DNA from: Patescibacteria group bacterium
GTDB taxonomy: Bacteria; Patescibacteriota; Patescibacteriia; UBA2591; JAQUPP01
Direction of reading: 5' to 3'
DNA length: 64,000 nt
NCBI GenBank assembly: GCA_041649955.1
Contig: JBAZMD010000001.1
Location: 68,079 to 132,078 of the forward strand
Shown here: piece after piece, positions 1 through 64,000 of the stretch
Position numbering within the stretch: position 1 is the first letter of the stretch
How the letters are laid out: every line of letters starts with the position of its first letter
Notes under the pieces: model-generated
Told to the model about the DNA's origin: nothing
The model's input: only the letters and a program-made list of their open reading frames with translations
Database searches by the model: none
Program-made: the position numbers and the translations under genes

Positions 1-91
1 AGGCCGCCACCAAACCGAATCCGGCCGTAATTAAAGAAGATAATTTTTCTAAAATTTCCAACTTGAGTGATTTTTGATTTTGTTTAGACAT
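1..91 (-). CDS. Small hypothetical protein, first 30 codons only (continues past left edge)
   Basis: ATG at 89-91 (minus) overlaps the alr stop by 8 nt. Reads MSKQNQKSLKLEILEKLSSLITAGFGLVAA, with a hydrophobic segment starting at the window edge. Confidence 0.4.
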   Translation of the reverse strand, partial: MSKQNQKSLKLEILEKLSSLITAGFGLVAA

Positions 92-1199
92 ATTTTCTCG
101 AAATTAATGAATTAATTCTGCAAACTGTTTCGTAATTAATAGTGCCTATTTTCTTGGCCAAATCATCAACTGTAATTTCATTTTTATTTTGTCTGCCGAT
201 TAAAACCACTTCTTCACCTTCTTTGATATCCGGTATTTTACTGACATCAACCATTGTTAAATTCATGCAGATTCTTCCGCGAATCGGGCAATATTTGCCG
301 CGAATTAAAACTTGGCCGCAGTTTGAAAGATGGCGATCATAACCGTCAAAATAACCGATTGGCAGAACAGCCAATTTTGTCGCCTTGTCTGTTTGATAAG
401 TTCTGTCATATCCGACAAAAGTTCCGGCCGGCACATTTTTAATTTGAATAATTTTTGTTTTCCACGATAAAGCCGGCTCAAGTTTGATTTTTTTCTTTTT
501 AGCCGATAATTCAGTATTGTTTGAAGGATAAAGGCCGTACATGCCAAGACCGACTCTGACTAAATTAAAAAATGTTTTTGAATTATTCATTGTTGAAGCC
601 GAACAACCGCTGTGAACCAAAGGTATTTTGATGCCGAAAAATCGCAACAGAGATAATATTTTTTGAAATTTTTCAGTTTGTTGATTGGTATAAGATTGGT
701 CTTTTGATTCCGATTCGGCATAATGAGTAAAAATTCCGACAATATTCAAGTTCGGCAAATTCTTAACATTTTTTATAAAATTAACCGCTTCTTCGGTGGA
801 GACACCTATTCTTGTCGCGCCAGTGTCAATTTTAATGTGGATGTTAACTTGCTTTTTAGAAAGATTGGATAAAAACTTTGCCTGCTCAAAAGTATAAACC
901 GGAAAATCTATATTTTGTTTAATCGCCTCTTTCACTTGATCTGTCATTTCCCAATAAGATAAAATAAAAATCGGGGCTTTGATTTTCGCCCGCCTAAGCA
1001 TCAGTGCTTCGTCTAAATTAACCACGCCCAGCCAATTAGCCCCTGATTTTAAGGCAATTTTGGCTATTTCAACCATTCCATGGCCGTAAGCATTGCTTTT
1101 AACCACAGCCATTAATTTCACTTTTGGGCCGATAATTTTTCTGAATTGGCCGAGATTATGTTTAATTGCCTGTTTTTTAATTTCAATCCAAGTGAACAT
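84..1199 (-). CDS. alr: Alanine racemase
   Basis: 371-aa ORF with the PLP-lysine motif VVKSNAYGHG near the N-terminus. Alr-like length and C-terminal beta domain. Confidence 0.9.
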   Translation of the reverse strand: MFTWIEIKKQAIKHNLGQFRKIIGPKVKLMAVVKSNAYGHGMVEIAKIALKSGANWLGVVNLDEALMLRRAKIKAPIFILSYWEMTDQVKEAIKQNIDFPVYTFEQAKFLSNLSKKQVNIHIKIDTGATRIGVSTEEAVNFIKNVKNLPNLNIVGIFTHYAESESKDQSYTNQQTEKFQKILSLLRFFGIKIPLVHSGCSASTMNNSKTFFNLVRVGLGMYGLYPSNNTELSAKKKKIKLEPALSWKTKIIQIKNVPAGTFVGYDRTYQTDKATKLAVLPIGYFDGYDRHLSNCGQVLIRGKYCPIRGRICMNLTMVDVSKIPDIKEGEEVVLIGRQNKNEITVDDLAKKIGTINYETVCRINSLISRKYV

Positions 1200-1230
1200 A
1201 CCAAATTTGTCGAAATTTATGAGTTAAGAA

Positions 1231-1383
1231 GTAGCGAAATAAATTTCGCTACAAATTTGAGTACCCCGTCTCCAAACCTGTCAACAAAATAAATATTGTT
1301 AATGTAAATAAGCCGCAGGCGTTACCGTGAGTTAAATTCACGATTATCTCAAAATTTTATTCGGGTTTGGGGCGTGGGTTAAC
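1231..1383. repeat. Intergenic repeat family B, copy 1
   Basis: Hairpin gtagcgaaat-aa-atttcgctac, C-rich block tgagtaccccgtctccaaacct, core aataagccgcaggcgttacc, and G-rich end ttcgggtttggggcgtgggtt. Confidence 0.7.
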
Positions 1384-1412
1384 GTGTCTATATTTTATCA
1401 GAAATAAACGAT

Positions 1413-1440
1413 TTGACAAGTATAAAATTTTTGCTATAAT
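1413..1440 (+). promoter_or_regulatory. Sigma70-type promoter for the 58-aa + strand gene
   Basis: TTGACAagtataaaatttttgcTATAAT (extended -10 TGc). Confidence 0.7.
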
Positions 1441-1465
1441 AAATTTGAAATAAAGGAGGTGAAAA

Positions 1466-1642
1466 ATGATAGGCGGTATAATTCTTGTGGTAATTGGTTT
1501 TATATTATTTGAAGTTAGTTTTAGTTGGGATTTAAAAAATCTTGGTTCATTAAATCTCAATTTAATACAAGATTACGGGCCTCCAATAACAATAATATGC
1601 GCAGGCGCCATGATCTTAATAGGAATAAATAAAATCTTCTAA
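1466..1642 (+). CDS. Small two-TM membrane protein (58 aa), below the ORF-track cutoff
   Basis: ATG 1466 is preceded by AAGGAGG and by a TTGACA-N16-TGcTATAAT promoter. Reads MIGGIILVVIGFILFEVSF...ITIICAGAMILIGINKIF and is followed by a hairpin plus T-run. Confidence 0.6.
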   Translation: MIGGIILVVIGFILFEVSFSWDLKNLGSLNLNLIQDYGPPITIICAGAMILIGINKIF

Positions 1643-1663
1643 AACTTTACCACTAAAATACAA

Positions 1664-1700
1664 AATAAGCATCCATTTAATATCGGGTGCTTATTTTTTT
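1664..1700. terminator. Bidirectional intrinsic terminator (58-aa + gene and serS)
   Basis: Hairpin aataagcatcc...gggtgcttatt flanked by an A-run and a T-run. A second hairpin atcccgca...tgcgggat lies at 1701-1734. Confidence 0.6.
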
Positions 1701-1744
1701 ATCCCGCACCTTCCTAATAAAAAAGATGCGGGATTTATTCTATT

Positions 1745-3073
1745 TTATTTCTTTTCAATTTTTGAAAAACCGCAATATTTTTGCAAGACTTCTGGAATCA
1801 AGATTGATCCGTCTTTTTGCTGATAATTTTCCAAAACAGCCAAAATCATTCTTCCCAAAGCCACGCCGGTATCATTAACAGTATAACAATATCCTTTTTC
1901 ATTATTATTTTTTTGATAGCGAATATTCAATCTTCTGGCTTGAAAATCAGTCGCGTTGGTGTCAGTCATTGTTTCCATAAATTCATTGGCCGCTATTCTC
2001 CAAGTTTCAACATCATATTGCTTGTGACTGGCGGCATAACCGGCATCACCGGTGCATTTTTGAATCACCCGATAAGGCATTTTAAGTTGTTGCAGCAACC
2101 ATTCATTAATAGACACCAATTCTTCAAAAATTTCATCTGCTTGCTCGGGAAGGCAAATAACGTCCATTTCCAATTTATCAAATTGATGGACTCTTTTTAT
2201 TCCGTGAACGTCTTTTCCCCAAGAACCGACCTCGCTTCTAAAACAAGAAGACAGAGAGCACATTTTAAAAGGCATATCTTTTTCTGAAAATCTTCTATCC
2301 ATTCCGTAGCCGAAAAGTGACGGCTCGGAAGAACCGACTAAAAATAATTTATTTTTATCTTCCACGTTTTCATCGCTGATTTTATAAACCTGATCATATC
2401 CTTCGGGAAAATGGCTGGTGCCAAAAAGCACTCTTTCTTTAACCATCAAAGGCACAACCATTGGCATGAACTTTCTTCTTAAAAGTTCTTTGAATAACAA
2501 ATCAATAATCGCAAATTGCAAAATAACCGCTTCTTTTTTTAAGTAACAAAATCTTGAACCCGAAGTCAGGGCGCTTTGTTCTACGTCAATAATATCCAAA
2601 TCTTTGCCCAATTCAATATGATCCTTGCCCGGAAAATCAGATTTCGGCATCTGAGCAACGACTTCAAATCCTTTTCCCAATAAAGATTTATCTAAATATC
2701 CTTTTTCCGGAGTCCAGACTCTGACATCAATATTATCGTCTTCGCTTTTGCCGATTGGCGTATCTTCGCTCATCAAATTGGGAACCCAAACAGCCAATTT
2801 GTCCATTTTAGTTTTAATTTCTTCAAGTGATTCTTCTGTGGTTTTTAATTTTTCTTTCAATTCTTTTCCTTTGGCTCTTATCGCTTCATCTTTACCGGCA
2901 GTTAAATTATTTCTCTCAGCGCGAATATTTTCCACTTCTGTTAATTTTTTTCTGTATTCTTCGTCCAATTCCAATAACGCATCCACATCAGCTTTTTGCA
3001 AATCCATTTTTCGATTGATAATATTTTGCTTGATTTTTTCTTTGTTTTCTCTGATGAATTTAATATCTAACAT
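1745..3073 (-). CDS. serS: Seryl-tRNA synthetase
   Basis: 442 aa. N-terminal coiled-coil arm followed by a class II core (RVHQFDKLE, TGVALGRMILAVLENYQ). Confidence 0.95.
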   Translation of the reverse strand: MLDIKFIRENKEKIKQNIINRKMDLQKADVDALLELDEEYRKKLTEVENIRAERNNLTAGKDEAIRAKGKELKEKLKTTEESLEEIKTKMDKLAVWVPNLMSEDTPIGKSEDDNIDVRVWTPEKGYLDKSLLGKGFEVVAQMPKSDFPGKDHIELGKDLDIIDVEQSALTSGSRFCYLKKEAVILQFAIIDLLFKELLRRKFMPMVVPLMVKERVLFGTSHFPEGYDQVYKISDENVEDKNKLFLVGSSEPSLFGYGMDRRFSEKDMPFKMCSLSSCFRSEVGSWGKDVHGIKRVHQFDKLEMDVICLPEQADEIFEELVSINEWLLQQLKMPYRVIQKCTGDAGYAASHKQYDVETWRIAANEFMETMTDTNATDFQARRLNIRYQKNNNEKGYCYTVNDTGVALGRMILAVLENYQQKDGSILIPEVLQKYCGFSKIEKK

Positions 3074-3100
3074 AATGATTAAAAAAAATTATACATTTAT

Positions 3101-3270
3101 AGCGAAATTAGCTCGAACGAAGTCGCGGAAAAGCCTTAGAAAATTAAGGAGTTTTATTGAAAAATTCATCTGTTTGACGACCTCTTCGGGAGGAGTTATG
3201 AATTTTTCAAAATAAAACGAGTATAATTTTCAAGGTTTTGGAGCGCTGGAGTGAAAGCGAAATTCGCGGC
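3101..3270. repeat. Intergenic repeat family A, copy 1 (abuts the lysS stop)
   Basis: About 170 nt, near-identical to 38613-38781. Contains gtcgcggaaaagccttagaaaattaaggagttttattgaaaaattcatctgtttgacgacc..ggaggagttatgaatttttca.aataaaacga.tataattttcaagg.ttt.gagcg. Confidence 0.8.
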
Positions 3271-3273
3271 TAT

Positions 3274-4734
3274 TTATAATTTGGGGCGCAAAATTGGGAA
3301 TAAAATAACTTCCCGAATATTGCAAGTATTGGTTAAAATAAGAGCCAATCGATCAATGCCAATTCCTTCGCCGGCTGTGGGCGGCATGCCGTATTTTAAA
3401 GCTTTAACGAAATCTTCATCAAGACCTTGCGCTTCTTGGTCCCCTTTTTCGCGCAGTTTATCTTGCTCGTCAAATCTTGATTCTTGATCCAAAGGATCGT
3501 TTAATTCTGAAAAAGCATTGCAAATTTCCATTCCGGCCACCAATAGTTGAAATCTTTCCACATAATTCGGATTATCAGGGCATTTTTTGGCCAATGGCGA
3601 AAGTTCAATCGGATGATGAATTAAAAAAGTCGGATTAATAAGTTTCGGCCTGACGCGCTCTTTAAAAAGTTCATCTAAAATTTTTCCTCTGTCCCATGAT
3701 TTTTCAACTGTTATGCCAAGTTTTTTCACTTGTTCAATCAATCCTTTTAAATCGCGGTATTCTTCAATATCAAGGCCTGTTTCATTTTTAATCGCTTGCC
3801 TGAATTCCAATCGCGGATAAGGCGGTTTGAAATTCAAAGTATTATTTTGATATTCAATGGTCAGTTTTCCTTCCAAATTAGACAACAAATATTCAAATAA
3901 TTCTTCGGTCAGTTTCATTAAAACATTATAATCGGCATAGGATTGATAAAATTCTATTTGGGTAAATTCAGGATTGTGAGAAGCATCAATGCCTTCATTG
4001 CGGAAACATTTTGCAATTTCATAAACTCTTTCAAATCCGCCGATAATCAATCTTTTTAAATAAAGTTCCGGCGCAACTCTTAAATATAAATCAATATCCA
4101 AAGCGTGATTATGAGTGACAAACGGCCTGGCAATTGCTCCGCCGGCTATTGCTTGAAGAACAGGCGTGCTGACTTCCATATAATCCCGCTGATTGAAAAA
4201 ATCTCTGATTAATTGTATCATTTTCGTCCTTTTGACAAAAATATCTCTTACTTCTTGATTGGCAATTAAATCCAAATATCTTTGACGATATCTTGTTTCC
4301 ACATCAGACAAGCCGTGCCATTTTTCAGGAAGCGGTAAAAGAGCCTTGGATAAAAGTTTCCAACTCGTCGCTTTAATTGTTTTCTCGCCTCTTTTGGTAA
4401 TAAAAAGATGACCCTTGATTTCCAAAAAATCGCCGACATCAATATTTTCATTAAAAAACTGATATTCTTTTTCTCCAACATTATCTTGAGCGAAAAAAAT
4501 CTGAAAACGGCCGGTTCCATCTTCCAGATTGGCAAAACACGCCTTGCCGTGAAGCCGCAATAAAACCAAGCGTCCGACTAAACTTACCAAAATTTCTTTT
4601 TCCGATAATTTATCAAAATCATCAATCGCTTGTTTTACGGTATGAGACCTCTCGGATAAAGCCGGATACGGATTAACTTGGCTTGATTTAATTTTTTCTA
4701 ATTTTTCTATTCTTGATTGTTCTTCGTTAGTCAT
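3274..4734 (-). CDS. lysS: Lysyl-tRNA synthetase, class II
   Basis: 486 aa. OB-fold N-domain and class II motifs (CFRNEGIDASHNPEFTQIEFY, GEGIGIDRL). Confidence 0.95.
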   Translation of the reverse strand: MTNEEQSRIEKLEKIKSSQVNPYPALSERSHTVKQAIDDFDKLSEKEILVSLVGRLVLLRLHGKACFANLEDGTGRFQIFFAQDNVGEKEYQFFNENIDVGDFLEIKGHLFITKRGEKTIKATSWKLLSKALLPLPEKWHGLSDVETRYRQRYLDLIANQEVRDIFVKRTKMIQLIRDFFNQRDYMEVSTPVLQAIAGGAIARPFVTHNHALDIDLYLRVAPELYLKRLIIGGFERVYEIAKCFRNEGIDASHNPEFTQIEFYQSYADYNVLMKLTEELFEYLLSNLEGKLTIEYQNNTLNFKPPYPRLEFRQAIKNETGLDIEEYRDLKGLIEQVKKLGITVEKSWDRGKILDELFKERVRPKLINPTFLIHHPIELSPLAKKCPDNPNYVERFQLLVAGMEICNAFSELNDPLDQESRFDEQDKLREKGDQEAQGLDEDFVKALKYGMPPTAGEGIGIDRLALILTNTCNIREVILFPILRPKL

Positions 4735-4761
4735 AAATTTATGGTTAAAATAGATGTAATT

Positions 4762-4790
4762 ATTATAACATTATTATAAAATATTATCAA
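4762..4790 (-). promoter_or_regulatory. Promoter for lysS
   Basis: TTGATAatattttataataatgtTATAAT, read on the minus strand, directly after the greA terminator. Confidence 0.6.
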
Positions 4791-4795
4791 CAACT

Positions 4796-4823
4796 AAAAA
4801 TGACCCTTTAAAGGGTCATTTTT
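4796..4823. terminator. Bidirectional intrinsic terminator after greA
   Basis: aaaaaTGACCCTTTAAAGGGTCAttttt. Confidence 0.75.
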
Positions 4824-4841
4824 ATTGATAAAATAATTATT

Positions 4842-5300
4842 TTATTTAATTTCAATAATTGTAAAAGTCGTAAGACCGGTTGGAACCTGAAATTCCACTT
4901 TTTCATTAAGTCTCTTATTTAAAAGGGCTTGCCCTAATGGAGACTCATAGGAAATTCTGCCTTGCGCCGGATCTGATTCTTCACTGTCCACGATCATGAA
5001 AGTCTTAAAATCATCTTTAATTTTAAGTTTGACCGTTGAACCTATTCTAACCACATCTTTATTTTTCTGATGGCTGTCAATAATTTCAACATTTCTCAAT
5101 AAATTTTCCAGTCTTATTATCTCATTTTCTACCCATCCCTGCTCTTCCTTAGCTGTCGTATATTCCGCATTTTCGCTTAAATCACCCAGTTCTTTGGCAG
5201 CACGAATCCGGTCCGCAACTTGCGGCCTTCTTACGCTTCTTAATTCTTCCAATTCTTGTTCAATTTTTTTTCGCCCTTCAGGCGTTAAGAAAAATGTCAT
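4842..5300 (-). CDS. greA: Transcription elongation factor GreA
   Basis: 152 aa. N-terminal coiled coil (GDLSENAEYTTAKEEQ) plus a GreA/B C-terminal domain. Confidence 0.9.
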   Translation of the reverse strand: MTFFLTPEGRKKIEQELEELRSVRRPQVADRIRAAKELGDLSENAEYTTAKEEQGWVENEIIRLENLLRNVEIIDSHQKNKDVVRIGSTVKLKIKDDFKTFMIVDSEESDPAQGRISYESPLGQALLNKRLNEKVEFQVPTGLTTFTIIEIK

Positions 5301-5316
5301 ATAGATTCATTATTAT

Positions 5317-5380
5317 TTATTGTTTGTTACTCCATTCATTCCCGCCGCTACACGGCGGTATTTCTGGAGACAAACAATAA
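5317..5380 (-). promoter_or_regulatory. Long imperfect hairpin in the greA 5' leader
   Basis: Arms ttattgtttgttactcca (5317-5334) and tggagacaaacaataa (5365-5380) enclose the GC hairpin ccgccg-ctaca-cggcgg (5342-5358). No U-run follows. Confidence 0.5.
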
Positions 5381-5420
5381 AATTAAAAAAACACCGAGTT
5401 AATTGGTATTAGTTTATATT

Positions 5421-5448
5421 ATTATAGCAGGTATCCTGCAAAAGTCAA
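5421..5448 (-). promoter_or_regulatory. Promoter for greA
   Basis: ggggatTTGACTtttgcaggatacctgcTATAAT. Confidence 0.65.
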
Positions 5449-5480
5449 ATCCCCTTGTGGAAAACTTTTTACTCCAAATA

Positions 5481-7406
5481 TTATTTTTTCTTTTGTTCCG
5501 CCCACCAAGATAAAATTTCTTTGGCAGCCGGTGCGGCAAAAGACGAACCTTCACCCCCATTTTCCACTAAAATAGTCAAAGCTATTTCCGGATTTTCATA
5601 AGGCGCAAAGCAAGTAAACCAAGCGTGATTGCCCTTACCTTCTACCTGAGCCGTGCCGGTTTTACCGGCGACTTGAATCGGCAGAGTATTTAAACTGCGA
5701 GCGCTGCCCGTCGTGATAGTCTGGCGCATTCCTTCTCTGACTAATTCCAAATATTTTGCATCAATAAAATTTTCTCTGATAATTTGGGGATGAATAATTA
5801 TTTTTTGGCCGGTTTCCGGATTATCAATTTCTTTGACCAAGCGAGGTTGAAAAAGAGTTTTGCCATTGGCGATTGCCGCCGTATAATTCGCCACTTGAAT
5901 CGGCGTTACCAAAATATTGCTCTGACCAATAGACAAATGATAAGTGTCGCCGATGTACCACGGTTCTTTTATAACATTTTCTTTATAAGCGGGAGTCAAT
6001 AAAAAACCGGTTGCCTCGCCTTTTAAATCAATGCCTGTCTTGCTGTTTAAACCGAAAAGTTCGGCATATTGAATAATTTTTTCCGGCCCAAGGCCTTCAA
6101 AATTTCCAAATCCTCCGCCAATATAATAAAAGAAAGTATTTACCGATTCGGCTAAAGCTTTTCTAAAATCAGTCACACCGTGCCCGCCTGTTTTCCAATC
6201 ACCGAAAAACCACTGTCCGATTCTTACTCCTCCGGTAGAAAGGATTGTTGTTTTCTCGTTGATAATGCCTTCGGCAAAAGCAGCGGCTATTTCAATCGGC
6301 TTAAAAATTGAACCGGACGGATATTGGCCGCTGATCGCCCTGAAAAATAATGGTTTGGATGGATCTTCTATTAAGGTTTTGAAATCACTGGCGCTTGCTT
6401 GAATAAAAATATTATTATCAAAAGTCGGCCAGCTGACAATAGCTAAAATCTCGCCGTTTCGCGGATCTATTGCTACGGCTGATCCGGCACGAGCGCCGGC
6501 AGCTTTAATATAATGGCTTAAAACATCAGTAACTTTTTTTTGCAAACTCGCGTCAATGGTTAAAATCAAATCTTGCCCGGTTTGAGGCGTTTTTTGGCTG
6601 GCGATTCTTTTTTCTCTTCCAAGCGAATCAACTTCAATATTTTTTTCTCCATTCTCTCCTTTCAAAATATTTTCGTAATTTAATTCCAATCCTGTTTTGC
6701 CGAGAGAATCAGTCATTGAGTATTCTTTATTATCAGCCAATTCTTCCGGAGTAATTTTACCCATATAGCCGATAACATGCGAAAAATACGTGGGATCCGA
6801 ATATTGCCTTTTCGGTTCTATGTTTACGGAAACGCCGGGCAGTTCTTCCAATTTTAATTTTATCGCTTCTTCATAACTCAAATTATCTTTTAAAATAATA
6901 GGATATATTGATTGATTGGGCTGTTCAGCCGTAAGCTTGGATAATTCCTCTTTAGTTGAATTTTCCAATGATTCTCCCAAAAAAGATAAAATTTTGTTAA
7001 CAATTTCTATTCTCGTTTCTTTATTTTTAGGCAAATCCAAAGGCGTTATTATCAAAGAAAAATTCGGCATATTTTTAACCAAAGGCGTCTGATAACGGTC
7101 ATAAATAAGCCCTCTGTCCGCTTTAATTGTTTCAACGCGGATTCTGTTGCCCTCGGCCATATTTCTGAATTCATGTCCGGAAAAAACTTGAAGCCAAAAA
7201 ATCCTGCCGAATACTATGGTTAAAATCGCAATCATTAAAAAAATAAAAATATTGAGAGATTTTTTCTCCATAGGCAAAACTATCGGCCCGGCCCAATTTT
7301 CTTCCGGCGGCCAATAATTGCCCGCGTATCGGCGCTGATTAAACCCTTCTAATTTTCCATCTCTGATATTTTTGTCTTCTTGTTTAATTTTAAACGGATC
7401 ATCCAT
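5481..7406 (-). CDS. mrdA: Penicillin-binding protein 2 (elongation transpeptidase)
   Basis: 641 aa with an N-terminal TM. Transpeptidase motifs SxxK (SIFK), SxN (SVN) and KTG (KTGTA). Lies directly downstream of mreC-mreD. Confidence 0.85.
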   Translation of the reverse strand: MDDPFKIKQEDKNIRDGKLEGFNQRRYAGNYWPPEENWAGPIVLPMEKKSLNIFIFLMIAILTIVFGRIFWLQVFSGHEFRNMAEGNRIRVETIKADRGLIYDRYQTPLVKNMPNFSLIITPLDLPKNKETRIEIVNKILSFLGESLENSTKEELSKLTAEQPNQSIYPIILKDNLSYEEAIKLKLEELPGVSVNIEPKRQYSDPTYFSHVIGYMGKITPEELADNKEYSMTDSLGKTGLELNYENILKGENGEKNIEVDSLGREKRIASQKTPQTGQDLILTIDASLQKKVTDVLSHYIKAAGARAGSAVAIDPRNGEILAIVSWPTFDNNIFIQASASDFKTLIEDPSKPLFFRAISGQYPSGSIFKPIEIAAAFAEGIINEKTTILSTGGVRIGQWFFGDWKTGGHGVTDFRKALAESVNTFFYYIGGGFGNFEGLGPEKIIQYAELFGLNSKTGIDLKGEATGFLLTPAYKENVIKEPWYIGDTYHLSIGQSNILVTPIQVANYTAAIANGKTLFQPRLVKEIDNPETGQKIIIHPQIIRENFIDAKYLELVREGMRQTITTGSARSLNTLPIQVAGKTGTAQVEGKGNHAWFTCFAPYENPEIALTILVENGGEGSSFAAPAAKEILSWWAEQKKK

Positions 7407-7429
7407 AAAAAATACTTTTTATTACTGTT

Positions 7430-7930
7430 TTATTTTTGACGCAAAGTTTTAATAATTGAATATCCAATGATTATCGCCAAGCTATTTGCCAAAACAGACC
7501 AACCAAAATTAAACCAATAAAATTTGTCCATCACCACCATAAAATCCTGAAAATTCAAAAAATAAGCCAGCCAAACAATAATTAAAATAATGGCTTGATA
7601 AGCAAGATTGCATAAAATCGCCACAATTAAAACGCTGTTTGTGGACATTTGGCTGAATTCCTTGATAATTTTATAAGAAATAACCAGAATCAATAGAAAA
7701 GTCAGAAAAAAAATGCCCGGCTTAAAAATGGAATATAAATCAAATAAAATGCCGCTTGCCAATGCGACCAAAAGGGCGAATTTAAATTTATTAAAAATAA
7801 GCAAAAGAATCATTAAAATCAAAGTCAGATTTAAATATTTTAAAACCGGAGATTTAAATAAAAAAGAAATCTGTAAAATATTTAAACAGATTATTAACAA
7901 AAACAGTAAAATAAGTTTCAGTTTAGCCAT
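7430..7930 (-). CDS. mreD: Rod shape-determining protein MreD (polytopic membrane protein)
   Basis: 166 aa, all hydrophobic helices. Sits 8 nt after mreC, the canonical mreD position. Confidence 0.6.
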   Translation of the reverse strand: MAKLKLILLFLLIICLNILQISFLFKSPVLKYLNLTLILMILLLIFNKFKFALLVALASGILFDLYSIFKPGIFFLTFLLILVISYKIIKEFSQMSTNSVLIVAILCNLAYQAIILIIVWLAYFLNFQDFMVVMDKFYWFNFGWSVLANSLAIIIGYSIIKTLRQK

Positions 7931-7938
7931 AAATTACA

Positions 7939-8742
7939 TTATGGAAGATTTTTTAATATTATTGCCGCAACTCTCAGATCCGAAAGAGATTTGGGCGATT
8001 TGATAACCGCTTCTTGAAAAACAGCATTTGGTTTTTTGTTAATTTCGGCTATTTCGCCGATTATTAGTCCTCTCCTGATATTTTCTTCCAAACCCGAAGT
8101 GATAATAATATCCCCTGTTTTTATCGGTTTATCAAGTGGAATGTAATTCATTTTCATAGTTAAACCGTATTCTCCCTGCACTATTCCGGAAACTGAATTC
8201 GGACTCTCGCCTTTTATGATAATATCAGCGGTAATTTGCGAATGGCTGTCAAAAACCGGCTGTAAAAACGAGAGATAATCTTCAACTTTTATTATCGTAC
8301 CGACCAAGGTTCCATTTTCATCAACAACCGCCAAACCGACATTTACGCCGTCTTTTTCGCCTTTATCAAGTAGAAACCATGTATAACCGGTTTCTATTCT
8401 TTTGCCGACAATATTGGTCAAAATAAATGAATTCTTGGAATTATCCAAAAAATTCAAATGATTTTTCAGAACTTGATTTTCCGTTTGATATATTTGGAGC
8501 TTGGCATTTTCGGTTTTAAGATTATTTATTTCTTTTTCCAATACCGATTTATCATTCTGCCAATTTTGACATTCAATAAAATTTTTTGGATGGCCTGAAA
8601 TTTTATAAGACAATTTTTCAAATGGCGTTAATAAGAAAAAAAGAGCGCTTTTTCCTCCATTGGAAAAAGCGAAAAAAAGCAAAACTATTACTATAAAAAA
8701 AATAACCACTCTTTTTTTAATGATTAAATCATTTATGGACAT
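7939..8742 (-). CDS. mreC: Rod shape-determining protein MreC
   Basis: 267 aa. N-terminal TM, coiled coil (LKTENAKLQIYQTENQVLKN) and C-terminal beta domains. Confidence 0.8.
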   Translation of the reverse strand: MSINDLIIKKRVVIFFIVIVLLFFAFSNGGKSALFFLLTPFEKLSYKISGHPKNFIECQNWQNDKSVLEKEINNLKTENAKLQIYQTENQVLKNHLNFLDNSKNSFILTNIVGKRIETGYTWFLLDKGEKDGVNVGLAVVDENGTLVGTIIKVEDYLSFLQPVFDSHSQITADIIIKGESPNSVSGIVQGEYGLTMKMNYIPLDKPIKTGDIIITSGLEENIRRGLIIGEIAEINKKPNAVFQEAVIKSPKSLSDLRVAAIILKNLP

Positions 8743-8759
8743 ATTGATTATTTAAAGAT

Positions 8760-10340
8760 TTATTCTGATTCATTTTCATCAATAATAGAACCATCCGGAA
8801 AAGTTTCGGTTGTTGGAATTTCTATCACATTTTCCCATTTATAACCCAATTTTTCAAAAATTTCTCCTGATTTAAAAACTCTTTTACTGCCATTTTCAAT
8901 CAAATAAACCATAGCACTATCCGGATATTTTATTAAAGTTCCATTTGGCCTTGACGAAACCGGAGCGATAAATTGAAAACTATTGATCAACATTTTGAAA
9001 GTAGTCTTAAAATTCGCTTCTTTTTCAGTGCCGACATTATATGAAATCACATAAACATTTTCGCCCTTGGAAATATAAATCGTCAAATGATCCGAACTCC
9101 AAAGAGCCGGCTGATTATTGACAATAACGGCAGTTAATGAACTTTTTTCAGTTGTCGGCGATTGTTTTGAATACCAATCAATCAAAGACAATTGATCGGG
9201 ATTCTTTTCTGCAGTCGCGCTGAAAAATTCTCCGGTATTAGTAATCACTAAAACCTCTTCATTATTGGTTTCCGGAATTGCTCTGGTTATCCATGAAGAC
9301 GGATAGAAAAAACTGTAAGAAAAAGTGGAATTAGTATAAATATTGATCAAACCGGCGGCTGAAAGCTTATTCTCGCCCGTTTGCAGCGGATCGGTTAAAT
9401 TGGCTATTTCTTGGCCGTCGCTAATGCCATCGCCGTCAGTATCAGGATTATTAACGCTGGTGCGATAGATAGTTTCTTCCGTGTCGGTCAAACTGTCTTG
9501 ATCCGAATCAACAGTGGAAGAAATTTGCGGCGCTATTTGAAATATTTCCGTTTGAGGAATTGCCTTGCTTTTTGAAACAATTAAAGCAAAAGTGTCGGAC
9601 GGCAAAAGATCCAATTGAGCAATAATTAAATTATTTTCCACGTCTTGCGTACTTGATAAAGGAGTCCAAATATTATCTTTCAAATAGCCCAAAACAATAT
9701 CATTTTCCCAATTGCTTTCAACAATTTTATTATGATAAAAAGCTCTTAAGGTTGCTGATTTTTGCAAAATAAGATTAGTGGATTGAATTTTATAAGTCCC
9801 TCCAATAACCTTGTAATCATTGAATGTATTTTCATTGGTTATCGGCTCCGAGATTAATTCAATTTTTAAATTCTGGTCAACGGCTCCGGCAGGCAGATAA
9901 AATTCCAGCCAAGAAACAGTTTCGCCCGTTTGATCTTTTATCTCGGCTTTCAAAGTTTGTTCAATTGAAACATTCGCAGCCGGAACAGAGGGAGAATTAT
10001 TTTCTTCGGGCTGAGTAATGGCAGGAATTTGAGTGACAACCGGAATATTAGGATGGTAATTGGTGATCCAAAAATAAAACGCAAAACCTCCGCCGACAAT
10101 AATAATTAGAAGGCATAAAATTAAAATAAGAGATTTATTTTTATCTTTTTTGGACAATTTACGCTGAGCTTTGCGAAATTTCTCCGGCATCACATAAATC
10201 ATTTCTCCAGTGGTTCCATATTGAGTCACTTCTTCAATAATTTCCTTTTTAGCCGCAGGAGGAGGATTAGCAAAAATATCCTGCACCGCAGAAGCGTCTG
10301 TTTTTTGAGATTCCGGTTGTATAGGTGTTTCTTCTGGCAT
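8760..10340 (-). CDS. Membrane-anchored surface protein with a TSP3-type Asp-rich repeat and a C-terminal ~55-aa module shared with the 2308-aa protein
   Basis: 526 aa with a single TM (LILILCLLIIIVGGGFAFYFWI) and the repeats DSDQDSLTDTEE and [12 protein letters not shown]. The C-terminus RPNGTLIKYPDSAMVYLIENGSKRVFKS...GYKW resembles the tail of ORF 30882-37808. Confidence 0.7.
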   Translation of the reverse strand: MPEETPIQPESQKTDASAVQDIFANPPPAAKKEIIEEVTQYGTTGEMIYVMPEKFRKAQRKLSKKDKNKSLILILCLLIIIVGGGFAFYFWITNYHPNIPVVTQIPAITQPEENNSPSVPAANVSIEQTLKAEIKDQTGETVSWLEFYLPAGAVDQNLKIELISEPITNENTFNDYKVIGGTYKIQSTNLILQKSATLRAFYHNKIVESNWENDIVLGYLKDNIWTPLSSTQDVENNLIIAQLDLLPSDTFALIVSKSKAIPQTEIFQIAPQISSTVDSDQDSLTDTEETIYRTSVNNPDTDGDGISDGQEIANLTDPLQTGENKLSAAGLINIYTNSTFSYSFFYPSSWITRAIPETNNEEVLVITNTGEFFSATAEKNPDQLSLIDWYSKQSPTTEKSSLTAVIVNNQPALWSSDHLTIYISKGENVYVISYNVGTEKEANFKTTFKMLINSFQFIAPVSSRPNGTLIKYPDSAMVYLIENGSKRVFKSGEIFEKLGYKWENVIEIPTTETFPDGSIIDENESE

Positions 10341-10351
10341 AGTAAAATTAT

Positions 10352-10951
10352 TTACTTTAATTTATCAATTTCTTTTTGTAAATTCAATAACTTAGCATTT
10401 GGATTGGAATTATTCGGATCGGTATTATTTTTAATTTCTTGTCCGTCACTGATGCCGTCACCGTCAGTATCAGGTTTTAAAGGATTTGTTAAATAAACCT
10501 TAACTTCTTCTCTATCAGAAAGACCATCGTTGTCAGTATCAGATTTATTTTTATCAGTGCCCAAGGTAGTTTCTTCTTCATCAGTTAAACCGTCTCCATC
10601 AGCGTCAGGAGCCATTTCAATCGGTTTGGTAATAATTATCGGTGATATCTTGTTATCTTCCGGATTTATTTGAGGCTGACCGGTTTGATTGAGTTTTTTT
10701 ATTTTCGCCTGTTCTGTTAAACTTTTGATTTTAGGCAAAGCGTAATAATAAACTCCCGCTCCGACAATCGCAATAATGATAATAATCAAAATAACGCGAA
10801 TAAAATTTTTATTGATTTTCTTGCGATTTGATGATGAATTGCCGGAATTTTTATTTTCATCAGAAATAAAATTTTTACGTTCAACGTCTTCAAAAATATC
10901 TTCCACTTGGTTAGCGGAGTTTGGATTTAAATTTTTTATTTCGTCTGGCAT
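10352..10951 (-). CDS. Membrane-anchored protein with three TSP3-type calcium-binding-like repeats
   Basis: 199 aa with a single TM ([20 protein letters not shown]). Repeats are [24 protein letters not shown] and [12 protein letters not shown]. Confidence 0.7.
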
Positions 10952-10986
10952 AATAAATTATATTTTATAAATTTATAAAAATTCTA

Positions 10987-13900
10987 TTATTGCAAAACAC
11001 TGCCGCCTATTTCACTAGTCCATGGATCATTTTTTGTTTTCTCAATAATCGGACCATAAACAGAATTAAAACATTTAAAAGCATCTGAATTATAGCCGAA
11101 TAATTTTTGCTGGCATTTAGTCGTCCAGCCACATAAATAGTGAGTTTCACAAGTATTTCTATCCATACCACCGCAATTTGCCTGCCATTTTGAAGAATCT
11201 GTTTCAAAATTCAGATATAAACGATAATCGTCTTCACTTATGGACACATACTGATAGACAGATGAGCCAACCGGACATTCATATTTACTTGTACTTTGAT
11301 TATAACAGGTTCCGCCGCATTGGCTAGTATCGCTGCAACCGGCGCAATAACCGCTTGTCGGGTTTGAAAATTGATTAGTCGGATCATTCGGCATACTGGA
11401 AATAAATTGCCCTTGAGGATTTTTCCAAGAAGGCCATTTGGAAACGGTCATTCCTTTTATAAAACTGCCTGATTCAAGTTTCGGATAATAACCATTAGTT
11501 GATTTATAATCTGTCAGTTTTTGGTTTATTGTTTTTAAATCATAAAGACGGAATAAATCTCGCTGAATTTTTTGCTGTTCATCAGTAGTTTTATTTGTGT
11601 TAAATTGCCAATTATTAACCAATTGATTAAAAATATCAATTGTCTCAGATTTAGCGCTATCAGAATACGAGATAAGATAAATTAAACCCTCAATTTTTCC
11701 GTCATCTTTAACATTTGTTGCCCCCACATAAACCGTTCTCCCCTCTTTTACCGCTTGATAACCATTAACAATAAACGATGTCGGTGAACCGGGGTTTGGC
11801 ACATTTTTCTTATACCATTCAAAAGGAGTAAGATAATCTGGATTTTTCAAAACCTTAAGACCGATCACGTCATTGTTAGCATTATTGGTAAAAAGAAATT
11901 CTTTAACTACATTTGATTTCGTAGTATCGGTTGCAATAAGAGATGGTAAGGATGGAAAATTTTGATATTCAGTCGGTTGCGCTCCTTTTTCCAATTGAAT
12001 ATTAGTCATATGGATTACATCTTCTTTTGTGGAAGCAGTCCATAATATCCCAACCTTAATTGCGGTATCATCAGGTCCGGTGGTAAAAGTATTGGAAATT
12101 TTAGCCAAAGCGCCAGTAGAAATCGCGTTTCCGGGCCAAACTAAATTATAATATGAAGAAGCAATCTTACTTTGAACATAAATGTATGCCAAAGACGTCC
12201 CTGTTCTATTTACTAACATGGATAGAGTATACTGCGTATTTGGAGAAACCTTAATCCAATTTGTTGATATTACTCCGGGAGTGCTTTTGGATTGCTTATT
12301 CGTGACTTTTAAAACATTATAATTAGATTGTTTAACAGTTGAAATGTCTACGCTTTGATTTTTACTCCAACCATTTGTGCCATCAAACATAGCACCGTTA
12401 AAAACTAAATTTTTCTCTAAATTTCCACGGCAATATTGCAATCTAAAATGAGTTTCTGAATCTGTAAATCCCCCTTGTATCCACGGAAATTCACAAAGAA
12501 AAACTTTGGCTTGTGCCATGGCTGAAAAGCTTTTACCAATATCTGATTTGGAAGTATCGGCTGTAATCTTAGCTGTAACTTTAATCTGCGAATCACCGTT
12601 TTGATTTTGGGCCGTGGCCGTTTGCGATGAATTAGCGCTGATTGGAACTAAAACCACGTTGGGTTTTGAAGAATCCCAAGACCAAGTCCAATTATAATCA
12701 GAAACGCCGTGAATCTCGGCTCCTTTATTATCAAGAGCTTTTGTTGAAAATTTTATTGTTGAATCTTTCTTATAAAACTCCACTGATGCTGGAGAAATAA
12801 TTTTTGGTTTTCCCGGATCTGTATTTACAGGATTAACTTTTTCATCCACTTCTTCGGCGGTTATTTCCACTTTGCTTAATTTGCAAATATCCGCACCAGT
12901 GGTAAATGTCCAAGAATTATTTTCCGCCATCTCAATGCCATATTTGCTTTTTACGATATTTTCTTTACCGGCAATTTCTTCTTTACCGGAAATTTCTACT
13001 TGATAAGTGCAAGCGCCGCTGGCATCTAATAAGCCTAAACCGGAATTTAAATAAACAATGGTTTGTTTTGTGGTATTATTATCAACCGCGGAAATATCCG
13101 CTTTTAAATCATAAATAACTGTTTTTCCCGCTTCAGCTTTTTTCAGAAAAATATTTTTTAAACTATTAAAAAATCTGACAAAAATATTATTTTTCTCCAA
13201 ACTGGCTGTAGCAGGACAATATTTATACAATTTAATTGTATCTGAATTAAGCGTGGATTTGTCCATTAATTGGTCAAAAGTGGCGTAAATTACGGTATTG
13301 CGGCAAACATTACCATTAGGATAACTATTCACTACTGTCGGCTGAGTAGCGACGACTAGATGGGAACTGTCGGAAATCGGTTGTTCACCTTTTGAAGTGG
13401 TAATTGTCGTGCTCACTGTAATATCTGTTTCACCTAAATTTTTACCTTTAACAGTCGCACTCTCGTTTGGCGTACCGACAAATTCAGCGATGTTCGGCGG
13501 ATCAGCGTCACCGTCGTCCCATGACCAAGAATATTTGCTTGATTCCAAATAATTACAATTTGAAGTATAAATTTGAGGAGTGTAAACTTTGGTTTCATTT
13601 TGTAAAATTTGGTTTGTACCCGCGGAATCAAGACAAATTTTATTCAAAGGACAATCATCATTATTCGCGATAAACATCCAAGTATAATCATCTCCTTGAA
13701 CGCCATTTTTGTCTCCATCCAGTTCCAATCCGAATTTATCTTTTATGCCGTTTGATCCGCTTTTTAAAATTATGCGGTAAATTTTATTTTTTTCCAAAGA
13801 AGCAGCAGGTTTGAAATAAAAGCCATTTTTTTCAATCGTAAAAGTGCCGAGAGCTATATTACTTGTCTCATTGTCCGGACATCCAGAATTATTAAAATCA

Positions 13901-16900
13901 CTAGTGCCGCATTTTTGAATTATTATATTTTTATTGGCAGCAGTATCAGTATTATTGGTGGTATCAATCACTACTTCCCGATTAAATCGAGCCCTGATTT
14001 GCGCTTGAGTGCAAGCGTCAGTAGATTGACTGGATGGCGAAGGTGATTGATCTCCCAATTTGCATTCACTGCAACCAGATTCTTCAGATACTTGCGGCGG
14101 TCCGCCCGGAGAAACTGTCAATAAAGCGCAAGTGCGCGGCTCTGTATAAGTACATACATTATCGCCCGTCGAAGCCATAATTAAAGATTGACCAAAATCT
14201 TTGGGTTTAGCAATTGTAGATAAACCGCTTGATGGTGAAATTGTGGCAATATTTGTTTTTGCGGAAGTCCAATTAAAACTATCCACGCAAATCTGGCGGC
14301 CATTTGAATCTAAAGCTGAAGCACCAAATGTCGGTGTTTGATTTAATCCATTAACTGTTAAATCAGTCGGAATAACTTTTATTGTTGTGATACGACATGT
14401 TCCATCTCCGGTAGTAAAATCCCAAGCAGTATCGTTCATAGAAACTCCCATTTTACTTATAGCTCCGCTTCCATATATTCCTCCCTTGACCCATATTTTA
14501 TAAGTAGAATTTGGATTTAGTTGACAGCCGGAAGGATAAAAATCAGTAGTTGTTTCTTTCTTAATATTATCATCAACGCTGGTGATTCTGCCCTTAACTT
14601 GATGAGGAGCTAAAATATCTTCTTCGGTTAAAGCTTTATTATAAATACGAACTTCGTCAATAACGCCTCTAAAATTAGAGTAATAGCATGATCCAAATTT
14701 TGGATCTGGACAGAGAGAATCTGCGTAAGATTGCCGGCCGATTACCAAATTGCCGGCATTGACTAAAGATTTTTCTCCAAATGTTTTTAGTTGAATACCG
14801 TCTAATTTTCCATTAACATAAATTTTAAGATTTTCTCCGTCATAAGTTGCTGTAATGCGATAAAAAACATCTTCTGATAACCATGTTGAACCGCGTACAT
14901 TAGTAAGATCAGGATGTATTCCAGTTCCCACTACGAAACCCGGCTGCCATTGACCGGTGTTTGGGCCTTTTCTATATAAATCCAATACATAGTTATTTCT
15001 TGCCGTCATACCCTCATCCCCTTTGGCTAAAATAACCAGTCTGCCCTTGTCAGGATCAGTAGAAGTGTCTTTTTTAATTTTTATAAAAACATCTAATGTT
15101 AATTTTTGCAAATCTAAAGAAGAACTATCAGGAATAGTTATATAATCACCATCGTCGCCTAGAGCACCATCAAATTCTAAAGCTTTTCCAAATTTTCCAT
15201 TAACCCAAGCTGCTCCGGAAATTGTTCCGTCATTTAACCCTTTCGCATCTTCAACGATTAATCCTGCTCCTTTGTTAAAATGCCAAAGCGCTACCATTCC
15301 TTCTTCAAAATTAGTTTCATAACCCGGATCAACATCAGAAGACAATAATTTGATATTATCATTTAAAGAATTATGATCCATTAAATCATCGAAGGTCATT
15401 GAAACTGACGCATTTTTACAAACATTAATTTCTCCATCAGCGGGTGATTTGCTTGCATTTATTATAATTGGTTGAGGATAACAGCATTTATTCGGATCTA
15501 AGATACCGCAACCGGCGCCGGTACCGCATTGAGCATCATTTTTGCAACCGCAACAGAGACCGCGAGGATTATCCTCTGGACCCTTACAATTACCTTGATT
15601 GGCTAAACAAGTTAAACCGACAGCGCAAGAATTCTGTTGTTTAGGATTGCAGCAACAACGACAAGTGTCAGCACCGCTTAAACATTTATAAGGCGCTGAA
15701 CAACTGCCTGAATTATTCGGACAAGATACATCTTGGCATTTATCTCCGGGTTTTGGCGCTCTATGTAAAACTTCAAAAGGCAAACTATTGCTTGTCCCGC
15801 TGGAATTTTTTACCACCACATTACCCTTTTGAGCGTCAGCCGGCACAAAGACTTCTATAATTTGCGTATCAGACCAATTTGCATCTAAAAAATCAGCAAC
15901 TACTTGATTATAAAAAATTATTTTGCTGCCGTCATTTTTTGTACCGAATCTTAAACCATTAAAACTGACTTTTGTTTCGCTTGGATCGCCTTTTGGATAA
16001 CCGCTGGAAGGATTAATTGACAAAAGACACGGACCGGATGATTCACTATTATCATTAACCAAAAATTTATCCCAACTCACAGTTTCTGATTTGCTGGCAT
16101 CTCCATCATAAGTAATCCCCACTTTAACGCCCAATGAATCCGAAATATCAGTTGCCGGATCGCCAAAAACCGCAGGAATAACCGTGGTAATAAAATCCGG
16201 ACCGGATGATTCTACGATTGCATTTATTGGCCCATCTTCTCCATTTGGTCGGGACTCAGCAGGCGGAATAACCGGATATTTATCATCAAATTGAAATTTA
16301 GTTATAGTCGCCGGACGATTAGTGGTGCCAGTAAAACAGCGGCCAAAAACAGTTACGCAACTTTTTCGTGAACCGGAATCGGGCGTTACTTTATAAATTA
16401 CCGGCGAACAAGCGCATTTGGTCAAATCAGTGGTTGTAAAATCCCAATCTTTGCCGAGTTTATTTTGATCAACATCCATTATTAAATCAGTAGTTGCGCT
16501 GATATAATAAGAAGTGCCGACAGTCAAATTATTATTTAATTTAATTTCAAAAACCTTAAATTGAGTGGAAATATTTTCAATATCAGCGTCAATAACTTTA
16601 ATTTTTCCAATCGTATTTTTGCCATCTTCGGTCGTGACGGATGCTTCAATTTCTTTCGGTTTAATAGAGCCTTGGAAAACAATATTTTTTCCGATTTTAC
16701 CCTGAATCGTTACCGTATTATCGTACATACTGGTGGCGAAGCTGACGCCAATCGGTTCGTCCGGACAAACATTTTTATCCTTTGGCCAATAATCGCTGAT
16801 CCCCGGAACAATATCATTTGTTTCAAATTTCCAAGATTGCGGCGCAGCCATTGGATTACCGCATAAATCTTTAACATTGGCCACGGTGATTTTATACCAA

Positions 16901-18165
16901 GTAAACGGATCAAGTAAATTAGGATTGCTTAAAGAAACAAAAAATCCTTGATATTTATCTTTAACAATTAATATTCCATTAATTGCCGTGCCGGATTCAG
17001 CATCTCGAGAAGCTAATTTTTCTATTGTAAAACTTGTGGAAATTGGATGTCCGTCAGCATCAGCCACTGTATCAAAATCTATACTTTCGTTAAAATTCAA
17101 ATCAATAATCGGCGCTCGAGAAACCCATTGATTTGGCTTTGCCGAATCAATAGTCGGATAAGTTTTATTCAAATAAGGCGCTTCTGTGTCTACGATATTA
17201 TTAGTTTCAAAATCCCAAATAACAGTATCAGCGTTTTTTGAGCAATGATATTTTGGATTAAATCCGTTACTGCAGCCATATAAAGGAAGACTGGGAATAT
17301 AAGTATCTTTAATTGATTTTGGGACAATAACATTATATTTAGTATCCGAGTCCCATATAGTTTTAGGAGTAAATAAAACCGAACTGCCTGAAATTTTCCA
17401 AGTTCCTTCAATAGCTTTTTTATCCGCATCAGTGGCTTTAACAACTTTCAAAGTTTCGTCGGTTATTACCGCGTTTACCTCATTAGAATTTAAATTATGA
17501 TTAAAAACTGGTTTTATCTTGCTGCAGCGATAAACTTTCGCATTTGGATTTTCAACTATATTCTCTGTACTGAAAGCAGCTTCGCCGCTCTTTAAAAGTA
17601 AAGACATTGAATCGGAAGAAAAATAACAAGTATCTTCTGCTGGAATAGTACATTCGCAATTCTCATCAAATTTCATGCCTATACCATTGCCGCAGCAAGA
17701 ATCCGGCTTGCAGCACTTGCTTCCTACGCAATAAGTTGAAGGTTCGGTCACCTCCGAAAGTTTACTCATAATAAAGCTGGCAATGGCGTAAGCTAAAACA
17801 ATAATTAAAATGCCGATAATGCCGGCAATCATCAATTTTTTGGCTCCGGCAATTTTAGTTTCATCTCCACCCGAAGTCATCCATCTAAAACCGCCCATAA
17901 TTATAATAACCGCCGCCGCCAATCCGAGCACGCCTAAAACAATTCTCATTATATTACCCATGGCAGAAGGGAGGTCAGTGTTTCCATAAGTCGCATGAGT
18001 GCGAAAATTTTCCAAACCGTTATTCATTTCTTGCGCATTGGTTAAAGCCGGATTTAAAACAAAAAATAAAAATCCGGATGCCATCAATAAACATAAAAAA
18101 CCTAAAAATATATTTTTTTTAAATTGTTTTTTTTCCGCCATCCGGCGAATTATTTCAATTTTCAT
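10987..18165 (-). CDS. Giant (2392 aa) surface protein with an N-terminal TrbC/VirB2-type pilin-like two-TM anchor, then Ig-like, IPT/TIG, Cys-rich, LamG and CBM-like domains
   Basis: One uninterrupted ORF. Residues 1-140 carry a TM, a loop and a second TM with GGFRWMTSGGDETKIAGAKKLMIAGIIGILIIVLAYAI. Later come SbsA/Big-type repeats (...WYKITVANVKDLCGNPM), IPT-like segments, Cys-rich blocks (CRCCCNPKQQNSCAVGLTC), LamG-like (LWHFNKGAG...ALEFDG...VRIYNKAL), Big_2-like repeats, a CBM4/9-like block and a Cys-rich C-terminus. Confidence 0.85.
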   Translation of the reverse strand: MKIEIIRRMAEKKQFKKNIFLGFLCLLMASGFLFFVLNPALTNAQEMNNGLENFRTHATYGNTDLPSAMGNIMRIVLGVLGLAAAVIIIMGGFRWMTSGGDETKIAGAKKLMIAGIIGILIIVLAYAIASFIMSKLSEVTEPSTYCVGSKCCKPDSCCGNGIGMKFDENCECTIPAEDTCYFSSDSMSLLLKSGEAAFSTENIVENPNAKVYRCSKIKPVFNHNLNSNEVNAVITDETLKVVKATDADKKAIEGTWKISGSSVLFTPKTIWDSDTKYNVIVPKSIKDTYIPSLPLYGCSNGFNPKYHCSKNADTVIWDFETNNIVDTEAPYLNKTYPTIDSAKPNQWVSRAPIIDLNFNESIDFDTVADADGHPISTSFTIEKLASRDAESGTAINGILIVKDKYQGFFVSLSNPNLLDPFTWYKITVANVKDLCGNPMAAPQSWKFETNDIVPGISDYWPKDKNVCPDEPIGVSFATSMYDNTVTIQGKIGKNIVFQGSIKPKEIEASVTTEDGKNTIGKIKVIDADIENISTQFKVFEIKLNNNLTVGTSYYISATTDLIMDVDQNKLGKDWDFTTTDLTKCACSPVIYKVTPDSGSRKSCVTVFGRCFTGTTNRPATITKFQFDDKYPVIPPAESRPNGEDGPINAIVESSGPDFITTVIPAVFGDPATDISDSLGVKVGITYDGDASKSETVSWDKFLVNDNSESSGPCLLSINPSSGYPKGDPSETKVSFNGLRFGTKNDGSKIIFYNQVVADFLDANWSDTQIIEVFVPADAQKGNVVVKNSSGTSNSLPFEVLHRAPKPGDKCQDVSCPNNSGSCSAPYKCLSGADTCRCCCNPKQQNSCAVGLTCLANQGNCKGPEDNPRGLCCGCKNDAQCGTGAGCGILDPNKCCYPQPIIINASKSPADGEINVCKNASVSMTFDDLMDHNSLNDNIKLLSSDVDPGYETNFEEGMVALWHFNKGAGLIVEDAKGLNDGTISGAAWVNGKFGKALEFDGALGDDGDYITIPDSSSLDLQKLTLDVFIKIKKDTSTDPDKGRLVILAKGDEGMTARNNYVLDLYRKGPNTGQWQPGFVVGTGIHPDLTNVRGSTWLSEDVFYRITATYDGENLKIYVNGKLDGIQLKTFGEKSLVNAGNLVIGRQSYADSLCPDPKFGSCYYSNFRGVIDEVRIYNKALTEEDILAPHQVKGRITSVDDNIKKETTTDFYPSGCQLNPNSTYKIWVKGGIYGSGAISKMGVSMNDTAWDFTTGDGTCRITTIKVIPTDLTVNGLNQTPTFGASALDSNGRQICVDSFNWTSAKTNIATISPSSGLSTIAKPKDFGQSLIMASTGDNVCTYTEPRTCALLTVSPGGPPQVSEESGCSECKLGDQSPSPSSQSTDACTQAQIRARFNREVVIDTTNNTDTAANKNIIIQKCGTSDFNNSGCPDNETSNIALGTFTIEKNGFYFKPAASLEKNKIYRIILKSGSNGIKDKFGLELDGDKNGVQGDDYTWMFIANNDDCPLNKICLDSAGTNQILQNETKVYTPQIYTSNCNYLESSKYSWSWDDGDADPPNIAEFVGTPNESATVKGKNLGETDITVSTTITTSKGEQPISDSSHLVVATQPTVVNSYPNGNVCRNTVIYATFDQLMDKSTLNSDTIKLYKYCPATASLEKNNIFVRFFNSLKNIFLKKAEAGKTVIYDLKADISAVDNNTTKQTIVYLNSGLGLLDASGACTYQVEISGKEEIAGKENIVKSKYGIEMAENNSWTFTTGADICKLSKVEITAEEVDEKVNPVNTDPGKPKIISPASVEFYKKDSTIKFSTKALDNKGAEIHGVSDYNWTWSWDSSKPNVVLVPISANSSQTATAQNQNGDSQIKVTAKITADTSKSDIGKSFSAMAQAKVFLCEFPWIQGGFTDSETHFRLQYCRGNLEKNLVFNGAMFDGTNGWSKNQSVDISTVKQSNYNVLKVTNKQSKSTPGVISTNWIKVSPNTQYTLSMLVNRTGTSLAYIYVQSKIASSYYNLVWPGNAISTGALAKISNTFTTGPDDTAIKVGILWTASTKEDVIHMTNIQLEKGAQPTEYQNFPSLPSLIATDTTKSNVVKEFLFTNNANNDVIGLKVLKNPDYLTPFEWYKKNVPNPGSPTSFIVNGYQAVKEGRTVYVGATNVKDDGKIEGLIYLISYSDSAKSETIDIFNQLVNNWQFNTNKTTDEQQKIQRDLFRLYDLKTINQKLTDYKSTNGYYPKLESGSFIKGMTVSKWPSWKNPQGQFISSMPNDPTNQFSNPTSGYCAGCSDTSQCGGTCYNQSTSKYECPVGSSVYQYVSISEDDYRLYLNFETDSSKWQANCGGMDRNTCETHYLCGWTTKCQQKLFGYNSDAFKCFNSVYGPIIEKTKNDPWTSEIGGSVLQ

Positions 18166-18187
18166 AAAAAAATTTTAGGTTTAAATT

Positions 18188-18643
18188 TTAGATATTATTT
18201 AATTGTTCTTTGACTATTTGGCTGACTTGATTGCCGTCCGCTTTGCCCTTGGTTTGTTTCGCCACCAAGCCCATTACTTTGCCGAAATCCGAAGGACCGT
18301 TGGCATTGATTTCTTTAATAACATTTAAAACTATTTCTTTCACTTGATCGCCCGATAATTGTTCGGGCATATATTTAAAAAGTATTTCCAATTCTTTTTT
18401 TTCTTTGGCGGCTAATTCCGGCCGATTCCCCTTTTCATATAATTCTATCGCCTCTTTGCGTTTTTTTATTTCTCCGCCGACAATATCAACAGCCAGTTCA
18501 TCGGTTAATTCTTGTTTCTTGGGTCTTAATTCAATAGCTTTATACGCCAAGGCGGATTTTAACATACGCAAAACAGCCTTCGTGTCTTCCTCTCCTTCAC
18601 GCAAGGCTTGTTTAAAATCTTTTTCAATACGTTCGAGCAACAT
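18188..18643 (-). CDS. yqeY: GatB/YqeY domain protein
   Basis: 151 aa with a YqeY-like pattern (LRMLKSAL, GEIKKRKEAIELYEKGNRPELAAKEKKELEILFKYMPEQLS, GKADGNQVSQIVKEQL). Confidence 0.85.
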   Translation of the reverse strand: MLLERIEKDFKQALREGEEDTKAVLRMLKSALAYKAIELRPKKQELTDELAVDIVGGEIKKRKEAIELYEKGNRPELAAKEKKELEILFKYMPEQLSGDQVKEIVLNVIKEINANGPSDFGKVMGLVAKQTKGKADGNQVSQIVKEQLNNI

Positions 18644-18815
18644 ATTTACCTCATTGGGGCGAGGATTATGTCGCTAAGAAAAGTGTCTTCCGCCAAAGGG
18701 CGGATAAACTCCGGGCGAGTAGTTCGCCAGCTGGGGCGGAGAGCCCGAGAGCCAAGCGACAATTTTCCCGCTGGGAAAATTGATCGTGTCTTTTCGTGCG
18801 ACTAATCCGAACCTT
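18644..18815. ncRNA. GC-rich multi-hairpin element filling the rpsU-yqeY spacer (candidate structured RNA, class unknown)
   Basis: Closing stem ggattatgtcgc (18663-18674) with gcgactaatcc (18798-18808). Inner hairpins are ccgcc-aaag-ggcgg, gcga-gtagt-tcgc, gggc-ggaga-gccc, and a perfect 10-bp caattttccc-gct-gggaaaattg. Confidence 0.45.
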
Positions 18816-19034
18816 TTACTTAATTTTACCAAGTTTTCTTAAATATTCCATTTTCTCGCGAGACGATTTTCTGCACAAAGCGCTTGCTCTGCGAAGAAGC
18901 TTGCTTTGCGGTTTAACATAAAATTGGCCTTTTTTGGCAAGGTCAAGCACGCCGCTTCTTTTAATGCGTTCGCTGAATCTTCTTAAAAAAATATTTAAGG
19001 ATTCGTTTGGTTTTCTTTTAAGTTCAATACTCAT
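18816..19034 (-). CDS. rpsU: 30S ribosomal protein S21
   Basis: 72 aa and basic, with an S21-like sequence (NESLNIFLRRFSERIKRSGVL...RRASALCRK). Confidence 0.9.
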   Translation of the reverse strand: MSIELKRKPNESLNIFLRRFSERIKRSGVLDLAKKGQFYVKPQSKLLRRASALCRKSSREKMEYLRKLGKIK

Positions 19035-19041
19035 ACTTTAT

Positions 19042-19069
19042 ATTATAATATATAATAATTAAAAAGCAA
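19042..19069 (-). promoter_or_regulatory. Promoter for rpsU (near-leaderless)
   Basis: ggggcTTGCTTtttaattattatatatTATAATataaagtATG. Only 7 nt separate the -10 box from the ATG. Confidence 0.55.
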
Positions 19070-19222
19070 GCCCCACCACATGGAAATTATTGTTTTTCTG
19101 TAAAATTACGATTTAATAAGTATAAATTAAAAAAAATATTTTAGTTAGATATTTGAAATTATTAAGCATATAAAAAAACAAGAGAACAGTAATTTTAATA
19201 ATTTCCTTGTGGTGGGGCAAGC
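19066..19222. repeat. MITE-like hairpin element with a C-rich and a G-rich arm, full-length copy
   Basis: Arms gcaagccccaccacatggaaattatt and aataatttccttgtggtggggcaagc. The AT-rich interior is homologous, in inverted orientation, to 54813-54962. Confidence 0.75.
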
Positions 19223-19256
19223 CTATTCTAACACATATTTTTATAGACGGGAAGAA

Positions 19257-20864
19257 CTACAAATTGCTATTTTTCTCTTGATAATATTTCGCTATATTGG
19301 CGCAATGAGTGGCTATTCCTCCCAGATTAACCAAAATATCATTAAAAATCGGGCCGTCGGCCGCATTGCATTCTCGGCGGTAAAATCTCTCCAAATGTTT
19401 TTCTTTTGCCGTAATTATCATTTCTTTTATTTTTTCATTATGTCTTAAAATTTTTTCCGCTAATTCTTGATTGGGCATTTCAATTAAAATAATCAAATCT
19501 TTAATGATTTTATCCAAAAATATTTTTATGTCTTCTATTTCTTGCTTGGCCGCTTTGGAAAATTTCACTTTGCATTGAATGCGATATTTGGCCAATTCAA
19601 CCAAATTTATAATATGATCGCCTATTCTTTCTATGTCGTCAACTATGCTTGAACATTGAATCAGTTGGGCGGCATTTTTTTGAGTTAATTTATTCTTGGG
19701 TATTTTATCTATAAAATTCATTACTTCTTTTTGAAGATTATCAATAACCAATTCCAAATAATTCAAATTTCTGTATCCCCTTTCGCTAAAAACGGAAATT
19801 ATTTTAAAAGCTCTTTTAAACATTTCTTCAGTTAACTGCACTCCTCTCTTCAATTCTTTTTGAACCGCTTCCAATGCCAGGGACGGTTCTTTTAAATATT
19901 GCTTGTCTAAAAATTCCGACCAAAGCGGCAATATTTTTTCCTGACCTGGAATTACTTTTTCCAATAATTTAGCAAATGGTTTTATTAAAAAAATAAACAA
20001 GCAGGCTACTAAAATACTGAAAAAGAAATGGCTGTTTACGATTTGTTGGGCAGTATTGCCGGTCAAATGTTTTATAAAATTGACATAATAATTAAGAAAC
20101 GGAAAAAGAAGAATAACAGTTATGGATTTAAAAAATATATTGGCAATGCCAGTTCTTCTAGCGTTTATTCCCCCTCCCAAACTGAATAAAAACGGTATTA
20201 TTGTCGCGCCGATATTGGCACCTAAAATTAAAGGCAAACCGACTTCAAGAGTTATCAAAGATTGCTGGCCTAAAAGAACAAGAATACTGGTGACAATTGA
20301 GCTGGATTGAATGAGAATTGTCGCCGCAATTCCGATTAATATGCCCAAAACAGGATTTTTTATGCTTTGAAAAAAATTTAAAAAATCTTGATTTCCTTTT
20401 AAAGGAATAATGACGTTGTTAATCAAATTCAGACCGAAAAAAATAAGACCGAAATAAAAAATTACCTTGCCGATGTTCTTGAGTTTTTCCGTAGGCGCGA
20501 CGAGCCAAAATATCATGCCGATAATCAAAAAAATCGGCGCGATATTCATAATATTGAAAGCAACCAATTGGGCAGTAAGAATCGTACCGATATTAGCGCC
20601 CAAAATTATACCCAATGAATTTTCAACACTGATAACTCCGGCGCTGACTAAACCAATGGTGATAAAAATAATCGTCGCACTGCATTGAAAAATTGCCGTG
20701 GAAACAGCGCCGAGCCCCATTCCGTAAATCGGTTTTTGTGACAAATATTTAATGTATTGGCGGATTCTGGAATTAAAAACCATTTGCATCCGATAACTTA
20801 ATCGGATCATGCCGAACAACACGAACATTAAGCCCGTTAAAAATAAAATAATTTCTTGAGCCAT
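19257..20864 (-). CDS. Na+/phosphate symporter (NptA type) with a C-terminal PhoU-like domain
   Basis: 535 aa. Duplicated Na/Pi-cotransporter repeats (two GANIGT motifs, QSSS) and a C-terminal helical PhoU-like part (IERIGDHIINL). Confidence 0.85.
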   Translation of the reverse strand: MAQEIILFLTGLMFVLFGMIRLSYRMQMVFNSRIRQYIKYLSQKPIYGMGLGAVSTAIFQCSATIIFITIGLVSAGVISVENSLGIILGANIGTILTAQLVAFNIMNIAPIFLIIGMIFWLVAPTEKLKNIGKVIFYFGLIFFGLNLINNVIIPLKGNQDFLNFFQSIKNPVLGILIGIAATILIQSSSIVTSILVLLGQQSLITLEVGLPLILGANIGATIIPFLFSLGGGINARRTGIANIFFKSITVILLFPFLNYYVNFIKHLTGNTAQQIVNSHFFFSILVACLFIFLIKPFAKLLEKVIPGQEKILPLWSEFLDKQYLKEPSLALEAVQKELKRGVQLTEEMFKRAFKIISVFSERGYRNLNYLELVIDNLQKEVMNFIDKIPKNKLTQKNAAQLIQCSSIVDDIERIGDHIINLVELAKYRIQCKVKFSKAAKQEIEDIKIFLDKIIKDLIILIEMPNQELAEKILRHNEKIKEMIITAKEKHLERFYRRECNAADGPIFNDILVNLGGIATHCANIAKYYQEKNSNL

Positions 20865-20872
20865 AAAAAAAT

Positions 20873-21265
20873 TTATATCTCCGGTTTTACAACAATATAT
20901 TTGCCGATCTTATCCAAAATATCGGTCAAATGAACATTAGATTTAATCAAATAATCCACTGCCCCGAGCGCCTTGCCCTTGGCCACTTCTTTATCCTGTC
21001 CGAGATTTGAAAGAATAACCACCGGAATCGTACTGCCTACCGGGTCATATCTTAATTTTTCCAAAACCTCGAAACCGTTCAATTTCGGCATTGAGAGATC
21101 AAGTAAAATAAGATCCGGTTTTTCTTTAATAGCCAAATTAAGCGCTCGTTCGCCGTCTTCGGCTTGAACCACATTGTAACCGGCACTTTCAATCATGCTG
21201 GCTAAAATACCGCGCATGTCCGGTTCGTCTTCGGCAATTAAAATTTTTTTAATTGTTTCTGCCAT
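20873..21265 (-). CDS. Stand-alone response-regulator receiver protein (no output domain)
   Basis: 130 aa. ILIAEDEPD acidic pocket, phospho-acceptor context LILLDLSMPKLNG, and conserved K in VDYLIKS. Confidence 0.9.
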   Translation of the reverse strand: MAETIKKILIAEDEPDMRGILASMIESAGYNVVQAEDGERALNLAIKEKPDLILLDLSMPKLNGFEVLEKLRYDPVGSTIPVVILSNLGQDKEVAKGKALGAVDYLIKSNVHLTDILDKIGKYIVVKPEI

Positions 21266-21296
21266 AATTTAAAATTAATTAATTAATTAATATATT

Positions 21297-23756
21297 TTAT
21301 TTACTAATCGGCAAGGTGAAACAAAAAGTCGTGCCTTTATTTTCTTCGCTTTCAAACCAAATTTTTCCGCCGCTTACTTCCACTAACCCCTTGGCTAAAT
21401 AAAGTCCAAGACCGGTTCCCGGTTTTTGGCTAACATTATCAGCTCTGAAAAATCTGGAGAAAATTTTTTCTTGCTGGGATTTTGGTATACCCATACCCTG
21501 ATCGGAAGTTTGATAAAGTATTTCTTCTCCTTTTTGTTCAATTTTTATTTTTATTTCCGAATTATCCGGAGAATATTTAATGGCATTATCCAATAAAATA
21601 ATAATCACTTGGCGAATTTTCTCCTCGTCAATTTTAACTTTCGGTAAAAGAACTGGCGGTTTTTCCACATTTAATTTAATATTTTTCTTTTCCAAATACG
21701 GTTTATATTCGTCCAAAATAGAATTCACTAATTCTTCAATTTGTTTTTCTTCTGTTTTAAAAACCAATCTGCCTGCATCAAGCCGCGAAACATTAAGCAG
21801 ATCATTGACCAATTCCACCATCCTTTCGCTTCCGCGATGAATTCTCTCAACTTCTCCTTTTTCTTTGTCGTCTAATTTTTTACCAAGTGTTTGAAGCAAG
21901 GCTTCCGCCCCCCATTTAATAATAGTCGCCGGCGTTCTGAGCTGATGAGAAGCCAAAGAAATAAATTGAGATTTAAGTTTGTCAATTTCTCTCTCTCGAG
22001 TAATATCGCGCAATACTACCACTCCGCCGATAATTTGGCCATTTTCATCTTTCAAGGGCGCGGCTGAACTGGCAATCGGCACCTCTTTTCCGTCGCTGGT
22101 AAACAAAATAGATGGATCAATCAAATTGGTTAATTTTCCGCTTACTAAAGCTTGACTGATAAAATCTTTATTTTCCGTTTTATCTTCTTCTTTAAAAATT
22201 TTAAGAATTTGATCATAGGGCTTACCTAAACAATCTTTCTCCAGAAAACCCGTGATTCGCGTGATAGCCGGATTAATAAGAGCCAATCTTTTTTCCGAAT
22301 CAATCACAAAAACGCCGTCACCGATGCTGATTAAAATTGTTTCCAATCTGTTTTTTTCTTGTTCAATTTCCGCTTTGGCTATTCTCAATTCTTCGGTTCT
22401 TTCTTTTACTTTTTGTTCCAAAGTTTCATAATAAGCCCTCAATTTCAAAGTCATCTGATTAAAACTGTCGGCCAATTGTTCAATTTCGTCGCGGGTATTT
22501 ATTTTTATTTGATAAAATAAATTTCCTTTGCTGATTTCTTCCGCGCCTCTGGTTAATTTTTTAATCGGCGCGCTGATTGCTCTAGAACTGAAAAAAGCCA
22601 AAATAATCAAAATGATTGCCAAAACCAATAAAACAATAAAAATAAAATTTTTGGTATTTTGAGCGCTAGCAATTACCTCATTTACCGGAACCACTAATCC
22701 CAAACTCCAACCCGTATCTTTAATTGGATAATAAGCGATATATTTTTCTGATTGGTTGAATTTAATTGTTTCAATGCCGTTCTTGCCTTTAATCATGGAC
22801 ATTACCGCGTATTTCAAATCAGGATTGGAAGTTTCCAGCAAACTTGATTTTCTGATTTCGGAAATTCCCAATTGTTCGTCATTTATTCCCAAATCAGCCT
22901 GAGCTCGCACCGGCAAGCTTATTAATCTGGCTTCTTTGTCAATCATAAAAGCATAACCGGTTTTCCATAATTTAATGTCCAAAATGCGATTAGTGATATC
23001 TTCCAAAGTCAAATCAATGCCGGTTAACATTTTCATTTTATCATTTTGATAAACCGGGGCCAAAGCTGAAATCATCAAGCCATGACCGGTTACGTCAACG
23101 TATGGCGGCGTCCATTTGGCAAGTTTATTCGGATTGTTAATCTCGGTTAAATCATCCCAAAACGGAGCGGCTACGCCATCTTTATTGGCATCAGCCGGTA
23201 AAACATCCATGGCAAAACCGCCTTGATTATCAGGATTAGGATCGGAATTCGGATAAAAACGATACCAGCAATATTTATTGCCGATAATATAAATATTATC
23301 AGTATTCGGATTTTCATTTTTTATCGTCGGAAAAATAAAATCCAAATCAGCTGATAAATTCAAATCATTTTTTACTTGGTCATCAAGCGGACACCAATTA
23401 AAAACAATGACTGATGAAACTTCGTCGGCCGAATTTCCGTATTGCCCTTCCGGTCCTCTAAATAAACTGTCTGTTGACCAATAGTCCGGATGATAAAAAA
23501 GATCCGGGTTATTGAAAACATTGGTGGCAAAATCAGCCAAATTTTTGCTGGCCGAACTCACTTTTGATAATGATAAATTAATTTTATCAGCCTCGCTCTG
23601 TGAAAGACTTTTCAAGCGATTGGTGGCTTCATTCTCCAATTCTGTCGTTGTTTTGGAAATGGAAATAAAACCGATCAAAGCAATCGGCAATAAAGCAAAA
23701 AGGGTAAATATTAAAATCAATTTAATATTAAGCCCGAATTTAAACTTCTTTTTCAT
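21297..23756 (-). CDS. Sensor histidine kinase (Cache-like periplasmic domain, HAMP, PAS, HisKA, HATPase)
   Basis: 819 aa. Two TMs flank a ~330-aa extracytoplasmic domain. H-box SLASHQLRTP, N box LLDNAIKYSP, and G boxes DQGMGI and GTGLGL. Confidence 0.9.
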   Translation of the reverse strand: MKKKFKFGLNIKLILIFTLFALLPIALIGFISISKTTTELENEATNRLKSLSQSEADKINLSLSKVSSASKNLADFATNVFNNPDLFYHPDYWSTDSLFRGPEGQYGNSADEVSSVIVFNWCPLDDQVKNDLNLSADLDFIFPTIKNENPNTDNIYIIGNKYCWYRFYPNSDPNPDNQGGFAMDVLPADANKDGVAAPFWDDLTEINNPNKLAKWTPPYVDVTGHGLMISALAPVYQNDKMKMLTGIDLTLEDITNRILDIKLWKTGYAFMIDKEARLISLPVRAQADLGINDEQLGISEIRKSSLLETSNPDLKYAVMSMIKGKNGIETIKFNQSEKYIAYYPIKDTGWSLGLVVPVNEVIASAQNTKNFIFIVLLVLAIILIILAFFSSRAISAPIKKLTRGAEEISKGNLFYQIKINTRDEIEQLADSFNQMTLKLRAYYETLEQKVKERTEELRIAKAEIEQEKNRLETILISIGDGVFVIDSEKRLALINPAITRITGFLEKDCLGKPYDQILKIFKEEDKTENKDFISQALVSGKLTNLIDPSILFTSDGKEVPIASSAAPLKDENGQIIGGVVVLRDITREREIDKLKSQFISLASHQLRTPATIIKWGAEALLQTLGKKLDDKEKGEVERIHRGSERMVELVNDLLNVSRLDAGRLVFKTEEKQIEELVNSILDEYKPYLEKKNIKLNVEKPPVLLPKVKIDEEKIRQVIIILLDNAIKYSPDNSEIKIKIEQKGEEILYQTSDQGMGIPKSQQEKIFSRFFRADNVSQKPGTGLGLYLAKGLVEVSGGKIWFESEENKGTTFCFTLPISK

Positions 23757-23780
23757 GCTTTAATTATACAATAATTCGGA

Positions 23781-23820
23781 TAAAATAAAAGGCCTGCTTT
23801 GATAACTTCTCAAAGCAGGC
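23781..23820 (-). terminator. Intrinsic terminator after the PLP-enzyme gene
   Basis: Stem gcctgctttga/tcaaagcaggc, followed on the minus strand by cttttatttta. Confidence 0.7.
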
Positions 23821-23838
23821 TCTAAAAATGTAAATTCC

Positions 23839-25290
23839 TTATTTCACCGTCTCAATCACATCCAAAATCTTTTCCAATTCTTCTGGAGATTCATTGCCTC
23901 CGGCAATACGAATCATATCGCCAAAAACACCAACTCGGGTTTTTTCAAAAGCGAAACTGCCGCCGTATTCAACTAATCCTTTTAAACCGCCTTTTTCCAG
24001 CTTGTCCGCTGTTTCCCAAGCATTTTCACATTGGATGTAAAAAACAGCTGTCGCTCCATCGGGTAAATTCTTTTCCGTGTATTCATAATTGGGATGAGTC
24101 GGTAAATTGGGATGAGAAACAGCTGTAATTCCCATTCTTCCGATTGCTTTGGAGAAGCCCTGAGCTAAAATTTTGGTATTACTAAGGATTTGCTTATTGC
24201 GGATATTAAATTCTTTTTTGGTCGTTTCCGGCAAACGCGCTTCTGAACTTTTTGGCGGATATGTACCTTCTCTCATTCTCTCAATTTCAAGCTCAAGTAA
24301 TTTGTTAGGATCATTGCTATATGCCACACCTATTGTCGTCTTGTCTTTGGCAAAAAATTTAGTTCCCGAATCAACGACTAAAACCGACGCTTTAGTTTTT
24401 TTAATTTCTTGAGGCAAATTAAGATTTGTTTCAGTTGGCAAAGTATTATCCAAAATTAGAGTCATCGGCATTTCCCTTTTAGCCAGCCAAACCGTATCAA
24501 ATAAAGACTTTAATTCCAAAAGTGCACCTCGACGATCCTCGCTAATCATAATTGCCTCTTCTTCTAAATCCCGCAGTAAATCCTTTAGCGGCATATAACT
24601 TTGTTCTTTATTAATTTTTCGAGCAGTTCCCTCAAATTCTTTGACTAAATTTTCTAATTTGGCTTTTTGCTCAGGGCTATATTTTTCGCCTCGTCCAGCT
24701 CCTTCCCAATCGCCGGCTGTCAGCCAGTCACGAATCCAATCTTTATGAAACAATTGTTTCTCAATCAAGGTTGGCAGATTTAAATCTTTTTGATATTTTT
24801 CATTCATCTCTTCTGTTTTTTCAAAAAGATTTTTCAAATCAACCACCGGCATATCCTGAGCATTACCGACTGTTTCGGTAAAAATCGCTTTCGGACGATA
24901 CTGGTCAATCAATTTGTTCAGTTCGTCTTTTTCTCCGCTTTTAATCGGAATACATTTGACGCCGCGAATCATCAAATCTTTTTCAATAAAATTTTTTGAT
25001 TCGCCATAAGTTGAAGGACTGTAAAGTAAAACATCACCTTTGGTCAAATGCAAACTTTCTATGGCGCCATTAACTGCCGCCATACCGTCATTATAAAGTA
25101 AAACCTTGTCTGCACCAATTTCTTGGGCAACCTTCATCTGGCGTTCTCTTAAAGCGGGATAATCATAACGGGCATAAATCTCTACCGGTTCACCTTTTCC
25201 ATATTTTTCAAAAGCATCCTTCCACTCACCAAGGGTTTCATAAGTACCGGTAACGTCTAAATTTTTTTCACCAAATTTTTCTCTTTCCAT
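23839..25290 (-). CDS. PLP-dependent enzyme of the Cys/Met-metabolism (gamma-family) type with a large internal insertion
   Basis: 483 aa. N-part YARYDYPALRE...DGMAAV...TETVGN, and a putative PLP-Lys in VVDSGTKFFAK. A >100-aa charged helical segment lies between these blocks. Confidence 0.65.
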   Translation of the reverse strand: MEREKFGEKNLDVTGTYETLGEWKDAFEKYGKGEPVEIYARYDYPALRERQMKVAQEIGADKVLLYNDGMAAVNGAIESLHLTKGDVLLYSPSTYGESKNFIEKDLMIRGVKCIPIKSGEKDELNKLIDQYRPKAIFTETVGNAQDMPVVDLKNLFEKTEEMNEKYQKDLNLPTLIEKQLFHKDWIRDWLTAGDWEGAGRGEKYSPEQKAKLENLVKEFEGTARKINKEQSYMPLKDLLRDLEEEAIMISEDRRGALLELKSLFDTVWLAKREMPMTLILDNTLPTETNLNLPQEIKKTKASVLVVDSGTKFFAKDKTTIGVAYSNDPNKLLELEIERMREGTYPPKSSEARLPETTKKEFNIRNKQILSNTKILAQGFSKAIGRMGITAVSHPNLPTHPNYEYTEKNLPDGATAVFYIQCENAWETADKLEKGGLKGLVEYGGSFAFEKTRVGVFGDMIRIAGGNESPEELEKILDVIETVK

Positions 25291-25343
25291 AATTTTTTCC
25301 TCCTTTTTTTCCCATTATATAATGGGCTAACCTTTATAATTAA

Positions 25344-25372
25344 ATAATAGCAAAAATTTTGATTTTTGTCAA
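25344..25372 (-). promoter_or_regulatory. Conserved promoter module (PLP-enzyme gene)
   Basis: ggggaTTGACAaaaatcaaaatttttgcTATTAT. Confidence 0.7.
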
Positions 25373-25376
25373 TCCC

Positions 25377-26237
25377 CTATTTTTGTTCTTCTTGCTTCCT
25401 AGATTGTACAATTATAGCTTTTTCTACTAGTTCAATATCATTAGGAAGTTTCTTCGCTTCAAAGTCGCCATTATTATCTTGTGAACTAATTTTTTCATAA
25501 AGTAACTTTAATCTATTTTGTTTTTCATCAGTAAGATTCCAACCTTTTTTGAAATCTTCCGTAGATAAAGGGATGTCATATCTGTATAAAATTTCGTTTT
25601 TAATAAAACCGGCATTTTTTAATAATTCTAATAAGGCTTGTTCATCTGTGATAAATTTTTCAACTGCTACTTTTTCTGCAATAATCTTTTCCCTTTCTGT
25701 ATAAAGATAATTAGTCATTTGATTATTTCGAACGGCCGGTGAAACTAAAGCGGATAAAATAAGCTTGCCATCATTTTTTAAAACCCTATTCACTTCTGAT
25801 AGAGCTTTTATCTGTAAGGGTTTTGGAAGATAATCTAAAACCTGTTTTATGGTAATTATGTCGACTGATTTATCATTCAGGGGAATGTCAATAATATCCC
25901 CTGGAAGTTTATCATAACCCTTTTTATCAGGAATCTCATTAAGCATGTCTAGATTCCTGTCAATAAAAATTGTTTTAATGTTAATTCCTTTGTCTTTTAA
26001 TTTCTTCTCAAATTCTTTATTAAAAAAATCCCCGCATATTCCGGGACCGCAACCAATATCAGCTAAAATAATTTCTTTTTTCTTAGCTATTTCTTCAAGA
26101 TCTAAACCGCGAAACATATTCTCTAATACGTCTTCTCTGGCCTGATAACCACGCAAGGATTCTCTATAATTTTTTATCCTCCAAGTATCTCTTGAAACAA
26201 TGTCGCCAGTTGAAACTCCTTTTTCAATATTTGTCAT
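25377..26237 (-). CDS. Class I SAM-dependent methyltransferase
   Basis: 286 aa. Motif I ILADIGCGPGICG, then FIDRN and DIITIKQVLDYL. Confidence 0.8.
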   Translation of the reverse strand: MTNIEKGVSTGDIVSRDTWRIKNYRESLRGYQAREDVLENMFRGLDLEEIAKKKEIILADIGCGPGICGDFFNKEFEKKLKDKGINIKTIFIDRNLDMLNEIPDKKGYDKLPGDIIDIPLNDKSVDIITIKQVLDYLPKPLQIKALSEVNRVLKNDGKLILSALVSPAVRNNQMTNYLYTEREKIIAEKVAVEKFITDEQALLELLKNAGFIKNEILYRYDIPLSTEDFKKGWNLTDEKQNRLKLLYEKISSQDNNGDFEAKKLPNDIELVEKAIIVQSRKQEEQK

Positions 26238-26266
26238 AATTTTGATTATATTTAAAAAAAATTAAG

Positions 26267-26614
26267 CTATTTTGAACCGGAATTTAATAAATTTTCAATT
26301 ATAGATAATTTATCTCCTGAAATATTCTTTAAAATTTTTGAGAAATAGTCAGTAGTAACATCATTTGTAACTTTTTTAGTTATGGCTTTAATTTCTTTTT
26401 CAGAATAATTTTCTTTAAGAAAATTATCTATTTCTTCATAGTTGAAATTTCCGTCCTTTGATTTATAACCTTTTTCTGTTAATGCTTCAACAATAATATT
26501 GGTTGATATTAAATCTCCCAATTTCTTTACGCTATTATTAATTTCGCTTTCCGAAAATTCAAGCACATTAAGAATTTTATAAATCTTTTCAATTTCTTCA
26601 GCGGCTATATTCAT
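26267..26614 (-). CDS. Hypothetical protein (115 aa)
   Basis: ORF tightly spaced with its neighbours (25-29 nt gaps). No motif recognised. Confidence 0.55.
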   Translation of the reverse strand: MNIAAEEIEKIYKILNVLEFSESEINNSVKKLGDLISTNIIVEALTEKGYKSKDGNFNYEEIDNFLKENYSEKEIKAITKKVTNDVTTDYFSKILKNISGDKLSIIENLLNSGSK

Positions 26615-26639
26615 ATATTTGTAATGACTAAAAAATTTA

Positions 26640-27065
26640 TTATATTTTTTTTGATTTTTCCATTTTAATTTCTCTGTCCAATTTGATACGTTGAATTGCG
26701 CTCTTTATCCCCTCTGAAAAAATGAGTATTCCCATTCCTGTAACGGATATAGCAAGGGTTTCTGCTGCATGAATTTCCCCTCTTGTTAATGCTTGTCCCA
26801 TAATATTTATCATTTGTTCCTGATTTAAAAATGCTATTCTGGACATTTCTAAACCAGCAAGCGTACTAAGGGTTCCGAAAAATTTAGCAGCCGTATCTTC
26901 CAATTCATGAGGTCTGAGAATATTTAAAACATTTTTTATTTTATCAAAGACAGATTTTTGTTTTTCTTCAAAAAAATCCTTACTTAATTTTTCTGGATTT
27001 TTTTCTTGATCTATTTGTTGTTCCGGAGTTAGTATCTCTTCTGGAATTGGTTTTTCTCCGTTCAT
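26640..27065 (-). CDS. Hypothetical protein (141 aa)
   Basis: ORF with SD GAGGT and a conserved promoter module upstream (27126-27154). No motif recognised. Confidence 0.6.
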   Translation of the reverse strand: MNGEKPIPEEILTPEQQIDQEKNPEKLSKDFFEEKQKSVFDKIKNVLNILRPHELEDTAAKFFGTLSTLAGLEMSRIAFLNQEQMINIMGQALTRGEIHAAETLAISVTGMGILIFSEGIKSAIQRIKLDREIKMEKSKKI

Positions 27066-27125
27066 ATATTTACCTCATTAAGATTGTTTTTAAACAATCT
27101 TTTAATTGATTATTTATCTATTTTC

Positions 27126-27154
27126 AGAATAGCATATTTTAAGGAATTTGTCAA
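27126..27154 (-). promoter_or_regulatory. Promoter module (operon 27065 to 25377)
   Basis: TTGACAaattccttaaaatatgcTATTCT. Confidence 0.65.
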
Positions 27155-27196
27155 TTAACCGTTCAGTTAACGCTAAGGAATGACAATTTCAACTGT

Positions 27197-28054
27197 CTAC
27201 TTTTTAATCTTTAAAATATAAATTGGCATAAATTCCGTATAAGTCCAACGAGGAGCTTCTACAATTGCTTTAATGGCAAAATATTTTTTAAGCATATTCT
27301 CAAATTCTTTTTTAAAAAAAGTAATATGAATGATTTTACCACCGTGTTTCTCTATATTGTGTATTTTCCAAACATCTTCTTTTCTAAGTTTTATTTCCCC
27401 TTTTTCCAAGGCAGGATTAAAAAGATCAAACATTTTTTTCACAGACCATTCTTTCGTTTTTTCGTTGTATATTTTTTTCTTCCATTTTGTATAGTATCCT
27501 AGGGCAAACCAAAACATAAGCCAAGTGGTTTTTTTCTGATTATATTGTTTTTGAAAATAAGAAAAATTTTCTTGCGGTTTCTCCGGCAAATAAATAAAAT
27601 TGCGCGTAATAAAATATCCATCGGGTTTTAAAAGTTTGTTGATGTTTTTTAATAATTCAGGATGAAGTTTAACCGGTATATTATTAAGAGAAGCATCAGC
27701 AAGTACTGCGTCAAAACAATGCTCCGGCAAAAATTGTACCATTTTTAACCAATCGCATCTCATCATTAAATTCTTATCATCGTCTCTAAATTTCATTGTT
27801 TGATACATTGATTCAATGACATTAAAACTTATATCAATTGCTAAAGTTTCGCAGCCCAAACCAATGGCCATGTCTCTTAATTCCGGCGTAGCGCCCAAAA
27901 CTAAAACACGCGGATCCTTTTTTCCCTTAATGGCTAATTTCAAATATTTTTTATAAATATCTAATTCTTCTTTTATCGGCGCTGAAGACCCTTCCCGCTT
28001 AGCGCGGGAAGAAGCTACTTTTTTTATATCCCAACGTGACAATATTGTTTTCAT
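27197..28054 (-). CDS. SAM-dependent methyltransferase, paralog family LG.TPE.RD (copy 1 of 3)
   Basis: 285 aa. Motifs VLVLGATPELRD, AIDIS, VLADASLNNIP, LLKPDGYFITR and tail KKYFAIKAI. Clearly homologous to ORFs 38786 and 39646. Confidence 0.75.
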   Translation of the reverse strand: MKTILSRWDIKKVASSRAKREGSSAPIKEELDIYKKYLKLAIKGKKDPRVLVLGATPELRDMAIGLGCETLAIDISFNVIESMYQTMKFRDDDKNLMMRCDWLKMVQFLPEHCFDAVLADASLNNIPVKLHPELLKNINKLLKPDGYFITRNFIYLPEKPQENFSYFQKQYNQKKTTWLMFWFALGYYTKWKKKIYNEKTKEWSVKKMFDLFNPALEKGEIKLRKEDVWKIHNIEKHGGKIIHITFFKKEFENMLKKYFAIKAIVEAPRWTYTEFMPIYILKIKK

Positions 28055-28095
28055 ATTATTATTTATTATTTTAAACTTTTTTAGTCTTTAATTTA

Positions 28096-28123
28096 AAAAT
28101 AGCAAAATTTAGTCTTTTGTCAA
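28096..28123 (-). promoter_or_regulatory. Promoter module (methyltransferase 27197-28054)
   Basis: TTGACAaaagactaaattttgcTATTTT. Confidence 0.6.
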
Positions 28124-28133
28124 TGATAAAAAT

Positions 28134-28181
28134 GTAAAAAAAAGAGGCCAGATGTTTCCAATGTTGAAAAACACCTGGCCT
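28134..28181 (-). terminator. Intrinsic terminator after the 78-aa gene
   Basis: Stem aggccaggtgttt/aaacatctggcct, followed by a T-run. Confidence 0.7.
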
Positions 28182-28196
28182 GGCAAGGGTTAATTT

Positions 28197-28433
28197 TTAA
28201 GCCCATCTTATTGTGGATCCAATTCTGAATCCACATTCTTCCGCTACTGCAGTCGCCTTTTGAAACTCTTCGTTAAATTTTTGTGCTTGAACAAGATCCT
28301 GATTATCACATGCATTCCGAACTTTAAGAGCCATTTCTTTTAATTTCTGTATAACTCTTCCACTGGCACTATTCTGAGGCCAAATTCCAAAGACGGAATG
28401 AAAATTCTTTATATTTAAATAAATTTTTTTCAT
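28197..28433 (-). CDS. Hypothetical small protein (78 aa)
   Basis: Has its own promoter module, SD AGGAGGAAAG and a downstream hairpin terminator. Confidence 0.6.
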   Translation of the reverse strand: MKKIYLNIKNFHSVFGIWPQNSASGRVIQKLKEMALKVRNACDNQDLVQAQKFNEEFQKATAVAEECGFRIGSTIRWA

Positions 28434-28540
28434 CTTTCCTCCTTTTTCCCTTGTTTTTCAAGGGAATTTCTGAAAAATTTGATTTCTTGTTTTTAAACCC
28501 TTGTTATTAAATTACAAAGAACTTTATCTTTTATGTTAAA

Positions 28541-28569
28541 ATAATAGCATATTTTTTGATTTTTGTCAA
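28541..28569 (-). promoter_or_regulatory. Conserved promoter module (78-aa gene)
   Basis: ggggTTGACAaaaatcaaaaaatatgcTATTAT. Confidence 0.7.
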
Positions 28570-28580
28570 CCCCTTTATTA

Positions 28581-28611
28581 AAAATTCAAAAAGGCGAGAA
28601 TTAATCTCGCC
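28581..28611 (-). terminator. Intrinsic terminator after the Q-rich protein gene
   Basis: ggcgaga-attaa-tctcgcc, followed by tttttgaatttt. Confidence 0.7.
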
Positions 28612-28639
28612 TTTTTGCTTATCTAAAACCCTATATAAT

Positions 28640-30037
28640 CTATTGAGTTTTTTCTTCGTCTGTAGTCGAATCGGTGTTTTGAGTACCGAATTTCTTATCC
28701 ATTAATTGATTGAGTTTGTCTATCTTTGATTGAATAGTAGGATCTATGTTTGTTCTGTTTTTAGTGGCATAATTCATCACTTTGTTTAATTCATTACGGA
28801 CATCATTGATACTCTGGCAAGCGTCTCTGTAACCTTGATTTTCAACAGATTCAATAATCGGATCAATAATCTCTTGAATGGATTGTTTTATTTCCGGATC
28901 TTTCACTCTTAAAAGTTGTTTACTGATATCTTTAAAAGAAGTTACCACGCAATAAATATCACCCGGGTGCATACCTTCGCGCATTGGCGTTAAAGCTTCC
29001 ATTGCATCTTCTATTTCACCGGCTTGATATTTAGTATTGGCTTCAGTTAAAGCGGTTCTTACCTCAACAACATCGGCTTTAATTTTTTCCATATCCAAAC
29101 CTATTTTCTGATAATTTTTATTGACAACCAACTTCTCCGTTTTTTTAAGCTGAGTTTCTATTTGTTTGGTTTCTTTCGGAAATTCAACTTTCATTCTTAT
29201 TTCATTAAGAGTTTCCCAAAGTTGAGCGTCATAAAATTCTTGCATTGCTTCACGTTGAGTCATATCTGTCGGCGGAGTTTTAATATTTTGAGCAAAGATG
29301 TCTAATTGACTATTAATTTCTTGTAATTTAGCTCCTTCTTCGGATAAATTCGGTAATTTTTTCAAAGCAGTGGTTAAAGTTTTAATCTGCTTTTTCATGT
29401 CTTTTATCTGTTTGGTTACTCCTTTAATTTCTTGAGGGTCTACAAAATCGTTTTGATCTTGTCCTTCTTCATTCTGATCCTGATTCTGATTTACCTGAAC
29501 CTGTTTTGGTTGAGTTTGATTTGGTTTAATTTGATTTGATTGAGTGTTGTTCATCGGTTGAGGCATTTGTTGATTTTGCATCGGTTGTCCGGGTTGAGAT
29601 GTCTGTTGGCCTTCGCCTCCTGAAGTTGTTTGTCCGGGTTGTCCTGGCTGATTGATAATTATTTTCTGGCCTTGATTTTGTCCTTGATTCATTGGCTGAT
29701 TCGGCTGATTTCCATTTTGATTAAAATTCATTCCCGGCTGTTGGGTACCATTCATTGGTTGACTTTGCATTGGTTGTCCAGGCTGAAAATTTTGCTGATT
29801 GTTTGGTTGATTATTGGGTATTTGTTGGCCTTCATTTCCTTGCAAAATTTGTCCTTGCTGATTTTGCATTGGTTGATTAATAATTGTTTTCTGCTCCTGA
29901 TTTATCGGGGGCAAGGGTGATAAAATCTCAGCATTTTGAGCAATAGTCCGGCTAATTAAAACCGCGCCCGCGGCTATAGAAGCCAAACCGATCGCTAAAG
30001 GAATTTGAATAAAAGCTTTTTTGTTGTTGATTTGCAT
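28640..30037 (-). CDS. Membrane-anchored Q/N/P/G-rich low-complexity protein with a coiled-coil C-terminal half
   Basis: 465 aa counted from ATG 30037 (MQINNKKAFIQIPLAIGLASIAAGAVLI). A ~170-aa QPGQPMQNQ-type tract is followed by a heptad-rich region. The 56 extra upstream codons in the ORF track overlap mpg and were trimmed. Confidence 0.7.
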   Translation of the reverse strand: MQINNKKAFIQIPLAIGLASIAAGAVLISRTIAQNAEILSPLPPINQEQKTIINQPMQNQQGQILQGNEGQQIPNNQPNNQQNFQPGQPMQSQPMNGTQQPGMNFNQNGNQPNQPMNQGQNQGQKIIINQPGQPGQTTSGGEGQQTSQPGQPMQNQQMPQPMNNTQSNQIKPNQTQPKQVQVNQNQDQNEEGQDQNDFVDPQEIKGVTKQIKDMKKQIKTLTTALKKLPNLSEEGAKLQEINSQLDIFAQNIKTPPTDMTQREAMQEFYDAQLWETLNEIRMKVEFPKETKQIETQLKKTEKLVVNKNYQKIGLDMEKIKADVVEVRTALTEANTKYQAGEIEDAMEALTPMREGMHPGDIYCVVTSFKDISKQLLRVKDPEIKQSIQEIIDPIIESVENQGYRDACQSINDVRNELNKVMNYATKNRTNIDPTIQSKIDKLNQLMDKKFGTQNTDSTTDEEKTQ

Positions 30038-30125
30038 AAATTTATTATTATTTAATATATTTAGAAACCTTTCTATATTTAATAGTAACCCAAAACAAAA
30101 CATTTGACAAGTGGATAAGGGTGGG

Positions 30126-30668
30126 CTAATTTTTAAGCGAAAATCTCCATTTTTTGTTTGCCCAATAAGGTCCGGCATAATCAATCCCAACTCTCTTAGT
30201 CGCAAAAATGCGGGATTTATTTATTTTTTCTCCTCTGTCTTCCAACCAAAATCTTTTGCTTTCAATAACATCTTCGCCGTAAAATGATTTGTCCAATTTT
30301 AAATATCTACAAAGTTTTCCCGGCCCGGAAGTTAAATTTTTTTCTTTAGAAGCTAGAGCGCGAATTAAAACGCATTCCGGCTTGCCTGATTTAGAAGTAG
30401 TGATATTCAATTGCCAATACATGCCATAAACCAAATAAATATAAATATGCCCGCCCTTGAAATATTCAGCAATATTTCGAGAAGTCATTCGATTGTTATA
30501 AGCATGGCAAGCTCTGTCTTTTGGGCCGACATAAGCTTCTGTTTCAATAATTTTTCCTTCTAATTTTTTATTGCCGATTTTTCTGACAATATATTTCCCC
30601 AATAATTCCTTGGCTACTTTTAAAGTCGGCCGAGTATAAAAATTTCTGGTTAATTTTTTTATTTTCAT
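30126..30668 (-). CDS. mpg: 3-methyladenine DNA glycosylase (AAG/Mpg family)
   Basis: 180 aa. Motifs ETEAYVGPKDRACHAY and YIYLVYGMYWQLNI, typical of Mpg. Confidence 0.85.
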   Translation of the reverse strand: MKIKKLTRNFYTRPTLKVAKELLGKYIVRKIGNKKLEGKIIETEAYVGPKDRACHAYNNRMTSRNIAEYFKGGHIYIYLVYGMYWQLNITTSKSGKPECVLIRALASKEKNLTSGPGKLCRYLKLDKSFYGEDVIESKRFWLEDRGEKINKSRIFATKRVGIDYAGPYWANKKWRFSLKN

Positions 30669-30817
30669 CCCTCACCCTTCGACGATAATATTCGCCCTCG
30701 TATTTTCCAATTGCCTTTTATAAAATAAAAATAAATTTTCTTGAATCCAGATTAAACTGAATAAATTAGTAAAGACAGGCTCGTATTTGGAAAATAACAT
30801 CGTCGAAGGGTGAGGGA
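30668..30817. repeat. Perfect 19-nt inverted repeat spanning the mpg ribosome-binding region
   Basis: tccctcacccttcgacgat (30668-30686) pairs with atcgtcgaagggtgaggga (30799-30817). A second tier pairs tattttccaa with ttggaaaata. Confidence 0.7.
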
Positions 30818-30823
30818 TAAACT

Positions 30824-30856
30824 AAAGCCCTAGCTTTTTAATTAAGCTAGGGCTTT
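30824..30856 (-). terminator. Hairpin terminator after the 2308-aa gene
   Basis: aaagccctagct-ttttaatta-agctagggcttt. Confidence 0.6.
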
Positions 30857-30881
30857 AAAATTAATATCCTATTCTAACAAT

Positions 30882-33800
30882 TTATTTCGCGGCTAAGAAT
30901 TTCGGCGTGACTAAATTCTCGGCAAAATCTGAAATTGTTCCGCCGTCAGAATAAGTTTCAGCCTTAGAAATAGTCATTACCGGCACTTTGCTGTAACCAT
31001 TGTTGGTTAAAGCTTTGGCGGATAATTTATATTTCTTGCCGTTCTGAATCAGATAAATCTGAGAAGTTCCCGTGTATTTAACCAATGTTCCATTAGGATG
31101 TTTAGTCGTGGAATCAATCGTATCGCCTAAAGGATAATTGAATTTGGATAATAAATCATCAGGCACCCAAGTCACCAATTTCCATTTCGGATCATTGAAA
31201 AGTTTCTGATAAATCGCTGAAGATTTAACCGGTCTCAATTTGCCGTCAGAAACCATGAATACTGCCGAAGCGCTTAAACCGTGAAGCGATGTAGTCTTGC
31301 CTCTGAATAATGAACCGTCGCGGAATGTCATTGCTACGCCTTCAGAATATTTCGCAAATTCTTCAGAAGTAACCTTCTTGACTGTTGAGAAATTGGATGG
31401 ATAACCCCAAGAGAGATAAACATTAAGATGCGGGAAAACGTGCGCCTTGCCGTCCAAAATCATATAAACCGCGCCTGGTTGAGCAGTACAAGTCGGACAA
31501 ATAACCAAATCTCTATTTTTGAGATTATAAGTTATAACTTCTGCTGTTTCTTCTGATTCAGAAATAATTATTGCTGAAATTATTGAAGAGAGATTAAAAG
31601 TCTTATCTCTGAAACGGATATAAACCACTTTTTCTCCCTTACCAACTGGTAGTAACCAAGAACGAGTAGCTTGATACGGTTCCCAATTAATACCGACAAA
31701 ATCAATCGTATTACTAATCATCATTTCCGCGGCATCAGTAGCAGTAATGTTTAAAGTAACATTTCTGGAAGTAGTTTTCGCGGCACCACTATTTATCTTT
31801 AAGGATAAATCTTTTGGACCAAGATTACCTGCATTGCCACCACCTCCTGAACTGCCACTCATTGGGGTCGAATCTCCGCCAGCAGTAACAAACTTTCCTC
31901 CGGTAATACCGCCAGGTGTAAAATGGTTTGTGGTAACAATTATAACATTATTAGTTGCATCGCGAACCACTGATTTATAATTTTCCCAAGTGTTTGTGGT
32001 GTCATCAAAATATTTTGGCGTAATATCAGCTTCAGTATATCCATAATCTGTAATTAAATCCGGATCATAAGGGAATGTAATCTTTACGTCATTATCAAAT
32101 TGAGTGATTTCTTGACCAGTAGAGTCCTTAGCCGTGAAATCATAGTTAACGCCAAGCGGTTTATCTTTAGCATCCGGTTTCACTGATACCGTAGTTTGAT
32201 TTTCATCACCAACAGTCGGCGTAATAGTTACGGTAACTGTGCCACTGCTGGCTAAAGCTCCGGCTGGAATTTCAAGCGTCAGACCATTTGTAAGTTCAAT
32301 AGTTTTACTGTCTGAAGCGTTGAAAGTCGTAGTTTTAGCTTCAGGAACGGCAAGACCTGTGGTAACAAGAGTTAAATTCTTAGTTTGAGCGCCTGCTACG
32401 GTTATAACTTCAGTCGCAGCGCTTTCATAAAGGACTCCATCAATTTTGGCCGTGGCCTTAACATACCATGTTTCACCGGACTTAACTTTTAAAGTATAAG
32501 TTCCGTCAGAAGCCATTGTACCGGTTCCCTTATCCTCAGACCAAGCTTGTATCATTGCTTGTTTTCTAACGCTGTCTAAAGTAACCTCACCGGTGATAGT
32601 GGCATCTGATAAACTGAATTGAAGATCCTTACCTGTTACATTGGAATCGCCAACCGTCACACTGAGTAATGGCGGGTTAATCAAATCTCTCGCATCCCAA
32701 GGAGGAATACCGGCACCAATTTTGAAAGTACCACTGGTAACATTTAAAGTATAAGTGCCGTCATTTCCGGTAAAAGTACCAACACCCAAACCGCCCGGAC
32801 CCTTAAAATCATTTTTGGTCGTTTCATCACCAAAGTCAGCATAGACCCAAACTCCACTCATACCAACATCATCCGGATCCGTGATTGTACCGCTGATTGT
32901 TTTATCAAGTTTTTTAAGTTGGAAATTACGAGTAGTTGTACTATCGGCAATAACGGTTGATTTTACGTCTTCGGCTACTATTTTGTATTTATCATTATCA
33001 TCTCCAAAATTCATCATCGGATCAATAAAAGCGTCAACGTACCAACTGCCTGCTGAAACTTTTAATGAATATTTATCATTAACACTGCTTGGAGCAAATT
33101 CTGTTTGCGACCAGCCGCCATTTTCTTTATCACCATTGATAAAAGCGCGAACTCCTGTCACAACCGTATCTGTTCCTGCAGTATAAGAACTATCGCTATT
33201 AGTATCAAGATAAAATTTACCTTCAATCGTAGCATTATTCGGTGCCACCACTAAATCAATTTCTTTACATCCGGTTGTTTCGTCAGTACAAGTATCGCTT
33301 TCACCAACAGTAACAGTTTTAGTTACGGTTAAAGTATATTTAGAACCCGGAGGCGTATTTAAACCTAATTCATAACTGCCGAGCGGAACTTTAATTTCAG
33401 TATAACCATTAGCTAATCCTCCGCCGGCAAAACCACCTTTATCCATACCTGCTCCCATTGCTCCGCCGCCACCGCTGCCGCCACCTACAGCTGTTCCACC
33501 ACTACCTGCATCGCCGCTTCCACCTGCCATCATTTTCGGATCACCGAAATCAATAAAATCATTTACTGTCGGATCCGTATCTTTAACCCAAACTCCACCC
33601 CAAATATCGGAAACACGATTACCGTCAGCATCCACTACATTTACTTTAAGCAGACCATCGGCTACCTTTAATAAAAAGTCATTATTATCAGAAGTTTGAT
33701 TGGCGGTTATTGTTACTTGTTGCGGACCACCTTGATAAATATATTGAGTTGACATTGGCATAATCATTACGCCCCAATTTCCTTCACTGACAGTTAAATC

Positions 33801-36800
33801 AAATCTGCCGGTATTAGAATCTGTTTGTGTATTAGCCCAGCCCGGTCCATTCATTTGCCAAGCATTAACCATCACACTGCCAATTGCATTACCGGCCGAA
33901 TCTGTAACCGTTCCTTTAATATGAGCATTCTTTGCTGTTAAAATAAGTGTGCCTGCGTCAGTTGTTTGTTCAGAAATAGCTTTGATTTTAACCGGAGTGG
34001 AACCGCCATAACTCTGACCTTGTTCGCCCCAGTTTGGATTAGCCACCAAATCATAAGTACCAGCTGGAACTTTAAAAGTAAAACGTCCATCAGAATCAGT
34101 ATTGGCACCATTGCCACCACCCATCATACCGCCGCTATTGGCCATTACCCAAGAATTGGCAATTGCCGTAGCACCGGTTGGATCTTTAACTAAACCTGTA
34201 ATAATAGCATTGGCCACTTGAACTTCAAAATCCAAACCAGCATCAAGTATAGTAGCGCCTCCCGGACAATTTCCCACTGTACCGCGGCATTCCGTGCTGC
34301 CATCTTCGGTAAAAGTAGTTCTCTTTGGAGATTCATTATAAACCCAATCAGGTTGACCCATGCTCCAATCAGGATTTACACTTAACCACCAGCCGCCGCC
34401 GGCAAGTTTTAAAGTATATTCACCACTTGAATTTGTTAATGTTTCAAAATGTCCACCTCCCATATCGCGATTAGCTTGAACGCGGGCATTAGCGACTAAT
34501 GCACCGCTGCCCTTTTTAGTCACTGTACCGGTTAAAGTTTTTGTTGGGACAGTTAAGGTAATTAAATTATTTGCCTGAGCCACATTGGCCACTTTAACTG
34601 TGCCTACGTCATCAGCAACATCAACGGTTAATCCGCTTGGTTGAATCCAAGCTTTTTCACCGCCCCAAGGCAAATTGATTTCCATGGATAATCCGGTGGC
34701 ATTGGTTAAACCGCCGATTCGGAAATAACCTTGATCATCAGTTGAAGCACCACCCTGATTTTGCCACATTTGATCATGAATCATAATCCAAGACCATTGG
34801 ACAGGTTGATCATCCGCAGTTCCGGCAACTTCATCCGCACCCGGATTCATTACTCTTCCGGTAACTTGCGGCGTACCAAGTATGAGTTTACCGCCGGTTC
34901 CATAAGTCACACCTAAATCTAAATTAGAAGTTCCGGCAGCTACGGCAGAGGAAATTGTAATATTAGAATATTTTTTTGTTGAATAATTACGATAAACAGC
35001 TTGTTCTTCAGGCGTCCCCCAACGTGGAGCTTCAATTTCTAAAGCATAAGTTCCTGCTGTCACACCACCAAAAGAGAATTGACCGTTCTGATTAGTGTTT
35101 GTGCCATACCAACCACCCGTAGTACCGCCTTGCATTGGTCCTTCAATATGGAAATTAATCCAAGCATTAGCCACAGTTGTAGTAGTATTTGGAATAACAA
35201 CCGTACCGCTAATATTCGGAGTGCTTAAAATTATATTTTTGGTTCTGCTTGATTGAGAACTGGTAACTGTAACATTCTGAACAAGTTTTCTCCCGCAAGT
35301 AATATTTCCGCAACCATTCCAAGGATTTGCTTCCACTTCATAAGTACCAATAGTCACACCGCCAATGGCATAATTTCCATTAGCATCTGTTTGTGACCAT
35401 TGAGAACCGGACATTGAACCTTGTGATCGCATATTAATACCAACATTAGTTGCACCGATATCAGGATAACCCACCGGATCATCGCATTCAGCTTGAGTCA
35501 CAGTTGAATTGTCGTCATGTTTCGGTTTGCAAACACGACCGGTTAAACCATTAACTGTCGGGTCGCTTAACAAAACAAGTAAACTATTATTAGCAATTGT
35601 CAAAGCAGTACCCGGATCTGATACCTCGGTAATAGTAGTTCCGGCAACACTTACTACCATGCCTTGCGGCGCAGCATAAAGACTGCCGTATTGAGTATTG
35701 ACATTAAAATTCCAGCTGCCCGTAGGAACATTTAAACTAAATGTTCCATCACTTTGAGCACTGGCGCCATAACAACTACCGGCTGATTGATAAGGACAAA
35801 AATCAATCCAAATTCCGCTTTGTCCGGTTGTACCGGTTGGATCTTTAACTACACCAGTAACATTGGGTGCTGATAAAGTAAATGCGTCATCATCAACGCT
35901 ATCAAGAGTGTCAGCTTGATCTTTTAAATCATTAGAAGTAGTTGAAGTAATGGAAACTGAAAAATTACCGCTGGCACAAGCACTGCCGCTCGCCGGTTGA
36001 ATTCGAAGATTATAAGTACCAAGTGCCACGCCACCAAGAGAAAAATTACCACTATCATCAGTATTTACACCATACCAAGAACCATCTTTATCCATATTTA
36101 TCCAAGCGACGGTTGTTACACCACCGCATTTTACTTTTCCAAAAACATTTGGCAAAGCAAAAGTTTTATTTCCCAAATCAGTAATTTGTCCATCCGTAAC
36201 ATCAATGGCAAATTCAGCAGTTCTTGTTCTTGGATAACTTCTAAAGTCGCCGCTGTATGGCGGCTCAATTTCTAAAATATAATGAGTACTGTCTGTCACT
36301 CCGCCAAAATAAACTATGCCATCAGCATCGGTCTGTGCCCATTGATTGTAAGACCAATCCATAGTATGAAGACCAATATTGGCATAAGGCACTGGCAAAC
36401 CAGGCTGAGGATTACTTGCCGTAGCAGTATCACCTAAAGTACCAGGAGCCTTAATCGTTACTTTAACATTTTGAGCGGATAAATTGATATTAATGCCGGT
36501 TGCAGTTTGACCTGAAGTTAAACATTGAGAAGTTCTAACGCTTTTATATTGTAAAACTCTGTCTTGATAATCTTTGGGTCTGGCTTCAATTTCATAACAT
36601 TGGCTGCTGGTATCATTTGGAACATAAAGTTTCCATGTTCCGTTTGGACCGGTTGTTGTTCTTTGCTCATAGTCCCAAGTATAAGGACGAGCAACCACTT
36701 CTACGCCTTCCAATAATGTTGCGCCACTGGGAGATTTAACCGTACCGGAAAGAGTGGCTGTTCTAAAAGCTTGGGTGGCTAGTGTTGCCACTGAACCCAC

Positions 36801-37808
36801 CGTAGCTGTTTGACTGCTTAACTTGGAGGGCGCCACATAAGTCGCGCCGGCCGGGGTGCTGAATTGTATATTATAACTTCCGGTCGCACTTAATAATAAA
36901 GCATATTTGCCATTGGAATGAGTTTCCCCAAGCACGACATTTCCCATTTGTCCGGGCGTAAAAGATTCAACCTGGACTCTATCTATGTCACCGGCCGTAT
37001 CTGAGGTAAGACTACCTATAAATATGCCTTGCGTGCTATTCCAAATTATAAATGGTCGTGAATCTGAAACACGACGCGTATTCAAATCACTAATTATTAT
37101 ATCTACGCGGCCGTTTAATCCGGTTGGAATTGTAGCCGTAAGTTCAGTAGCTCCGGCAGTTGCAGGCGTGGATGTTACACTTCCTCCGTTAAAATTCCAA
37201 TATATTTCTGTTGCGTCAGTTGAGGTGGAATAATTAGAACCGGTAATCGTTACTGTATCGCCGACATTGCCGCACGGATAACCATTGCAAAGATCAGACT
37301 CAGTAGTATTGGTTATATAATTGATAATCGGATCAATAGAAGCGCTAACAGTATTGTTGGCAGTAAAATCTTCTATAGTTTGAGTTCCTGCTAAATTTTT
37401 AATATCTCCGGCTGTCATCTGCCAAGTTTGTCCTTCGCTTAATTTTAAATTTTTTAAACCGTAAATTCTTAAACGATAATCATTCTCGCCCGCCTGAATA
37501 CTTTGAGTTGACATATCATAAGGACTGAATCGACTTAATGTTCTGTCTGTTAATCCCGCTCCTGTTTCAAAAATAAAATTACGCAAATCTGTCGCGTAAT
37601 TGGTTGCACTTCCTGCTTCGGTTGTTGAAGATGGGGTTGTTTCTGCGGAAAATTGTCCGTTGAATGTAATTTCCGCTGAAGTTGTCGAGACCGTAATATC
37701 GGTCACGGCTATTGGTGCTAATGCACTCACTGATGTGGACAGCCCCATTGACCACAACATGGTCGTGGCTGTCACAAAAATTGAAAAAAACTTTTTTGTG
37801 TTGTTCAT
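30882..37808 (-). CDS. Giant (2308 aa) secreted surface protein made of a dozen or more prealbumin/CarboxypepD_reg-like beta-sandwich repeats, Gly-rich linkers and three C-terminal ~55-65-aa modules
   Basis: Signal peptide MNNTKKFFSIFVTATTMLWSMGLSTSVSALA. Recurrent units such as ITGLVKDPTGATAIANSWVMA...TDSDGRFTFKVPAGTYDLVANP. Gly tracts (GGSGGGGAMGAG, SGSSGGGGNAG). C-terminus HPNGTLVKYTGTSQIYLIQNGKKYKLS... Confidence 0.85.
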   Translation of the reverse strand: MNNTKKFFSIFVTATTMLWSMGLSTSVSALAPIAVTDITVSTTSAEITFNGQFSAETTPSSTTEAGSATNYATDLRNFIFETGAGLTDRTLSRFSPYDMSTQSIQAGENDYRLRIYGLKNLKLSEGQTWQMTAGDIKNLAGTQTIEDFTANNTVSASIDPIINYITNTTESDLCNGYPCGNVGDTVTITGSNYSTSTDATEIYWNFNGGSVTSTPATAGATELTATIPTGLNGRVDIIISDLNTRRVSDSRPFIIWNSTQGIFIGSLTSDTAGDIDRVQVESFTPGQMGNVVLGETHSNGKYALLLSATGSYNIQFSTPAGATYVAPSKLSSQTATVGSVATLATQAFRTATLSGTVKSPSGATLLEGVEVVARPYTWDYEQRTTTGPNGTWKLYVPNDTSSQCYEIEARPKDYQDRVLQYKSVRTSQCLTSGQTATGININLSAQNVKVTIKAPGTLGDTATASNPQPGLPVPYANIGLHTMDWSYNQWAQTDADGIVYFGGVTDSTHYILEIEPPYSGDFRSYPRTRTAEFAIDVTDGQITDLGNKTFALPNVFGKVKCGGVTTVAWINMDKDGSWYGVNTDDSGNFSLGGVALGTYNLRIQPASGSACASGNFSVSITSTTSNDLKDQADTLDSVDDDAFTLSAPNVTGVVKDPTGTTGQSGIWIDFCPYQSAGSCYGASAQSDGTFSLNVPTGSWNFNVNTQYGSLYAAPQGMVVSVAGTTITEVSDPGTALTIANNSLLVLLSDPTVNGLTGRVCKPKHDDNSTVTQAECDDPVGYPDIGATNVGINMRSQGSMSGSQWSQTDANGNYAIGGVTIGTYEVEANPWNGCGNITCGRKLVQNVTVTSSQSSRTKNIILSTPNISGTVVIPNTTTTVANAWINFHIEGPMQGGTTGGWYGTNTNQNGQFSFGGVTAGTYALEIEAPRWGTPEEQAVYRNYSTKKYSNITISSAVAAGTSNLDLGVTYGTGGKLILGTPQVTGRVMNPGADEVAGTADDQPVQWSWIMIHDQMWQNQGGASTDDQGYFRIGGLTNATGLSMEINLPWGGEKAWIQPSGLTVDVADDVGTVKVANVAQANNLITLTVPTKTLTGTVTKKGSGALVANARVQANRDMGGGHFETLTNSSGEYTLKLAGGGWWLSVNPDWSMGQPDWVYNESPKRTTFTEDGSTECRGTVGNCPGGATILDAGLDFEVQVANAIITGLVKDPTGATAIANSWVMANSGGMMGGGNGANTDSDGRFTFKVPAGTYDLVANPNWGEQGQSYGGSTPVKIKAISEQTTDAGTLILTAKNAHIKGTVTDSAGNAIGSVMVNAWQMNGPGWANTQTDSNTGRFDLTVSEGNWGVMIMPMSTQYIYQGGPQQVTITANQTSDNNDFLLKVADGLLKVNVVDADGNRVSDIWGGVWVKDTDPTVNDFIDFGDPKMMAGGSGDAGSGGTAVGGGSGGGGAMGAGMDKGGFAGGGLANGYTEIKVPLGSYELGLNTPPGSKYTLTVTKTVTVGESDTCTDETTGCKEIDLVVAPNNATIEGKFYLDTNSDSSYTAGTDTVVTGVRAFINGDKENGGWSQTEFAPSSVNDKYSLKVSAGSWYVDAFIDPMMNFGDDNDKYKIVAEDVKSTVIADSTTTRNFQLKKLDKTISGTITDPDDVGMSGVWVYADFGDETTKNDFKGPGGLGVGTFTGNDGTYTLNVTSGTFKIGAGIPPWDARDLINPPLLSVTVGDSNVTGKDLQFSLSDATITGEVTLDSVRKQAMIQAWSEDKGTGTMASDGTYTLKVKSGETWYVKATAKIDGVLYESAATEVITVAGAQTKNLTLVTTGLAVPEAKTTTFNASDSKTIELTNGLTLEIPAGALASSGTVTVTITPTVGDENQTTVSVKPDAKDKPLGVNYDFTAKDSTGQEITQFDNDVKITFPYDPDLITDYGYTEADITPKYFDDTTNTWENYKSVVRDATNNVIIVTTNHFTPGGITGGKFVTAGGDSTPMSGSSGGGGNAGNLGPKDLSLKINSGAAKTTSRNVTLNITATDAAEMMISNTIDFVGINWEPYQATRSWLLPVGKGEKVVYIRFRDKTFNLSSIISAIIISESEETAEVITYNLKNRDLVICPTCTAQPGAVYMILDGKAHVFPHLNVYLSWGYPSNFSTVKKVTSEEFAKYSEGVAMTFRDGSLFRGKTTSLHGLSASAVFMVSDGKLRPVKSSAIYQKLFNDPKWKLVTWVPDDLLSKFNYPLGDTIDSTTKHPNGTLVKYTGTSQIYLIQNGKKYKLSAKALTNNGYSKVPVMTISKAETYSDGGTISDFAENLVTPKFLAAK

Positions 37809-38054
37809 AGTTTTTCTAAAAAATAAATTTAATAAAAATATATTTAAAATTTCTAATTAGTAAAAACTCCCCCTATCTAAATAATCTTATTTTAATTTAC
37901 GAGTGAGTGAAAGAAAAGCAAAATTAATTTACTTTTTCAAATGAAGAAAATATAAAATTTAATGTCTTTTTATTATAACACTTTAAAAAATGAAAGGGTG
38001 GGGATGGTTGTGGATAACTTCCAAGGTTATCAAAAATTGCGAGTTTAAAAAACA

Positions 38055-38202
38055 AAGCAATTTTTGCTATAACCTTGAGAATCCCGCTTCAAATCTCTGA
38101 ATAAAATTGGTTTAAAAACCAAAGTAAGCCGAAGGCGTTTCCGCGGGATAAATTAAATTATTTTTAAAAAACTTTTTTTGGATTTGAGGCGTGGGTTACC
38201 GT
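38055..38202. repeat. Intergenic repeat family B, copy 2
   Basis: ttgagaatcccgcttcaaatct ... gtaagccgaaggcgtttccgcggg ... ggatttgaggcgtgggttacc. Confidence 0.7.
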
Positions 38203-38225
38203 AAATTTTAGTCCCCTTTTATTAG

Positions 38226-38253
38226 TTGACACATTTTTTAAATATGCTATTAT
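38226..38253 (+). promoter_or_regulatory. Promoter module in + orientation (AsnC-type mini-gene)
   Basis: TTGACAcattttttaaatatgcTATTAT. Confidence 0.7.
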
Positions 38254-38299
38254 ATATAAATAATTATTTTAAAAATCAAAATAATTAAAAGGAGGAGAA

Positions 38300-38542
38300 A
38301 TGGAAAAAGTAGAGGCTCATGTCTTTTTAAAAGTAAAAACTTCGGAAGAGGCAGCGGAAAAAATATTGAAAACATTACGCTCTATTGAAGGAGTGGTTAG
38401 GGCGAATATGGTAACGGGGATTTACGATATGATTGTCAATGTTAAGAGTGAAAATCTCAAAACGCTGGGAGAACTTATTGCATGTAAAATCAGTAATATA
38501 GAAAATGTAATATCCAGTATTACCTGTATTGTTGTAAAATAG
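38300..38542 (+). CDS. Stand-alone Lrp/AsnC-type ligand-binding (RAM-like) domain protein
   Basis: 80 aa. AHVFLKV...IEGVVRANMVTGIYDMIVNVKSENLKTLGELI pattern. Has its own promoter, SD GGAGGAG and a hairpin terminator. One of only three + strand genes. Confidence 0.65.
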   Translation: MEKVEAHVFLKVKTSEEAAEKILKTLRSIEGVVRANMVTGIYDMIVNVKSENLKTLGELIACKISNIENVISSITCIVVK

Positions 38543-38554
38543 CCCAGACAAAAA

Positions 38555-38588
38555 AGGTCCTGCAAGAAATTGCAGGCCTTTGATTTTT
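38555..38588 (+). terminator. Intrinsic terminator after the AsnC-type mini-gene
   Basis: aggtcctgcaa-gaaa-ttgcaggcct, followed by ttgattttt. Confidence 0.7.
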
Positions 38589-38612
38589 AATCCTTCATCC
38601 CTCCACGCTTGT

Positions 38613-38781
38613 GGCGAAATTCGCCTGAACGATGTCGCGGAAAAACCTTAGAAAATTAAGGAGTTTTATTGAAAAACTCATCTGTTTGACGACCTATTTG
38701 GGAGGAGTTATGAATTTTTCAGAATAAAACGAATATAATTTTCAAGGATTTAGAGCGTTGAGTGAAGGTGAATTTTGCAAC
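38613..38781. repeat. Intergenic repeat family A, copy 2 (abuts the methyltransferase stop)
   Basis: See copy 1. Starts with the palindrome ggcgaaattcgcc. Confidence 0.8.
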
Positions 38782-38785
38782 ACTT

Positions 38786-39640
38786 TTATTTTTTTCTTAA
38801 TTGATAAATGGTGTAGAATTTGGAAAAAGCGGGATGTTTAACCGGCTCTTTTATTTTTTTAACAATCGTAAAATATTTTTTAACCAGCCGGTCAAACATT
38901 TTTTCCGGCAGCATAGTAACGCGATGCGGCTGATTGTAAAAATCAAAAGTCATTAAATCATATTCTTTTTGAGTGATTTCTTTGTTTTTTAATTTCTCGC
39001 CTAAAAACAGATTAAATTTGTTCATCTCGGTAGTGTATTCTTTCTTGTTGTAAAATCGCGGATCTGAATAAGCGCAGCTTTCCCAAATATAAATTTTATT
39101 ATTCAATGATTTGAAATAATTCGGCTGGCGCTTGCATTTTTCAATCACGCTTTCCGCGGTCTGCAATATCGGACTCGCGTTGGTAACGGTAATAATCAAT
39201 TCTCCTCCCGGTTTCAGAATAGTTTTCATTGCCTTAAAAAATTGTTCGTACAACTCAAGATTGACCAAATTATTGGTTACGGCATGGCCGATAATGCAAT
39301 CAAATGTTTTGGGAAGAAAATATTTTGTCGCTTCTGTCCAAAGACCGTTGGTTATTTTTTCTTTGCTTTCTATTTTTTTTAAACCGTTCATTGTTTCAAC
39401 CATATTTTGGCTGAATTCCAAAAGCGTGACCTTAAATTTCATTTTTGCCAGACAATCCCGAATGGCCGGCGTACAGCCTAAAACCAAGGCCTTATTGCCT
39501 GATTTCTTTTTAATGATTTTTAAAATTTTAGCGCAAGCGGCAATATGCTTTTTTGAAGGCACAAAAGGCGGCGGAATTTTGGCATAGGTTTGAGTATACC
39601 CTTCTTGCCACACTTTTTTATTTATTGCTTCTTTTTCCAT
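38786..39640 (-). CDS. SAM-dependent methyltransferase, paralog family LG.TPE.RD (copy 2 of 3)
   Basis: Motifs ALVLGCTPAIRD, LLEFS, ILKPGGELIITV and tail KKYFTIVKKI. The start is set at ATG 39640, 5 nt after the upstream stop. The ORF-track start at 39673 would overlap the upstream gene by 28 nt. Confidence 0.7.
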   Translation of the reverse strand: MEKEAINKKVWQEGYTQTYAKIPPPFVPSKKHIAACAKILKIIKKKSGNKALVLGCTPAIRDCLAKMKFKVTLLEFSQNMVETMNGLKKIESKEKITNGLWTEATKYFLPKTFDCIIGHAVTNNLVNLELYEQFFKAMKTILKPGGELIITVTNASPILQTAESVIEKCKRQPNYFKSLNNKIYIWESCAYSDPRFYNKKEYTTEMNKFNLFLGEKLKNKEITQKEYDLMTFDFYNQPHRVTMLPEKMFDRLVKKYFTIVKKIKEPVKHPAFSKFYTIYQLRKK

Positions 39641-39645
39641 GTTAG

Positions 39646-40479
39646 TTATTTTTTTAAAAAATAAATTGGGCATTGGTGAACAAAAGGATGATCTGTACCG
39701 TATTTAACGGCAGAAATCTTGAAATATTTTTTCATCATTTTCTCCCCTTCTTTTTCCGGCAGAGTCCACCAAGTTTTGCCCAACGGCCATTGTTGATGAA
39801 AAATCTTAATCAATTTGGCTATTTGCTTTTTTCTGGCCGCGTTCTTTTCATCTTGCCAAGATTTTTTAAGCGCTGAACTGATGCCGTCCGTACTCGTACT
39901 ACTGTCTTTTGCTTTCCAAACAACAAATAATCCGCCATAAGCAAATTCACTGATACTTTCTTGATTAAATTTTTTCTTAATCACGAGATTAATAAATTCT
40001 TGAATTGATTTTTTGGGAAAAATAGGAAAAAGATGGCGGGTAATAAAACAACCGCCCGGCTTTAAAACCTCTCTGATTTTAGCCAAAAATTTCGGCTGTA
40101 ATTTAATCGGAATATTACAAATAACAAAATCTCCCAGAACAAAATCATAATAATTTTGAGCCACGGGCATAGTCAGCCAGCCGGCCTTAATCCAAGTTTC
40201 CTTGTCTGCATTTTTTTGATATTTCACCCATTTGGTCATAGCCATTAGCATATCCAAACTAATATCAACGCAAGTCACTTCTGCTTTTTGGCGATGCACC
40301 AAGTCGCGAAATTCGGGCGTTCCGCCTAAAATCAAAATTTTAGCCGGTTTTTTATGTTGAGCAATGAATTTTTCTATAATCTGGCATTCGCTTTTTGACG
40401 GCCGGTTGGGCGGAGTATAAACTTGCCATTGATGTGCCATTTTTTGCGCGTGATAATAAGCTACTTTTGGTTCTGCCAT
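39646..40479 (-). CDS. SAM-dependent methyltransferase, paralog family LG.TPE.RD (copy 3 of 3)
   Basis: 277 aa. Motifs ILILGGTPEFRD, CVDIS, VLKPGGCFITR and tail KKYFKISAV. Confidence 0.75.
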   Translation of the reverse strand: MAEPKVAYYHAQKMAHQWQVYTPPNRPSKSECQIIEKFIAQHKKPAKILILGGTPEFRDLVHRQKAEVTCVDISLDMLMAMTKWVKYQKNADKETWIKAGWLTMPVAQNYYDFVLGDFVICNIPIKLQPKFLAKIREVLKPGGCFITRHLFPIFPKKSIQEFINLVIKKKFNQESISEFAYGGLFVVWKAKDSSTSTDGISSALKKSWQDEKNAARKKQIAKLIKIFHQQWPLGKTWWTLPEKEGEKMMKKYFKISAVKYGTDHPFVHQCPIYFLKK

Positions 40480-40494
40480 AATTGTCGATTTAGA

Positions 40495-40658
40495 TCCGCC
40501 AACTGGCGGAGAAATAAATTTTCGCTACAATTTATGAGCACCCTGCTTCAAACCTCTAAACAAAATCAGTTCAAAGATAGCGTAAGCCGAAGGCGTTTCC
40601 ATGAATTAAATTAATTATTTTTTCACGAACCTTCTTCGGGTTTGGGGCGTGGGTCGCC
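40495..40658. repeat. Intergenic repeat family B, copy 3
   Basis: ttcgctacaatttatgagcaccctgcttcaaacct ... gtaagccgaaggcgtttcc ... ttcgggtttggggcgtgggtcgcc. Confidence 0.7.
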
Positions 40659-40669
40659 ATAAAATAATT

Positions 40670-41506
40670 TTAATTATATTTTTGAAGAATAAAATAAAAA
40701 TATTTTCTTTTTCCATTTTTAAATGAATTGCATAACTCTGAATCTTTAACTCCCGCGAATTGCTTGCCGAGATTTTGCAAAAATTTCGGCAAAAATTGCC
40801 TAACAAGTTTCATCCTTCTTTCATTATCCAAATTCAATGCCCTAAAAACATTTTCCGTTATATCTTCTTTTTTTATTATTTTCAATTTTGATTTATTAAT
40901 GGAGTCAAAAAAAGATTGAATTAATTCCCGGCTTCTGAAATCGGCGAATAAAAAATATCCTTTAGGTTTTAATATTCTTTTCGCTTCCTGTAAAAATTTA
41001 TTAAAATTAGGGTAAGAATGAGAAGATTCTATGTTTATCGCCGCGTCAAAACTTTCATCTTCAAAAGGAATTTTTATGGCGTTTCCGTATTCAAATTTTA
41101 AATTTTTTTCATAATGATGCTCTCTGTCAAATTTTATTTCTGCTTTGGAATTATCTATGCCGACGATCAGTTTGGGCTTGAAATATCTGGCAATGAAAGA
41201 AGTTCCGCCGCCCTTCCCGCATCCTACTTCTAAAACTTTTTTATCTTTTATATTAATAGAACTCACTACCTTATGATACAACTGGGCGCAATATCTGTTT
41301 TCTTCATCAATTTTTTCCAATCTTAATTTTTCCCGGTATTGATATCCGTAATTCAAAAAAATCACCTCTCCTTTTGAATCAATTTTTGAAAGATGATTAT
41401 ACCACTTATTCACCACTAAAGACTGGCCCTTAAGATAAATCTTGTTGACTAAATTAAAAAAATTTAATATCTTTATTAATTTTTTAATCCAATCTTTCTT
41501 CGTCAT
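40670..41506 (-). CDS. Class I SAM-dependent methyltransferase (Methyltransf_11-like)
   Basis: 278 aa. Motif I VLEVGCGKGGGTSFIA, then VGIDNS, FDAAINIESSHSY and ILKPKGYFLFADF. Confidence 0.8.
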   Translation of the reverse strand: MTKKDWIKKLIKILNFFNLVNKIYLKGQSLVVNKWYNHLSKIDSKGEVIFLNYGYQYREKLRLEKIDEENRYCAQLYHKVVSSINIKDKKVLEVGCGKGGGTSFIARYFKPKLIVGIDNSKAEIKFDREHHYEKNLKFEYGNAIKIPFEDESFDAAINIESSHSYPNFNKFLQEAKRILKPKGYFLFADFRSRELIQSFFDSINKSKLKIIKKEDITENVFRALNLDNERRMKLVRQFLPKFLQNLGKQFAGVKDSELCNSFKNGKRKYFYFILQKYN

Positions 41507-41513
41507 ATATTTT

Positions 41514-42962
41514 TTATTTTCGCCCTCTTTTAATTATTATAACCTTCCCGTGTGTTGCGTCAACTTCTATCAAATCACCGTCTTTCAAAACCTTAGTGGC
41601 GATTTTGGTGCCGATAATACACGGCTTTCCCATTTCACGGGCAATGATAGCCGCATGACAAGTTAATCCGCCATCATTTGTAATTATTGCTTTAGTTTTT
41701 GAAATTGCCCCCATAAAATCTGGAGTTGTCATAAAAGTAACAAGAATTTCTCCTTTTTTCATTTTAGATATTTCGGCCGCATTTCTGATAATTCTAACTC
41801 TACCCTTAACATAACCGGCCGAGGCTGACACACCTTTAATAATCCGTATTAAAGAATCTTTAACAATTTTATTCTTGGGTATAAAAATTTTTATTTTTCC
41901 TTTATGTAATCTTATAAAATAATTATTGTTTCTTTTTTTAAGCTCGGGGGTGGAAATTAAAAGTTTTCCAATTTTTAAACTGGCAATTAATTCATCTGAA
42001 GTCAAATTAGTTAAATCAGTATAATCAACAGAAAGTCGCTTGCCAACTTCTGAAAAAAAGAATCTCATTAAGTATTCCGAGTTTTCTATGAAAGAAAGCA
42101 TTTCTGTTCTATAAAAAGACAGATTAGCTAAATCTTTAAATAATTTTTTTGTAATTTTATCAATTGCATATTTTTTATATAATGCCTTCTTGTCAGAAGC
42201 TAAATCAATTTTCATTTTGGGATAATTTTTTTTCTTTAGAGCAATTTTTATTTCCTCAATGGTGTCTATAATTGTAGGGTATTTATCAGTAGTAAAAAAG
42301 ACACAACCCATTCTCACATATTTTTGATGAAATTTATTTATTATTTTTTTTAGTCTTTTGGGGGAATTATCAATTATTTCATTCAATTTTCTATTAAACA
42401 ATTTTTGGTATTTCGCTCTTCTGATAAAATTAACGATTTTTTGCAAATCATCCTGCTTTTTTTCGATATAATTTTTTCTAGAGGACTGCATTAATATCCC
42501 AAATTCTTCATCTTCTTGTTTTTTATTAACAACTGATAGCAAATTTTTAGTAAGTGCATCAATGCTAAAATTTCCTGTATACACATAACCTATAAAACGC
42601 GCATAATAATCTGTCCAAGCTGTAAATAATTTTATCAATTTTCTATTTGAATACTTCTCTATTTTATAGGAGCTGACCTTTTTACTGAATTTATATAATT
42701 TCCTTCCATATTTTTTGTATTCAGCAAAAAGTTTTTTTAATTTACCATTTTTAATATTCTTCAATATTTCATGATGCGCAACCTCTATATCTTCTAACCC
42801 AAAATAAGCTTGAGCTTTAATCTGACTATTTATATATTTATAATCTTGGATTATCCTGCTATGCAAGGGTGTTTTAGAAACATAACCCGCTAAGGCGTAT
42901 TTAGTGGCTATATATCTGGGAAGCAGAGGTAGGGCCTTTTGTGTTGTAGCTATCCATTTCAT
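41514..42962 (-). CDS. Unknown ~370-aa N-domain fused to a C-terminal PEP-utilizer mobile (swivel phospho-His) domain, paralog C
   Basis: 482 aa. C-terminus GEILVTFMTTPDF...GGLTCHAAIIAREMGKPCIIGT...DGDLIEVDATHG. Confidence 0.8.
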   Translation of the reverse strand: MKWIATTQKALPLLPRYIATKYALAGYVSKTPLHSRIIQDYKYINSQIKAQAYFGLEDIEVAHHEILKNIKNGKLKKLFAEYKKYGRKLYKFSKKVSSYKIEKYSNRKLIKLFTAWTDYYARFIGYVYTGNFSIDALTKNLLSVVNKKQEDEEFGILMQSSRKNYIEKKQDDLQKIVNFIRRAKYQKLFNRKLNEIIDNSPKRLKKIINKFHQKYVRMGCVFFTTDKYPTIIDTIEEIKIALKKKNYPKMKIDLASDKKALYKKYAIDKITKKLFKDLANLSFYRTEMLSFIENSEYLMRFFFSEVGKRLSVDYTDLTNLTSDELIASLKIGKLLISTPELKKRNNNYFIRLHKGKIKIFIPKNKIVKDSLIRIIKGVSASAGYVKGRVRIIRNAAEISKMKKGEILVTFMTTPDFMGAISKTKAIITNDGGLTCHAAIIAREMGKPCIIGTKIATKVLKDGDLIEVDATHGKVIIIKRGRK

Positions 42963-42980
42963 AATTTAATTTTAAATTAT

Positions 42981-43925
42981 TTACAAAGTCGTAATCGGCC
43001 TACTTTGTACGATATAGAACTTTTTATTTTCCAAAGCCCACTCAATATCGCAGGGAAATTTATAATGTTTTTCAATTTGAGCGCACAATTTAGCCAATTC
43101 AATAATTTGTTTGTTGTTGAATTTTTGTTTAGCACGCAATTTATTCGGCACTTTTACCCATTCGCTGCCAATGCCTGATTTTTTCTGAACAATCATTTTT
43201 TCTTGCTCTGAAATATTAATATCAATAATTTTCCATGTTTTTTTATTAATCACATAACTGTCAGGCGTAATATGTCCGCCGACAATCGCCTCTCCCAAAC
43301 CCCAACCGGCTTCAATAATCAGCTGGTTTTTATCTTTTGTAACAGGATGAGTGGTAAAACAAATGCCTGAAATTTCCGATTGAATCATTTTCTGAATTAC
43401 CACGGCCACGGAAACTTTTGATTTTCTCATTCCTTGTTCCCGGCGATAAACAATTGCTCTTTGAGTAAAAAGCGAAGACCAGCAATCTTTAACTCGACCT
43501 AATAAATTCTGCCGAGTTGTATTGAGATAACTTTCCAGTTCTCCGGCCCATGAAGCGACTGACGAATCTTCGGCTGTCGCGCTGCTCCGAACCGCCACAT
43601 GTTTTGCTTTTAATTTATCAAAATCAATTAAAATTTCTTGCTGTAAATCTTTAGGCATTTTTGCGTCATGAATTAAATCGCGAATTAATTTTGATGCCTG
43701 ATCAACCGAATTAACATCTTTATAATTCACTTTATTTAAAGCCGATTCAATTTCAACATCTATATCAGTTTCTGTTAAAAATCTTTCAAAGGCATCAGCC
43801 AAAACCACAAATCCCGGCGGCACTTGAATTCCCGCTTGTGTCATTTCTCCCAACGACGCCCCCTTGCCTCCGGCAATTCCAACATCTTTTTTTGATAATT
43901 GTTTAAAATTTTTAGTAAATTTCAT
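42981..43925 (-). CDS. Stand-alone PPDK_N / PpsA-type ATP-grasp nucleotide-binding domain protein
   Basis: 314 aa. Motifs GGKGASLGEM, VAVRSSATAEDSSVASWAGE and DIEWALENKKFYIVQSRPITTL. It has no swivel domain and no PEP/pyruvate domain. Confidence 0.85.
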   Translation of the reverse strand: MKFTKNFKQLSKKDVGIAGGKGASLGEMTQAGIQVPPGFVVLADAFERFLTETDIDVEIESALNKVNYKDVNSVDQASKLIRDLIHDAKMPKDLQQEILIDFDKLKAKHVAVRSSATAEDSSVASWAGELESYLNTTRQNLLGRVKDCWSSLFTQRAIVYRREQGMRKSKVSVAVVIQKMIQSEISGICFTTHPVTKDKNQLIIEAGWGLGEAIVGGHITPDSYVINKKTWKIIDINISEQEKMIVQKKSGIGSEWVKVPNKLRAKQKFNNKQIIELAKLCAQIEKHYKFPCDIEWALENKKFYIVQSRPITTL

Positions 43926-43945
43926 ATATTTTTATTTTAATTTAT

Positions 43946-45397
43946 TTATTTATTTTTTAAAATTTTGACTAATCCATGATTTGCATTAACTTCCACCAAA
44001 TCACCGTCTTTCAAAACCTTAGTGGCAATTTTGGTGCCAACCAAGCACGGAATCCCTAATTCCCTTGAAACAATAGCCGCGTGGCAAGTTAATCCTCCTT
44101 CGTCGGTAATAACCGCCCCTGCTTTTTTTATTGCCACAATAAATTCAGGCGAAGTCATTGGGGCAACCAAAATTTCACCTTGCTTCATTTTATTTAGATT
44201 ACGGGGTGTTAATAATATTCTGACTCTTCCCTGAATTTTACCGCAACCGGCGCTGACAACCATACCATTTATTATCCCAGATTCTCTATTGACTTCCTTT
44301 TTCAAGAAAGGCCTGATTAAATTTATCTGTTTTTTCCCGCTCTTGAGAGTCAAAACATTTTTATAATAATGAATTAAGGCAAATTTTTTTCTATTTGCTA
44401 TTTCTTTAGAAGATACTTTTGCGCCATTTTTTAATAATTTGATAATTTCATTCGGCCAATAAAACATTAAATCGGAAAAATTAATTTTTTTTCTTCTGGA
44501 AATCTCTTTCAAGAATAAATCAACATAATGATTGGCGATAAAAATTTCTTTTTTCCTCGTATCCTGCCACCAGATTGAAGCCGAAAGCCTTTTAACTGTC
44601 TTAATGGTTTTTGCGTTAAGTTTATATTTTCTGAATAATTGATTTTTTTGAAAAATTATTTTTCTCGGCAAATTTTTGATTTCCTTTATTTTTTGATTAA
44701 CTTGCCTGATGCCTGATAATATTTTTTTAAAATACTCCGCTTTCAATTGTTTTTGTTCAAAATAACTGTTTCTAATCCAAAAATATCGTCGGATATGTTT
44801 TTCAATCAATTGATCAAATTTTTTTGTTCCCTGATATTTTTTTATTTCCAATAAATCCAATTCTTCTTTTTGATAAAAAGAAAGATTTTCCGGAGCGGCT
44901 AATTTTTCAAGGGCTGAAATAAATTCTTTTTGGTTGTCAATTTGCTTGGATAATTCTTCTTTTAAAATTTCTTCACCGCCCAAATTGGCAAGTTCCGGAA
45001 CTAATCCCACTCCCCAAAAATTTATATACAAATTGTGCCATTTATTGTAAGTATCGGCGAAGGCCTTATCAGTCAATAAACCGAGAGATTTTTCTGAAAT
45101 TTTCGTCTGGAAATTTTTTAATTTATTCAAGGCTTTTTTATAATCAGCTTGAACTTTTTTAAAATTTAAATCATTCAAAATCCATGTATTAAAATGTTTT
45201 CTTCCGGCTGTCCTGACATTTTTTTCATCGGAAATAAAAGTCATTTTATCTTTTGTAAAATAAAACAAAATCTCGGGCCAGTGATATTTGTAATAACGGG
45301 GCAAGTTCGTGGCAATCCCTATCATAAAATAGGATATATAAATCATTCTCCCGTCAATCGGTCCCCAAATCCAAAGTTTTTTTTGTGAATTAATCAT
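43946..45397 (-). CDS. Unknown ~370-aa N-domain fused to a C-terminal PEP-utilizer mobile (swivel phospho-His) domain, paralog B
   Basis: 483 aa. C-terminus GEILVAPMTSPEF...GGLTCHAAIVSRELGIPCLVGT...DGDLVEVNANHG. Confidence 0.8.
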   Translation of the reverse strand: MINSQKKLWIWGPIDGRMIYISYFMIGIATNLPRYYKYHWPEILFYFTKDKMTFISDEKNVRTAGRKHFNTWILNDLNFKKVQADYKKALNKLKNFQTKISEKSLGLLTDKAFADTYNKWHNLYINFWGVGLVPELANLGGEEILKEELSKQIDNQKEFISALEKLAAPENLSFYQKEELDLLEIKKYQGTKKFDQLIEKHIRRYFWIRNSYFEQKQLKAEYFKKILSGIRQVNQKIKEIKNLPRKIIFQKNQLFRKYKLNAKTIKTVKRLSASIWWQDTRKKEIFIANHYVDLFLKEISRRKKINFSDLMFYWPNEIIKLLKNGAKVSSKEIANRKKFALIHYYKNVLTLKSGKKQINLIRPFLKKEVNRESGIINGMVVSAGCGKIQGRVRILLTPRNLNKMKQGEILVAPMTSPEFIVAIKKAGAVITDEGGLTCHAAIVSRELGIPCLVGTKIATKVLKDGDLVEVNANHGLVKILKNK

Positions 45398-46868
45398 TGT
45401 TTAAATGTTTTAAAATTTTAACAATTCCCCTGTTCGCATCCACCTCCACCAAATCCCCGTTACGTAATGTCCCTGTTAAACCGTGAATTCCTACTATACA
45501 AGGTGTTTTCAACTCTCGCGAAACAATGGCCGCATGAGAAGTGATACCACCCCTTTCGGTTAAAATCGCTTTTGCTTGCTTCATAAGAAAGATATAATCC
45601 GGCGTAGTGTGGGAGGCAACCAATATAGCTCCCTTTTTAAATTTAGAAAAATCTCTTTCTGATTTTATAATTAAAACTTGGCCGATAACGTTTCCAGGAT
45701 AAACGGCTGCCCCGCAAAGAACCTTTTTCTTTTCTTGGCGCAATAAAATTGATCTTATTTTCAGAGCTGACTCACCTTCTAATAATGAGTAATCTTTATC
45801 AATCCCCAAAAAGATAATGGTGGATTTTTGTCTTTTTTTAATAAGATTTAAAAAATTATTTTTATTTTTTAAATTTATCTGCAACTGCTCTTCCCAAGTT
45901 AACCATCTGAATTTTTCGTAATCCAGCGCATAATTTTTTGCCACTCTTTTAAGCCAAGTCTTAATGGGTATTGTTGTTTGTAAATTAAAAGCTTTTCTTT
46001 GGTCTCTTAATTTATACAGAATATCAAGAAAATTAATCAATTTTTTAATATTTTCAGGTTTTGTTTTTAAAATTTTTCTCTTCTTTTTTCTTTGTTTTTC
46101 CGAACATTTTATTTTTTCCCACTCATTTTTAAAATTCTGTGCCAAATCTATACCATGTTCTATAAATAAAATTTCTTTTGGCAAAGCGTGCGACTTAAAA
46201 TTTAAAAATACCCAACCCCATTTTTGAGCGTGAAAAATAATTTTTTTACTTAAAATCTCATATTTTGCCAAATCTCGTACTCCGCTTTTTAGCTTTTTAA
46301 ATTCTTCAGACGGCAAACTTTTAATCAATTCTAATAAATTTTTATGTTCTTCCATTACAAAAGAGTCCTGTAAGGGCGTCATCAGCAACATTAATTCTTT
46401 CTCGTCTTTAATGGTTTCTTTGATTTTTATTTCCAAATATTTTTCAACAGCTTCACAGGTATTCATTAATAAAGCCATCCACTTCTGAATAACTTCTACA
46501 AAATTCGTATATATTTTTTTGTCTATCTTTGCTGATTTTTCTAATCTATCAAGAGCTTGCCAATTTTTTTTCGTCAGATTAATAAATTCTTTTTCTAATT
46601 GAATTGGATTATTCTTATATTTCAAATAAAATACCTGGCCCAATTTTAATAATGATTTTTTATCCAAACAATAATAAAAAGAATCTTTGTCATAAATTTG
46701 AATTAATTTAGCGCAGATTCCAAACATTTTTTTCTGAAGAGTACAGCTTCTCTTAAAACCCAAGTCCGTCCACCAAAAAAAATCAGCGTCATATTTGCCG
46801 ATTTCAAGATCGTCTTTTATCTTTTTTATTTTATTGATAAAGCTAGACACAAGTTTCTTTTCGGACAT
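45390..46868 (-). CDS. Unknown ~380-aa N-domain fused to a C-terminal PEP-utilizer mobile (swivel phospho-His) domain, paralog A
   Basis: 492 aa. C-terminus GAILVASHTTPDY...GGITSHAAIVSRELKTPCIVG...NGDLVEVDANRG. Overlaps the next gene by 8 nt. Confidence 0.8.
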   Translation of the reverse strand: MSEKKLVSSFINKIKKIKDDLEIGKYDADFFWWTDLGFKRSCTLQKKMFGICAKLIQIYDKDSFYYCLDKKSLLKLGQVFYLKYKNNPIQLEKEFINLTKKNWQALDRLEKSAKIDKKIYTNFVEVIQKWMALLMNTCEAVEKYLEIKIKETIKDEKELMLLMTPLQDSFVMEEHKNLLELIKSLPSEEFKKLKSGVRDLAKYEILSKKIIFHAQKWGWVFLNFKSHALPKEILFIEHGIDLAQNFKNEWEKIKCSEKQRKKKRKILKTKPENIKKLINFLDILYKLRDQRKAFNLQTTIPIKTWLKRVAKNYALDYEKFRWLTWEEQLQINLKNKNNFLNLIKKRQKSTIIFLGIDKDYSLLEGESALKIRSILLRQEKKKVLCGAAVYPGNVIGQVLIIKSERDFSKFKKGAILVASHTTPDYIFLMKQAKAILTERGGITSHAAIVSRELKTPCIVGIHGLTGTLRNGDLVEVDANRGIVKILKHLNND

Positions 46869-46872
46869 ATTT

Positions 46873-47787
46873 TTATGGTTGTAAAATATCTTCTGTTCGG
46901 CCGTTAATGGAAATAGTCACATTTTGAACGGTCGGAAATTGTTTTAATGTTTCAATAATTTGGGCTCTGATGGCTGATACTTTACAAGAACCGCCGACTT
47001 GAAATTCCAATTGCTTGTCAAAATCAACTTTTGCCGTTCCATTGTTAATGGTCAATTTTTGAATTTTTACGCCCGAATTGATACTGGAAAAAAATCCTTG
47101 CGCTTTTTCCGCTTCAGTCGCTCCTTTTAATAATTCTTCCAAAGCAGCCCGGCCGATTGCTTCTGTTTTAATTATTTTTCTTTCAACCGGAAAAACTTTA
47201 TTGCAGGAAATTTCCGGATCTAATTTATTATTATTGAAATAAACTTTTATTGTCGTCATTTCAGTTGGATTGATAACAACCGGCACTCGCAATTCATCGG
47301 CATTTTGCGGCAAACCCGAAGGATTATCTTTTTCTAAAATTAAAATACCTTTAGTTTCGATTGGTGCGTTAAATTGCAAGGTGGCCGTGAAAGGCACAAA
47401 ATTTTCCGTCATCCAATCGCTTTTGGCCTGAGCAATTCCTTTGGCAATTTCTGCACCCGAAGAATCCAAAAGTTTAATTGGAAAACTTGCTTCAAAAAAC
47501 CAATTTCCTCTCGCCTCGCCTTCAATTTCCAAAGGACTGGAAATAATTTCATCCGGCTGAGGTTTTGTCACTTTTATATCAGCGGTTTTATTTTCTGTCT
47601 GTTGATTATTTTTTACAGCACTATTGCACGATTGAGTCGGCATTGACGCGCTGGGATTTCCATGTTTTATCCATTGGCCGTTTGAACAAATCCAATTATC
47701 TTCCGGTCCGCCGATTAAAAATCTTAGAACTAAAACAATAATTACTAAAATCAACGGGCTTAATATTATTAATCTTTTTTTTATCAT
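46873..47787 (-). CDS. Membrane-anchored protein with an Ig-like (Gmad2-type) domain and a GerMN-like domain
   Basis: 304 aa. N-terminal TM, then SPLEIEGEARGNWFFEASFPIKLLD (Ig-like) and VYFNNNKLDPEISCNKVFPVER...LTINNGTAKVDF (GerMN-like). Confidence 0.65.
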   Translation of the reverse strand: MIKKRLIILSPLILVIIVLVLRFLIGGPEDNWICSNGQWIKHGNPSASMPTQSCNSAVKNNQQTENKTADIKVTKPQPDEIISSPLEIEGEARGNWFFEASFPIKLLDSSGAEIAKGIAQAKSDWMTENFVPFTATLQFNAPIETKGILILEKDNPSGLPQNADELRVPVVINPTEMTTIKVYFNNNKLDPEISCNKVFPVERKIIKTEAIGRAALEELLKGATEAEKAQGFFSSINSGVKIQKLTINNGTAKVDFDKQLEFQVGGSCKVSAIRAQIIETLKQFPTVQNVTISINGRTEDILQP

Positions 47788-47813
47788 ACTTATCAGCTTA
47801 TCTACTTATTAAC

Positions 47814-48086
47814 TTATCTACTTACCCAAAAAATGTCAGCTTCTTTTTCCATTTTATCCAATCTGGTGTAATAATCCGGAAATTCGTTTAAGTGCGCCAA
47901 AGCAATTTTACCGGTGGTTGTCAAATCATCATTGGTCACATTGGTGTGATCGTCACGTAAGCCGTGTTCTAGTTCCACATCCATTCCCATTCTAAATTGC
48001 TCAACATCAAATTTAGTCCAATCAATACCCAATGACTCGCCTATTTGCTTGGCTTCTTCAATTGTAAAACTTTTTCTTAATTCCAT
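47814..48086 (-). CDS. Small conserved hypothetical protein (90 aa)
   Basis: ORF with motifs MGMDVELEHG and IALAHLNEFPDYYTRL. The -10 box lies 6 nt from the ATG and there is no SD, so it is a leaderless candidate. Confidence 0.6.
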   Translation of the reverse strand: MELRKSFTIEEAKQIGESLGIDWTKFDVEQFRMGMDVELEHGLRDDHTNVTNDDLTTTGKIALAHLNEFPDYYTRLDKMEKEADIFWVSR

Positions 48087-48092
48087 GTTTTT

Positions 48093-48121
48093 ATCTTACA
48101 CTAAAAATCAACGACAGTCAA
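48093..48121 (-). promoter_or_regulatory. Promoter for the 90-aa gene, leaderless geometry
   Basis: TTGACTgtcgttgatttttagtgTAAGATaaaaacATG. Confidence 0.55.
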
Positions 48122-48123
48122 TT

Positions 48124-48186
48124 TTTTAAAAATACAAAGAGCGAGTCATCCCCAAAGGGGGCCCCTTGGGCTTGACTCGCTCTTTG
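48124..48186 (-). terminator. Very strong two-tier hairpin terminator after the RRM gene
   Basis: A 14-bp outer stem caaagagcgagtca/tgactcgctctttg encloses a GC inner stem, followed by tattttt. Confidence 0.75.
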
Positions 48187-48210
48187 CTAAACGAATTTAC
48201 GTTCTGTGGA

Positions 48211-48561
48211 CTAATTGTCCCGTCCGTATCCGCCTCTGCTTCCACCGCCGTATCCACCGCGGCTTCCGCCACCACCACCAAATCCTCTTCCACCACCGGT
48301 TCTTGGTCTTTCTTCTCTTGGTCTAGCTTCGCTGACCTTAAGATTGCGGCCGTCGATTGGTTGGTTGTTGAACATTTCAATGGCTTTTGCGGCTTCGTCT
48401 TCTGTGGACATTTCCACAAAACCGAATCCTTTGCTTCTACCGGAATATTTATCGGTAATAATACTCGCTGAGACAACTGTTCCGGCCTGGCCGAAAGTTT
48501 CTTTCAATTGATCGTCAGTGAGATTATATGATAAATTTCCGATGTAAAGTTTCTTTTCCAT
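48211..48561 (-). CDS. RRM-type RNA-binding protein with an RGG/GYGG tail
   Basis: 116 aa. RNP2 LYIGNL and RNP1 KGFGFVEM. C-terminus GGGRGFGGGGGSRGGYGGGSRGGYG. Confidence 0.9.
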   Translation of the reverse strand: MEKKLYIGNLSYNLTDDQLKETFGQAGTVVSASIITDKYSGRSKGFGFVEMSTEDEAAKAIEMFNNQPIDGRNLKVSEARPREERPRTGGGRGFGGGGGSRGGYGGGSRGGYGRDN

Positions 48562-48700
48562 ATAACTCTAACATTTTATGCGCGGGTAAGTTTTAACACT
48601 TATAAGCGCAACTCTTTTAAATTAATTTTCCCTGAACTCGACCGCGCATCATATTTAGATGCGTAATATTAAATTATATTAACTACAGGGCTACTTTTCC

Positions 48701-48728
48701 AATATATACCTTTTTAGATAATTGTCAA
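48701..48728 (-). promoter_or_regulatory. Promoter for the RRM protein gene (about 135-nt structured leader)
   Basis: TTGACAattatctaaaaaggtaTATATT. Confidence 0.6.
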
Positions 48729-48763
48729 AAAAAGTTATTAACAGCTTTTACATCATTTATTTG

Positions 48764-48799
48764 TACACTTATTTTTCACGGCCGTGTAAAATAAGTGTA
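48764..48799. repeat. 36-nt near-perfect palindrome between a terminator and the RRM-gene promoter
   Basis: tacacttatttttcacggccgtgtaaaataagtgta, with one central mismatch. Confidence 0.7.
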
Positions 48800-48802
48800 T
48801 AT

Positions 48803-48840
48803 TCCAAAAAATTCGAGAGAGTAGGTTTCGTCTACTCTCT
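48803..48840 (-). terminator. Intrinsic terminator after the ABC operon and HExxH mini-gene
   Basis: agagagtag-acgaaac-ctactctct, followed by cgaatttttt. Confidence 0.7.
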
Positions 48841-48874
48841 AAATACAGAGATTTGATTTTAAAATTTAGTTTTT

Positions 48875-49225
48875 TTATTTATCTCTTTGTAAAAATATTT
48901 TTTCTAAATCAGCCACTGTTTTCTCTAAAAGGTCAAAATAATGATTCTTTTTTTTATTGTTAATTTCTTTTTCGCAAAAGGTGTCATATTTCCATAAAAG
49001 AAGATGAATTAGCTCGTGTAAAATAATAGTATTATCTTTACCTGTTTTTTCTTTGGTGATTAAAATAATTGCTGATTTATTTTTTAAATTAATCTTAATA
49101 TCACCTGATTGTACAAAATCAGTTCTTTTAAAGTCAACTAATTTAACTTTTAATTTCCACTGGCTTAATTCAAAAACTCTTTGCCAGTATTTTAAATATT
49201 GATTTATTTTTTCTAATCTATCCAT
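48875..49225 (-). CDS. Small HExxH-motif protein (putative minimal metallopeptidase-like)
   Basis: 116 aa with IILHELIHLLLW. Last gene after the ABC permease (24-nt gap). Confidence 0.5.
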   Translation of the reverse strand: MDRLEKINQYLKYWQRVFELSQWKLKVKLVDFKRTDFVQSGDIKINLKNKSAIILITKEKTGKDNTIILHELIHLLLWKYDTFCEKEINNKKKNHYFDLLEKTVADLEKIFLQRDK

Positions 49226-49249
49226 ATTTTCAAAAACTAAATAAAGGAT

Positions 49250-50491
49250 TTACTCATAACGCAAAGCTTCAATCGGATTTTTCAAAGATGCTCGGCGAGC
49301 CGGATAAATTCCAAAAACTAAACCGACAAAAGCCGACACTCCCAAACCAAGTAAGGCGCCGGAAACAGGAAAAGCAAAAGTCCAATTCAAAGCCATTATT
49401 TTTGACAAAATCAATGAAATCAAAAACGAAAAACCCGCTCCCAAAAGAATGCCGATGATTCCGCCGATAATGGTCAGCATCATAGATTCTATTAAAAACT
49501 GGCTTAAAATATCCTGATTGGTCGCGCCCAAAGCTTTGCGCAAACCGATTTCGTGAGTTCTTTCCGTTACCGAAACCAACATTATATTCATAATTCCGAC
49601 CCCGCCGACAATCAGAGAAATAGCGGCCATGGCTGTCAAAAAAAGAGTCAAGGTATTCATTACTGTTCCAACCATTTCCATTACTTGAGCTTGGGTTTCA
49701 AGAAAAAAATCGTCTTTGTCCGGATCGGTAATATTGTGATTATTGCGCAAAGTTATTTTAATATCTTCTATCGTCCGATCAACATTTTTTTCTTCATCAA
49801 CTTCCACGACAAGACGATTATAATATTTAATGCCGAAAATATATTGCTGAGCGGTTGAATAAGGAACGATTAAAGCGTCGTCAAAACTGATAAAAGAAAA
49901 TTGTCCTTTTTTCGGAAGAACGCCGATAATGCGCAAATTCTGATTTTTAACTTTTATTTTTTGGCCCAAAACTTGTTCGTCAGTTTCAAATAATTTTTCT
50001 TTTATTTTTGAACCGATAATCACTACGGCTGATTTGGAAGCGATTTCTTCGTCAGTAAAAAGGCGCCCTTCTTCCGGATAAATATCATAAATTTGAGCGA
50101 AAAAATTATTAACGCCGAAAATCGTAGTTTGATGAATTTTATTTTCCCGAGTGGCCGATTCCGAACCGAAAACTATGGGCATAATTTTGGCCAGATGCGG
50201 CACGTTTGATTTTTTTTGCAAATCTTCCACATCTTTATTTTTTAACGAGTCGGTAAAAGTGTTAAGCGAATCAGTCATACCGCTGGGCTGGCGGCCCGGA
50301 GCAATGGCAATCGTTTTGGAACCCATGCTTTGAATCTGCCCTAAAATTAAATTTTGCGCCCCTCTCCCCAAAGACATGACCAAAATAATAGCCGTAATGC
50401 CGATGACAATACCTAAAATAGTCAAGAATGATCTTGATTTATTTGTTTTCAATCCGGTTAAAGATGTTTTGATGCTGTATTTTATGTTCAT
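49250..50491 (-). CDS. ABC transporter permease, MacB/FtsX type
   Basis: 413 aa. TM1, a ~230-aa periplasmic domain and three C-terminal TMs. FtsX-like motif LRKALGAT. Confidence 0.85.
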   Translation of the reverse strand: MNIKYSIKTSLTGLKTNKSRSFLTILGIVIGITAIILVMSLGRGAQNLILGQIQSMGSKTIAIAPGRQPSGMTDSLNTFTDSLKNKDVEDLQKKSNVPHLAKIMPIVFGSESATRENKIHQTTIFGVNNFFAQIYDIYPEEGRLFTDEEIASKSAVVIIGSKIKEKLFETDEQVLGQKIKVKNQNLRIIGVLPKKGQFSFISFDDALIVPYSTAQQYIFGIKYYNRLVVEVDEEKNVDRTIEDIKITLRNNHNITDPDKDDFFLETQAQVMEMVGTVMNTLTLFLTAMAAISLIVGGVGIMNIMLVSVTERTHEIGLRKALGATNQDILSQFLIESMMLTIIGGIIGILLGAGFSFLISLILSKIMALNWTFAFPVSGALLGLGVSAFVGLVFGIYPARRASLKNPIEALRYE

Positions 50492-50494
50492 GAT

Positions 50495-51214
50495 TTATTT
50501 GCTAAACGAATCCGTAGCTCGACGAGGAGCGCTAACCATTTTATCACTGTCAATTTGCCCATCCAACATATGAATAATTCTCTGAGCGTGTTCGGCCGTT
50601 TGAGTTTCATGGGTGATTAAAATAATTGTCTTGCCTTCTTTCTCATTTAATCGCTGAATGATTTCCATAATAATTTGTCCTGATTTTGAATCAAGATTGC
50701 CGGTCGGTTCATCGGCAAAAATAACTTGCGGATTATTAATCAAAGCTCTGGCAATGGCCACTCTTTGTTTTTCTCCGCCGGAAAGCTGCGAAGGCAAATG
50801 ATTGATTCTATGTGAAAGCCCGACTGACTCAATCGCCTTTTTCGCCATTTCATTCCAAAGCGATTCTTTAACATCGGAATAAAGAAGGGGTAATTTTACA
50901 TTTTCCAAAACAGTAGTTCGGCTGAGCAAATTGAAAGTCTGAAAAATAAATCCCATTTTTTTATTTCTGACCATGGCTATTTCTTTTTGCGAATAATCGC
51001 TGAATGGTTTTCCGTCAAAATAATATTCGCCGCCGGTCGGTTCATCTAAAAATCCCAAAATATGAAGCAAGGTTGATTTCCCCGAACCCGATGGTCCCAT
51101 TATCGCCACAAATTGACCCTCTTCTATTTTAAAAGAAGTATCAATCAAGGCCGGCGTTTCCACGCTGTCCGTATGATAAATTTTTTCCAAATTTTTAACT
51201 TCAATTAAAGACAT
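50495..51214 (-). CDS. ABC transporter ATP-binding protein (MacB/LolD-like)
   Basis: Walker [11 protein letters not shown]-loop, signature [15 protein letters not shown], and Walker [13 protein letters not shown]. Confidence 0.9.
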
Positions 51215-51220
51215 ATTAAA

Positions 51221-51341
51221 ATTTCTAATTTTTAATTTCTAATTGACCTAAATAAATCCCAATGACCAATCAATTCTCAATTTCTAATTTGGGATTTGGA
51301 GCTTGGGTCATTATTTAGAAATTAGGTTAATTAGGTCAATT
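51221..51341. repeat. Intercistronic repeat cluster between hlyD and the ABC ATPase gene
   Basis: ATTTCTAATT at 51221, 51235 and 51280, plus an inverted copy near 51316. Inverted arms aattgaccta/taggtcaatt and aatgacc/gggtcatt. Confidence 0.6.
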
Positions 51342-51348
51342 TATGTTA

Positions 51349-52983
51349 TTACTTCTGCGAAGTAATAACCTTGTCTCCTTCATTAAGTCCTTTAATAATT
51401 TCTATTTCTCCTTCCGAACCGCGCATTCCGGTTTCCACTTCAATTTCTTTAAATCCATCACCATCAACAATCTTTACTATTTTTTTGCCGTCTTTATCAA
51501 TAATCGCTCTTTGCGGAACGGCAATAACATTTTCATGTTGAGCGGCAATAATATCAATATTGGCTGTCATTCCGGACTTAACTCTTTCATCTTCATTTTT
51601 AAATTGAAAATTTGTTTTGTAAGTTGAAACTCCCTCAACCATTGTTTCAGCCGGATCAATTTTTACCAATTCGGCCTGCCAAACAACGCTTGCGCCATAA
51701 GCGTCAAGAGTCACATTAGCCAGATTGCCGATTTTAACTTTGGCAATATCCGCCTCGGGAATATTTGTTTCAATTTCAAAATTTTTATCGCTCATTATTC
51801 CAACCATCACGGTATTGGCCATAACAAATTCTCCTACTTTGGCTTCTTGTTTAGTGATCACGCCTGCAATCGGCGAACGCAAAATTAGTTTTTCCATTTG
51901 AACTCTGGTATTTTCCACGCTTGCTTCAGCTTGATTAATTTTTGCTTGCTGCGAAACAACATTGGCCTCGGCTTGTTTTACTTGAAATTTTTGAGAATCA
52001 ATTTGTTCTTTAATTGTTCCCGCCTTGCTTAAAATAAGCTCTTGCTCCGCCAAATTAAGACTTGACTGAGCGGTTTTAAGTCCTTCTTCCGCGGCGCTTA
52101 AATTAACGACTGCCGTATTCATATTTGTTCTGGCGATTGAAGTATTTGATTTATAAGTATCAATTGTCGTTTGTGAAATTCCTGAAATCGCCGGCGTTAA
52201 ACCGTTAACCACATTGGCGATTTGTTCTAGAAAAGAATTGATTTGATCTAAGTTTTTTTCAGCCTGAGATGAATAAATATCAAAATCGCTTGAAGCGGAA
52301 ATTTTATTTAAAGAATCATTCCAATCAATCAGCATATTTTCAATTAACATCCTGTCTTGTTCAAGTTTTATTTCTAAACTGAAATTATTCAATGAAAAAT
52401 TAAATTGCGGATCTGAGGTAGTCGGATCATCAAACATTTGGTCAATTTTATTTTTAATTGAATCATCTGATTTTGTGTAAGCATCTTTTAATTTATCAAT
52501 CAAATCGTTTTTGGCGTTTGCCAAAGATATTTTGGCATTTGCCACTTTGATTTCTTGAACCTGAATTTCTTCTATTCTTGTGCCGCTTTCCATTTCAGTC
52601 AATTTTGATTTTTGCGAGTCAAGCGCGGCTTGATATTGACTAAGCTGGGCTTGGGCACTTTCCAAATTGGCTTGGTTTTGATGAAGTTCGGTTAAAACTT
52701 CCGTACTATCAAGTTTAACCAATACTTTTCCTTTTTCTATTTTATCGCCGATTTTTACGTTAATTTCAATTACTTTGCCGTTTTTTTCAAAAGCCAGATC
52801 AACTGTTTCCACGGGCTTAATATGACCGGTAACACTGACTTCTTGAATAATATTTTGCTTGCTCAGTGTTATGGATTCAAATTGCTGTTTCTGCGGCCGG
52901 CGCGAAATAATAAAACCGCCGATCGCCAAAATAATAATGACTATTAAAATGATTAATTTTTTGTTTAATTTGGGTAAATGCAT
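51349..52983 (-). CDS. HlyD/MacA-type periplasmic adaptor with an unusually long coiled-coil hairpin
   Basis: 544 aa. N-terminal TM, lipoyl-like segment (GKVLVKLD), ~300 aa of heptad-rich sequence and a beta-barrel C-terminus. Confidence 0.8.
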   Translation of the reverse strand: MHLPKLNKKLIILIVIIILAIGGFIISRRPQKQQFESITLSKQNIIQEVSVTGHIKPVETVDLAFEKNGKVIEINVKIGDKIEKGKVLVKLDSTEVLTELHQNQANLESAQAQLSQYQAALDSQKSKLTEMESGTRIEEIQVQEIKVANAKISLANAKNDLIDKLKDAYTKSDDSIKNKIDQMFDDPTTSDPQFNFSLNNFSLEIKLEQDRMLIENMLIDWNDSLNKISASSDFDIYSSQAEKNLDQINSFLEQIANVVNGLTPAISGISQTTIDTYKSNTSIARTNMNTAVVNLSAAEEGLKTAQSSLNLAEQELILSKAGTIKEQIDSQKFQVKQAEANVVSQQAKINQAEASVENTRVQMEKLILRSPIAGVITKQEAKVGEFVMANTVMVGIMSDKNFEIETNIPEADIAKVKIGNLANVTLDAYGASVVWQAELVKIDPAETMVEGVSTYKTNFQFKNEDERVKSGMTANIDIIAAQHENVIAVPQRAIIDKDGKKIVKIVDGDGFKEIEVETGMRGSEGEIEIIKGLNEGDKVITSQK

Positions 52984-53001
52984 ATTTTATTTATTTGTTA
53001 A

Positions 53002-53238
53002 TTATTTAATTAATTCTGTTAATTTATCAAGTTTTTTATGAAACACGGAAACAATCTTGCCGAATTGATTGCTCGGAATAAGAATTATTGTTTCTGCCGG
53101 AGTCAAAAAAGCCACCAGCTTATCGCCGCTTTTTATTTTCAATTTTTTGCGGATTTCGGCCGGAACTACAATCTGTCCCCGTTCGCCGACTGTGGCGGTA
53201 TCAAAACAAATTATGCTTTCAAAAAAATCTTTTTTCAT
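53002..53238 (-). CDS. AbrB/SpoVT-family DNA-binding protein
   Basis: 78 aa with the swapped-hairpin motif GERGQIVVPAEIRKKLKIKSGDKL. Lies 18 nt upstream of hlyD. Confidence 0.8.
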   Translation of the reverse strand: MKKDFFESIICFDTATVGERGQIVVPAEIRKKLKIKSGDKLVAFLTPAETIILIPSNQFGKIVSVFHKKLDKLTELIK

Positions 53239-53288
53239 AAATTTTTATATTAAATAATATGATTTATATGATACTTCATACAAATCAT

Positions 53289-53316
53289 ATTATAGCTAAT
53301 CTAAAATCTTCGTCAA
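53289..53316 (-). promoter_or_regulatory. Promoter for the abrB-hlyD-ABC operon
   Basis: gtgggggTTGACGaagattttagattagcTATAAT. The -35 box is embedded in the arm of an inverted repeat. Confidence 0.65.
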
Positions 53317-53436
53317 CCCCCACACCAAACTTAGCGCTTGATTTACATATTATAAAAGTCGTAAGACGGAAGCCGCTTCGCTCTTATCTCTTCATATTAA
53401 AAAAGCCTTACGTTGAGTTGTGGTGTGGGGGTCAAC
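53311..53436. repeat. Inverted repeat with C-rich and G-rich arms around the abrB promoter region
   Basis: cgtcaacccccacaccaaac (53311-53330) pairs with gttgtggtgtgggggtcaac (53417-53436). An internal cgtaag/cttacg pairing is also present. Confidence 0.6.
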
Positions 53437-53464
53437 CCCTCTGTGGACAAATTACAAATAACTC

Positions 53465-53507
53465 TAACAAAATAAATAGGGGTGAGAGAACTTGTCTCAC
53501 ACCCCCC
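53465..53507 (-). terminator. Intrinsic terminator closing the orphan transcript
   Basis: ggggtgtgaga-caagt-tctctcacccc, followed by tatttatttt. Confidence 0.6.
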
Positions 53508-53693
53508 TGGAGGATAACAGTGTATAAAGCTGTTATATCGATATTAGTGTTTTAAGGCGGTATTCCCCTATAATGGGACATGAGGACCTCCTATTTTTAG
53601 CAATTTAGGTAGCGCTCAAATTTGATCCCTTTCAGGATCTGGCTAGCGCTAAGCCATTGCTTTCATAAAAACCACCTCCTTTATATTATGATA
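53465..53693 (-). ncRNA. Candidate ~225-nt small transcript (promoter to terminator, no real ORF)
   Basis: Bounded by the TTGACA-N16-TATACT promoter and a hairpin plus U-run. Contains several hairpins (gatcc-tgaaa-gggatc, ataacag...ctgttat, AGCGCT palindromes) and two SD-led micro-ORFs (MKAMA at 53649-53666, MSHYRGIPP at 53552-53581). Confidence 0.4.
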
Positions 53694-53699
53694 TAAACG

Positions 53700-53727
53700 A
53701 GTATATCACATTTTAAAATTTTGTCAA
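53700..53727 (-). promoter_or_regulatory. Orphan promoter with no protein gene downstream
   Basis: TTGACAaaattttaaaatgtgaTATACT. Confidence 0.6.
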
Positions 53728-53733
53728 CTCTTT

Positions 53734-54135
53734 TTATTTAATTTTATCCACATTTCCATTGAGAATAATCGGTTTCATCGCTTCTATTTCATCCGTATAA
53801 TTCATTTTGGGAATCTGGTTTAATAAAAATATCTTTTTATTCAAGATATGCGCAAAAGCCATTTCTATCAAACTATTGCCGCCGATATAATTTTTAATAC
53901 CTTGCTTGTCTTTATTAATAACCAGTATCGCGTCGCACTTTTTTATTTCTTCAAAATATTCTTTAAAAACATCACCTTCAATTTTTGACCATTTATCTTC
54001 ATGATTAACTTCACCCTCGGCGTATTTTAAAATATCCTTTGGTGCAATCGCAATTAATCCTTTTGCTTCAAGGATTTTTTGAGTTTCCAATATTTCTTTT
54101 GAAAAGGCAATACTGCCGCAAATCGCAATTTTCAT
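53734..54135 (-). CDS. Small Rossmann-like protein, possibly nucleoside 2-deoxyribosyltransferase-like
   Basis: 133 aa counted from ATG 54135 (MKIAICGSIAFSKEILETQKILEAKG...). The -10 box is 6 nt from the ATG. The 32 extra upstream codons in the ORF track run through a long inverted repeat and were trimmed. Confidence 0.55.
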   Translation of the reverse strand: MKIAICGSIAFSKEILETQKILEAKGLIAIAPKDILKYAEGEVNHEDKWSKIEGDVFKEYFEEIKKCDAILVINKDKQGIKNYIGGNSLIEMAFAHILNKKIFLLNQIPKMNYTDEIEAMKPIILNGNVDKIK

Positions 54136-54141
54136 ATTTTT

Positions 54142-54169
54142 AGTATAATATTTTTTAAAATTATGTCCA
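54142..54169 (-). promoter_or_regulatory. Promoter for the 133-aa gene, leaderless geometry
   Basis: ggggTGGACAtaattttaaaaaatatTATACTaaaaatATG. Confidence 0.55.
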
Positions 54170-54230
54170 CCCCACCACCAAGAAATTATACTTCGCGTTA
54201 AAAAAATATAATTTCTAGGTGGCGGGGTCA
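54166..54230. repeat. Miniature (65-nt) member of the same hairpin family
   Basis: tccaccccaccaccaagaaattata ... tataatttctaggtggcggggtca. About 19 of 21 arm positions are complementary. Confidence 0.65.
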
Positions 54231-54274
54231 ATAAAAAAAATTGGGTGCAGACTAGTCAAACTAGTTCTGCACCC
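54231..54274 (-). terminator. Intrinsic terminator after the 137-aa gene
   Basis: gggtgcagaactag-tttg-actagtctgcaccc, followed by a T-run. Confidence 0.75.
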
Positions 54275-54281
54275 TGATATG

Positions 54282-54695
54282 TTATATACTCGCTATTTGG
54301 ATATTTAGCTCTTCCTGTTGTCTTCTTAGTGTGTCTCTAGCTTGAAAAACTAGAGAATTCTTATCTTCAATTCTAACCTTATTCAAAGATAAAGTTGAAG
54401 AGTTCTCAACAGAATTGACCGGTTTTACTATATTCACCTTTAGAATATTGAATTCGATTTTTCCAATCTCTTTTTTTACCGGTTTTACTAAAACCTGCGA
54501 AACTAATTCAACGGGCTGAGCAACGGTAGATAAATCATTATTACTTATCTCTATACTCATCGGCAATACTTCTGGCATTGTTGTTACCTTGCTTACAACC
54601 GGTGTAAATTTGTTTTCCAAATTTGTAGTAGAAGCATAAGCTCCTATGGCAGTAAACACAACAACAACTAACAGAATTTTTTGAAATTTATTCAT
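54282..54695 (-). CDS. Hypothetical secreted or membrane-anchored protein (137 aa)
   Basis: N-terminal hydrophobic helix KILLVVVVFTAIGAYA. SD GGGAGG, promoter module and terminator present. Confidence 0.6.
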   Translation of the reverse strand: MNKFQKILLVVVVFTAIGAYASTTNLENKFTPVVSKVTTMPEVLPMSIEISNNDLSTVAQPVELVSQVLVKPVKKEIGKIEFNILKVNIVKPVNSVENSSTLSLNKVRIEDKNSLVFQARDTLRRQQEELNIQIASI

Positions 54696-54784
54696 TTAAG
54701 ACCTCCCGTCTTATTAGTTTTGCGAATCCTTTCTTTTTAGCCCGGATTCGCTTCGGCTATTTACAAAGAACTATTGTGTTATAT

Positions 54785-54812
54785 ATAATAGCATATTTTT
54801 GAATTTTGTCAA
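54785..54812 (-). promoter_or_regulatory. Conserved promoter module (137-aa gene)
   Basis: gagggggTTGACAaaattcaaaaatatgcTATTAT. Confidence 0.7.
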
Positions 54813-54962
54813 CCCCCTCACATGTGGAAAACCATAAAGGGCATACTGTCTTTCGTTTTTTTATATATACACTGATTTTATCTTATCTATATGCTTATTT
54901 TTAACTTTATGCCTATTAAACTGTAATTTCCAAGAAAGACAATGGTTTTCCTTGTGAGGGGG
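54813..54962. repeat. MITE-like hairpin element with a C-rich and a G-rich arm, full-length copy (opposite orientation)
   Basis: Arms ccccctcacatgtggaaaaccat and atggttttccttgtgaggggg. Interior blocks match the reverse complement of the 19066-19222 interior. Confidence 0.75.
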
Positions 54963-54977
54963 CCAAGAGCAAATTTG

Positions 54978-55008
54978 GGGATAAATAAAAGGGGCGATTT
55001 CTCGCCCC
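54978..55008 (-). terminator. Intrinsic terminator after the 147-aa gene
   Basis: ggggcga-gaaa-tcgcccc, followed by ttttattt. Confidence 0.7.
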
Positions 55009-55029
55009 CCGTTTAAATACTTACTATTC

Positions 55030-55473
55030 CTATTCTTTTAGCTTCTTCATCCATGCCTTTAAACATTCTTCTACTTTTGGAAAGTCCTGAAACGTTGTGT
55101 TATCAGGACAGGAGATAATAATGACCATACTCTTACGTTCTATGACCGGATGCACCAGAACGCACATATCTTCCATGTCAAAGATGTTAAATTGATCATT
55201 ATCAATATCCCCAACATTTACATATGAAGCTGTCTTCCTGTGCTGCTTATACTGAAAAGTAAGAATAATGCCGGTATCTCGCGCAACTTTAGGATTTAAA
55301 ACTTCATAATCCATTATCTCTTCAATTTTCTCGGCTCCATAGAACATCAACTTGCCCACTTTTATTTTCCGCTGCTCTAATAAAATATATTTAAGCGCGG
55401 GAATATTATTCAGCTCCTCATCTATCTTTTCCGAATCTACTAATACATTATTCACTGCTGTTGTTGCGCCCAT
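55030..55473 (-). CDS. Hypothetical protein (147 aa)
   Basis: SD AGGGGGGG, promoter module and terminator present. No motif recognised. Confidence 0.6.
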   Translation of the reverse strand: MGATTAVNNVLVDSEKIDEELNNIPALKYILLEQRKIKVGKLMFYGAEKIEEIMDYEVLNPKVARDTGIILTFQYKQHRKTASYVNVGDIDNDQFNIFDMEDMCVLVHPVIERKSMVIIISCPDNTTFQDFPKVEECLKAWMKKLKE

Positions 55474-55527
55474 TATTGCCCCCCCCTTTTTTTTCTATTC
55501 AACGAACTTTAATTTTTATATGTTTTA

Positions 55528-55555
55528 ATTATAGCATATTTTTGATTTTTGTCAA
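55528..55555 (-). promoter_or_regulatory. Conserved promoter module (147-aa gene)
   Basis: TTGACAaaaatcaaaaatatgcTATAAT. Confidence 0.7.
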
Positions 55556-55585
55556 TAGATTGAAAAAAGGCGCTTAATTATTTAA

Positions 55586-55795
55586 TTAATACGCCTTCTT
55601 ATTCATACAGGCCTCCAAGATTTCTCTGAATGTCCTTTTATCCGATTTATCCGCATTGGGACAATGAGAAATTGGTTCTATTGGTAAAATTCCTAATCCC
55701 CTTAAAGTTTTCCTAACCTCATCCGCTTTAATCGCAGAATTGGGATTAGTAGGAATCTGCCAATAACCTGGATGGTTATTATCAAAAATGTCCAT
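55586..55795 (-). CDS. Hypothetical small protein (69 aa)
   Basis: SD AAGGAGG lies 4 nt before the ATG, with a promoter-like element upstream. Confidence 0.55.
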   Translation of the reverse strand: MDIFDNNHPGYWQIPTNPNSAIKADEVRKTLRGLGILPIEPISHCPNADKSDKRTFREILEACMNKKAY

Positions 55796-55815
55796 TTTTC
55801 CTCCTTTATATTAAT

Positions 55816-55843
55816 AGCATAGCATAAAATTGAGAAATGTCAA
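55816..55843 (-). promoter_or_regulatory. Promoter-like element (69-aa gene)
   Basis: TTGACAtttctcaattttatgcTATGCT. The choice of -10 box is ambiguous. Confidence 0.45.
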
Positions 55844-55897
55844 GATAGTTAAATTTAACTGTAATTTTCAGAAAAATAATAATCCCCATATGGGGAC

Positions 55898-55926
55898 TTG
55901 ACAAAAATCGGAAAATATGATATTTT
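55898..55926 (+). promoter_or_regulatory. Conserved promoter module in + orientation (158-aa gene)
   Basis: tccccatatggggacTTGACAaaaatcggaaaatatgaTATTTT, preceded by a 14-nt palindrome with a C arm and a G arm. Confidence 0.7.
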
Positions 55927-55996
55927 AAATGTATATAAATCAGTTATTTGAAAACCAAAAAAAAGTAAGAAGTAAAGAAAGAAGGAGGAGGTGAAC

Positions 55997-56473
55997 ATGT
56001 TTAATTTATTGGTGGCAGCAATGCTTATAGCCGCTCCCAAGACATATACAGTTCAAGGGGGTCCGGGACTTAGTTGCGACGGTTTCATATTTAGGGGTTC
56101 GGTAGACTACGGAAAGGTTGGTCTACAAATTTCGGAGTCCATATATTACAACATCGAGAAGAGTTACAACTTTCTTCACAGAGCAGAGTTCAGAACACTG
56201 CTTACCGGGACTGATTGTGACTATTTCTTTGTAGGGGGAGCTATCAATGAAACCAAAGGAAAGATTCCTACTACTGGTGTGGGAATAAGTGCCGGAGTGG
56301 GAGGTAGATTCACTTCTTGGTTCATTATAGAAGTGGGTCTTATCTGGGAAGTGTTCGGGGAATTCGGCGGAACATACAAATATGTATGTGACCGCAATTC
56401 ATTTGATAACTCATCCAGTAATAAATCAAAGTACGGTTGCATTTTCAATGTAACTGTTCCTCTGATAAGGTGA
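55997..56473 (+). CDS. Hypothetical secreted Gly-rich beta-type protein (158 aa)
   Basis: ATG 55997 follows GGAGGAGG. Signal-like MFNLLVAAMLIAAP. The same promoter module is present in + orientation, with a strong hairpin terminator downstream. Confidence 0.6.
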   Translation: MFNLLVAAMLIAAPKTYTVQGGPGLSCDGFIFRGSVDYGKVGLQISESIYYNIEKSYNFLHRAEFRTLLTGTDCDYFFVGGAINETKGKIPTTGVGISAGVGGRFTSWFIIEVGLIWEVFGEFGGTYKYVCDRNSFDNSSSNKSKYGCIFNVTVPLIR

Positions 56474-56481
56474 GAATTTTA

Positions 56482-56529
56482 GGGCCTTAGTCTATACACA
56501 TAATAGTATAGATTGAGGCCCGTTTTTTT
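56482..56529 (+). terminator. Intrinsic terminator after the + strand 158-aa gene
   Basis: gggccttagtctatac...gtatagattgaggccc, followed by gttttttt. Confidence 0.7.
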
Positions 56530-56570
56530 ATCTAAAAAGCGTAATGGGCGACAGATTTTCTGTCGCCCAT
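56530..56570 (-). terminator. Hairpin terminator after the Cys-rich 131-aa gene
   Basis: atgggcgaca-gaaaatc-tgtcgcccat, followed by tacgcttttt. Confidence 0.6.
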
Positions 56571-56573
56571 TGA

Positions 56574-56969
56574 TTATATTTGACATCCGGGATATCGCTC
56601 TGTGGGGATTCTTTCCCCGCCATTGTGATTTTGCGTCATTGCAATCTTTCGTTCAATGTTATCGCACCTTATACATTGAACACTGCCAAGTTTTTGAACC
56701 AATCGCAGAAATATACAGCAATCTTTCCCTCTGCCTCCTCCGCATTTTTTGATGTCGGTGATCTTTATTTCTTTTTCAAGTTCTATAACTTTCAGTTCAT
56801 CAGTTTTTACCGCTATTGCCGCAATAATGCCATCTCCAAAAAACAACACCGCTGTTTCGTCCAAATTGCAATGAGAAAATACACCTTGTATCGGACCTAC
56901 TAAATTACCACAACTGATACCTTCCATTCCTTTATAGGATACTACTGTTTGTTTCGGAATTTGTTCCAT
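56574..56969 (-). CDS. Hypothetical Cys-rich protein (131 aa)
   Basis: SD GGAGGTGGG. C-terminal Cys pattern KKCGGGRGKDCC...CIRCDN...PGCQI. No family recognised. Confidence 0.6.
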   Translation of the reverse strand: MEQIPKQTVVSYKGMEGISCGNLVGPIQGVFSHCNLDETAVLFFGDGIIAAIAVKTDELKVIELEKEIKITDIKKCGGGRGKDCCIFLRLVQKLGSVQCIRCDNIERKIAMTQNHNGGERIPTERYPGCQI

Positions 56970-57034
56970 TCATCCCACCTCCTTTTAAAAGATGCTTTTA
57001 AATCCTTAATTATTAGATTTAATTTGTTACTATT

Positions 57035-57063
57035 ATTTAAGCAAATTTTTTGATTTTTGTCAA
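57035..57063 (-). promoter_or_regulatory. Conserved promoter module (Cys-rich 131-aa gene)
   Basis: ggggTTGACAaaaatcaaaaaatttgcTTAAAT. Confidence 0.65.
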
Positions 57064-57078
57064 CCCCTATTACAAAAA

Positions 57079-57825
57079 TTATTCTTTGACCAATTCAACA
57101 GACAAGCTTTCAAGAGGGATTCCTTGATATTGCTTTTTGCTTATCTCTTTATTTTCCAATAAAATATTGGCAATAAATCCCACTTTTTTTATTTTATTCA
57201 AATAATCTTCTTTTAATAACGCTCCTGCCACGCAACCGGATAATAACTCTTCATTATTTCTTTGCTCGTCCGATAATTCTTTTAATAAAACAATATCAGA
57301 AACATACATTCTGCCTCCTCTTTTCAAAACCCTATAAGCTTCTTTAAACGTTTTTTCTTTATCCGGAGTAAGATTTATGACGCAGTTTGTTATTATAACA
57401 TCCACGGTATTGTCTTTAATCGGCAGATTTTCTATTTCTCCTAAAATAAATTCTAAATTTTTTAAATTATTATTTTTGGCGATTGATTTTGCTCTTTCAA
57501 CCATTGCCTCGGTCATATCTATTCCGATAACTTTGCCGTTTTCACCAACTTTTTTTGCGGCCAAGAAACAATCAATACCAGCCCCTGATCCCAAATCCAA
57601 AACCGTATCCCCTTCTTTTATCTTGCTTAGAGCTACCGGATTCCCGCAGCCAAGACCAAGATTCGCGCTCCCTGCTACTTTGAGATCATTTTCCGAATAT
57701 CCTATATCTTTTGAAATATTAACGCCTTTTCCGCAACTACAGCTGCAACCGCATTGAGAACCGCTCTTCGCCAATTCTTCATATTTACTTTTTACGATTT
57801 GTTTTATATCTTTAGAATTTTTCAT
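57079..57825 (-). CDS. arsM: ArsM-like SAM-dependent methyltransferase (arsenite/thiol methyltransferase layout)
   Basis: 248 aa. N-terminal Cys cluster SQCGCSCSCG, then GLGCGNP and motif I VLDLGSGAGIDCF. Confidence 0.7.
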   Translation of the reverse strand: MKNSKDIKQIVKSKYEELAKSGSQCGCSCSCGKGVNISKDIGYSENDLKVAGSANLGLGCGNPVALSKIKEGDTVLDLGSGAGIDCFLAAKKVGENGKVIGIDMTEAMVERAKSIAKNNNLKNLEFILGEIENLPIKDNTVDVIITNCVINLTPDKEKTFKEAYRVLKRGGRMYVSDIVLLKELSDEQRNNEELLSGCVAGALLKEDYLNKIKKVGFIANILLENKEISKKQYQGIPLESLSVELVKE

Positions 57826-57899
57826 AATTTAATTTTGCTTATAATATTTTATATTTTTAGTATAGCAAATTTAAATAAAAAAATATAGCAGCTTGTTTT

Positions 57900-57938
57900 G
57901 AATAAATTTTAAATGGGGAAAAGCTTTTGCCTTTCCCC
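57900..57938 (-). terminator. Hairpin terminator after the 140-aa gene
   Basis: A 10-bp stem ggggaaaggc/gcttttcccc with an AAAA loop. Confidence 0.6.
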
Positions 57939-57952
57939 ATTTCCTTCAATTA

Positions 57953-58375
57953 TTATTTTCTAAATGTCAGAGAAGAGAAGAAAGCAGGCAAGGCCTCAAT
58001 AATACGGCGCCGAAAATCAGCCTCTACTTCTAAAAATGGTTTCTCTTCTTGGATAGCCACTTTTAACATCCCGAATGTATTACCAATTAGAGCTCGGTGA
58101 CCCATTTCGTCTTCTACTTCCTTAAGTTCATCCTGATATTTCTGAAGTCCTAATTTGATGCTCATTACCAAACCATCTATCCTGGCAGGCTGATTTGAGA
58201 ATTTAACAATTTGCAAGACCTGGTATATATGTTTTAAGGTATCTTCCTGAATCCGCTTAACTTCTACTGTATAAAAATTACTATTTTTTTGGGCTAACCT
58301 TAATACATCTTGTTCTCTTTCCAGAATTTCTTTTATCTCTTCCCACTGTTTTTGATAAAGAACTTCTTTGCTCAT
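57953..58375 (-). CDS. Hypothetical helical protein (140 aa)
   Basis: Start moved to ATG 58375, 6 nt after GGGGGTG. The ORF-track GTG at 58384 abuts the SD. Promoter and terminator present. Confidence 0.6.
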   Translation of the reverse strand: MSKEVLYQKQWEEIKEILEREQDVLRLAQKNSNFYTVEVKRIQEDTLKHIYQVLQIVKFSNQPARIDGLVMSIKLGLQKYQDELKEVEDEMGHRALIGNTFGMLKVAIQEEKPFLEVEADFRRRIIEALPAFFSSLTFRK

Positions 58376-58405
58376 TTCAATCACCCCCTTTTTTTAATTA
58401 TTTAA

Positions 58406-58434
58406 AATATATCATAATTTTTACTTTTTGTCAA
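58406..58434 (-). promoter_or_regulatory. Promoter module (140-aa gene)
   Basis: TTGACAaaaagtaaaaattatgaTATATT. Confidence 0.65.
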
Positions 58435-58475
58435 GACATTTTTGAATAATAAAAAAAGATTTAAAGAATCTAGTT

Positions 58476-59066
58476 TTATACAGTGGCATCTCTCCTTTCT
58501 TTCACAAATCCTATCCGCTTGTTTTGTGCTGTCATTTTTATAAAGTAAGCGAGCGTTTTTTTATACATATCCATATGGTGCTGTTTGCGATCCTCAATAT
58601 ATGCAATTCTAATGCGCCGATATGAGAGCGGAAATGCTTGAAAATATTTCCAAGCATTCTTATTCCTCCGCAACGCCTTATAAATATCTTTGGGAACTGC
58701 AAATTTATTAGTTTCATCTATTTTCGGATTGAATGCATGCGCGATAGCTTTAAGTCCATATTTTGTCATCTTTTTTTCTTTTATGAGCTCATATATGCGC
58801 TCTCTATTCATCTGCGAAAGCCCGCTTCTTGATTTGCGCGGTGAAAAACGTTGCGCAAAACGCTCTTTGTCAATCTTTTTAACAGTGCTGTCAATCCACC
58901 CATAGCAAAGAGCTTCCAGGACCGCATCGTCATATGAAATACGAGGTTTCCCGGTTTCTTTGCGATAATATATAAGCCATATTTCTTTTTGGTTTTTATG
59001 ATTTTTTATCAGCCATTTCCGCCAATTTTTCCTATTGGTTACGTAAAGTGTATTTTTAATTTCCAT
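58476..59066 (-). CDS. YdeI/OmdA-family protein
   Basis: 196 aa with WRKWLIKNHKNQKEIWLIYYRKETGKPRISYDDAVLEALCYGWIDS. Extended -10 (TGaTATTAT) lies 6 nt from the ATG with no SD. Confidence 0.7.
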   Translation of the reverse strand: MEIKNTLYVTNRKNWRKWLIKNHKNQKEIWLIYYRKETGKPRISYDDAVLEALCYGWIDSTVKKIDKERFAQRFSPRKSRSGLSQMNRERIYELIKEKKMTKYGLKAIAHAFNPKIDETNKFAVPKDIYKALRRNKNAWKYFQAFPLSYRRIRIAYIEDRKQHHMDMYKKTLAYFIKMTAQNKRIGFVKERRDATV

Positions 59067-59072
59067 ATTTTT

Positions 59073-59081
59073 ATAATATCA
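59073..59081 (-). promoter_or_regulatory. Extended -10 element for the ydeI-like gene, leaderless geometry
   Basis: TGaTATTATaaaaatATG, with no convincing -35 box. Confidence 0.4.
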
Positions 59082-59103
59082 TTTTTTGTTCAAAAGTACC
59101 AGA

Positions 59104-59140
59104 TTTAAAAAAAATCAGGGGCGAACATAAGTTCGCCCCT
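59104..59140 (-). terminator. Intrinsic terminator after the 585-aa gene
   Basis: aggggcgaac-ttat-gttcgcccct, followed by gatttttttt. Confidence 0.75.
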
Positions 59141-59156
59141 TTATAATTCTCTCCTT

Positions 59157-60914
59157 TCATTTAAGATTATCGTTTATCGCTTTATAAGCCTTTTGAATAT
59201 TCCAGCCATCTCTATTACAGAGATGGTAAACAAAATTGTGGAGTTCTTTAAGATCGTATTCATCGTAGATAGAAATAAGCTTTCGAGTAAGAACAAAAAG
59301 ATGTTCTGCTATCAAATCATTGTCTGTCCTTTTTGTATCCACGTGAAGTTTCCCGCTTTCTGTGACCGTGATAATACTTGCGGCCATCAGCTTATTCAAA
59401 ATTCCCATGCATTCGTTGACGTATGGAGCCACGGTTGGATTATTAAAATTACTCTGTTCCAACATTCTGATTAAGTGAGAAATAATCATGGCAGCAAGAC
59501 TTGAGAAAGCTTCTTTTCTAATTTCATCACTGAGCGAACCATTTTCAATTGCCTGACGAACCCCTTCAATATCAAGCAGTGTTGCTTTCATTTCCTCAAC
59601 CTTTGACTTATTATCGCCAAAGACCTCAATTAAACGTTCATTAATACAGAAACAATGTCCAAATTCGTGGCCAAAGACGTCCAAGTAAGCGAATTCTTCT
59701 TTCAAAAATTTCATGGCCCAAGTTGAACTTTCCGGGTCAAGCACTTTTTGAATAAGACTCTGAAATCCGTGAAAACGCTGTTTCATGGATTCTTGATCTA
59801 AAAAAACTTTCATTCCCAGTGCTTGCGCTTCCGGATAATTTGGCACTGACTGACCGGCTAAACGAAAATCAATATTGGAACCGCTAGCCAAAATAGTCAG
59901 AAAAACTCCCACATCAGTTCTCTTAATCTTTTCAACGGCCCTTGGGTCAAATTTCTTTGCGAGATCGCTCATTTCTTTGCGCATAAGACCCAATTCTTTC
60001 GCATGACAACCTGTTCGCCATAATAAACGGTATTCCGGCGCTACGCGAATTGGAACCTCATAATCACTTTCCATCATATGAACAGGAATAAGACGACGGT
60101 CAGAACTGATTTCTATCCATTTTTTATCAACTTCTATCCAAAGAGTTTCCATTTGTTCCAAATCCTTATTAATCAAAGCAGTGCGAAGTGCTAAAAAATA
60201 TTCCCGATAATCAGTATCATCCGGCAAATTCTTTGCCAGTTGTTTTAGAATCTTGGCAATTCCATTAATTTCAATCGGAAACATCTCGACAAGCGGAATT
60301 TGTTTTGCCTTTTCAATTTGCTTTGCAGTAAGCGGTTTGGTATAAGGATTATTTGGACCCCTGGCAAGTACTGAATACTTATCGGTTTTCCCAAATTTTT
60401 GAATCAATTCCTTAAGTTCATCCGCACTCAACTTGCTTGTCCGAAACGGAATGACAACCCATTTCCACCACTTGCTGAAAAGATCATCAAAAAGCGTGCC
60501 TATTTTGTATCCGGCCTCGGCAATAAAATTTTCTTCATCAAACGCCAAAATATTAGGGCATGCCATACAGACATCTTTTAGGGCTGCGTGAATCGCATCC
60601 TGACATGGACGGACGACCAGCGAATAAAAAAATGACAACTTAACGGCGTCATCTTTTGGCAGTTGAGCACCTGCCGTATTGGTTCTTCTGGCCGCGTATT
60701 CCACTGCCAAATCAACCGGCACATTGAAATCAATTGCAATTATAATTTTTGCAATTTGATTTCTGATTTTCTTATCATTTATAAGAAAATAGTCAACACT
60801 GTCCATCATTTCCTTGAGTACCTCTGTGGGTTCTGACAAAATAAATTCTTTCGGCCTTTCTTTCAAAATCTCAATTAACTCCGCAGAGTATTCCTTTGCT
60901 TTTTTCAAATCCAT
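59157..60914 (-). CDS. Large hypothetical protein with an HEFGH (HExxH) zinc-peptidase-like motif
   Basis: 585 aa. DVFGHEFGHCF, with VEEMKA about 20 aa downstream. SD AAGGAGGTGGGAG. Uses a TGA stop. Confidence 0.6.
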   Translation of the reverse strand: MDLKKAKEYSAELIEILKERPKEFILSEPTEVLKEMMDSVDYFLINDKKIRNQIAKIIIAIDFNVPVDLAVEYAARRTNTAGAQLPKDDAVKLSFFYSLVVRPCQDAIHAALKDVCMACPNILAFDEENFIAEAGYKIGTLFDDLFSKWWKWVVIPFRTSKLSADELKELIQKFGKTDKYSVLARGPNNPYTKPLTAKQIEKAKQIPLVEMFPIEINGIAKILKQLAKNLPDDTDYREYFLALRTALINKDLEQMETLWIEVDKKWIEISSDRRLIPVHMMESDYEVPIRVAPEYRLLWRTGCHAKELGLMRKEMSDLAKKFDPRAVEKIKRTDVGVFLTILASGSNIDFRLAGQSVPNYPEAQALGMKVFLDQESMKQRFHGFQSLIQKVLDPESSTWAMKFLKEEFAYLDVFGHEFGHCFCINERLIEVFGDNKSKVEEMKATLLDIEGVRQAIENGSLSDEIRKEAFSSLAAMIISHLIRMLEQSNFNNPTVAPYVNECMGILNKLMAASIITVTESGKLHVDTKRTDNDLIAEHLFVLTRKLISIYDEYDLKELHNFVYHLCNRDGWNIQKAYKAINDNLK

Positions 60915-60986
60915 CTCCCACCTCCTTGTGGTTAAATTTAATTTTTTTCAATGAACAACTATTCCTCCTTTAATTTAATTATTTAT

Positions 60987-61015
60987 ATATTAATTTATTT
61001 TTTGGAAAATGTCAA
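60987..61015 (-). promoter_or_regulatory. Promoter (585-aa HExxH gene)
   Basis: TTGACAttttccaaaaaataaatTAATAT. Confidence 0.6.
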
Positions 61016-61077
61016 TATCAAAAAAAGACATTATTACTGCAGGTATTATTGATTGCACGAAAACCATTTGAATAAAT

Positions 61078-61114
61078 TTTGAATAATAATACCGGGTTAA
61101 TCGCTTAACCCGGT
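61078..61114 (-). terminator. Hairpin after the 130-aa gene (weak U-tract)
   Basis: accgggttaagcgattaacccggt. Confidence 0.45.
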
Positions 61115-61130
61115 AAATACTTATTTTTTA

Positions 61131-61523
61131 TTACGCCCACCTGAAAGCGGAATTTTCCAACTTCGCAATATCCTCTTTTGAGAGAACGGTCATAACCGGT
61201 CTTTCACCCCAATCAGGATTAGAAATACTGAGATATTCCAGAGAAATAGCCTGCTTACTATCGGGACTAACGAGAAGCGGCAATTCTTTTATCTCATTCC
61301 TTGTTTTCGGAAGTTTTTTAAGCACTTCCGGAAATAAACTGCAATCAGCGCAGAAAAACGGCTCATGCGACTTATGACCATTAAGCTTTACAAGAGCAGG
61401 AAGGAAACTTCCCATACCGTGTTTTTTCTCTATCAATCCACCTTTGACAATCCTCCAGCCATTAAGCTTTACGCCCTGCAATTCGCCTAATTTTTTAGGG
61501 TACTCATTTTTTAAATTTTTCAT
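61131..61523 (-). CDS. Hypothetical protein (130 aa)
   Basis: SD GAAGGAGG, promoter 61545-61573 and a hairpin downstream. Confidence 0.6.
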   Translation of the reverse strand: MKNLKNEYPKKLGELQGVKLNGWRIVKGGLIEKKHGMGSFLPALVKLNGHKSHEPFFCADCSLFPEVLKKLPKTRNEIKELPLLVSPDSKQAISLEYLSISNPDWGERPVMTVLSKEDIAKLENSAFRWA

Positions 61524-61544
61524 CTTTACCTCCTTCTAGATAAA

Positions 61545-61573
61545 AAGATAACATAAAAATATTTTTTTGTCAA
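61545..61573 (-). promoter_or_regulatory. Promoter (130-aa gene)
   Basis: TTGACAaaaaaatatttttatgtTATCTT. Confidence 0.6.
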
Positions 61574-61589
61574 TATCAAAAAAAGCCCT

Positions 61590-61943
61590 CTATGAAGGCT
61601 CTTTTTTAAAAATTTGCTTTTGTGCCAACAATAAACTTATTAATACTAAAATATTTAAAATCAGAGAAATGACATCAAAAATACCGACTTCATCTGTTAT
61701 TGATAATATTGCGTTAAATAGGGAGAAAATAATTGAGAATACGAAAATTATTTTAATTCTTTTTATTAATCCAAAAAGCGCAATGGCAAAAAATAAGGGT
61801 TCAAGAAATAATAATATTTTAAGTATTAAATAATTTTCGTAGGAAGCAAATTTAAAAAATGAAAAATAAACGGCGATTATGCTCCAAAAAATAATGCTTA
61901 TTATCAGAAGTATCTTGCATAAAATTAAAGGAAAAAATTTCAT
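61590..61943 (-). CDS. Hypothetical polytopic membrane protein (117 aa)
   Basis: Four hydrophobic helices. Lies 17 nt downstream of the previous membrane-protein gene. Confidence 0.55.
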   Translation of the reverse strand: MKFFPLILCKILLIISIIFWSIIAVYFSFFKFASYENYLILKILLFLEPLFFAIALFGLIKRIKIIFVFSIIFSLFNAILSITDEVGIFDVISLILNILVLISLLLAQKQIFKKEPS

Positions 61944-61960
61944 AATTTTAACTTTCGGCT

Positions 61961-62299
61961 TTATTTTTTTCTAAAAACTTTAATTTCTGAAAGATATTTT
62001 CTGCTCAAAAAAAGAGCGCCCAGTATAATAGCCGGAATAGATATGATCATTGATTCAAAACGGGAAAGAATAAGCATCAATAATCCAATGATAAGAAAAA
62101 TAAATCCTCCCAGTCGCTCATGTTTCCATGCAACGATAATCAGTATAAGCAAAGCAAATGACGGCAATAAATGCATAAAAAGAGGTAGAATAACTCTCCA
62201 GCCGCTGTATTCAGAAAACACATCAAGCGAAAACAAAGATAAAAATACGACAAATCCAATGCTTAAAATTCTCGGCAGCCAATAAATAATTTTATTCAT
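61961..62299 (-). CDS. Hypothetical polytopic membrane protein (start uncertain; the ORF extends to 62434)
   Basis: From ATG 62299 it reads MNKIIYWLPRILSIGFVVFLSLF... with four TMs. Upstream in-frame codons overlap a promoter-like TTGTTA-N16-TATGAT (62334-62361) and lie only 33 nt from the terminator of the preceding gene. Confidence 0.5.
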   Translation of the reverse strand: MNKIIYWLPRILSIGFVVFLSLFSLDVFSEYSGWRVILPLFMHLLPSFALLILIIVAWKHERLGGFIFLIIGLLMLILSRFESMIISIPAIILGALFLSRKYLSEIKVFRKK

Positions 62300-62467
62300 A
62301 TGATTAATATATTTATTTATAAAGATTGATTTAATCATAGCAAAAATGGAAAAAATAACAAGGTGAAATAAAATAGCGAATCTACGTTTGGTATTATAAA
62401 TTTTAATTATTCCATTCCTACAATTTGGCCTCATTTGGAAACCGCGGCTTTAATTTAATAAAGATTA

Positions 62468-62501
62468 AAAAAACCGCCCTAATTTTCATTAGTGGCGGTT
62501 T
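62468..62501 (-). terminator. Intrinsic terminator after the 80-aa membrane gene
   Basis: aaaccgccactaa-tgaaaa-ttagggcggttt, followed by ttttt. Confidence 0.7.
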
Positions 62502-62515
62502 AAATTCGAATTTAA

Positions 62516-62758
62516 TTACATTTTAAGAAATGTCCATCCATACTTTACAAACATGCCTATCATAGCCAGGATACTTCCAAAAACCATTCCGATTCCGGCG
62601 ATACAGGTAACATTGAATGATTGATGAAATTTGGCCCAATCTTTTATAATTGGCCAGTAGCTCCCTTTTACTCCGTCTGTGAACATTGAGATAGCGAATA
62701 CTATGAATGAAAGTATCAGTATACCCAAACCCATCTTAACGAGAAAAAAATTAGTCAT
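62516..62758 (-). CDS. Hypothetical small membrane protein (80 aa)
   Basis: Start set at ATG 62758 after AAGGGGGAG (MTNFFLVKMGLGILILSFIVFAI...). The upstream ORF-track codons cover the promoter module at 62815-62843. Confidence 0.6.
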   Translation of the reverse strand: MTNFFLVKMGLGILILSFIVFAISMFTDGVKGSYWPIIKDWAKFHQSFNVTCIAGIGMVFGSILAMIGMFVKYGWTFLKM

Positions 62759-62814
62759 CTCTCCCCCTTTATTGCTTTTTAAAAAACTATTGTTAGTTTT
62801 TATATTATATTTAA

Positions 62815-62843
62815 ATAATAGCACATTTTTCACTTTTTGTCAA
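62815..62843 (-). promoter_or_regulatory. Promoter module (80-aa membrane gene)
   Basis: TTGACAaaaagtgaaaaatgtgcTATTAT. Confidence 0.65.
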
Positions 62844-62862
62844 GTGTAATTATCTCTAATTT

Positions 62863-62892
62863 TAAAAAATAACCGCTTAAATAAACGGTTAT
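62863..62892 (-). terminator. Intrinsic terminator after tRNA-Gln
   Basis: ataaccg-tttatttaag-cggttat, followed by ttttt. Confidence 0.65.
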
Positions 62893-62896
62893 TTTT

Positions 62897-62970
62897 TGGC
62901 TGCGGGAGATGGATTCGAACCATCATAGCCAGCTCCAAAGGCTGGAGTCCTACCATTAGACGATCCCGCA
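62897..62970 (-). tRNA. tRNA-Gln (anticodon UUG), CCA encoded
   Basis: A 74-nt cloverleaf read by hand. Acceptor TGCGGGA/TCCCGCA (U1-A72), D arm GTCT-AATGGTA-GGAC, anticodon stem CCAGC/GCTGG with loop CTTTGGA, variable CTAT, T arm GATGG-TTCGAAT-CCATC, then G-CCA. Confidence 0.9.
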
Positions 62971-62979
62971 ATATATATT

Positions 62980-63234
62980 TTATATTATTTTATTTTTAAG
63001 TATTCTTTTACCTTTCGCGGTCTTATAAAATCTTTCCATTCTATAAGCTTCATATTTATCAGGGTAATTTTCAAAATAAATTAACTTTATCGGCAACCTA
63101 CTACGAGTAGAAAAAACTTTTTTACTTTTATGTTCTATTAATCTCTTCTGTAAATTAGAAGTACAGCCTATATATAAATTATCATCTTTTAGACTTCTTA
63201 AAACATAGATTGTATGCATTGTTTTATTTACCAT
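62980..63234 (-). CDS. Small GIY-YIG nuclease-family protein
   Basis: 84 aa with IYVLRSLKDDNLYIGCTSNLQKRLIEHKS...YENYPDKYEAYRMERFYK. The start could also be the Met at 63219. The start codon lies inside a duplicated tRNA D-loop sequence. Confidence 0.8.
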   Translation of the reverse strand: MVNKTMHTIYVLRSLKDDNLYIGCTSNLQKRLIEHKSKKVFSTRSRLPIKLIYFENYPDKYEAYRMERFYKTAKGKRILKNKII

Positions 63235-63318
63235 TAGCCTCGCCCGTAGGCAGTAGCCTACTGGCTACGGCCGTCTCACCCGTAGGTTACGACCGAGGGA
63301 GGGACGATCCCGCAATAT
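63229..63318 (-). repeat. Duplicated 5' fragment of tRNA-Gln split by a 66-nt GC-rich insert
   Basis: ATATTGCGGGATCGTC (63303-63318) equals 62959-62974, and TAATGGTA (63229-63236) equals 62951-62958. Between them lies 63237-63302, GC-rich with hairpin gtagcc-agta-ggctac and two copies of cccgtagg. Confidence 0.8.
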
Positions 63319-63325
63319 TCAAATT

Positions 63326-63353
63326 ATTATAACAAATTTTAAAAATTTGGCAA
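63326..63353 (-). promoter_or_regulatory. Promoter feeding the pseudo-tRNA 5' fragment, the GIY-YIG ORF and tRNA-Gln
   Basis: TTGCCAaatttttaaaatttgtTATAATaatttgaatATTGCGGGATCGTC. Confidence 0.6.
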
Positions 63354-63354
63354 A

Positions 63355-64000
63355 TTATTTACCTCGCCATTTCCAAAAATATTTAATCCCGCTGGCAATA
63401 TGAATCCATGTAATTTTAGATAATAAAGTCGGACTAGTGCTGCGTTCCGCAGAAAGCCGCTGATGGAAATGATACATATGAGCTTCGGGAAAATAATAAA
63501 CTTTTTTGCCGAATTTCCAAATCCGCCGCGCCAAATCAGTGTCTTCAAAATAAAGAAAAAATCTTTCATCAAAATAATTAATTTTTTCCAAAACTTCTTT
63601 TTTAATCATTAAGGCCGCGCCCAAAAGCCAATCCACTTCTTTTGTTTCATTGTGTTGCCAATCTGACATTAAATATCTGCCTAATTTCTTTTTCAAAAAA
63701 GGAAGTTTTCCTAAAAAAGTTCGGCGGAGAATCGGCATATACCAACAAGGAAATTGACAGCTGGAATACTGGATTGTTCCATTGGGATTTAATAGTTTGG
63801 GTCCGACCATCGCCGCTTCATTATTTTCTTCTAAAAATTTATAAAGTTTTTCCACTGAATCTTTTAAAACAATCACGTCCGGATTTAAAATTAAAACATA
63901 TTTTCCCTGAGCCAATTTAATCCCCTGATTATTCGCCCGGGCAAAACCATAATTCTTATTATTTAAAATAACCCTAAGTTTTAAAGACGGCATATTAAGT
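63355..64000 (-). CDS. Family 2 glycosyltransferase (5' end outside the window)
   Basis: NKNYGFARANNQGIKLAQGKYVLILNPDV...FFLYFEDTDLARR. The frame stays open upstream of the first Met to the window edge. Confidence 0.8.
   Translation of the reverse strand, partial: LNMPSLKLRVILNNKNYGFARANNQGIKLAQGKYVLILNPDVIVLKDSVEKLYKFLEENNEAAMVGPKLLNPNGTIQYSSCQFPCWYMPILRRTFLGKLPFLKKKLGRYLMSDWQHNETKEVDWLLGAALMIKKEVLEKINYFDERFFLYFEDTDLARRIWKFGKKVYYFPEAHMYHFHQRLSAERSTSPTLLSKITWIHIASGIKYFWKWRGK

Follow-up and report, generated by a model that had tools for sequence, protein, structure and literature searches.

MITEs are described as non-coding, A+T-rich elements under 200 bp, with a TIR, TA termini and a target-site duplication (TSD), whose transcript forms a long stem-loop (PMC2229807). 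The 127-bp ERIC/IRU and the 168-bp YPAL/RU-2 elements of enterobacteria are imperfect palindromes (PMC2229807). Of the two repeat families reported here, the first, family A, is best compared with these palindromes, and the second, family B, with the Correia/NEMIS and RUP MITEs, with lineage-specific sRNA families and with the terminators and promoter-proximal hairpins of its own genome.

Patescibacteria genomes are tiny and tightly packed. Our literature search found nothing on small repeats or non-coding RNAs in Patescibacteria or the candidate phyla radiation, and nothing relevant on MITEs in Patescibacteria. Here we follow up two families of intergenic repeats in the window, by which we mean the whole stretch of 64,000 nucleotides analysed (GC = 35%). 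In a reading that we regard as about an even call, A and B are small non-coding stem-loop repeats that form two separate families, each of low copy number and confined to one lineage, A being of the MITE/ERIC/YPAL type and B a structured promoter-proximal module.

Distribution and relationship of the two families

Both families are real: the repeats lie where a preliminary description of this DNA had placed them, far above chance expectation. Our copy counts cover 74 kb of the source genome and ~66 kb from related strains (among them L031, L092, L093, L094, L097 and L098), L093 coming from the same sample as the window strain. No A or B copy occupies a new site in the ~66 kb from the relatives. 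A two-block pattern rich in G+C, run against the genome collection, gave 80 loci, nearly all of them chance matches in high-GC genomes, with L031 as the sole genuine locus, and a stricter three-block pattern in a metagenome scan gave one genuine locus, L092. These scans found no A or B homologue outside the species-level clade. A relative at 69% SerRS identity carries no copy of either family in ~21 kb, nor in 10 further kb, and look-ups with GreA, S21 and the window's rightmost protein yielded no additional strains with A or B sites. The viral collection and plasmids contain no A or B match except one 34-nt chance match. A Logan contig of the same strain ends within A1, the first of the two family A copies. 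The preliminary description had also considered that the copies might be limited to the window and lack covariation; we find them in a species-level clade only, with two compensatory pairs in B that do not reach significance (see below).

No transposase or recombinase domain was found in the ~30 window genes scanned or in the gene maps of the contigs examined, and the same ~30 genes hold no integrase, integron integrase or invertase domain. As had been supposed, neither family corresponds to a known RNA: against the 4227 models of Rfam 15, among them T-box, riboswitches, 6S, SRP, Y RNA and tmRNA, a tRNA-Gln is the sole match in the window at gathering score, and no copy of A or B overlaps a match even at E<=10.

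The two families had been described as related to each other, a proposal that we abandon. Neither HMM finds the other family (nhmmer --max, E<=10), and local alignments of B with A, taken on either strand, score within dinucleotide-shuffle expectation, the best of 12 comparisons being reached in 5/300 shuffles, uncorrected. Short motifs, e.g. the -10-like AATTTCGCTAYAAAT, occur in both.

Family A, a palindrome behind stop codons

A1 (3093-3272) occupies the spacer from the lysS stop codon (3274-3276) to the serS start (3073), the identity of lysS being confirmed by TIGR00499. A2 (38599-38781) lies between the bidirectional terminator of an AsnC-like gene (38559-38576, a hairpin distinct from the element) and a methyltransferase stop codon (38786-38788). 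Each is an imperfect palindrome of ~180 nt, to which we assign no strand. Aligned over 3097-3272 and 38609-38783, the copies are 90-91% identical (nhmmer E 1e-59 to 1e-61), and the end sequence of the family is TTGTGGCGAAATTC. In both cases 3-5 nt separate the element from the stop codon of the adjoining minus-strand gene (lysS and the methyltransferase), which bears out for A the fixed position relative to genes that had been claimed for both families. The 11-bp stem reported before is likewise present, perfect in A1 and 10/11 in A2. The HMM of the family matches its own reverse complement (E 1.6e-5), the mark of a palindrome, and the complete element is predicted to fold into a single long rod on both strands (+ strand, -54.8 kcal/mol, z -4.0; - strand, -44.3 kcal/mol, z -5.0), with wobble and broken pairs mixed on both. 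The intrinsic terminator scan reported none for A.

On the + strand, the sequence GGAGGAG precedes a five-codon micro-ORF, MNFSK at 3198-3215 in A1 and MNFSE at 38710-38727 in A2, and this motif with its ATG and five-codon ORF recurs in the A2 orthologue of L093; neither A nor B contains any other ORF. The SD and ATG fall within helix arms of the palindrome. Because the A copies are ~90% identical, conservation of the micro-ORF is uninformative; we saw no sign of its translation, and its only support is its occurrence in near-identical copies.

Comparison with the relatives reveals that A is present or absent as a unit. A1 is missing from the orthologous lysS-serS spacer of L031 and L092, both of which keep the family B copy B1, and ~50 nt of unrelated sequence are found in its place. 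The A2 site is cleanly empty in L097/L098, with both flanks conserved, and the inserted segment can therefore be set at about 38599-38780; it has ~15 extra nt on the left, and A is palindromic along its full length. The gene map of a strain at 85% identity leaves just a 66-nt gap at this site. Direct repeats of 2-3 bp occur at the junctions (CA/CAC at A2, TAT at A1), with the register shifted by 1-2 nt between copies; they do not exceed what chance would give in A+T-rich DNA, and such microhomologies would fit deletion equally well. No convincing target-site duplication or TA termini were seen at the A and B junctions compared. A 7-bp direct repeat, ATTTATA, flanks A1; it is probably inside the element, because the homology with A2 runs through it.

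Where A is retained, it evolves nearly neutrally, at about the rate of its flanks. In L093, the identity of the A2 orthologue is 91.8% and that of its flanks ~88%, and the 13 variable pairs of the + strand comprise six broken, five wobble-only and two compensated, so that substitutions have accumulated without preservation of pairing.

Both families resemble MITEs in size (~180 nt for A, ~130-150 nt for B), in being non-coding and A+T-rich and in their predicted long stem-loop. Filled and empty sites were found for A1, A2, B3 and the body of B2; presence and absence between relatives, which the preliminary description had raised as an issue, thus varies for each of these four. Also characteristic of MITEs are many copies and a matching transposase; neither was seen in the stretches and window genes scanned, and the very low copy number (two A and 3-4 B in 74 kb) counts against a mobile family. 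A shares with ERIC and YPAL its length of <200 bp, the long imperfect stem-loop, the intergenic placement inside or at the end of predicted transcription units, the filled and empty sites and a short ORF. Unlike them, it has no sequence similarity outside its own clade and was seen in two copies as opposed to tens to hundreds, without demonstrable TA termini or target-site duplication, and it resides in a streamlined Patescibacteria host in which no transposase was found. The earlier suggestion of a MITE or 3'-UTR hairpin is nevertheless a reasonable fit as far as A is concerned, given its ~180-nt palindrome, its filled and empty sites and its place after stop codons.

Family B, a module closed by a long helix

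B1 (1231-1385), B2 (38055-38202) and B3 (40495-40660), all placed on the + strand, are structured modules whose alignment columns average 79% identity (nhmmer E 1e-42 to 1e-44), the paralogues being 70-77% alike. They hold the conserved core TAAGCCGNAGGCGTT, as first described, and the end sequence of the family is ACCCCGYCTYCAAAYC. The C-rich and G-rich blocks form a 16-bp closing helix in 3/3 copies (P1; 1264-1280 with 1365-1381 in B1). These blocks had been likened to terminal inverted repeats; because homology extends 35-50 nt past the left arm, reaching about 1204 in weaker form at B1 and 40480 at B3, the arms are not termini. The interior contains an invariant GCC-GMA-GGC hairpin and a second hairpin that keeps its position in every paralogue and differs in sequence.

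On the + strand, all 57 cells of the helix (19 pairs) are paired, and among the variable pairs two are compensatory and two wobble-only. This covariation is not significant, as 123/500 shuffles equal the observed value in an alignment of three sequences only; compensatory substitutions, whose presence had been raised earlier, therefore amount to two non-significant pairs in B and stand beside the six broken among 13 variable pairs in A. Five U·G positions of the + strand become C·A on the - strand, where the consensus helix has three broken cells and two fewer pairs. The strand call derives from these five transitions (p about 0.03, one-sided), on a + strand that is itself T- and C-rich.

A -10-like box (TACAAT, TATAAC or TACAAA) lies at a fixed 8-9 nt before the helix, both key -10 positions being kept only in the box of B3, and a -35 element for this box is absent. 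In all copies, an AUUUUA tract follows 8-12 nt past the helix. Because this U-tract does not adjoin the stem, B has no canonical terminator, and the terminator scan returned just a weak 7-pair site at 1370-1389. On the - strand, small hairpins and then a U-run are found at the far end of B.

A diverged B-like candidate, B4 (53311-53437, - strand), combines a C/G-rich helix of 12 bp, free of mismatches, with a GC hairpin core. The covariance model R1 gives it 16.5 bits on the - strand and 15.2 bits on the + strand, a match that is marginal because E is about 0.2-0.4 over the whole window.

Promoters and genes around family B

B1 is bordered on one side by the alr start (1199, - strand) and on the other by a + strand promoter at 1413-1440 (TTGACA-16-TATAAT with TG), 33 nt downstream. 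B2 lies between the start of a giant surface-protein gene (37808, - strand) and the counterpart promoter of the AsnC-like gene at 38226-38253 (+ strand), 29 nt downstream. The two promoters match the consensus at 12/12 and 11/12 positions in the promoter scan and are conserved in relatives, and the small genes that they drive are hypervariable. B3 is flanked on both sides by minus-strand methyltransferase genes (stop 40670, start 40479) and has no downstream promoter. The G-rich arm of B4 adjoins the -35 of TTGACG-16-TATAAT, the - strand promoter of an AbrB-family/efflux operon. A strong co-oriented promoter is therefore found 0-33 nt downstream of two of the three sure copies, or of 3/4 if the marginal B4 is counted, and only in this form does the fixed position claimed for B stand. 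On the + strand, the promoter separates B from the gene. The genes downstream of B are unrelated (alr, giant surface protein, methyltransferases, small membrane protein, AsnC-like, AbrB-like), and on neither strand does B hold a constant 5' UTR position before functionally related genes, as a leader or riboswitch would.

Conservation and loss of family B

B1 is 100% identical in L031 and L092 over 1168-1433 (~266 nt in three strains), with nearby coding sequence at 87-98%; the identity spans strains from three different samples, and the adjacent ORF falls to 47-68% identity. For B2, all 118 nt that can be compared with L093 are 100% identical and the tract continues to 38231, next to flanks at ~88%, which amounts to zero differences over 141 nt against about 17 expected at 12% divergence. 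Orthologues of B1 and B2 are thus invariant between strains whose flanks differ by 5-12%. The body of B2 is replaced in L097/L098, with the 3' arm and promoter retained, and the block 40482-41501, containing B3 and the methyltransferase gene (40670-41506), is absent from L093, L094 and L097; B2 and B3 are hence dispensable in some relatives. B4 is 97.6% identical in L097, and the sequence to its right is unalignable. A hypervariable small ORF stands to the right of B1 and a strongly diverged AsnC-like gene to the right of B2.

Set against described systems, B resembles the Correia/NEMIS and RUP MITEs in having 16-bp inverted arms around an A+T-rich interior, an overall length of ~130-150 bp and several diverged copies that are present in some strains and absent from others. 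It departs from them in that its arms are internal, there is no target-site duplication, the copies number 3-4 only, and changes within the arms are either compensatory or, on one strand, compatible with wobble; moreover, its orthologues are invariant, which is unexpected for selfish DNA. With lineage-specific sRNA families, B has in common paralogues with a common fold and diverged sequence, strong conservation locus by locus, an intergenic location, a -10-like box at fixed distance and paired 5' and 3' ends, whereas it lacks a recognisable terminator or -35 and matches none of the 4227 Rfam models. Terminators and promoter-proximal hairpins of the same genome (e.g. 54165-54235) provide a third comparison: these, too, have C-rich and G-rich arms, with the G-rich 3' arm against the -35 of the next promoter, and they favour the strand on which that promoter reads, but B (and the element I7) has ~85-105 nt between the arms and no U-tract directly after the stem.

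Several other identities were considered and rejected. A T-box leader of serS is inconsistent with A, in which there is no T-box sequence and no Rfam match and of which the second copy is not beside an aminoacyl-tRNA synthetase gene. Nor are A1 and A2 a DGR template/variable repeat pair, as they do not differ specifically at adenines and a reverse transcriptase is absent. A tRNA-like or Y RNA identity was dismissed for B, in which a single T-loop-like hairpin occurs, in B1 only. Integron attC sites would have RYYYAAC/GTTRRRY cores, which are absent, and the ends GTTCGAG and GTTCAGG of A and GTTAACG and GTTACCG of B break the purine positions. An inverton is contradicted by seven related contigs, none of which shows a flipped orientation.

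Discussion

In the reading to which we give about even weight, that of two separate families, A is a discrete block that strains have acquired or shed at two positions, both of them 3-5 nt after a stop codon. Transcription of lysS and of the methyltransferase gene may run on through it, so that it would make up the 3' end of both transcripts and fold into a long hairpin, which could affect 3'-end stability, processing or termination; because evolution of A is near-neutral, any such function is probably incidental. B, in turn, is a module of ~130-150 nt whose 16-bp closing helix pairs throughout only in nucleic acid of the + strand, and would act as a functional structured unit. We think that it is most likely a short + strand RNA initiated at the -10-like box that precedes the helix by 8-9 nt, or else an insulator of the downstream promoter.

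The preliminary description had named sRNA genes among its possibilities, and for B this is a live option, given the invariant orthologues, the full helix on one strand and the -10-like box. A stronger version, in which B copies are trans-acting + strand sRNA genes (own -10 box, ~128-nt body closed by P1, U-rich tail) and A is unrelated junk, appears unlikely to us. The two compensatory changes, the AUUUUA tract 8-12 nt after the helix and the interior hairpin of constant position and varied sequence are what such genes would be expected to show. However, there is no -35 and no canonical terminator, the -10 box has both key positions only in B3, B2 and B3 are missing in close relatives, no homologue was found outside the clade, and the covariation is not significant. 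Rather doubtful, in our judgement, is the broader proposal that B represents a new class of promoter-proximal structured RNA/insulator modules in Patescibacteria. Invariant between strains and placed where exchanged or quickly diversifying gene cassettes begin and end, B copies could then work as transcriptional insulators or small RNAs and also serve as anchors for cassette exchange in these reduced genomes. B4, I7 and I9, a further element nearby, might belong with B, as each has a C-rich/G-rich closing helix around an A+T-rich interior of ~100 nt.

Could B instead be read from the other strand? B would then serve alr, the giant surface protein and the methyltransferase as a - strand 5' leader or processing element, and would lie behind divergent promoters overlapping the + strand ones. 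Promoter-like sites on the - strand do read into B1 (TTGTCA-16-TAAAAT with TG, 1419-1392) and B2 (GTGTCA-16-TAAAAT, 38232-38205), and are better than the + strand sites entering B; TAAAAT recurs 8-12 nt before the C-rich arm in 4/4 copies. The alr ATG lies 32 nt beyond the end of B1 and the methyltransferase ATG 16 nt beyond that of B3, both genes being without a Shine-Dalgarno sequence, and in I9 a predicted 20-bp long-range - strand helix sequesters the SD and ATG of mpg. Yet P1 on this strand would carry two constant and three variable C·A mismatches, the B2 helix is absent from the minimum-energy fold, and B2 is 247 nt from the surface-protein gene, which has its own promoter TGTTATAAT; TAAAAT, moreover, falls where an A/T-rich UP element of the + strand promoter would lie. 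Because the genes downstream of B have no function in common, B is unlikely to be a ligand-sensing riboswitch. We consider the leader interpretation as a whole quite improbable.

Less probable again is that the elements act as DNA, as recombination or inversion sites or protein-binding palindromes that border strain-variable cassettes and are conserved as recombination anchors. Variable sequence adjoins B1, B2 and B4 on the right, B3 with its methyltransferase gene and I9 with mpg come and go as single blocks, and the spacing of the arms, ~100 bp, resembles that of invertible promoter segments. Against this, the seven related contigs offer no inverted orientation, the ~30 window genes scanned show no invertase or integrase domain, attC cores are missing, and arm differences that are wobble-compatible on one strand only point to single-strand pairing. 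Functionless relics of local segmental duplication, conserved through short divergence or recent recombination between co-occurring strains, seem very improbable: although the order B, promoter, small + strand gene, terminator, A recurs at 1.2-3.3 kb and 38.0-38.8 kb, the copies cluster at two places within 74 kb and the window strain shares its sample with L093, B1 is identical across three samples beside an ORF at 47-68%, the B-to-A intervening sequence is dissimilar between the loci, A1 is absent where B1 is kept, and the B paralogues differ by 23-30% with the helix intact.

Returning to the reading of two separate families, its meaning for these tiny, tightly packed genomes is that intergenic hairpin elements come and go between strains differing only 5-12% in sequence, and that B is held invariant beside fast-evolving small genes. 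Should B be confirmed as an RNA or as an insulator, it would constitute a lineage-specific regulatory element for a group in which regulation is almost unknown; if both families turn out to be selfish or relic DNA, they would still be usable as strain markers.

Two unrelated repeat families

The intergenic repeats are real and fall into two families, unrelated to each other and found in this lineage only. Family A, an imperfect palindrome, has two copies where the preliminary description had placed them, A1 (3097-3272) and A2 (38609-38783); alignment and nhmmer (E 1e-59 to 1e-61) agree on both, which are 90-91% identical over ~175 nt. Family B has three, likewise at the places described, B1 (1231-1385), B2 (38055-38202) and B3 (40495-40660), with a mean column identity of 79% in their alignment and nhmmer E values of 1e-42 to 1e-44.

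The preliminary description had held the two families to be related, a claim that we reject. Searched on both strands with all filters off at E ≤ 10, neither family's HMM detects the other, and Smith–Waterman scores of A, on either strand, against each B lie within the dinucleotide-shuffle distribution (the best of 12 was reached by 5 of 300 shuffles, uncorrected). Their commonality consists of short motifs, for example AATTTCGCTAYAAAT, which is like the extended -10 of promoters in this genome (TGCTATAAT/TGCTATTAT). A repeated promoter module, (A)GGGG-TTGACAAAAATC...TGCTATTAT, occurs on the minus strand at 25326-25377, 28523-28574, 54785-54818, 57017-57068, 58388-58439 and 62797-62848, and of the intergenic TTGACN promoters scanned, about six carry a G-run immediately before the -35. 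At the gathering score, tRNA-Gln is the sole Rfam 15 match in the whole window, and no match overlaps any A or B copy at E ≤ 10, in keeping with the first impression that the repeats match no known RNA family; viral and plasmid collections yielded nothing similar to either.

Distribution among related strains

The window contains no more than these five copies and one marginal B-like match. No copy was found in ten further kb of the same genome or in ~21 kb of a relative with 69% SerRS identity, and pattern scans of the genome and metagenome collections turned up nothing beyond the B1 orthologue in the close relatives L031 and L092. The window has 35% GC and, judged by its proteins and nearest public relatives, belongs to a Patescibacteria (CPR) genome. 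Together, the scans and relatives limit both families, as far as present data go, to a species-level clade of 88-95% nucleotide identity.

Presence or absence differs between relatives for A1, A2, the body of B2 and B3; B1 is in all three strains compared (the window, L031 and L092), with no absence seen. A1 is replaced in L031 and L092 by a ~50-nt unrelated spacer between flanking genes that align at 91-95%; the L031 spacer (6340-6380) is built of TTAACGGATTAA/TTAACGAG repeats and is possibly bound by a protein. Another contig of the window strain breaks off within A1, as a repeat would be expected to cause. A2 is shared with relative L093 (91.8%) and absent from an 85%-identity strain (66-nt gap in the gene map) and from L097 and L098, where a clean empty site with both flanks conserved delimits an inserted segment of ~38599-38780, whose junction shows no more than CA/CAC microhomology. 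B2 is present in L093 (100% over 118 nt at a contig end); in L097 and L098 its body is replaced, and what is kept, almost unchanged, is the promoter together with the final 18 nt of the 3' arm. B3 and the methyltransferase gene at 40670-41506 are gained or lost as one block, absent from L093, L094 and L097. Across 40670-46868, methyltransferases and paralogous PEP-utilizer and PPDK_N genes follow one another, in a content that varies between strains; L093 has more copies, and L097 is without the whole cluster.

Family A as a palindromic intergenic repeat

The 11-bp stem, apical GC hairpin and Shine-Dalgarno sequence with a five-codon micro-ORF previously reported are all found in family A. The reported abutment on stop codons also holds: 3-5 nt separate A1 from that of lysS (3274-3276; confirmed by TIGR00499), and A2 lies at the same distance from the SAM-methyltransferase stop (38786-38788). 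Lying directly behind two stop codons, family A may have a target preference or serve in the 3' UTR. The A2 orthologue in L093 differs at 8% of positions, near the flank divergence, and on the plus strand 13 predicted pairs vary among three A sequences, with six broken, five wobble-only and two compensated; the mix on the minus strand is similar. Family A therefore behaves as nearly neutral DNA, unlike family B.

Bacterial stem-loop repeats of the ERIC/YPAL/MITE kind are <200 bp and A+T-rich, form a long stem-loop, lie in or at the end of transcription units, and have filled and empty sites (PMC2229807). Family A resembles them in each of these respects and, by analogy, is a putative further palindromic intergenic repeat of this kind. 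The earlier suggestion of a MITE fits in size, A+T content, stem-loop and filled and empty sites, and less well, or not at all, in copy number, target-site duplication and a matching transposase; the ~30 window genes scanned contain no transposase or recombinase domain.

Turnover of other hairpin-forming elements

The structured insert I7 (19061-19227), a block comprising insert I9 and the methylpurine-DNA glycosylase gene (mpg), and the G+C-rich element at 18644-18815 also differ between strains, each being absent from relative L101; turnover of hairpin-forming intergenic elements is therefore a general feature of this lineage. I7 has 31-nt C/G-rich inverted arms around 105 nt of A+T-rich sequence and separates the Na/Pi-cotransporter stop (19257) from the rpsU (S21) promoter, its G-rich arm abutting the -35; L101 has a short GGAG/CUCC hairpin instead. 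The I7 arms match those of a 21-bp-stem hairpin (54165-54235) at 17 of 21 positions. This hairpin follows gene 54282-54695, its G-rich arm overlaps the -35-like TGGACA of the next gene, and it folds better on the minus strand (-38.6 versus -27.7 kcal/mol) because a G·U pair there is A·C on the plus strand. I9 (30664-30821; block 30138-30818) contains a perfect 20-bp long-range helix with halves 112 nt apart, which on the minus strand pairs the Shine-Dalgarno sequence and start codon (30668) of mpg with an upstream C-rich arm; as modelled, I9 looks like a translational sequestering leader, and the block is missing whole in L101. The G+C-rich element, a 170-nt spacer between rpsU and yqeY, folds at -72 kcal/mol (z about -5, either strand) and has no Rfam match at E ≤ 10; the L101 spacer is 54 nt, without the element.

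Starts without a Shine-Dalgarno sequence lie 7-20 nt after -10-like boxes at serS (3073), alr (1199), a methyltransferase gene (40479) and rpsU (19034), which suggests leaderless or very short-leader mRNAs; they coexist with genes bearing a perfect AAGGAGG.

Family B as a constrained structured element

The C-rich and G-rich blocks, described at the outset as mutually complementary, pair as a 16-bp helix (P1) in every B copy. Together with an invariant GCC-GMA-GGC hairpin, P1 gives 19 proposed pairs, standard in 57 of 57 cells on the plus strand. Two P1 pairs are changed on both sides (C-G to U-A), and another two show C-G to U·G variation. Five positions that are U·G on the plus strand would be C·A on the minus strand; there the consensus helix has two pairs fewer, three of its cells are broken, and B2 forms no such helix. 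Pairing in plus-strand nucleic acid is favoured, on thin support: three sequences, and these five one-directional transitions (p about 0.03, on a plus strand T- and C-rich overall). The preliminary description took copies limited to the window with no covariation as grounds for refutation: copies reach beyond the window, as with the B1 orthologues of L031 and L092, but only within a species-level clade, and the two double-sided changes are compensatory, but 123 of 500 shuffles of the three sequences reach the same score. Each paralogue is also predicted to form a hairpin, of differing sequence, at a matching place in the interior, which is suggestive, although such hairpins easily arise by chance in A+T-rich RNA. 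The arms do not bound the repeat unit; homology extends 35-50 nt to their left, over a small palindrome and, 8-9 nt before P1, a -10-like box (TACAAA, TATAAC, TACAAT).

B1 and its adjoining promoter region (1168-1433, ~266 nt) show no differences among three strains, whose neighbouring coding sequence is 87-98% identical and whose small ORF just downstream (1466-1642) is 47-68% identical. B2 has none over 141 nt, where ~17 are expected at ~12% flank divergence. With the flanks diverging around both, family B is strongly constrained and behaves like a functional unit. The hypervariable membrane-protein ORF by B1 (L031 4719-4900, L092 2466-2630) keeps its promoter and terminators, and the AsnC-like gene beside B2 has likewise diverged far more than its surroundings.

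A consensus promoter follows each of B1 and B2 on the right at a distance of 29-33 nt (TTGACA-16-TATAAT and TTGACA-16-TATTAT, each with TG), driving genes for a 58-aa membrane protein and an AsnC-like 80-aa protein, respectively. The marginal candidate B4 (53311-53437) matches the covariance model of B better on the minus strand (16.5 bits, against 15.2 on the plus; E about 0.2-0.4 over the whole window). Its features are a GC hairpin core and a perfect long-range helix of 12 bp, C/G-rich; read in minus orientation, the G-rich arm lies against TTGACG-16-TATAAT, the promoter of an AbrB-family/efflux operon. Counting B4, three of the four B elements have a strong co-oriented promoter directly downstream, B3 being the exception. 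L097 keeps B4 at 97.6% identity, and the sequence to its right is unalignable there. A minus-strand non-coding interval (53440-53734), entirely different in L097, contains a consensus promoter (TTGACA at 53727), a long hairpin, an intrinsic terminator and two SD-led micro-ORFs (MKAMA*, MSHYRGIPP*), and is possibly a unit for a small RNA or a peptide.

Inverted arms are common to family B and MITEs; B, however, behaves as a constrained structured module. Most likely, family B would act as a short plus-strand RNA or a promoter-proximal insulating structure. A rival reading, a minus-strand leader of downstream genes, draws on promoter-like sites that read into B1 and B2 on that strand, and on B1 and B3 ending 32 and 16 nt before start codons without a Shine-Dalgarno sequence. 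A DNA-level recombination site is a further rival. Taken together, we regard family B as an uncharacterised conserved structured element with a putative strand and role.

Follow-up and report, generated by a model that had tools for sequence, protein, structure and literature searches.

A conserved family of giant Patescibacteria surface proteins with a predicted VirB2-like pilin module at the N-terminus

In the window (the whole 64-kb stretch of DNA analyzed here), one minus-strand open reading frame (ORF) encodes a giant protein that joins a pilin-like N-terminus to a long series of predicted surface modules (Table 1). Read on the plus strand, the same interval contains stop codons throughout. 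The gene is located between the S21 and YqeY genes on one side and cell-shape or division genes (MreC/MreD/PBP2 or FtsA/FtsZ) on the other, and its synteny with YqeY was kept in loci L006, L007 and L013–L017. Two genes for TSP3 membrane proteins were always present downstream of the giant gene in the loci examined. The first product was 88–89% identical in L006 and L007 and had positional homologs in L013–L015. The second, whose match to PsbP_2 was sub-threshold, had homologs in all loci and was homologous to the distal module of the giant protein. The neighbourhood is a deeply conserved housekeeping block; by its position there, the giant gene looks like a core gene of the envelope and not like an accessory of a T4SS. 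Genes for VirB4, VirB6, VirD4, PrgI or TrsD were found neither in the window nor in the 10 kb past each of its ends (~84 kb), and no T4SS genes were found within 10 kb of the giant gene in seven other loci. The window contains a second giant ORF (30882..37808), which lacks a pilin fusion; a search of all frames of the window for a second pilin module gave none. Scans for tandem repeats and for promoters and terminators detected nothing exceeding background.

Table 1. Positions of the giant gene, its modules and its neighbours in the window
Feature	Coordinates	Strand	Description
Giant pilin-fused surface protein, whole ORF	10987..18165	minus	2392 aa + stop, ATG start
Sec-type signal peptide, aa 1–44	18034..18165	minus	Basic n-region, hydrophobic core aa 17–42, end at ...LTNA before QE; from hydropathy
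Mature VirB2-like pilin module, aa 45–141	17743..18033	minus	PF18895 above cut-off, free-pilin HMM, AF2
Cys-rich linker, aa 142–185	17611..17742	minus	Right after second helix; 7 Cys per 50 aa
Big_5 Ig-like stretch, aa 326–449	16819..17190	minus	Best of five; PF13205, E 5.4e-31 for protein
IPT/TIG-like domain, aa 712–798	15772..16032	minus	TIG 19.8 bits, slightly below cut-off 20.9
Dense Cys-rich block, aa ~801–925	15391..15765	minus	9–11 Cys per 50 aa
Laminin_G_3 / concanavalin-A-like lectin domain, aa 1005–1184	14614..15153	minus	66.3 bits
CBM_4_9 carbohydrate-binding module, aa 1918–2037	12055..12414	minus	39.1 bits vs cut-off 25.9
Distal module, first half, aa ~2085–2190	11596..11913	minus	PsbP/Mog1/LpqN-like alpha/beta domain
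Distal module, second half, aa ~2194–2321	11203..11586	minus	Long helix + Cys-rich beta region
Downstream partner 1	10352..10951	minus	199-aa single-pass membrane protein; three TSP3 calcium-binding repeats
Downstream partner 2	8760..10340	minus	526-aa single-pass membrane protein; TSP3 repeat + PsbP-like C-terminal domain
YqeY gene	18188..18643	minus	22 nt upstream of giant gene; conserved left border of block
S21 gene	18816..19034		Precedes YqeY

An identical protein is deposited at NCBI (MFA5050564.1) under the name "Ig-like domain-containing protein", and collinear orthologs with 73%, 61% and 48% identity were found, with gene order unchanged, on contigs from independent assemblies and samples. 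Exactly one pilin module, at aa ~1–140, was present in each of the 31 other bacterial giants (31/31; 1812–3752 aa). The pilin–adhesin fusion is real and conserved; the caveat of a sequence-only reading of this DNA, that the ORF might be a chimera from misassembly, therefore fails on the identical deposit, the syntenic orthologs and the 31 giants from other lineages. When only the N-terminal 182 aa were used as query, the matches had suggested a unique fusion or chimera, a candidate that was rejected when the whole-protein search returned the identical protein and ~30 fused giants; the short query missed the giants because a word-indexed search loses long proteins on short queries. Pilin-fused giants are a widespread family and not a one-off of this genome. 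The architecture is apparently undescribed: our literature searches for it found no paper describing a pilin–adhesin fusion, in agreement with the earlier statement that no fusion of a VirB2-like pilin to a giant adhesin was known.

Just three hydrophobic segments were found in the whole 2392-aa protein (aa 17–42, 68–97 and 104–139), matching the proposal that the first ~140 aa contain one TM, then a TM pair and the motif GGFRWMTSGGDETKIAGAKKLMIAGIIGILIIVLAYAI, which lies at aa 91–128. AF2 predicted a helix at aa 13–42, A44 and Q45 were invariant or nearly so in two alignments, and signal peptidase would most likely cleave after TNA (aa 44). The mature module comprises a short exposed N-terminal segment, a helix (aa 65–96), the loop RWMTSGGDETK and a second helix (aa 102–140), and AF2 modelled the hairpin with a pLDDT of ~90. 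The loop joining the two hydrophobic helices (RWMTSGGDETKIAGAKK) is short and basic and carries the W-M-T-S-G-G motif. Directly after the module, the junction ...EVT.PSTYCVGS.C was kept in the ortholog at L007. T4SS_pilin (PF18895) matched aa 67–132 with 28.5 bits in the full protein (gathering cut-off, 26.6) and with 35.9–36.2 bits when the N-terminal 180–190 aa were used alone, and an HMM built from free pilins scored 143 bits against the module. The family-invariant residues G92, M96, G100 and G118 were all present, as were all positions with at least 80% conservation in the T4SS_pilin family. TrbC/VirB2 (PF04956) remained under its gathering cut-off (15.8–19.8 bits vs 27.9; E 1e-3 to 0.016). 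A PDB profile search with the pilin module gave no pilin match, and Foldseek gave no match to solved pilin structures (best E not below 0.68).

PF18895 matches were obtained in 77/77 relatives and PF04956 matches in 48/77 (E<=0.01; best E 1.3e-8); the latter indicate homology at the level of the family, not membership of the giant's own sequence. Among the 150 closest cluster representatives, 92 had a single module, and 23 of these 92 were longer than 300 aa (337–2993 aa), with the module at the N-terminus; a stand-alone size of ~100–170 aa therefore does not define the PF18895 family. The consensus of the giant modules was that of the free pilins, the positions of at least 80% conservation were nearly identical in the two sets, and the mean top-residue frequency was 0.49 in 47 giant modules vs 0.50 in 94 free pilins. 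Judged by these alignments, the fused module is as conserved as the free pilins, with no sign of relaxation. In one ortholog (P0031) the pilin tile was 77% identical vs 31–51% for the middle tiles; such comparisons show a protein with two conserved ends and a variable, fast-evolving middle.

The pilin unit also occurs as a separate gene, a check that the sequence-only reading had called for. A four-gene free pilin array was found in the same genome lineage, with a3 as its third member, and a stand-alone pilin of 115/132 aa, apparently from the same MAG, was 77% identical to the giant's module. With the above-cut-off PF18895 match and the conserved positions, this identity speaks against the possibility, also raised earlier, that the N-terminus is simply a signal anchor; by sequence it is a true member of the T4SS_pilin family found in Patescibacteria. 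The giant's module shared 61–77% identity with a3 vs 28–49% with a1, a2 and a4. Its 34 mature N-terminal residues were identical to those of the a3 pilin of apparently the same MAG, and the two shared lineage-specific exposed residues. The first mature residues co-varied (EM/EM, EM/EM and DL/DL) in three putative same-organism pairs, two of which were paired by accession proximity or sample co-occurrence. A scan of genome contigs for more giant/free-pilin pairs yielded four loci and no new pair. These comparisons show the giant's module to be the sister paralog of a3. Recent gene conversion between a3 and the giant's module was rejected on the basis of 70% nucleotide identity overall and was also contradicted by ~13 synonymous differences within the 34-codon stretch of identical protein sequence.

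The ~2250 aa beyond the pilin module consist of Ig-like, TIG, Cys-rich, lectin and CBM segments and are predicted to be extracellular. Of the modules listed in the sequence-only reading, Big_5, the Cys-rich blocks, Laminin_G_3 and CBM_4_9 were recovered and the TIG-like segment fell just below threshold, while SbsA-type and Big_2-like repeats found no match in Pfam at E<=1. The Laminin_G_3 tile was missing in most other giants. The protein contains 69 Cys residues, with clusters at aa ~126–200, 801–925 and 2250–2375, and its C-terminus (...NDPWTSEIGGSVLQ) has neither a hydrophobic segment (none occurs beyond aa 139) nor a sorting signal. A distal module of ~270 aa, composed of a PsbP-like and a weakly type-IV-pilin-like part, is common to most giants; a homolog search with this module as query returned one fragment. 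Its second half weakly resembles the head of a type IV pilin or pseudopilin and includes GYYPKLESG (aa 2225), a segment previously described as reminiscent of pilin globular domains. T2SSG (PF08334) supported this resemblance weakly (E 0.012), at a score below its cut-off (16.1 bits vs 21); PF08334 matched 2/15 family members (best E 0.001), and the structure model of the region was of low confidence past aa 2230. This distal module and the two conserved partner genes are additional conserved features that go beyond the sequence-only reading, which also gave no strand for the ORF.

As the best explanation, held tentatively and at somewhat less than even probability, we propose that the giant is a modular VirB2-like pilin in which the route of pilin assembly serves to display an adhesin. 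The Sec pathway would insert the protein, with cleavage most likely at the site given above. The topology signals seen in the protein would then leave the two-helix hairpin (aa ~65–140) in the cytoplasmic membrane, with the basic loop in the cytoplasm and both ends outside. Beyond the outer C-terminal end would follow the Cys-rich knot and the Ig-like, lectin and carbohydrate-binding modules, and the ectodomain would terminate in the conserved PsbP-like and pilin-head-like module. In all solved conjugative pili both pilin termini are outside (bioRxiv 10.64898/2025.12.18.695078), and by analogy such a topology would permit display of a C-terminal ectodomain. Since the hairpin is an unrelaxed T4SS_pilin member and the sister of a3, we infer that it enters the assembly pathway of the free pilins. 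Incorporation would be at low stoichiometry, most plausibly as the first-in, tip subunit of a VirB2-like filament or of a membrane-proximal stub, and the filament would expose to a host cell a long adhesin that evolves fast and binds sugars. The two downstream TSP3 membrane proteins, one of which shares a domain with the giant, would probably be its partners at the surface. Against display stand the lack of T4SS neighbours in all examined loci, with what looks like a housekeeping location, and the load of 2250 aa per subunit, which cannot fit every position of a lattice. To our knowledge, filament formation has so far been shown by nobody for any PF18895 protein. The wording in a FEMS review is limited to a "potential to elaborate conjugative pili" (PMC12857230).

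Nearly as likely is a static membrane anchor: the hairpin would merely tether a giant surface fibril, would never be extracted or polymerised, and T4SS would be irrelevant. The fibril would in this case be an adhesin or a protein associated with the envelope or S-layer. Such an anchor fits the three N-terminal hydrophobic segments as the only membrane attachment of a protein without a C-terminal sorting signal, the absence of T4SS genes near every locus examined, and the deep synteny with S21, YqeY and MreC/MreD/PBP2 or FtsA/FtsZ, as expected for a core envelope component. The conserved neighbours, which have a domain in common with the giant, are themselves simple membrane proteins with a single pass, and the usual resting state of VirB2-type pilins is a pool in the membrane (bioRxiv 10.64898/2025.12.18.695078). 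However, drift would be expected in a mere anchor, yet the full family consensus, including the loop GGF.WMTSGG.E.KI..AKK, is kept at the level of the free pilins, the pilin module shows higher conservation than the protein's middle part, and its exposed segment tracks one specific free pilin.

It is rather improbable that the giant is a processed precursor, in which export is followed by separation of the pilin module from the ectodomain, by analogy with the C-terminal trimming of TrbC. C-terminal trimming of RP4 TrbC precedes its cyclisation. In the giants, the pilin would be freed and the adhesin shed or passed to the cell wall; alternatively, the module would be a pro-region for export or targeting. 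The free pilins end 5–8 residues past the second helix, at just the point from which the giants extend, and at the junction a short conserved motif precedes a Cys-rich knot; this motif may be a mere linker, however, and the ectodomain without the hairpin has no other anchor. Moreover, the conserved block contained no recognisable cleavage motif and no dedicated peptidase gene, and signal peptidase S26 was found near the giant gene in distant loci only. An artefact, in which misassembly, a frameshift or loss of a stop merged a small pilin gene with an adhesin gene unrelated to it, can be dismissed almost entirely: the search with the N-terminus alone had only small free pilins (115–173 aa) as its closest matches, but that search overlooked long proteins, even the identical one, whereas the fusion recurs with conserved synteny in orthologs that come from separate assemblies and samples and in the 31 giants of other lineages, the junction sequence is conserved, and no tandem repeats favouring assembly collapse were detected.

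The giant family may show how Patescibacteria attach to host cells. Much of bacterial diversity belongs to this group, whose members apparently live in attachment to other cells, and in the one genetically tractable species, Ca. Southlakia epibionticum, a T4SS-like machine and PF18895 (VirB2-like) pilin arrays are essential (PMC10633639). A phylum-wide T4SS survey reported VirB4 in 2417/3035 Patescibacteria assemblies and VirB2-like PF18895 pilins in 1,948, near virB4 in 1135 of these 1948, and no adhesin (PMC12102498), a gap that the giant could fill. The giant family, with its lectin and Ig repeats, its inheritance by vertical descent and an intact pilin module as its only anchor, is a candidate for host contact in which pilin and adhesin are linked in one polypeptide. 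Deposition as "Ig-like domain-containing protein" creates an annotation blind spot, and giants could pass unnoticed among VirB2 matches because PF18895-based surveys give no protein lengths. A further reading, which we regard as speculative and on balance doubtful, is that the giant and the TSP3 and TSP3-PsbP proteins form the host-attachment device of the essential T4SS, devoid of a relaxase, in these epibionts, with the giant as the tip of its filament and determinant of host range, and that Patescibacteria VirB2-like pilins may be general "carrier" modules for grafted surface functions, as a conjugative-pilus counterpart to modular type IV pilins.

The N-terminal 141 aa resemble PF18895 pilins in score, topology and motif, but the members described are small and stand-alone and are often encoded beside virB4, whereas the giant has an ectodomain of 2250 aa and is not encoded near T4SS genes in the loci examined. 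The giant resembles VirB2, TrbC and TraA in its long signal peptide, its pair of hydrophobic helices with a short basic loop and the outside placement of both termini, although it is itself below the PF04956 cut-off. Classical pilins have ~70–80 residues when mature, and we know of none with a giant C-terminal domain. The proposed role at the tip is similar to that of VirB5, the tip adhesin of Gram-negative T4SS, but VirB5 is a separate, unrelated protein. The string of Ig-like, lectin and CBM modules, the fast-evolving middle and the presumed function in host attachment are shared with giant Ig-repeat adhesins (SiiE, the 7651-aa Mobiluncus protein and LPXTG fibrils) and with CPR giant surface proteins such as those of Vampirococcus (PMC8080830). 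The giant differs from these proteins in that it has no T1SS signal, LPXTG motif or C-terminal anchor, and its sole anchor is the pilin-family hairpin; the LPXTG, hydrophobic stretch and basic tail of sortase substrates do not occur at its C-terminus. By analogy, the design principle is that of the modular type IV pilins (IPR012902), a precedent from a different pilus system that includes Streptococcus sanguinis PilB (vWA) and PilC (lectin), ETEC CofB and T2SS GspK and in which an N-terminal pilin "carrier" is followed by a short linker and adhesive "effector" modules, including a concanavalin-A-like lectin (PMC8179133, PMC9934059). These proteins polymerise via the pilin module and are probably located at the tip (PMC8179133). 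Their filament system and fold are unrelated to those of the giant: they carry a class III signal peptide and alpha1, whereas the carrier of the giant is a predicted Sec-exported, two-helix VirB2-type hairpin without a prepilin-peptidase (G/FTLIE-type) motif, and its N-terminus matches PF18895 and no type IV pilin family. The grafted part is ~2250 aa in the giant vs 860 aa in the most extreme type IV case (PMC8179133).

The giant gene is uninterrupted, and the plus-strand reading of its interval contains many stops; the window has a G+C content of 35% and encodes Patescibacteria-typical housekeeping genes. An identical protein is deposited at NCBI (MFA5050564.1, 'MAG: Ig-like domain-containing protein [Patescibacteria group bacterium]') on a 137.5-kb contig. 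Full-length orthologs with 73%, 61% and 48% identity occur in other assemblies and samples, and all three share the gene order histidine kinase, response regulator, Na/Pi-PhoU, S21, YqeY, giant, 200-aa TSP3 protein, 526–530-aa protein, MreC, MreD-like, PBP2 and GreA. The pilin-to-ectodomain junction (...EVT.PSTYCVGS.C...) is kept in one ortholog (locus L007), and a scan found no tandem repeats favouring assembly collapse. A misassembly chimera, a possibility raised by the sequence-only reading of this DNA, is refuted by the identical NCBI entry, the conserved junction and the three syntenic orthologs, which share the fusion. When the query was short, word-indexed homolog searches missed long proteins carrying it at 100% identity, so that retrieving only small hits by this route is no evidence for a unique fusion.

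Features of the giant protein, of the window and of related loci (L numbers)
Feature	Location	Strand	Length	Remarks
Giant ORF	10987..18165	minus	2392 codons	ATG start
T4SS_pilin (PF18895)	aa 67–132			Pfam: 28.5 bits (full protein), 36.2 bits (N-terminal fragment); curated cut-off 26.6
Hydrophobic segments	aa 17–42, 68–97, 104–139			three
AF2 hairpin helices	aa 65–96, 102–140			pLDDT ~90
Big_5 Ig-like stretches				Pfam, five
TIG domain				Pfam, near-threshold
Laminin_G_3	aa 1005–1184			Pfam
CBM_4_9	aa 1918–2037			Pfam
Distal module	aa ~2054–2321		~270 aa	
PsbP-like sub-domain of giant	11596..11913			
Neighbour of giant	8760..10340		526 aa	
Second giant ORF	30882..37808	minus	2308 aa	ordinary signal peptide; at least 9 CarboxypepD_reg repeats
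Three ORFs within 41514..46868	41514..42962, 43946..45397, 45390..46868	minus	~485 aa	each ends in PEP-utilizers mobile domain
ORF amid these three	42981..43925		314 aa	PPDK N-terminal domain-like
Small RRM-type RNA-binding protein	48211..48561	minus		Gly/Arg-rich tail; overlaps spurious 116-aa ORF in other frame
Free pilin a1	L001:8687-9364, L004:8262-8984		225–240 aa	Cys-rich extensions both sides of hairpin
GIY-YIG endonuclease ORF	L004:9495-9761, L005:2779-3003			between a2 and a3
Mid-size Big_5 protein	L013:8127-10004, L014:7874-9967		625 / 697 aa	N-terminal pilin-like hairpin

The pilin-type N-terminus proposed in the sequence-only reading scored above the curated PF18895 cut-off, and TrbC/VirB2 (PF04956) matched the giant below cut-off only. 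The proposed lectin and sugar-binding blocks were recovered as Laminin_G_3 and CBM_4_9, and the motif and the GYYPKLESG segment lie where they had been placed. Its Ig-like repeats were borne out as Big_5 stretches and its TIG-like segments as a near-threshold match; Pfam gave no support for the SbsA type or for 'Big_2' repeats. The 69 cysteines are grouped in three clusters. All hydrophobic segments are N-terminal, no C-terminal anchor was found in the giant sequence, and the structure prediction called for in that reading gave a confident two-helix hairpin. Matching to solved structures yielded no informative result for so simple a fold; the case for kinship with classical VirB2 is thus built on sequence profiles and the published genomic association of PF18895 with virB4 (PMC12102498, PMC10633639). 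Elsewhere in the window, the second giant ORF carries no pilin module, and a 2314-aa gene with similar domains occupies the matching upstream position in locus L006; the PPDK-like and PEP-utilizers ORFs form an unusual split and multiplied arrangement.

PF18895 was matched by all 77 aligned relatives, 48 of which also matched TrbC/VirB2 (best E 1.3e-8). The modules of 47 giants and 94 free pilins share the consensus ...GL..F...GLG.TDLP.IIG.II.IVLG.LGLIAV.III.GGF.WMTSGG.EEKI.KAKK, followed by ....G.IGL.II..AYAI.SF.I., with equal mean conservation (0.49 and 0.50, respectively) and nearly identical sets of positions conserved at ≥80%. In the ortholog P0031, identity is 77% in the pilin tile and 74–79% in the last two tiles, but only 31–51% in those between. 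By these comparisons, the module appears to behave as a pilin and not as a decayed anchor.

Exactly one module, at aa ~1–140, was detected with an HMM from stand-alone pilins in 31 of the 32 giants retrieved by whole-protein search; these 31 proteins (1812–3752 aa) come from Falkowbacteria, Uhrbacteria and unnamed Patescibacteria, and the remaining one is an archaeal LamG protein. With aa 1–145 as the query, exhaustive phmmer searching returned 26,769 cluster representatives (E≤1e-3). The best 150 of these comprise 92 single-module proteins (68 of ≤200 aa; 23 of 337–2993 aa with the module N-terminal) and 58 'poly-pilins' with 2–15 hairpins per chain, a sample skewed to kin of a giant's module, so that the share of fused proteins should not be extrapolated to the whole family. 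The lengths of single-module relatives grade continuously from 106 to 2993 aa. The poly-pilins (within P0063–P0207; e.g. P0063, 1147 aa, and P0128, 1775 aa) have tandem TM-hairpin modules behind a single signal peptide and, because they contain neither internal signal peptides nor X residues, look genuine rather than like read-through artefacts. In distant Patescibacteria, a second, mid-size Big_5 protein is encoded directly upstream of the giant, between it and YqeY; a T4SS_pilin Pfam match is recorded for the 625-aa copy (L013), and for the 697-aa copy (L014) Big_5 only, its hairpin being read from sequence.

In related genomes, four free pilin genes (a1–a4) form an array flanked by a solute-binding-protein gene and by glycosyltransferase genes. 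The four share 29–50% identity with one another, and the giants' modules show 61–77% identity to a3 only. One a3 pilin, P0060 (MFA5050809.1), very probably derives from the same MAG as the giant: the two NCBI accessions are 245 apart, and the ENA metagenome that contains the window's DNA contains this pilin too. Over the first 34 residues of the mature protein (QEMNNGLENFRTHATYGNTDLPSAMGNIMRIVLG) it matches the giant exactly, including at six that differ in the giants and a3 pilins of other genomes. Recent gene conversion was rejected, since the DNA of this stretch has ~13 synonymous differences. Two more giant/a3 pairs co-vary in their first mature residues (EM/EM and DL/DL), and their helices track paralog identity: P0031 and P0002, probably on one contig, as both records give a longest contig of 640,230 bp, and P0030 and P0003, which both occur in the same two samples. 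Across these three pairs, a small sample, it looks as though selection holds the exposed segments of the giant's module and a3 matched, as one would expect if these subunits packed against each other or had a partner in common. Within the array, a1 is itself a small 'modular' pilin. The GIY-YIG ORF occurs in one lineage's array and is absent from those of L001 and L008; more such ORFs lie in the L019 glycosyltransferase cluster.

Besides the pilin module, only the distal module is common to most giants; it is present in 33 others, at the end of some and with 400–1250 aa behind it in others. The next two genes downstream each code for a single-pass membrane protein that bears TSP3 calcium-binding repeats; in close relatives, the identity of these two proteins (85–89%) exceeds that of the giant. 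Positional homologs of both are present in distant lineages (L013–L015), where the block sits between YqeY and YbeY/FtsA/FtsZ. Homology links the C-terminal domain of the 526-aa protein to the PsbP-like sub-domain of the giant (hhalign probability 94.9%, E 4.5e-8), which suggests that the three genes form one functional unit. Co-transcription is likely, because the genes are separated by 22 and 35 nt and a scan found no convincing terminator there.

The predicted topology is fixed by the sequence: following Sec export and probable cleavage between TNA and QE, the hairpin's basic loop is cytoplasmic and its two ends face outward. This puts the 2250-aa ectodomain outside the cell, as it would even with an uncleaved signal. 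Solved conjugative pili have both ends of each pilin on the outer face of the filament (bioRxiv 10.64898/2025.12.18.695078), which makes a C-terminal graft geometrically compatible with incorporation; this would be easiest in the first, tip-located layer. We tentatively favor the view that the giant is a 'modular VirB2-like pilin' presenting a lectin-rich adhesin via the pilin pathway, because the module is unrelaxed and specifically partnered with a3, the two ends are conserved around a variable middle, and modular type IV pilins set a precedent. A static membrane anchor is possible and nearly as good an account, favored by the housekeeping gene context and by the lack of T4SS neighbours: the search for genes such as VirB4 proposed in the earlier reading found no T4SS components in the window or in the 10 kb flanking it on each side, nor within 10 kb of the giant gene at seven further loci. 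VirB4 is present in 2417 of 3035 Patescibacteria assemblies (PMC12102498). A processed precursor, split after export into pilin module and ectodomain, is conceivable but improbable.

Proteins of this architecture can be seen in public databases, where their sole annotation is 'Ig-like domain-containing protein'. Small pilins or arrays of them have been described, and so have giant CPR surface proteins, but separately, in the Patescibacteria T4SS survey (PMC12102498), the Southlakia genetics paper (PMC10633639) and the Vampirococcus paper (PMC8080830), as also in a 2025 T4SS review, a PrgF preprint, a giant-gene preprint and a Paceibacterales transcriptome paper; the supplementary table of the survey enters PF18895 matches as 'VirB2', without lengths (PMC12102498). 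The full-text literature searched on Patescibacteria T4SS, pilins and giant surface proteins contained no mention of a pilin with a large ectodomain attached, in agreement with the earlier reading, to which no described VirB2-like fusion of this kind was known. VirB2-like pilins and modular pilins are known, the modular type IV pilins (PMC8179133) being the precedent for the proposed modular VirB2-like pilin, and we regard the fusion of a pilin to a giant ectodomain as a new variation on these.

Follow-up and report, generated by a model that had tools for sequence, protein, structure and literature searches.

A folded, G+C-rich intercistronic element ahead of a giant surface protein gene in Patescibacteria belongs to a small, previously undescribed family

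We identified a folded, G+C-rich element of about 160 nt in the spacer between rpsU and yqeY, within a Patescibacteria operon that leads to the gene for a giant surface protein. The element represents a small family that had not been described before and is so far known from 2 Patescibacteria lineages; as an intercistronic folded element it is of a general kind already known, and the family itself is new and very small. Our tentative reading is that the element reached the operon horizontally and acts in cis, as an RNA module of the transcript, with a base-paired rod that would be the recognition platform for a protein or an RNase.

We analyzed a stretch of 64,000 nt (the window), part of a metagenome-assembled genome of Patescibacteria (CPR), together with related loci. 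The rpsU-yqeY spacer occupies 172 nt (18644-18815) and has a G+C content of 53-58% vs. 35% for the whole window, which bears out the initial annotation of a conspicuously G+C-rich spacer in an AT-rich genome. Across 18625-18774, the G+C fraction was 0.547 vs. 0.352 window-wide, and the spacer was the sole non-coding G+C island within the 64-kb window. The other G+C islands of the window were examined and rejected, all being coding and some lying inside open reading frames (ORFs). The island at 48126-48561 corresponds to the gene of an RRM protein whose tail is Gly-rich, and a terminator hairpin comes after it. The assignments of rpsU, yqeY, and the giant gene made earlier stood, as did the placement of the element inside the unit leading to the giant gene, with the added detail that this unit is read on the minus strand:

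18816-19034, minus strand: rpsU (ribosomal protein bS21), the upstream gene, Pfam PF01165
18188-18643, minus strand: yqeY (GatB/YqeY domain protein), the downstream gene, Pfam PF09424, product 100% identical to an NCBI protein entry (P0001) under the name Patescibacteria group bacterium
18641-18652, minus strand: yqeY Shine-Dalgarno GAGG (18649-18652) and ATG (18641-18643), read from the sequence
10987-18165, minus strand: gene for the giant surface protein of 2392 aa, an ORF lying 22 nt after yqeY

The Pfam families on record for the giant protein were T4SS_pilin (weak), Big_5 (weak), Laminin_G_3, and CBM_4_9. The element lies 19 nt ahead of yqeY, with GAGG nearby.

The fold of the operon-sense (minus) strand had a free energy of -68.5 kcal/mol (z = -5.26) and was equaled by 0 of 200 dinucleotide shuffles, and the plus strand folded at -72.4 kcal/mol (z = -4.59), again with 0 of 200 shuffles equaling it. 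The earlier proposal of a structured element is thereby confirmed, with z about -5 on either strand. An identical copy, base for base, was present at the same locus in a separate ENA contig (L215), so the window element is not an assembly quirk. A chance fold or an assembly artefact, for which nothing spoke beyond the uniqueness of the element in the window, is effectively refuted by the shuffles, by the identical second assembly record, and by the existence of a homologue with compensatory changes, described below.

On the operon-sense strand, the element consists of a 20-bp rod (P0, 3 bp; P1, 11 bp; an AC/UUA internal loop; and P2, 6 bp) that closes a multi-hairpin head, and the head comprises the hairpin P3, a conserved block rich in C and U, and G+C hairpins that vary; in the minimum-energy fold, a junction bears P3 together with three G+C hairpins. 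The closing stem noted initially (18663-18674 with 18798-18808) was recovered as 11 bp with one bulged base and proved to be extended by the 6-bp P2 and the 3-bp P0, and all 4 hairpins named with it were present in the minimum-free-energy fold. The parts of the element are as follows, with L217 denoting the locus of the homologue:

18650-18813, minus strand: whole folded element, ~160 nt on the sense strand of rpsU-yqeY, from the minimum-free-energy fold, with a covariance-model match at 18650-18812
18811-18813, minus strand: P0 5' arm GGU, pairing with GCC 18658-18660 in a 3-bp outer helix
18798-18808, minus strand: P1 5' arm GGAUUAGUCGC, from the minimum-free-energy fold, pairing with 18663-18674 (11 bp plus one bulged base)
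18791-18805, minus strand: invariant 5' core UUAGUCGCACGAAAA, containing part of the P1 5' arm, 15/15 identical in L217
18796-18797, minus strand: AC, the 5' side of an asymmetric internal loop, opposite UUA 18675-18677, the same in both members
18790-18795, minus strand: P2 5' arm GAAAAG, pairing with CUUUUC 18678-18683 in a 6-bp helix
18760-18782, minus strand: P3, a perfect 10-bp hairpin CAAUUUUCCC-AGC-GGGAAAAUUG, from the fold
18725-18752, minus strand: C/U-rich conserved middle block GCUCUCGGGCUCUCCGCCCCAGCUGGCG, overlapping the predicted hairpins P4 and P5 and similar to L217
18685-18728, minus strand: variable G+C hairpins P5 (GGCGA-ACUAC-UCGCC) and P6 (GUUU-A-UCCGCC-CUUU-GGCGGA-AGAC), from the fold
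18663-18683, minus strand: P2 and P1 on their 3' side, together with UUA of the internal loop and the bulged A, from the fold and the L217 alignment
18666-18682, minus strand: invariant 3' core UUUUCUUAGCGACAUAA, 17/17 identical in L217
18657-18664, minus strand: 3' tail CCUCGCCC, 8/8 identical in L217, holding the P0 3' arm

The element belongs to no known RNA class, in line with the earlier failure to place it by motif. No Rfam 15 family was matched by the element, either at the gathering score or at E<=10; the only match at E<=10 in the region was a 15.6-bit match to Pab19, by chance, and the sole window-wide match at the gathering threshold was a tRNA at 62900-62970. Rfam searches of the L217 copy at E<=10 returned nothing relevant, and ARAGORN identified no tRNA or tmRNA in the element. 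We considered and rejected attC, 6S, SRP, tRNA-like Y RNA, and small ribozymes, for which a defining motif or partner gene was missing or there was no Rfam signal, and also a retron noncoding RNA, with no reverse transcriptase nearby and no reverse-transcriptase domain among the scanned window ORFs.

Comparison with the closest strains placed the element outside the shared content of the operon. Four sister lineages encode a YqeY 95-97% identical to that of the window, in flanking DNA that is 85-95% identical, and share its gene order (histidine kinase, response regulator, Na/Pi-PhoU transporter, rpsU, yqeY, and giant gene). In all 4, the rpsU-yqeY spacer is 53-58 nt long, is AT-rich, and lacks the element. 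Homology between the window and the sister lineages ends exactly at the rpsU stop codon (18814/18815), up to which rpsU has 94-95% nucleotide identity to its relatives, and restarts at 18644, one base ahead of the yqeY ATG. The short spacer of the sister lineages is conserved among them and carries a promoter-like site, TTGTCA-16-TAAATT; no trace of this spacer or of its promoter-like site is left in the window. The sharp homology break, together with the absence from the window of a spacer that is conserved in the sisters, indicates that the window spacer is a replacement gained in this lineage. The yqeY Shine-Dalgarno region comes with the replacement spacer and is not homologous to the spacer of the relatives. 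Judged by these alignments, the window spacer is a recently acquired add-on, neither ancestral to the operon nor a conserved core regulator.

Further from the window, adjacency of rpsU and yqeY is common in Patescibacteria, Firmicutes, and Chloroflexota, with spacers that are usually short and AT-rich, and the element was missing from ~50 other rpsU-yqeY spacers examined. It was also absent from the YqeY-centered loci of 80 species representatives, where spacers were again mostly short and AT-rich, and further relatives at about 60-65% identity had spacers of 4-45 nt. A distinct G+C-rich spacer in another locus (L004) was considered as a relative and rejected, as its resemblance is limited to a brief GGGCGGAG..CCCGAG stretch, on the opposite strand, and the model gave no match there.

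We identified a homologue in L217/L218, whose YqeY is 61% identical to that of the window. A covariance model built from the single sequence of the window element (R1) matched there over the full model length with 47.9 bits (E about 1e-12); before L217/L218, R1 had given no match on 697 kb of YqeY loci. Conservation and covariation in relatives, as raised in the initial annotation, were therefore confirmed in part: the nearest 4 lineages offer none, lacking the element altogether, whereas the distant homologue carries compensatory changes.

L217 2957-3122, sense strand of the operon: homologue of the element, R1 covariance-model match

The location of the element differs by one gene between the 2 copies, with the same orientation, being the rpsU-yqeY spacer in the window vs. 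the interval between yqeY and the giant gene in L217. In the latter, rpsU and yqeY are 4 nt apart, and the element lies between yqeY and a giant gene of 2316 aa, ending 45 nt before the start of that gene without a comparable Shine-Dalgarno arrangement.

The rod arms are 24/30 and 26/29 identical between window and L217, with cores of 15/15, 17/17, and 8/8, against a background DNA identity of 63% for rpsU, 65% for yqeY, and 52% for the giant gene. The bulged A and the AC vs. UUA loop are the same in both copies. P0 is GGC/GCC in L217, a U.G to C-G change (alignment columns 3-5 with 164-166), and the last P2 pair, G-C in the window, is C-G in L217, a compensatory change; the outer end of P1 is weaker in L217, and the helices are otherwise kept. 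P3 is only 10/23 identical, with its loop CCAGCG kept and 6 of 10 stem pairs changed on both sides, and its pairing is retained in L217. Across P1-P3, 94.4% of cells were paired and 7 pairs were double-changed (6 in P3 and 1 in P2), the family having 2 members and the covariation being one pairwise comparison; slid alignments gave 0-2 double changes, and 2 of 500 shuffles reached the observed value. A near-invariant rod beside a fully rewritten P3, with flanking genes at 63-65%, indicates that the rod is under sequence constraint, and the same combination makes it less likely that the element was transferred as a whole very recently.

The interior of the head was less uniform. The C/U-rich middle block is kept in sequence between the copies (GCUCUC..GCUCUCCGCC..CUGGCG), its counterpart in L217 being GCUCUCUCGCUCUCCGCC-AACUGGCG. 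P5 and P6 align poorly with L217, which retains only a UCCGCC-N4-GGCGGA hairpin, and the consensus structure of the interior (P4-P6) from the 2 sequences gave no settled pairing on either strand, the hairpins not being confidently alignable. Expressed as a pattern, the blocks conserved in both copies read TTAGTCGCACGAAAA-N(95-125)-TTTTCTTAGCGACATAA.

The positions of the 2 copies weigh on 2 regulatory functions that had been suggested initially. A riboswitch or attenuator, exerting ligand-responsive control of yqeY and the giant adhesin operon, would suit the closed multi-helix fold upstream of a start codon, and the CCUC inside the conserved 3' tail could pair with the GAGG of the yqeY Shine-Dalgarno. 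However, the element is absent from all 4 sister lineages with the same operon and from most other relatives, and is thus dispensable among near-identical strains; it has no terminator and no shared expression platform, since the genes that follow the 2 copies, after 19 and 45 nt, are different ones and GAGG is near the window copy only. With conservation in the helices rather than the junctions, and no Rfam match, we consider this function very improbable. An autoregulatory binding site for bS21 or for YqeY appears just as remote. Both copies would share a transcript with rpsU and yqeY, and the sequence-invariant rod suggests recognition by a protein, but the element lies 3' of rpsU, with yqeY intervening in L217, and both the sister strains and the roughly 50 other rpsU-yqeY spacers do without it. 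Further, in the one studied case of bS21 autoregulation, control acts through the 5' UTR of rpsU2 (PMC13374519), which also disfavors the S21 site. The window holds no rRNA in which a bS21 site mimicked by the rod might be sought.

The sense strand is C-rich in both copies (C 50 vs. G 40 in the window and 64 vs. 43 in L217), and a C-rich strand is unusual for functional RNAs. In L217, the antisense strand folded at -78.1 vs. -65.3 kcal/mol for the sense strand, and the rod and P3 were reproduced only in the antisense minimum-energy fold. For neither copy is the antisense fold less stable than the sense fold, and the z-scores do not separate the strands consistently. G.U pairs are nearly missing from the supported helices, whose pairing would suit folded single-stranded DNA just as well. 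With a C-rich sense strand, antisense folding, and few G.U pairs, the acting form may be either strand, as RNA or as folded DNA.

A small RNA gene with its own transcription, located on the antisense strand (plus in the window) and overlapping the 5' region of the downstream message, would account for several of these features, including the excess of G over C on the plus strand in both copies, the more stable antisense folds, and the homologous rod and P3 of L217. Two A.C mismatches on the L217 sense strand become G.U pairs on the antisense strand, and in the window the antisense strand is rich in U just past the rod. However, consensus scans, which cover only sigma70-type promoters and canonical terminators, identified neither in or beside either copy on either strand. 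Reading the native Lys-rich end of rpsU or yqeY backwards yields the U-rich tail, which in L217 does not directly follow the stem; one window G.U pair, in P0, favors the sense strand, and the z-scores are inconsistent between strands. We therefore consider an antisense gene improbable, and the independent small RNA among the functions listed initially lost ground on both strands with the same scans.

Because both copies lack a consensus promoter and terminator of their own and share the same orientation in the operon, their simplest reading is that they are transcribed with the operon message. As a cis-acting RNA module, the element would act within the rpsU-yqeY-giant-gene transcript, where a protein acting in trans would recognize or cleave the near-invariant rod; RNase III or another RNase specific for double strands would be a candidate, as would an RNA-binding protein dedicated to the element. 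Together, P0, P1, and P2 amount to about 20 bp (3 + 11 + 6), which reaches the 2 turns (20 bp or more) of largely double-stranded RNA in RNase III substrates. About 20 bp is the length class of RNase III substrates, including the intercistronic rplL-rpoB site of E. coli. By processing, stabilization, or insulation, the module may give the abundant rpsU message a fate separate from that of the yqeY and giant-gene message. Sense transcription, protein recognition, and an effect on processing or stability are what we infer from the sequence comparisons, and a processing site, still viable, is the function that we prefer among those listed initially.

In the window lineage, the module would have arrived by horizontal replacement of the short spacer bearing the promoter-like site. 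That site was lost with the old spacer, leaving the rpsU-yqeY interval with no consensus promoter-like site; transcription of yqeY and the giant gene in the window may thus now depend on read-through across the element. Against the reading as an RNA module stand the absence of the element from 4 sister lineages with the same operon, which shows it to be dispensable, and also the C-rich sense strand, the stability of the antisense folds, the scarcity of G.U pairs, and a family of only 2 members.

The main rival, which we consider unlikely, is a non-autonomous mobile DNA element (MITE, REP, or palindrome-associated), whose conserved arms would serve as terminal inverted repeats, or would fold as single-stranded DNA into a site for a transposase or an HUH-type enzyme encoded elsewhere, and any effect on the transcript would be a by-product. 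The element is indeed polymorphic by insertion, being present or absent among strains with 85-95% identical flanks; it is patchy over lineages and occupies a different spacer in L217, its ends are conserved and its interior variable, and its G+C content is foreign to the host. The P1 and P2 arms form imperfect terminal inverted repeats of 19-21 nt, the helices are nearly all Watson-Crick, and both strands fold. A similar AAAATT(A/G)AGTAAA was identified just upstream of both copies, in a post hoc test in which 25 of 2000 shuffles matched as well. In contrast, no target-site duplication or direct repeat flanks the ends, and the old spacer was replaced rather than interrupted. The difference between the 2 arms is conserved across copies, and the pairing of P3 was kept through 6 double changes. 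No transposase, integrase, or relaxase domain was identified among the scanned window ORFs.

Within the stretches covered, copy number may also speak against mobility. No second copy was identified in the window by blastn with short words or by covariance models, with filters off as well, and a single copy was therefore present in the 64-kb window plus about 10 kb of flank (~74 kb). A blastn search against all fetched loci gave no copy, and a model built from both copies (R2) found no third member on 793 kb of loci, on the window and neighboring sequence (filters off), or on the remaining loci, which leaves L217/L218 as the only other copy in about 0.8 Mb of related loci. Phage and plasmid collections, searched in distant mode, gave no match. 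Exact-seed scans of viral and metagenome collections yielded no real copies: in viral contigs, exact 23-mer, 20-mer, two-arm, and 17-mer patterns had 0, 0, 0, and 9 matches, the 9 arising by chance, and in metagenomes an exact 20-mer had 0 matches. A degenerate inverted-repeat pattern, too strict at GGATTA and GAAAAG to catch an L217-type copy, gave at least 119 single, unpaired chance matches in metagenomes; none gave a score with the model, and the 2 that were read were coding. Six-frame translations of the element, used as protein queries for spurious ORF calls over copies, gave no matches, and YqeY relatives in viral contigs were confined to 4 distant loci without the element. Since the family search was centered on yqeY genes, the apparent tie to the rpsU/yqeY operon is partly a product of the search area.

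We compared the element with known systems that it resembles. Intercistronic RNase III stems are known from the E. coli rplL-rpoB spacer and from the early-mRNA sites of phage T7. As in these, a ~20-bp rod with internal loops lies between a ribosomal-protein gene and large downstream genes in what would be one transcript, and has neither a promoter nor a terminator for itself. The sequence requirements of RNase III sites are loose, whereas the rod here is invariant in sequence, bears a large branched head, and is dispensable and patchy in distribution, and its cleavage is putative. Correia/NEMIS, ERIC, and REP/BIME are co-transcribed repeats known to alter mRNA processing and stability. They resemble the element in size (100-170 bp), in having long inverted repeats at their ends that fold in the mRNA, in lying between genes within operons, and in a presence that varies between strains. 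However, these repeat families have tens to hundreds of copies and target duplications, whereas the element has one copy per locus examined and no duplication, and its interior is homologous between copies, with a hairpin kept by compensatory change.

EAR and put are processive antitermination RNAs inside long operons, and the element is likewise a structured RNA candidate of about 120-160 nt inside an operon, ahead of very long genes. Unlike EAR and put, it had no Rfam match at any threshold and no pseudoknot or defining feature was identified, and the sister strains express the same giant gene without it. Further, the element shares with integron attC sites and with hairpin substrates of HUH enzymes a two-box stem, an unpaired central spacer, an extra-helical base, a variable and possibly branched terminus, a conserved single-stranded tail, and a position just after an ORF. 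In contrast to attC, the core sites RYYYAAC and GTTRRRY are absent from the base of the stem in either orientation, and the window holds neither an array of sites nor an integrase or HUH gene.

The genomes of Patescibacteria are tiny, with few regulatory RNAs known, and encode giant surface proteins to which a role in host attachment is ascribed. If true, a transferable RNA module dedicated to a giant gene and placed at its entry would be a rare clue to the control of that gene, and the combination of an invariant rod with a hairpin rewritten throughout speaks for a specific partner acting in trans. On its widest construction, the family would be a new class of horizontally exchanged, ~160-nt Patescibacteria modules, each with an ultra-conserved 20-bp rod read by a trans-factor, plugged into rpsU/yqeY operons and controlling the giant host-attachment surface proteins of these episymbionts; we regard this as speculative and rather doubtful. 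If the element is instead a mobile DNA hairpin, it would be an ordinary kind of feature in an unusual host. A G+C-rich and well-folded spacer need not be a conserved regulator of its flanking genes, and it was the comparison with the closest strains that revealed this one as an acquired add-on.

In a relative whose YqeY is 62% identical to that of the window (L004, 2099-2197; also L005 and L006), the rpsU-yqeY spacer is 99 nt long, has 55% G+C, and contains many hairpins (z about -2.8), and it is distinct from the spacer of the window, with no similarity to the window element (the G+C-rich fold of the rpsU-yqeY spacer) found by model or blastn. Hairpin sequence occupied the rpsU-yqeY spacer of other Patescibacteria (L014, 2566-2707; L065, 3871-3997; L048, 3912-3985), where the filling consisted of long AT-rich imperfect palindromes of short repeated units (CGAAU/AUUCG) or of a 12-bp perfect hairpin. 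This spacer thus seems liable to gain hairpin sequences.

A short rpsU-yqeY spacer is conserved between the sister strains, which do not carry the element, and it includes a promoter-like site, TTGTCA-16-TAAATT (L010, 2952-2979; L001, 2949-2976), which is gone from the window. This suggests that transcription of yqeY and of the giant surface-protein gene that follows may begin at this site in the sister strains.

The sequence AAAATT(A/G)AGTAAA was identified directly upstream of both copies of the element, at 18817-18829 in the window and at 2937-2949 in L217, the locus in which a homologue was found, with 12 of the 13 positions identical. The window occurrence falls at the end of rpsU, and the L217 one at the end of yqeY. 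A likeness of this degree was equalled in 25 of 2,000 shuffles, and it could represent either an insertion-site preference or chance.

Within its variable interior, the L217 copy harbors a 12-nt direct repeat, CCCGCTCGGCCT, at 3014-3025 and 3069-3080, and a further hairpin of this copy competes for GAGGUCGGAG with P3, the perfect 10-bp hairpin of the element. One arm, GGGAAAATTG, of the P3 hairpin of the window (18760-18782) is similar to the final rpsU codons GGTAAAATTAAG (18822-18831): of 10 bases, 9 are complementary or identical.

Upstream of rpsU, the spacer that follows the Na/Pi-transporter gene (window 19069-19234) is likewise nonhomologous to the sister strains, and in the window it is AT-rich without a notable fold. 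It measures 222 nt in the window, whereas the L010 spacer has 81 nt and that of L001 has 193 nt. In L007, the last part of a structured G+C-rich stretch at 2595-2690, between the SHMT gene and rpsU, is a terminator-like hairpin, GGGTCCCGGCTTCGGCTGGGACC and then a run of T. This stretch had no match in Rfam and could be a leader or small RNA.

Elsewhere in the window, we identified the following features:
48211-48561, minus strand: RNA-binding protein of 116 aa that has an RRM domain and a tail rich in Gly and Arg, the second G+C island
48134-48185: strong terminator-like hairpin after the RRM-domain protein gene
30882-37808, minus strand: second giant ORF, 2308 aa

The second giant ORF contains G+C-rich islands at 33417-33546 and 36730-36859. 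The stretches 41514-46868 and 38786-41506 together encode three tandem PEP-utilizers mobile domain paralogues, a PPDK_N protein and, adjoining these, 3 class-I methyltransferase paralogues in a row.
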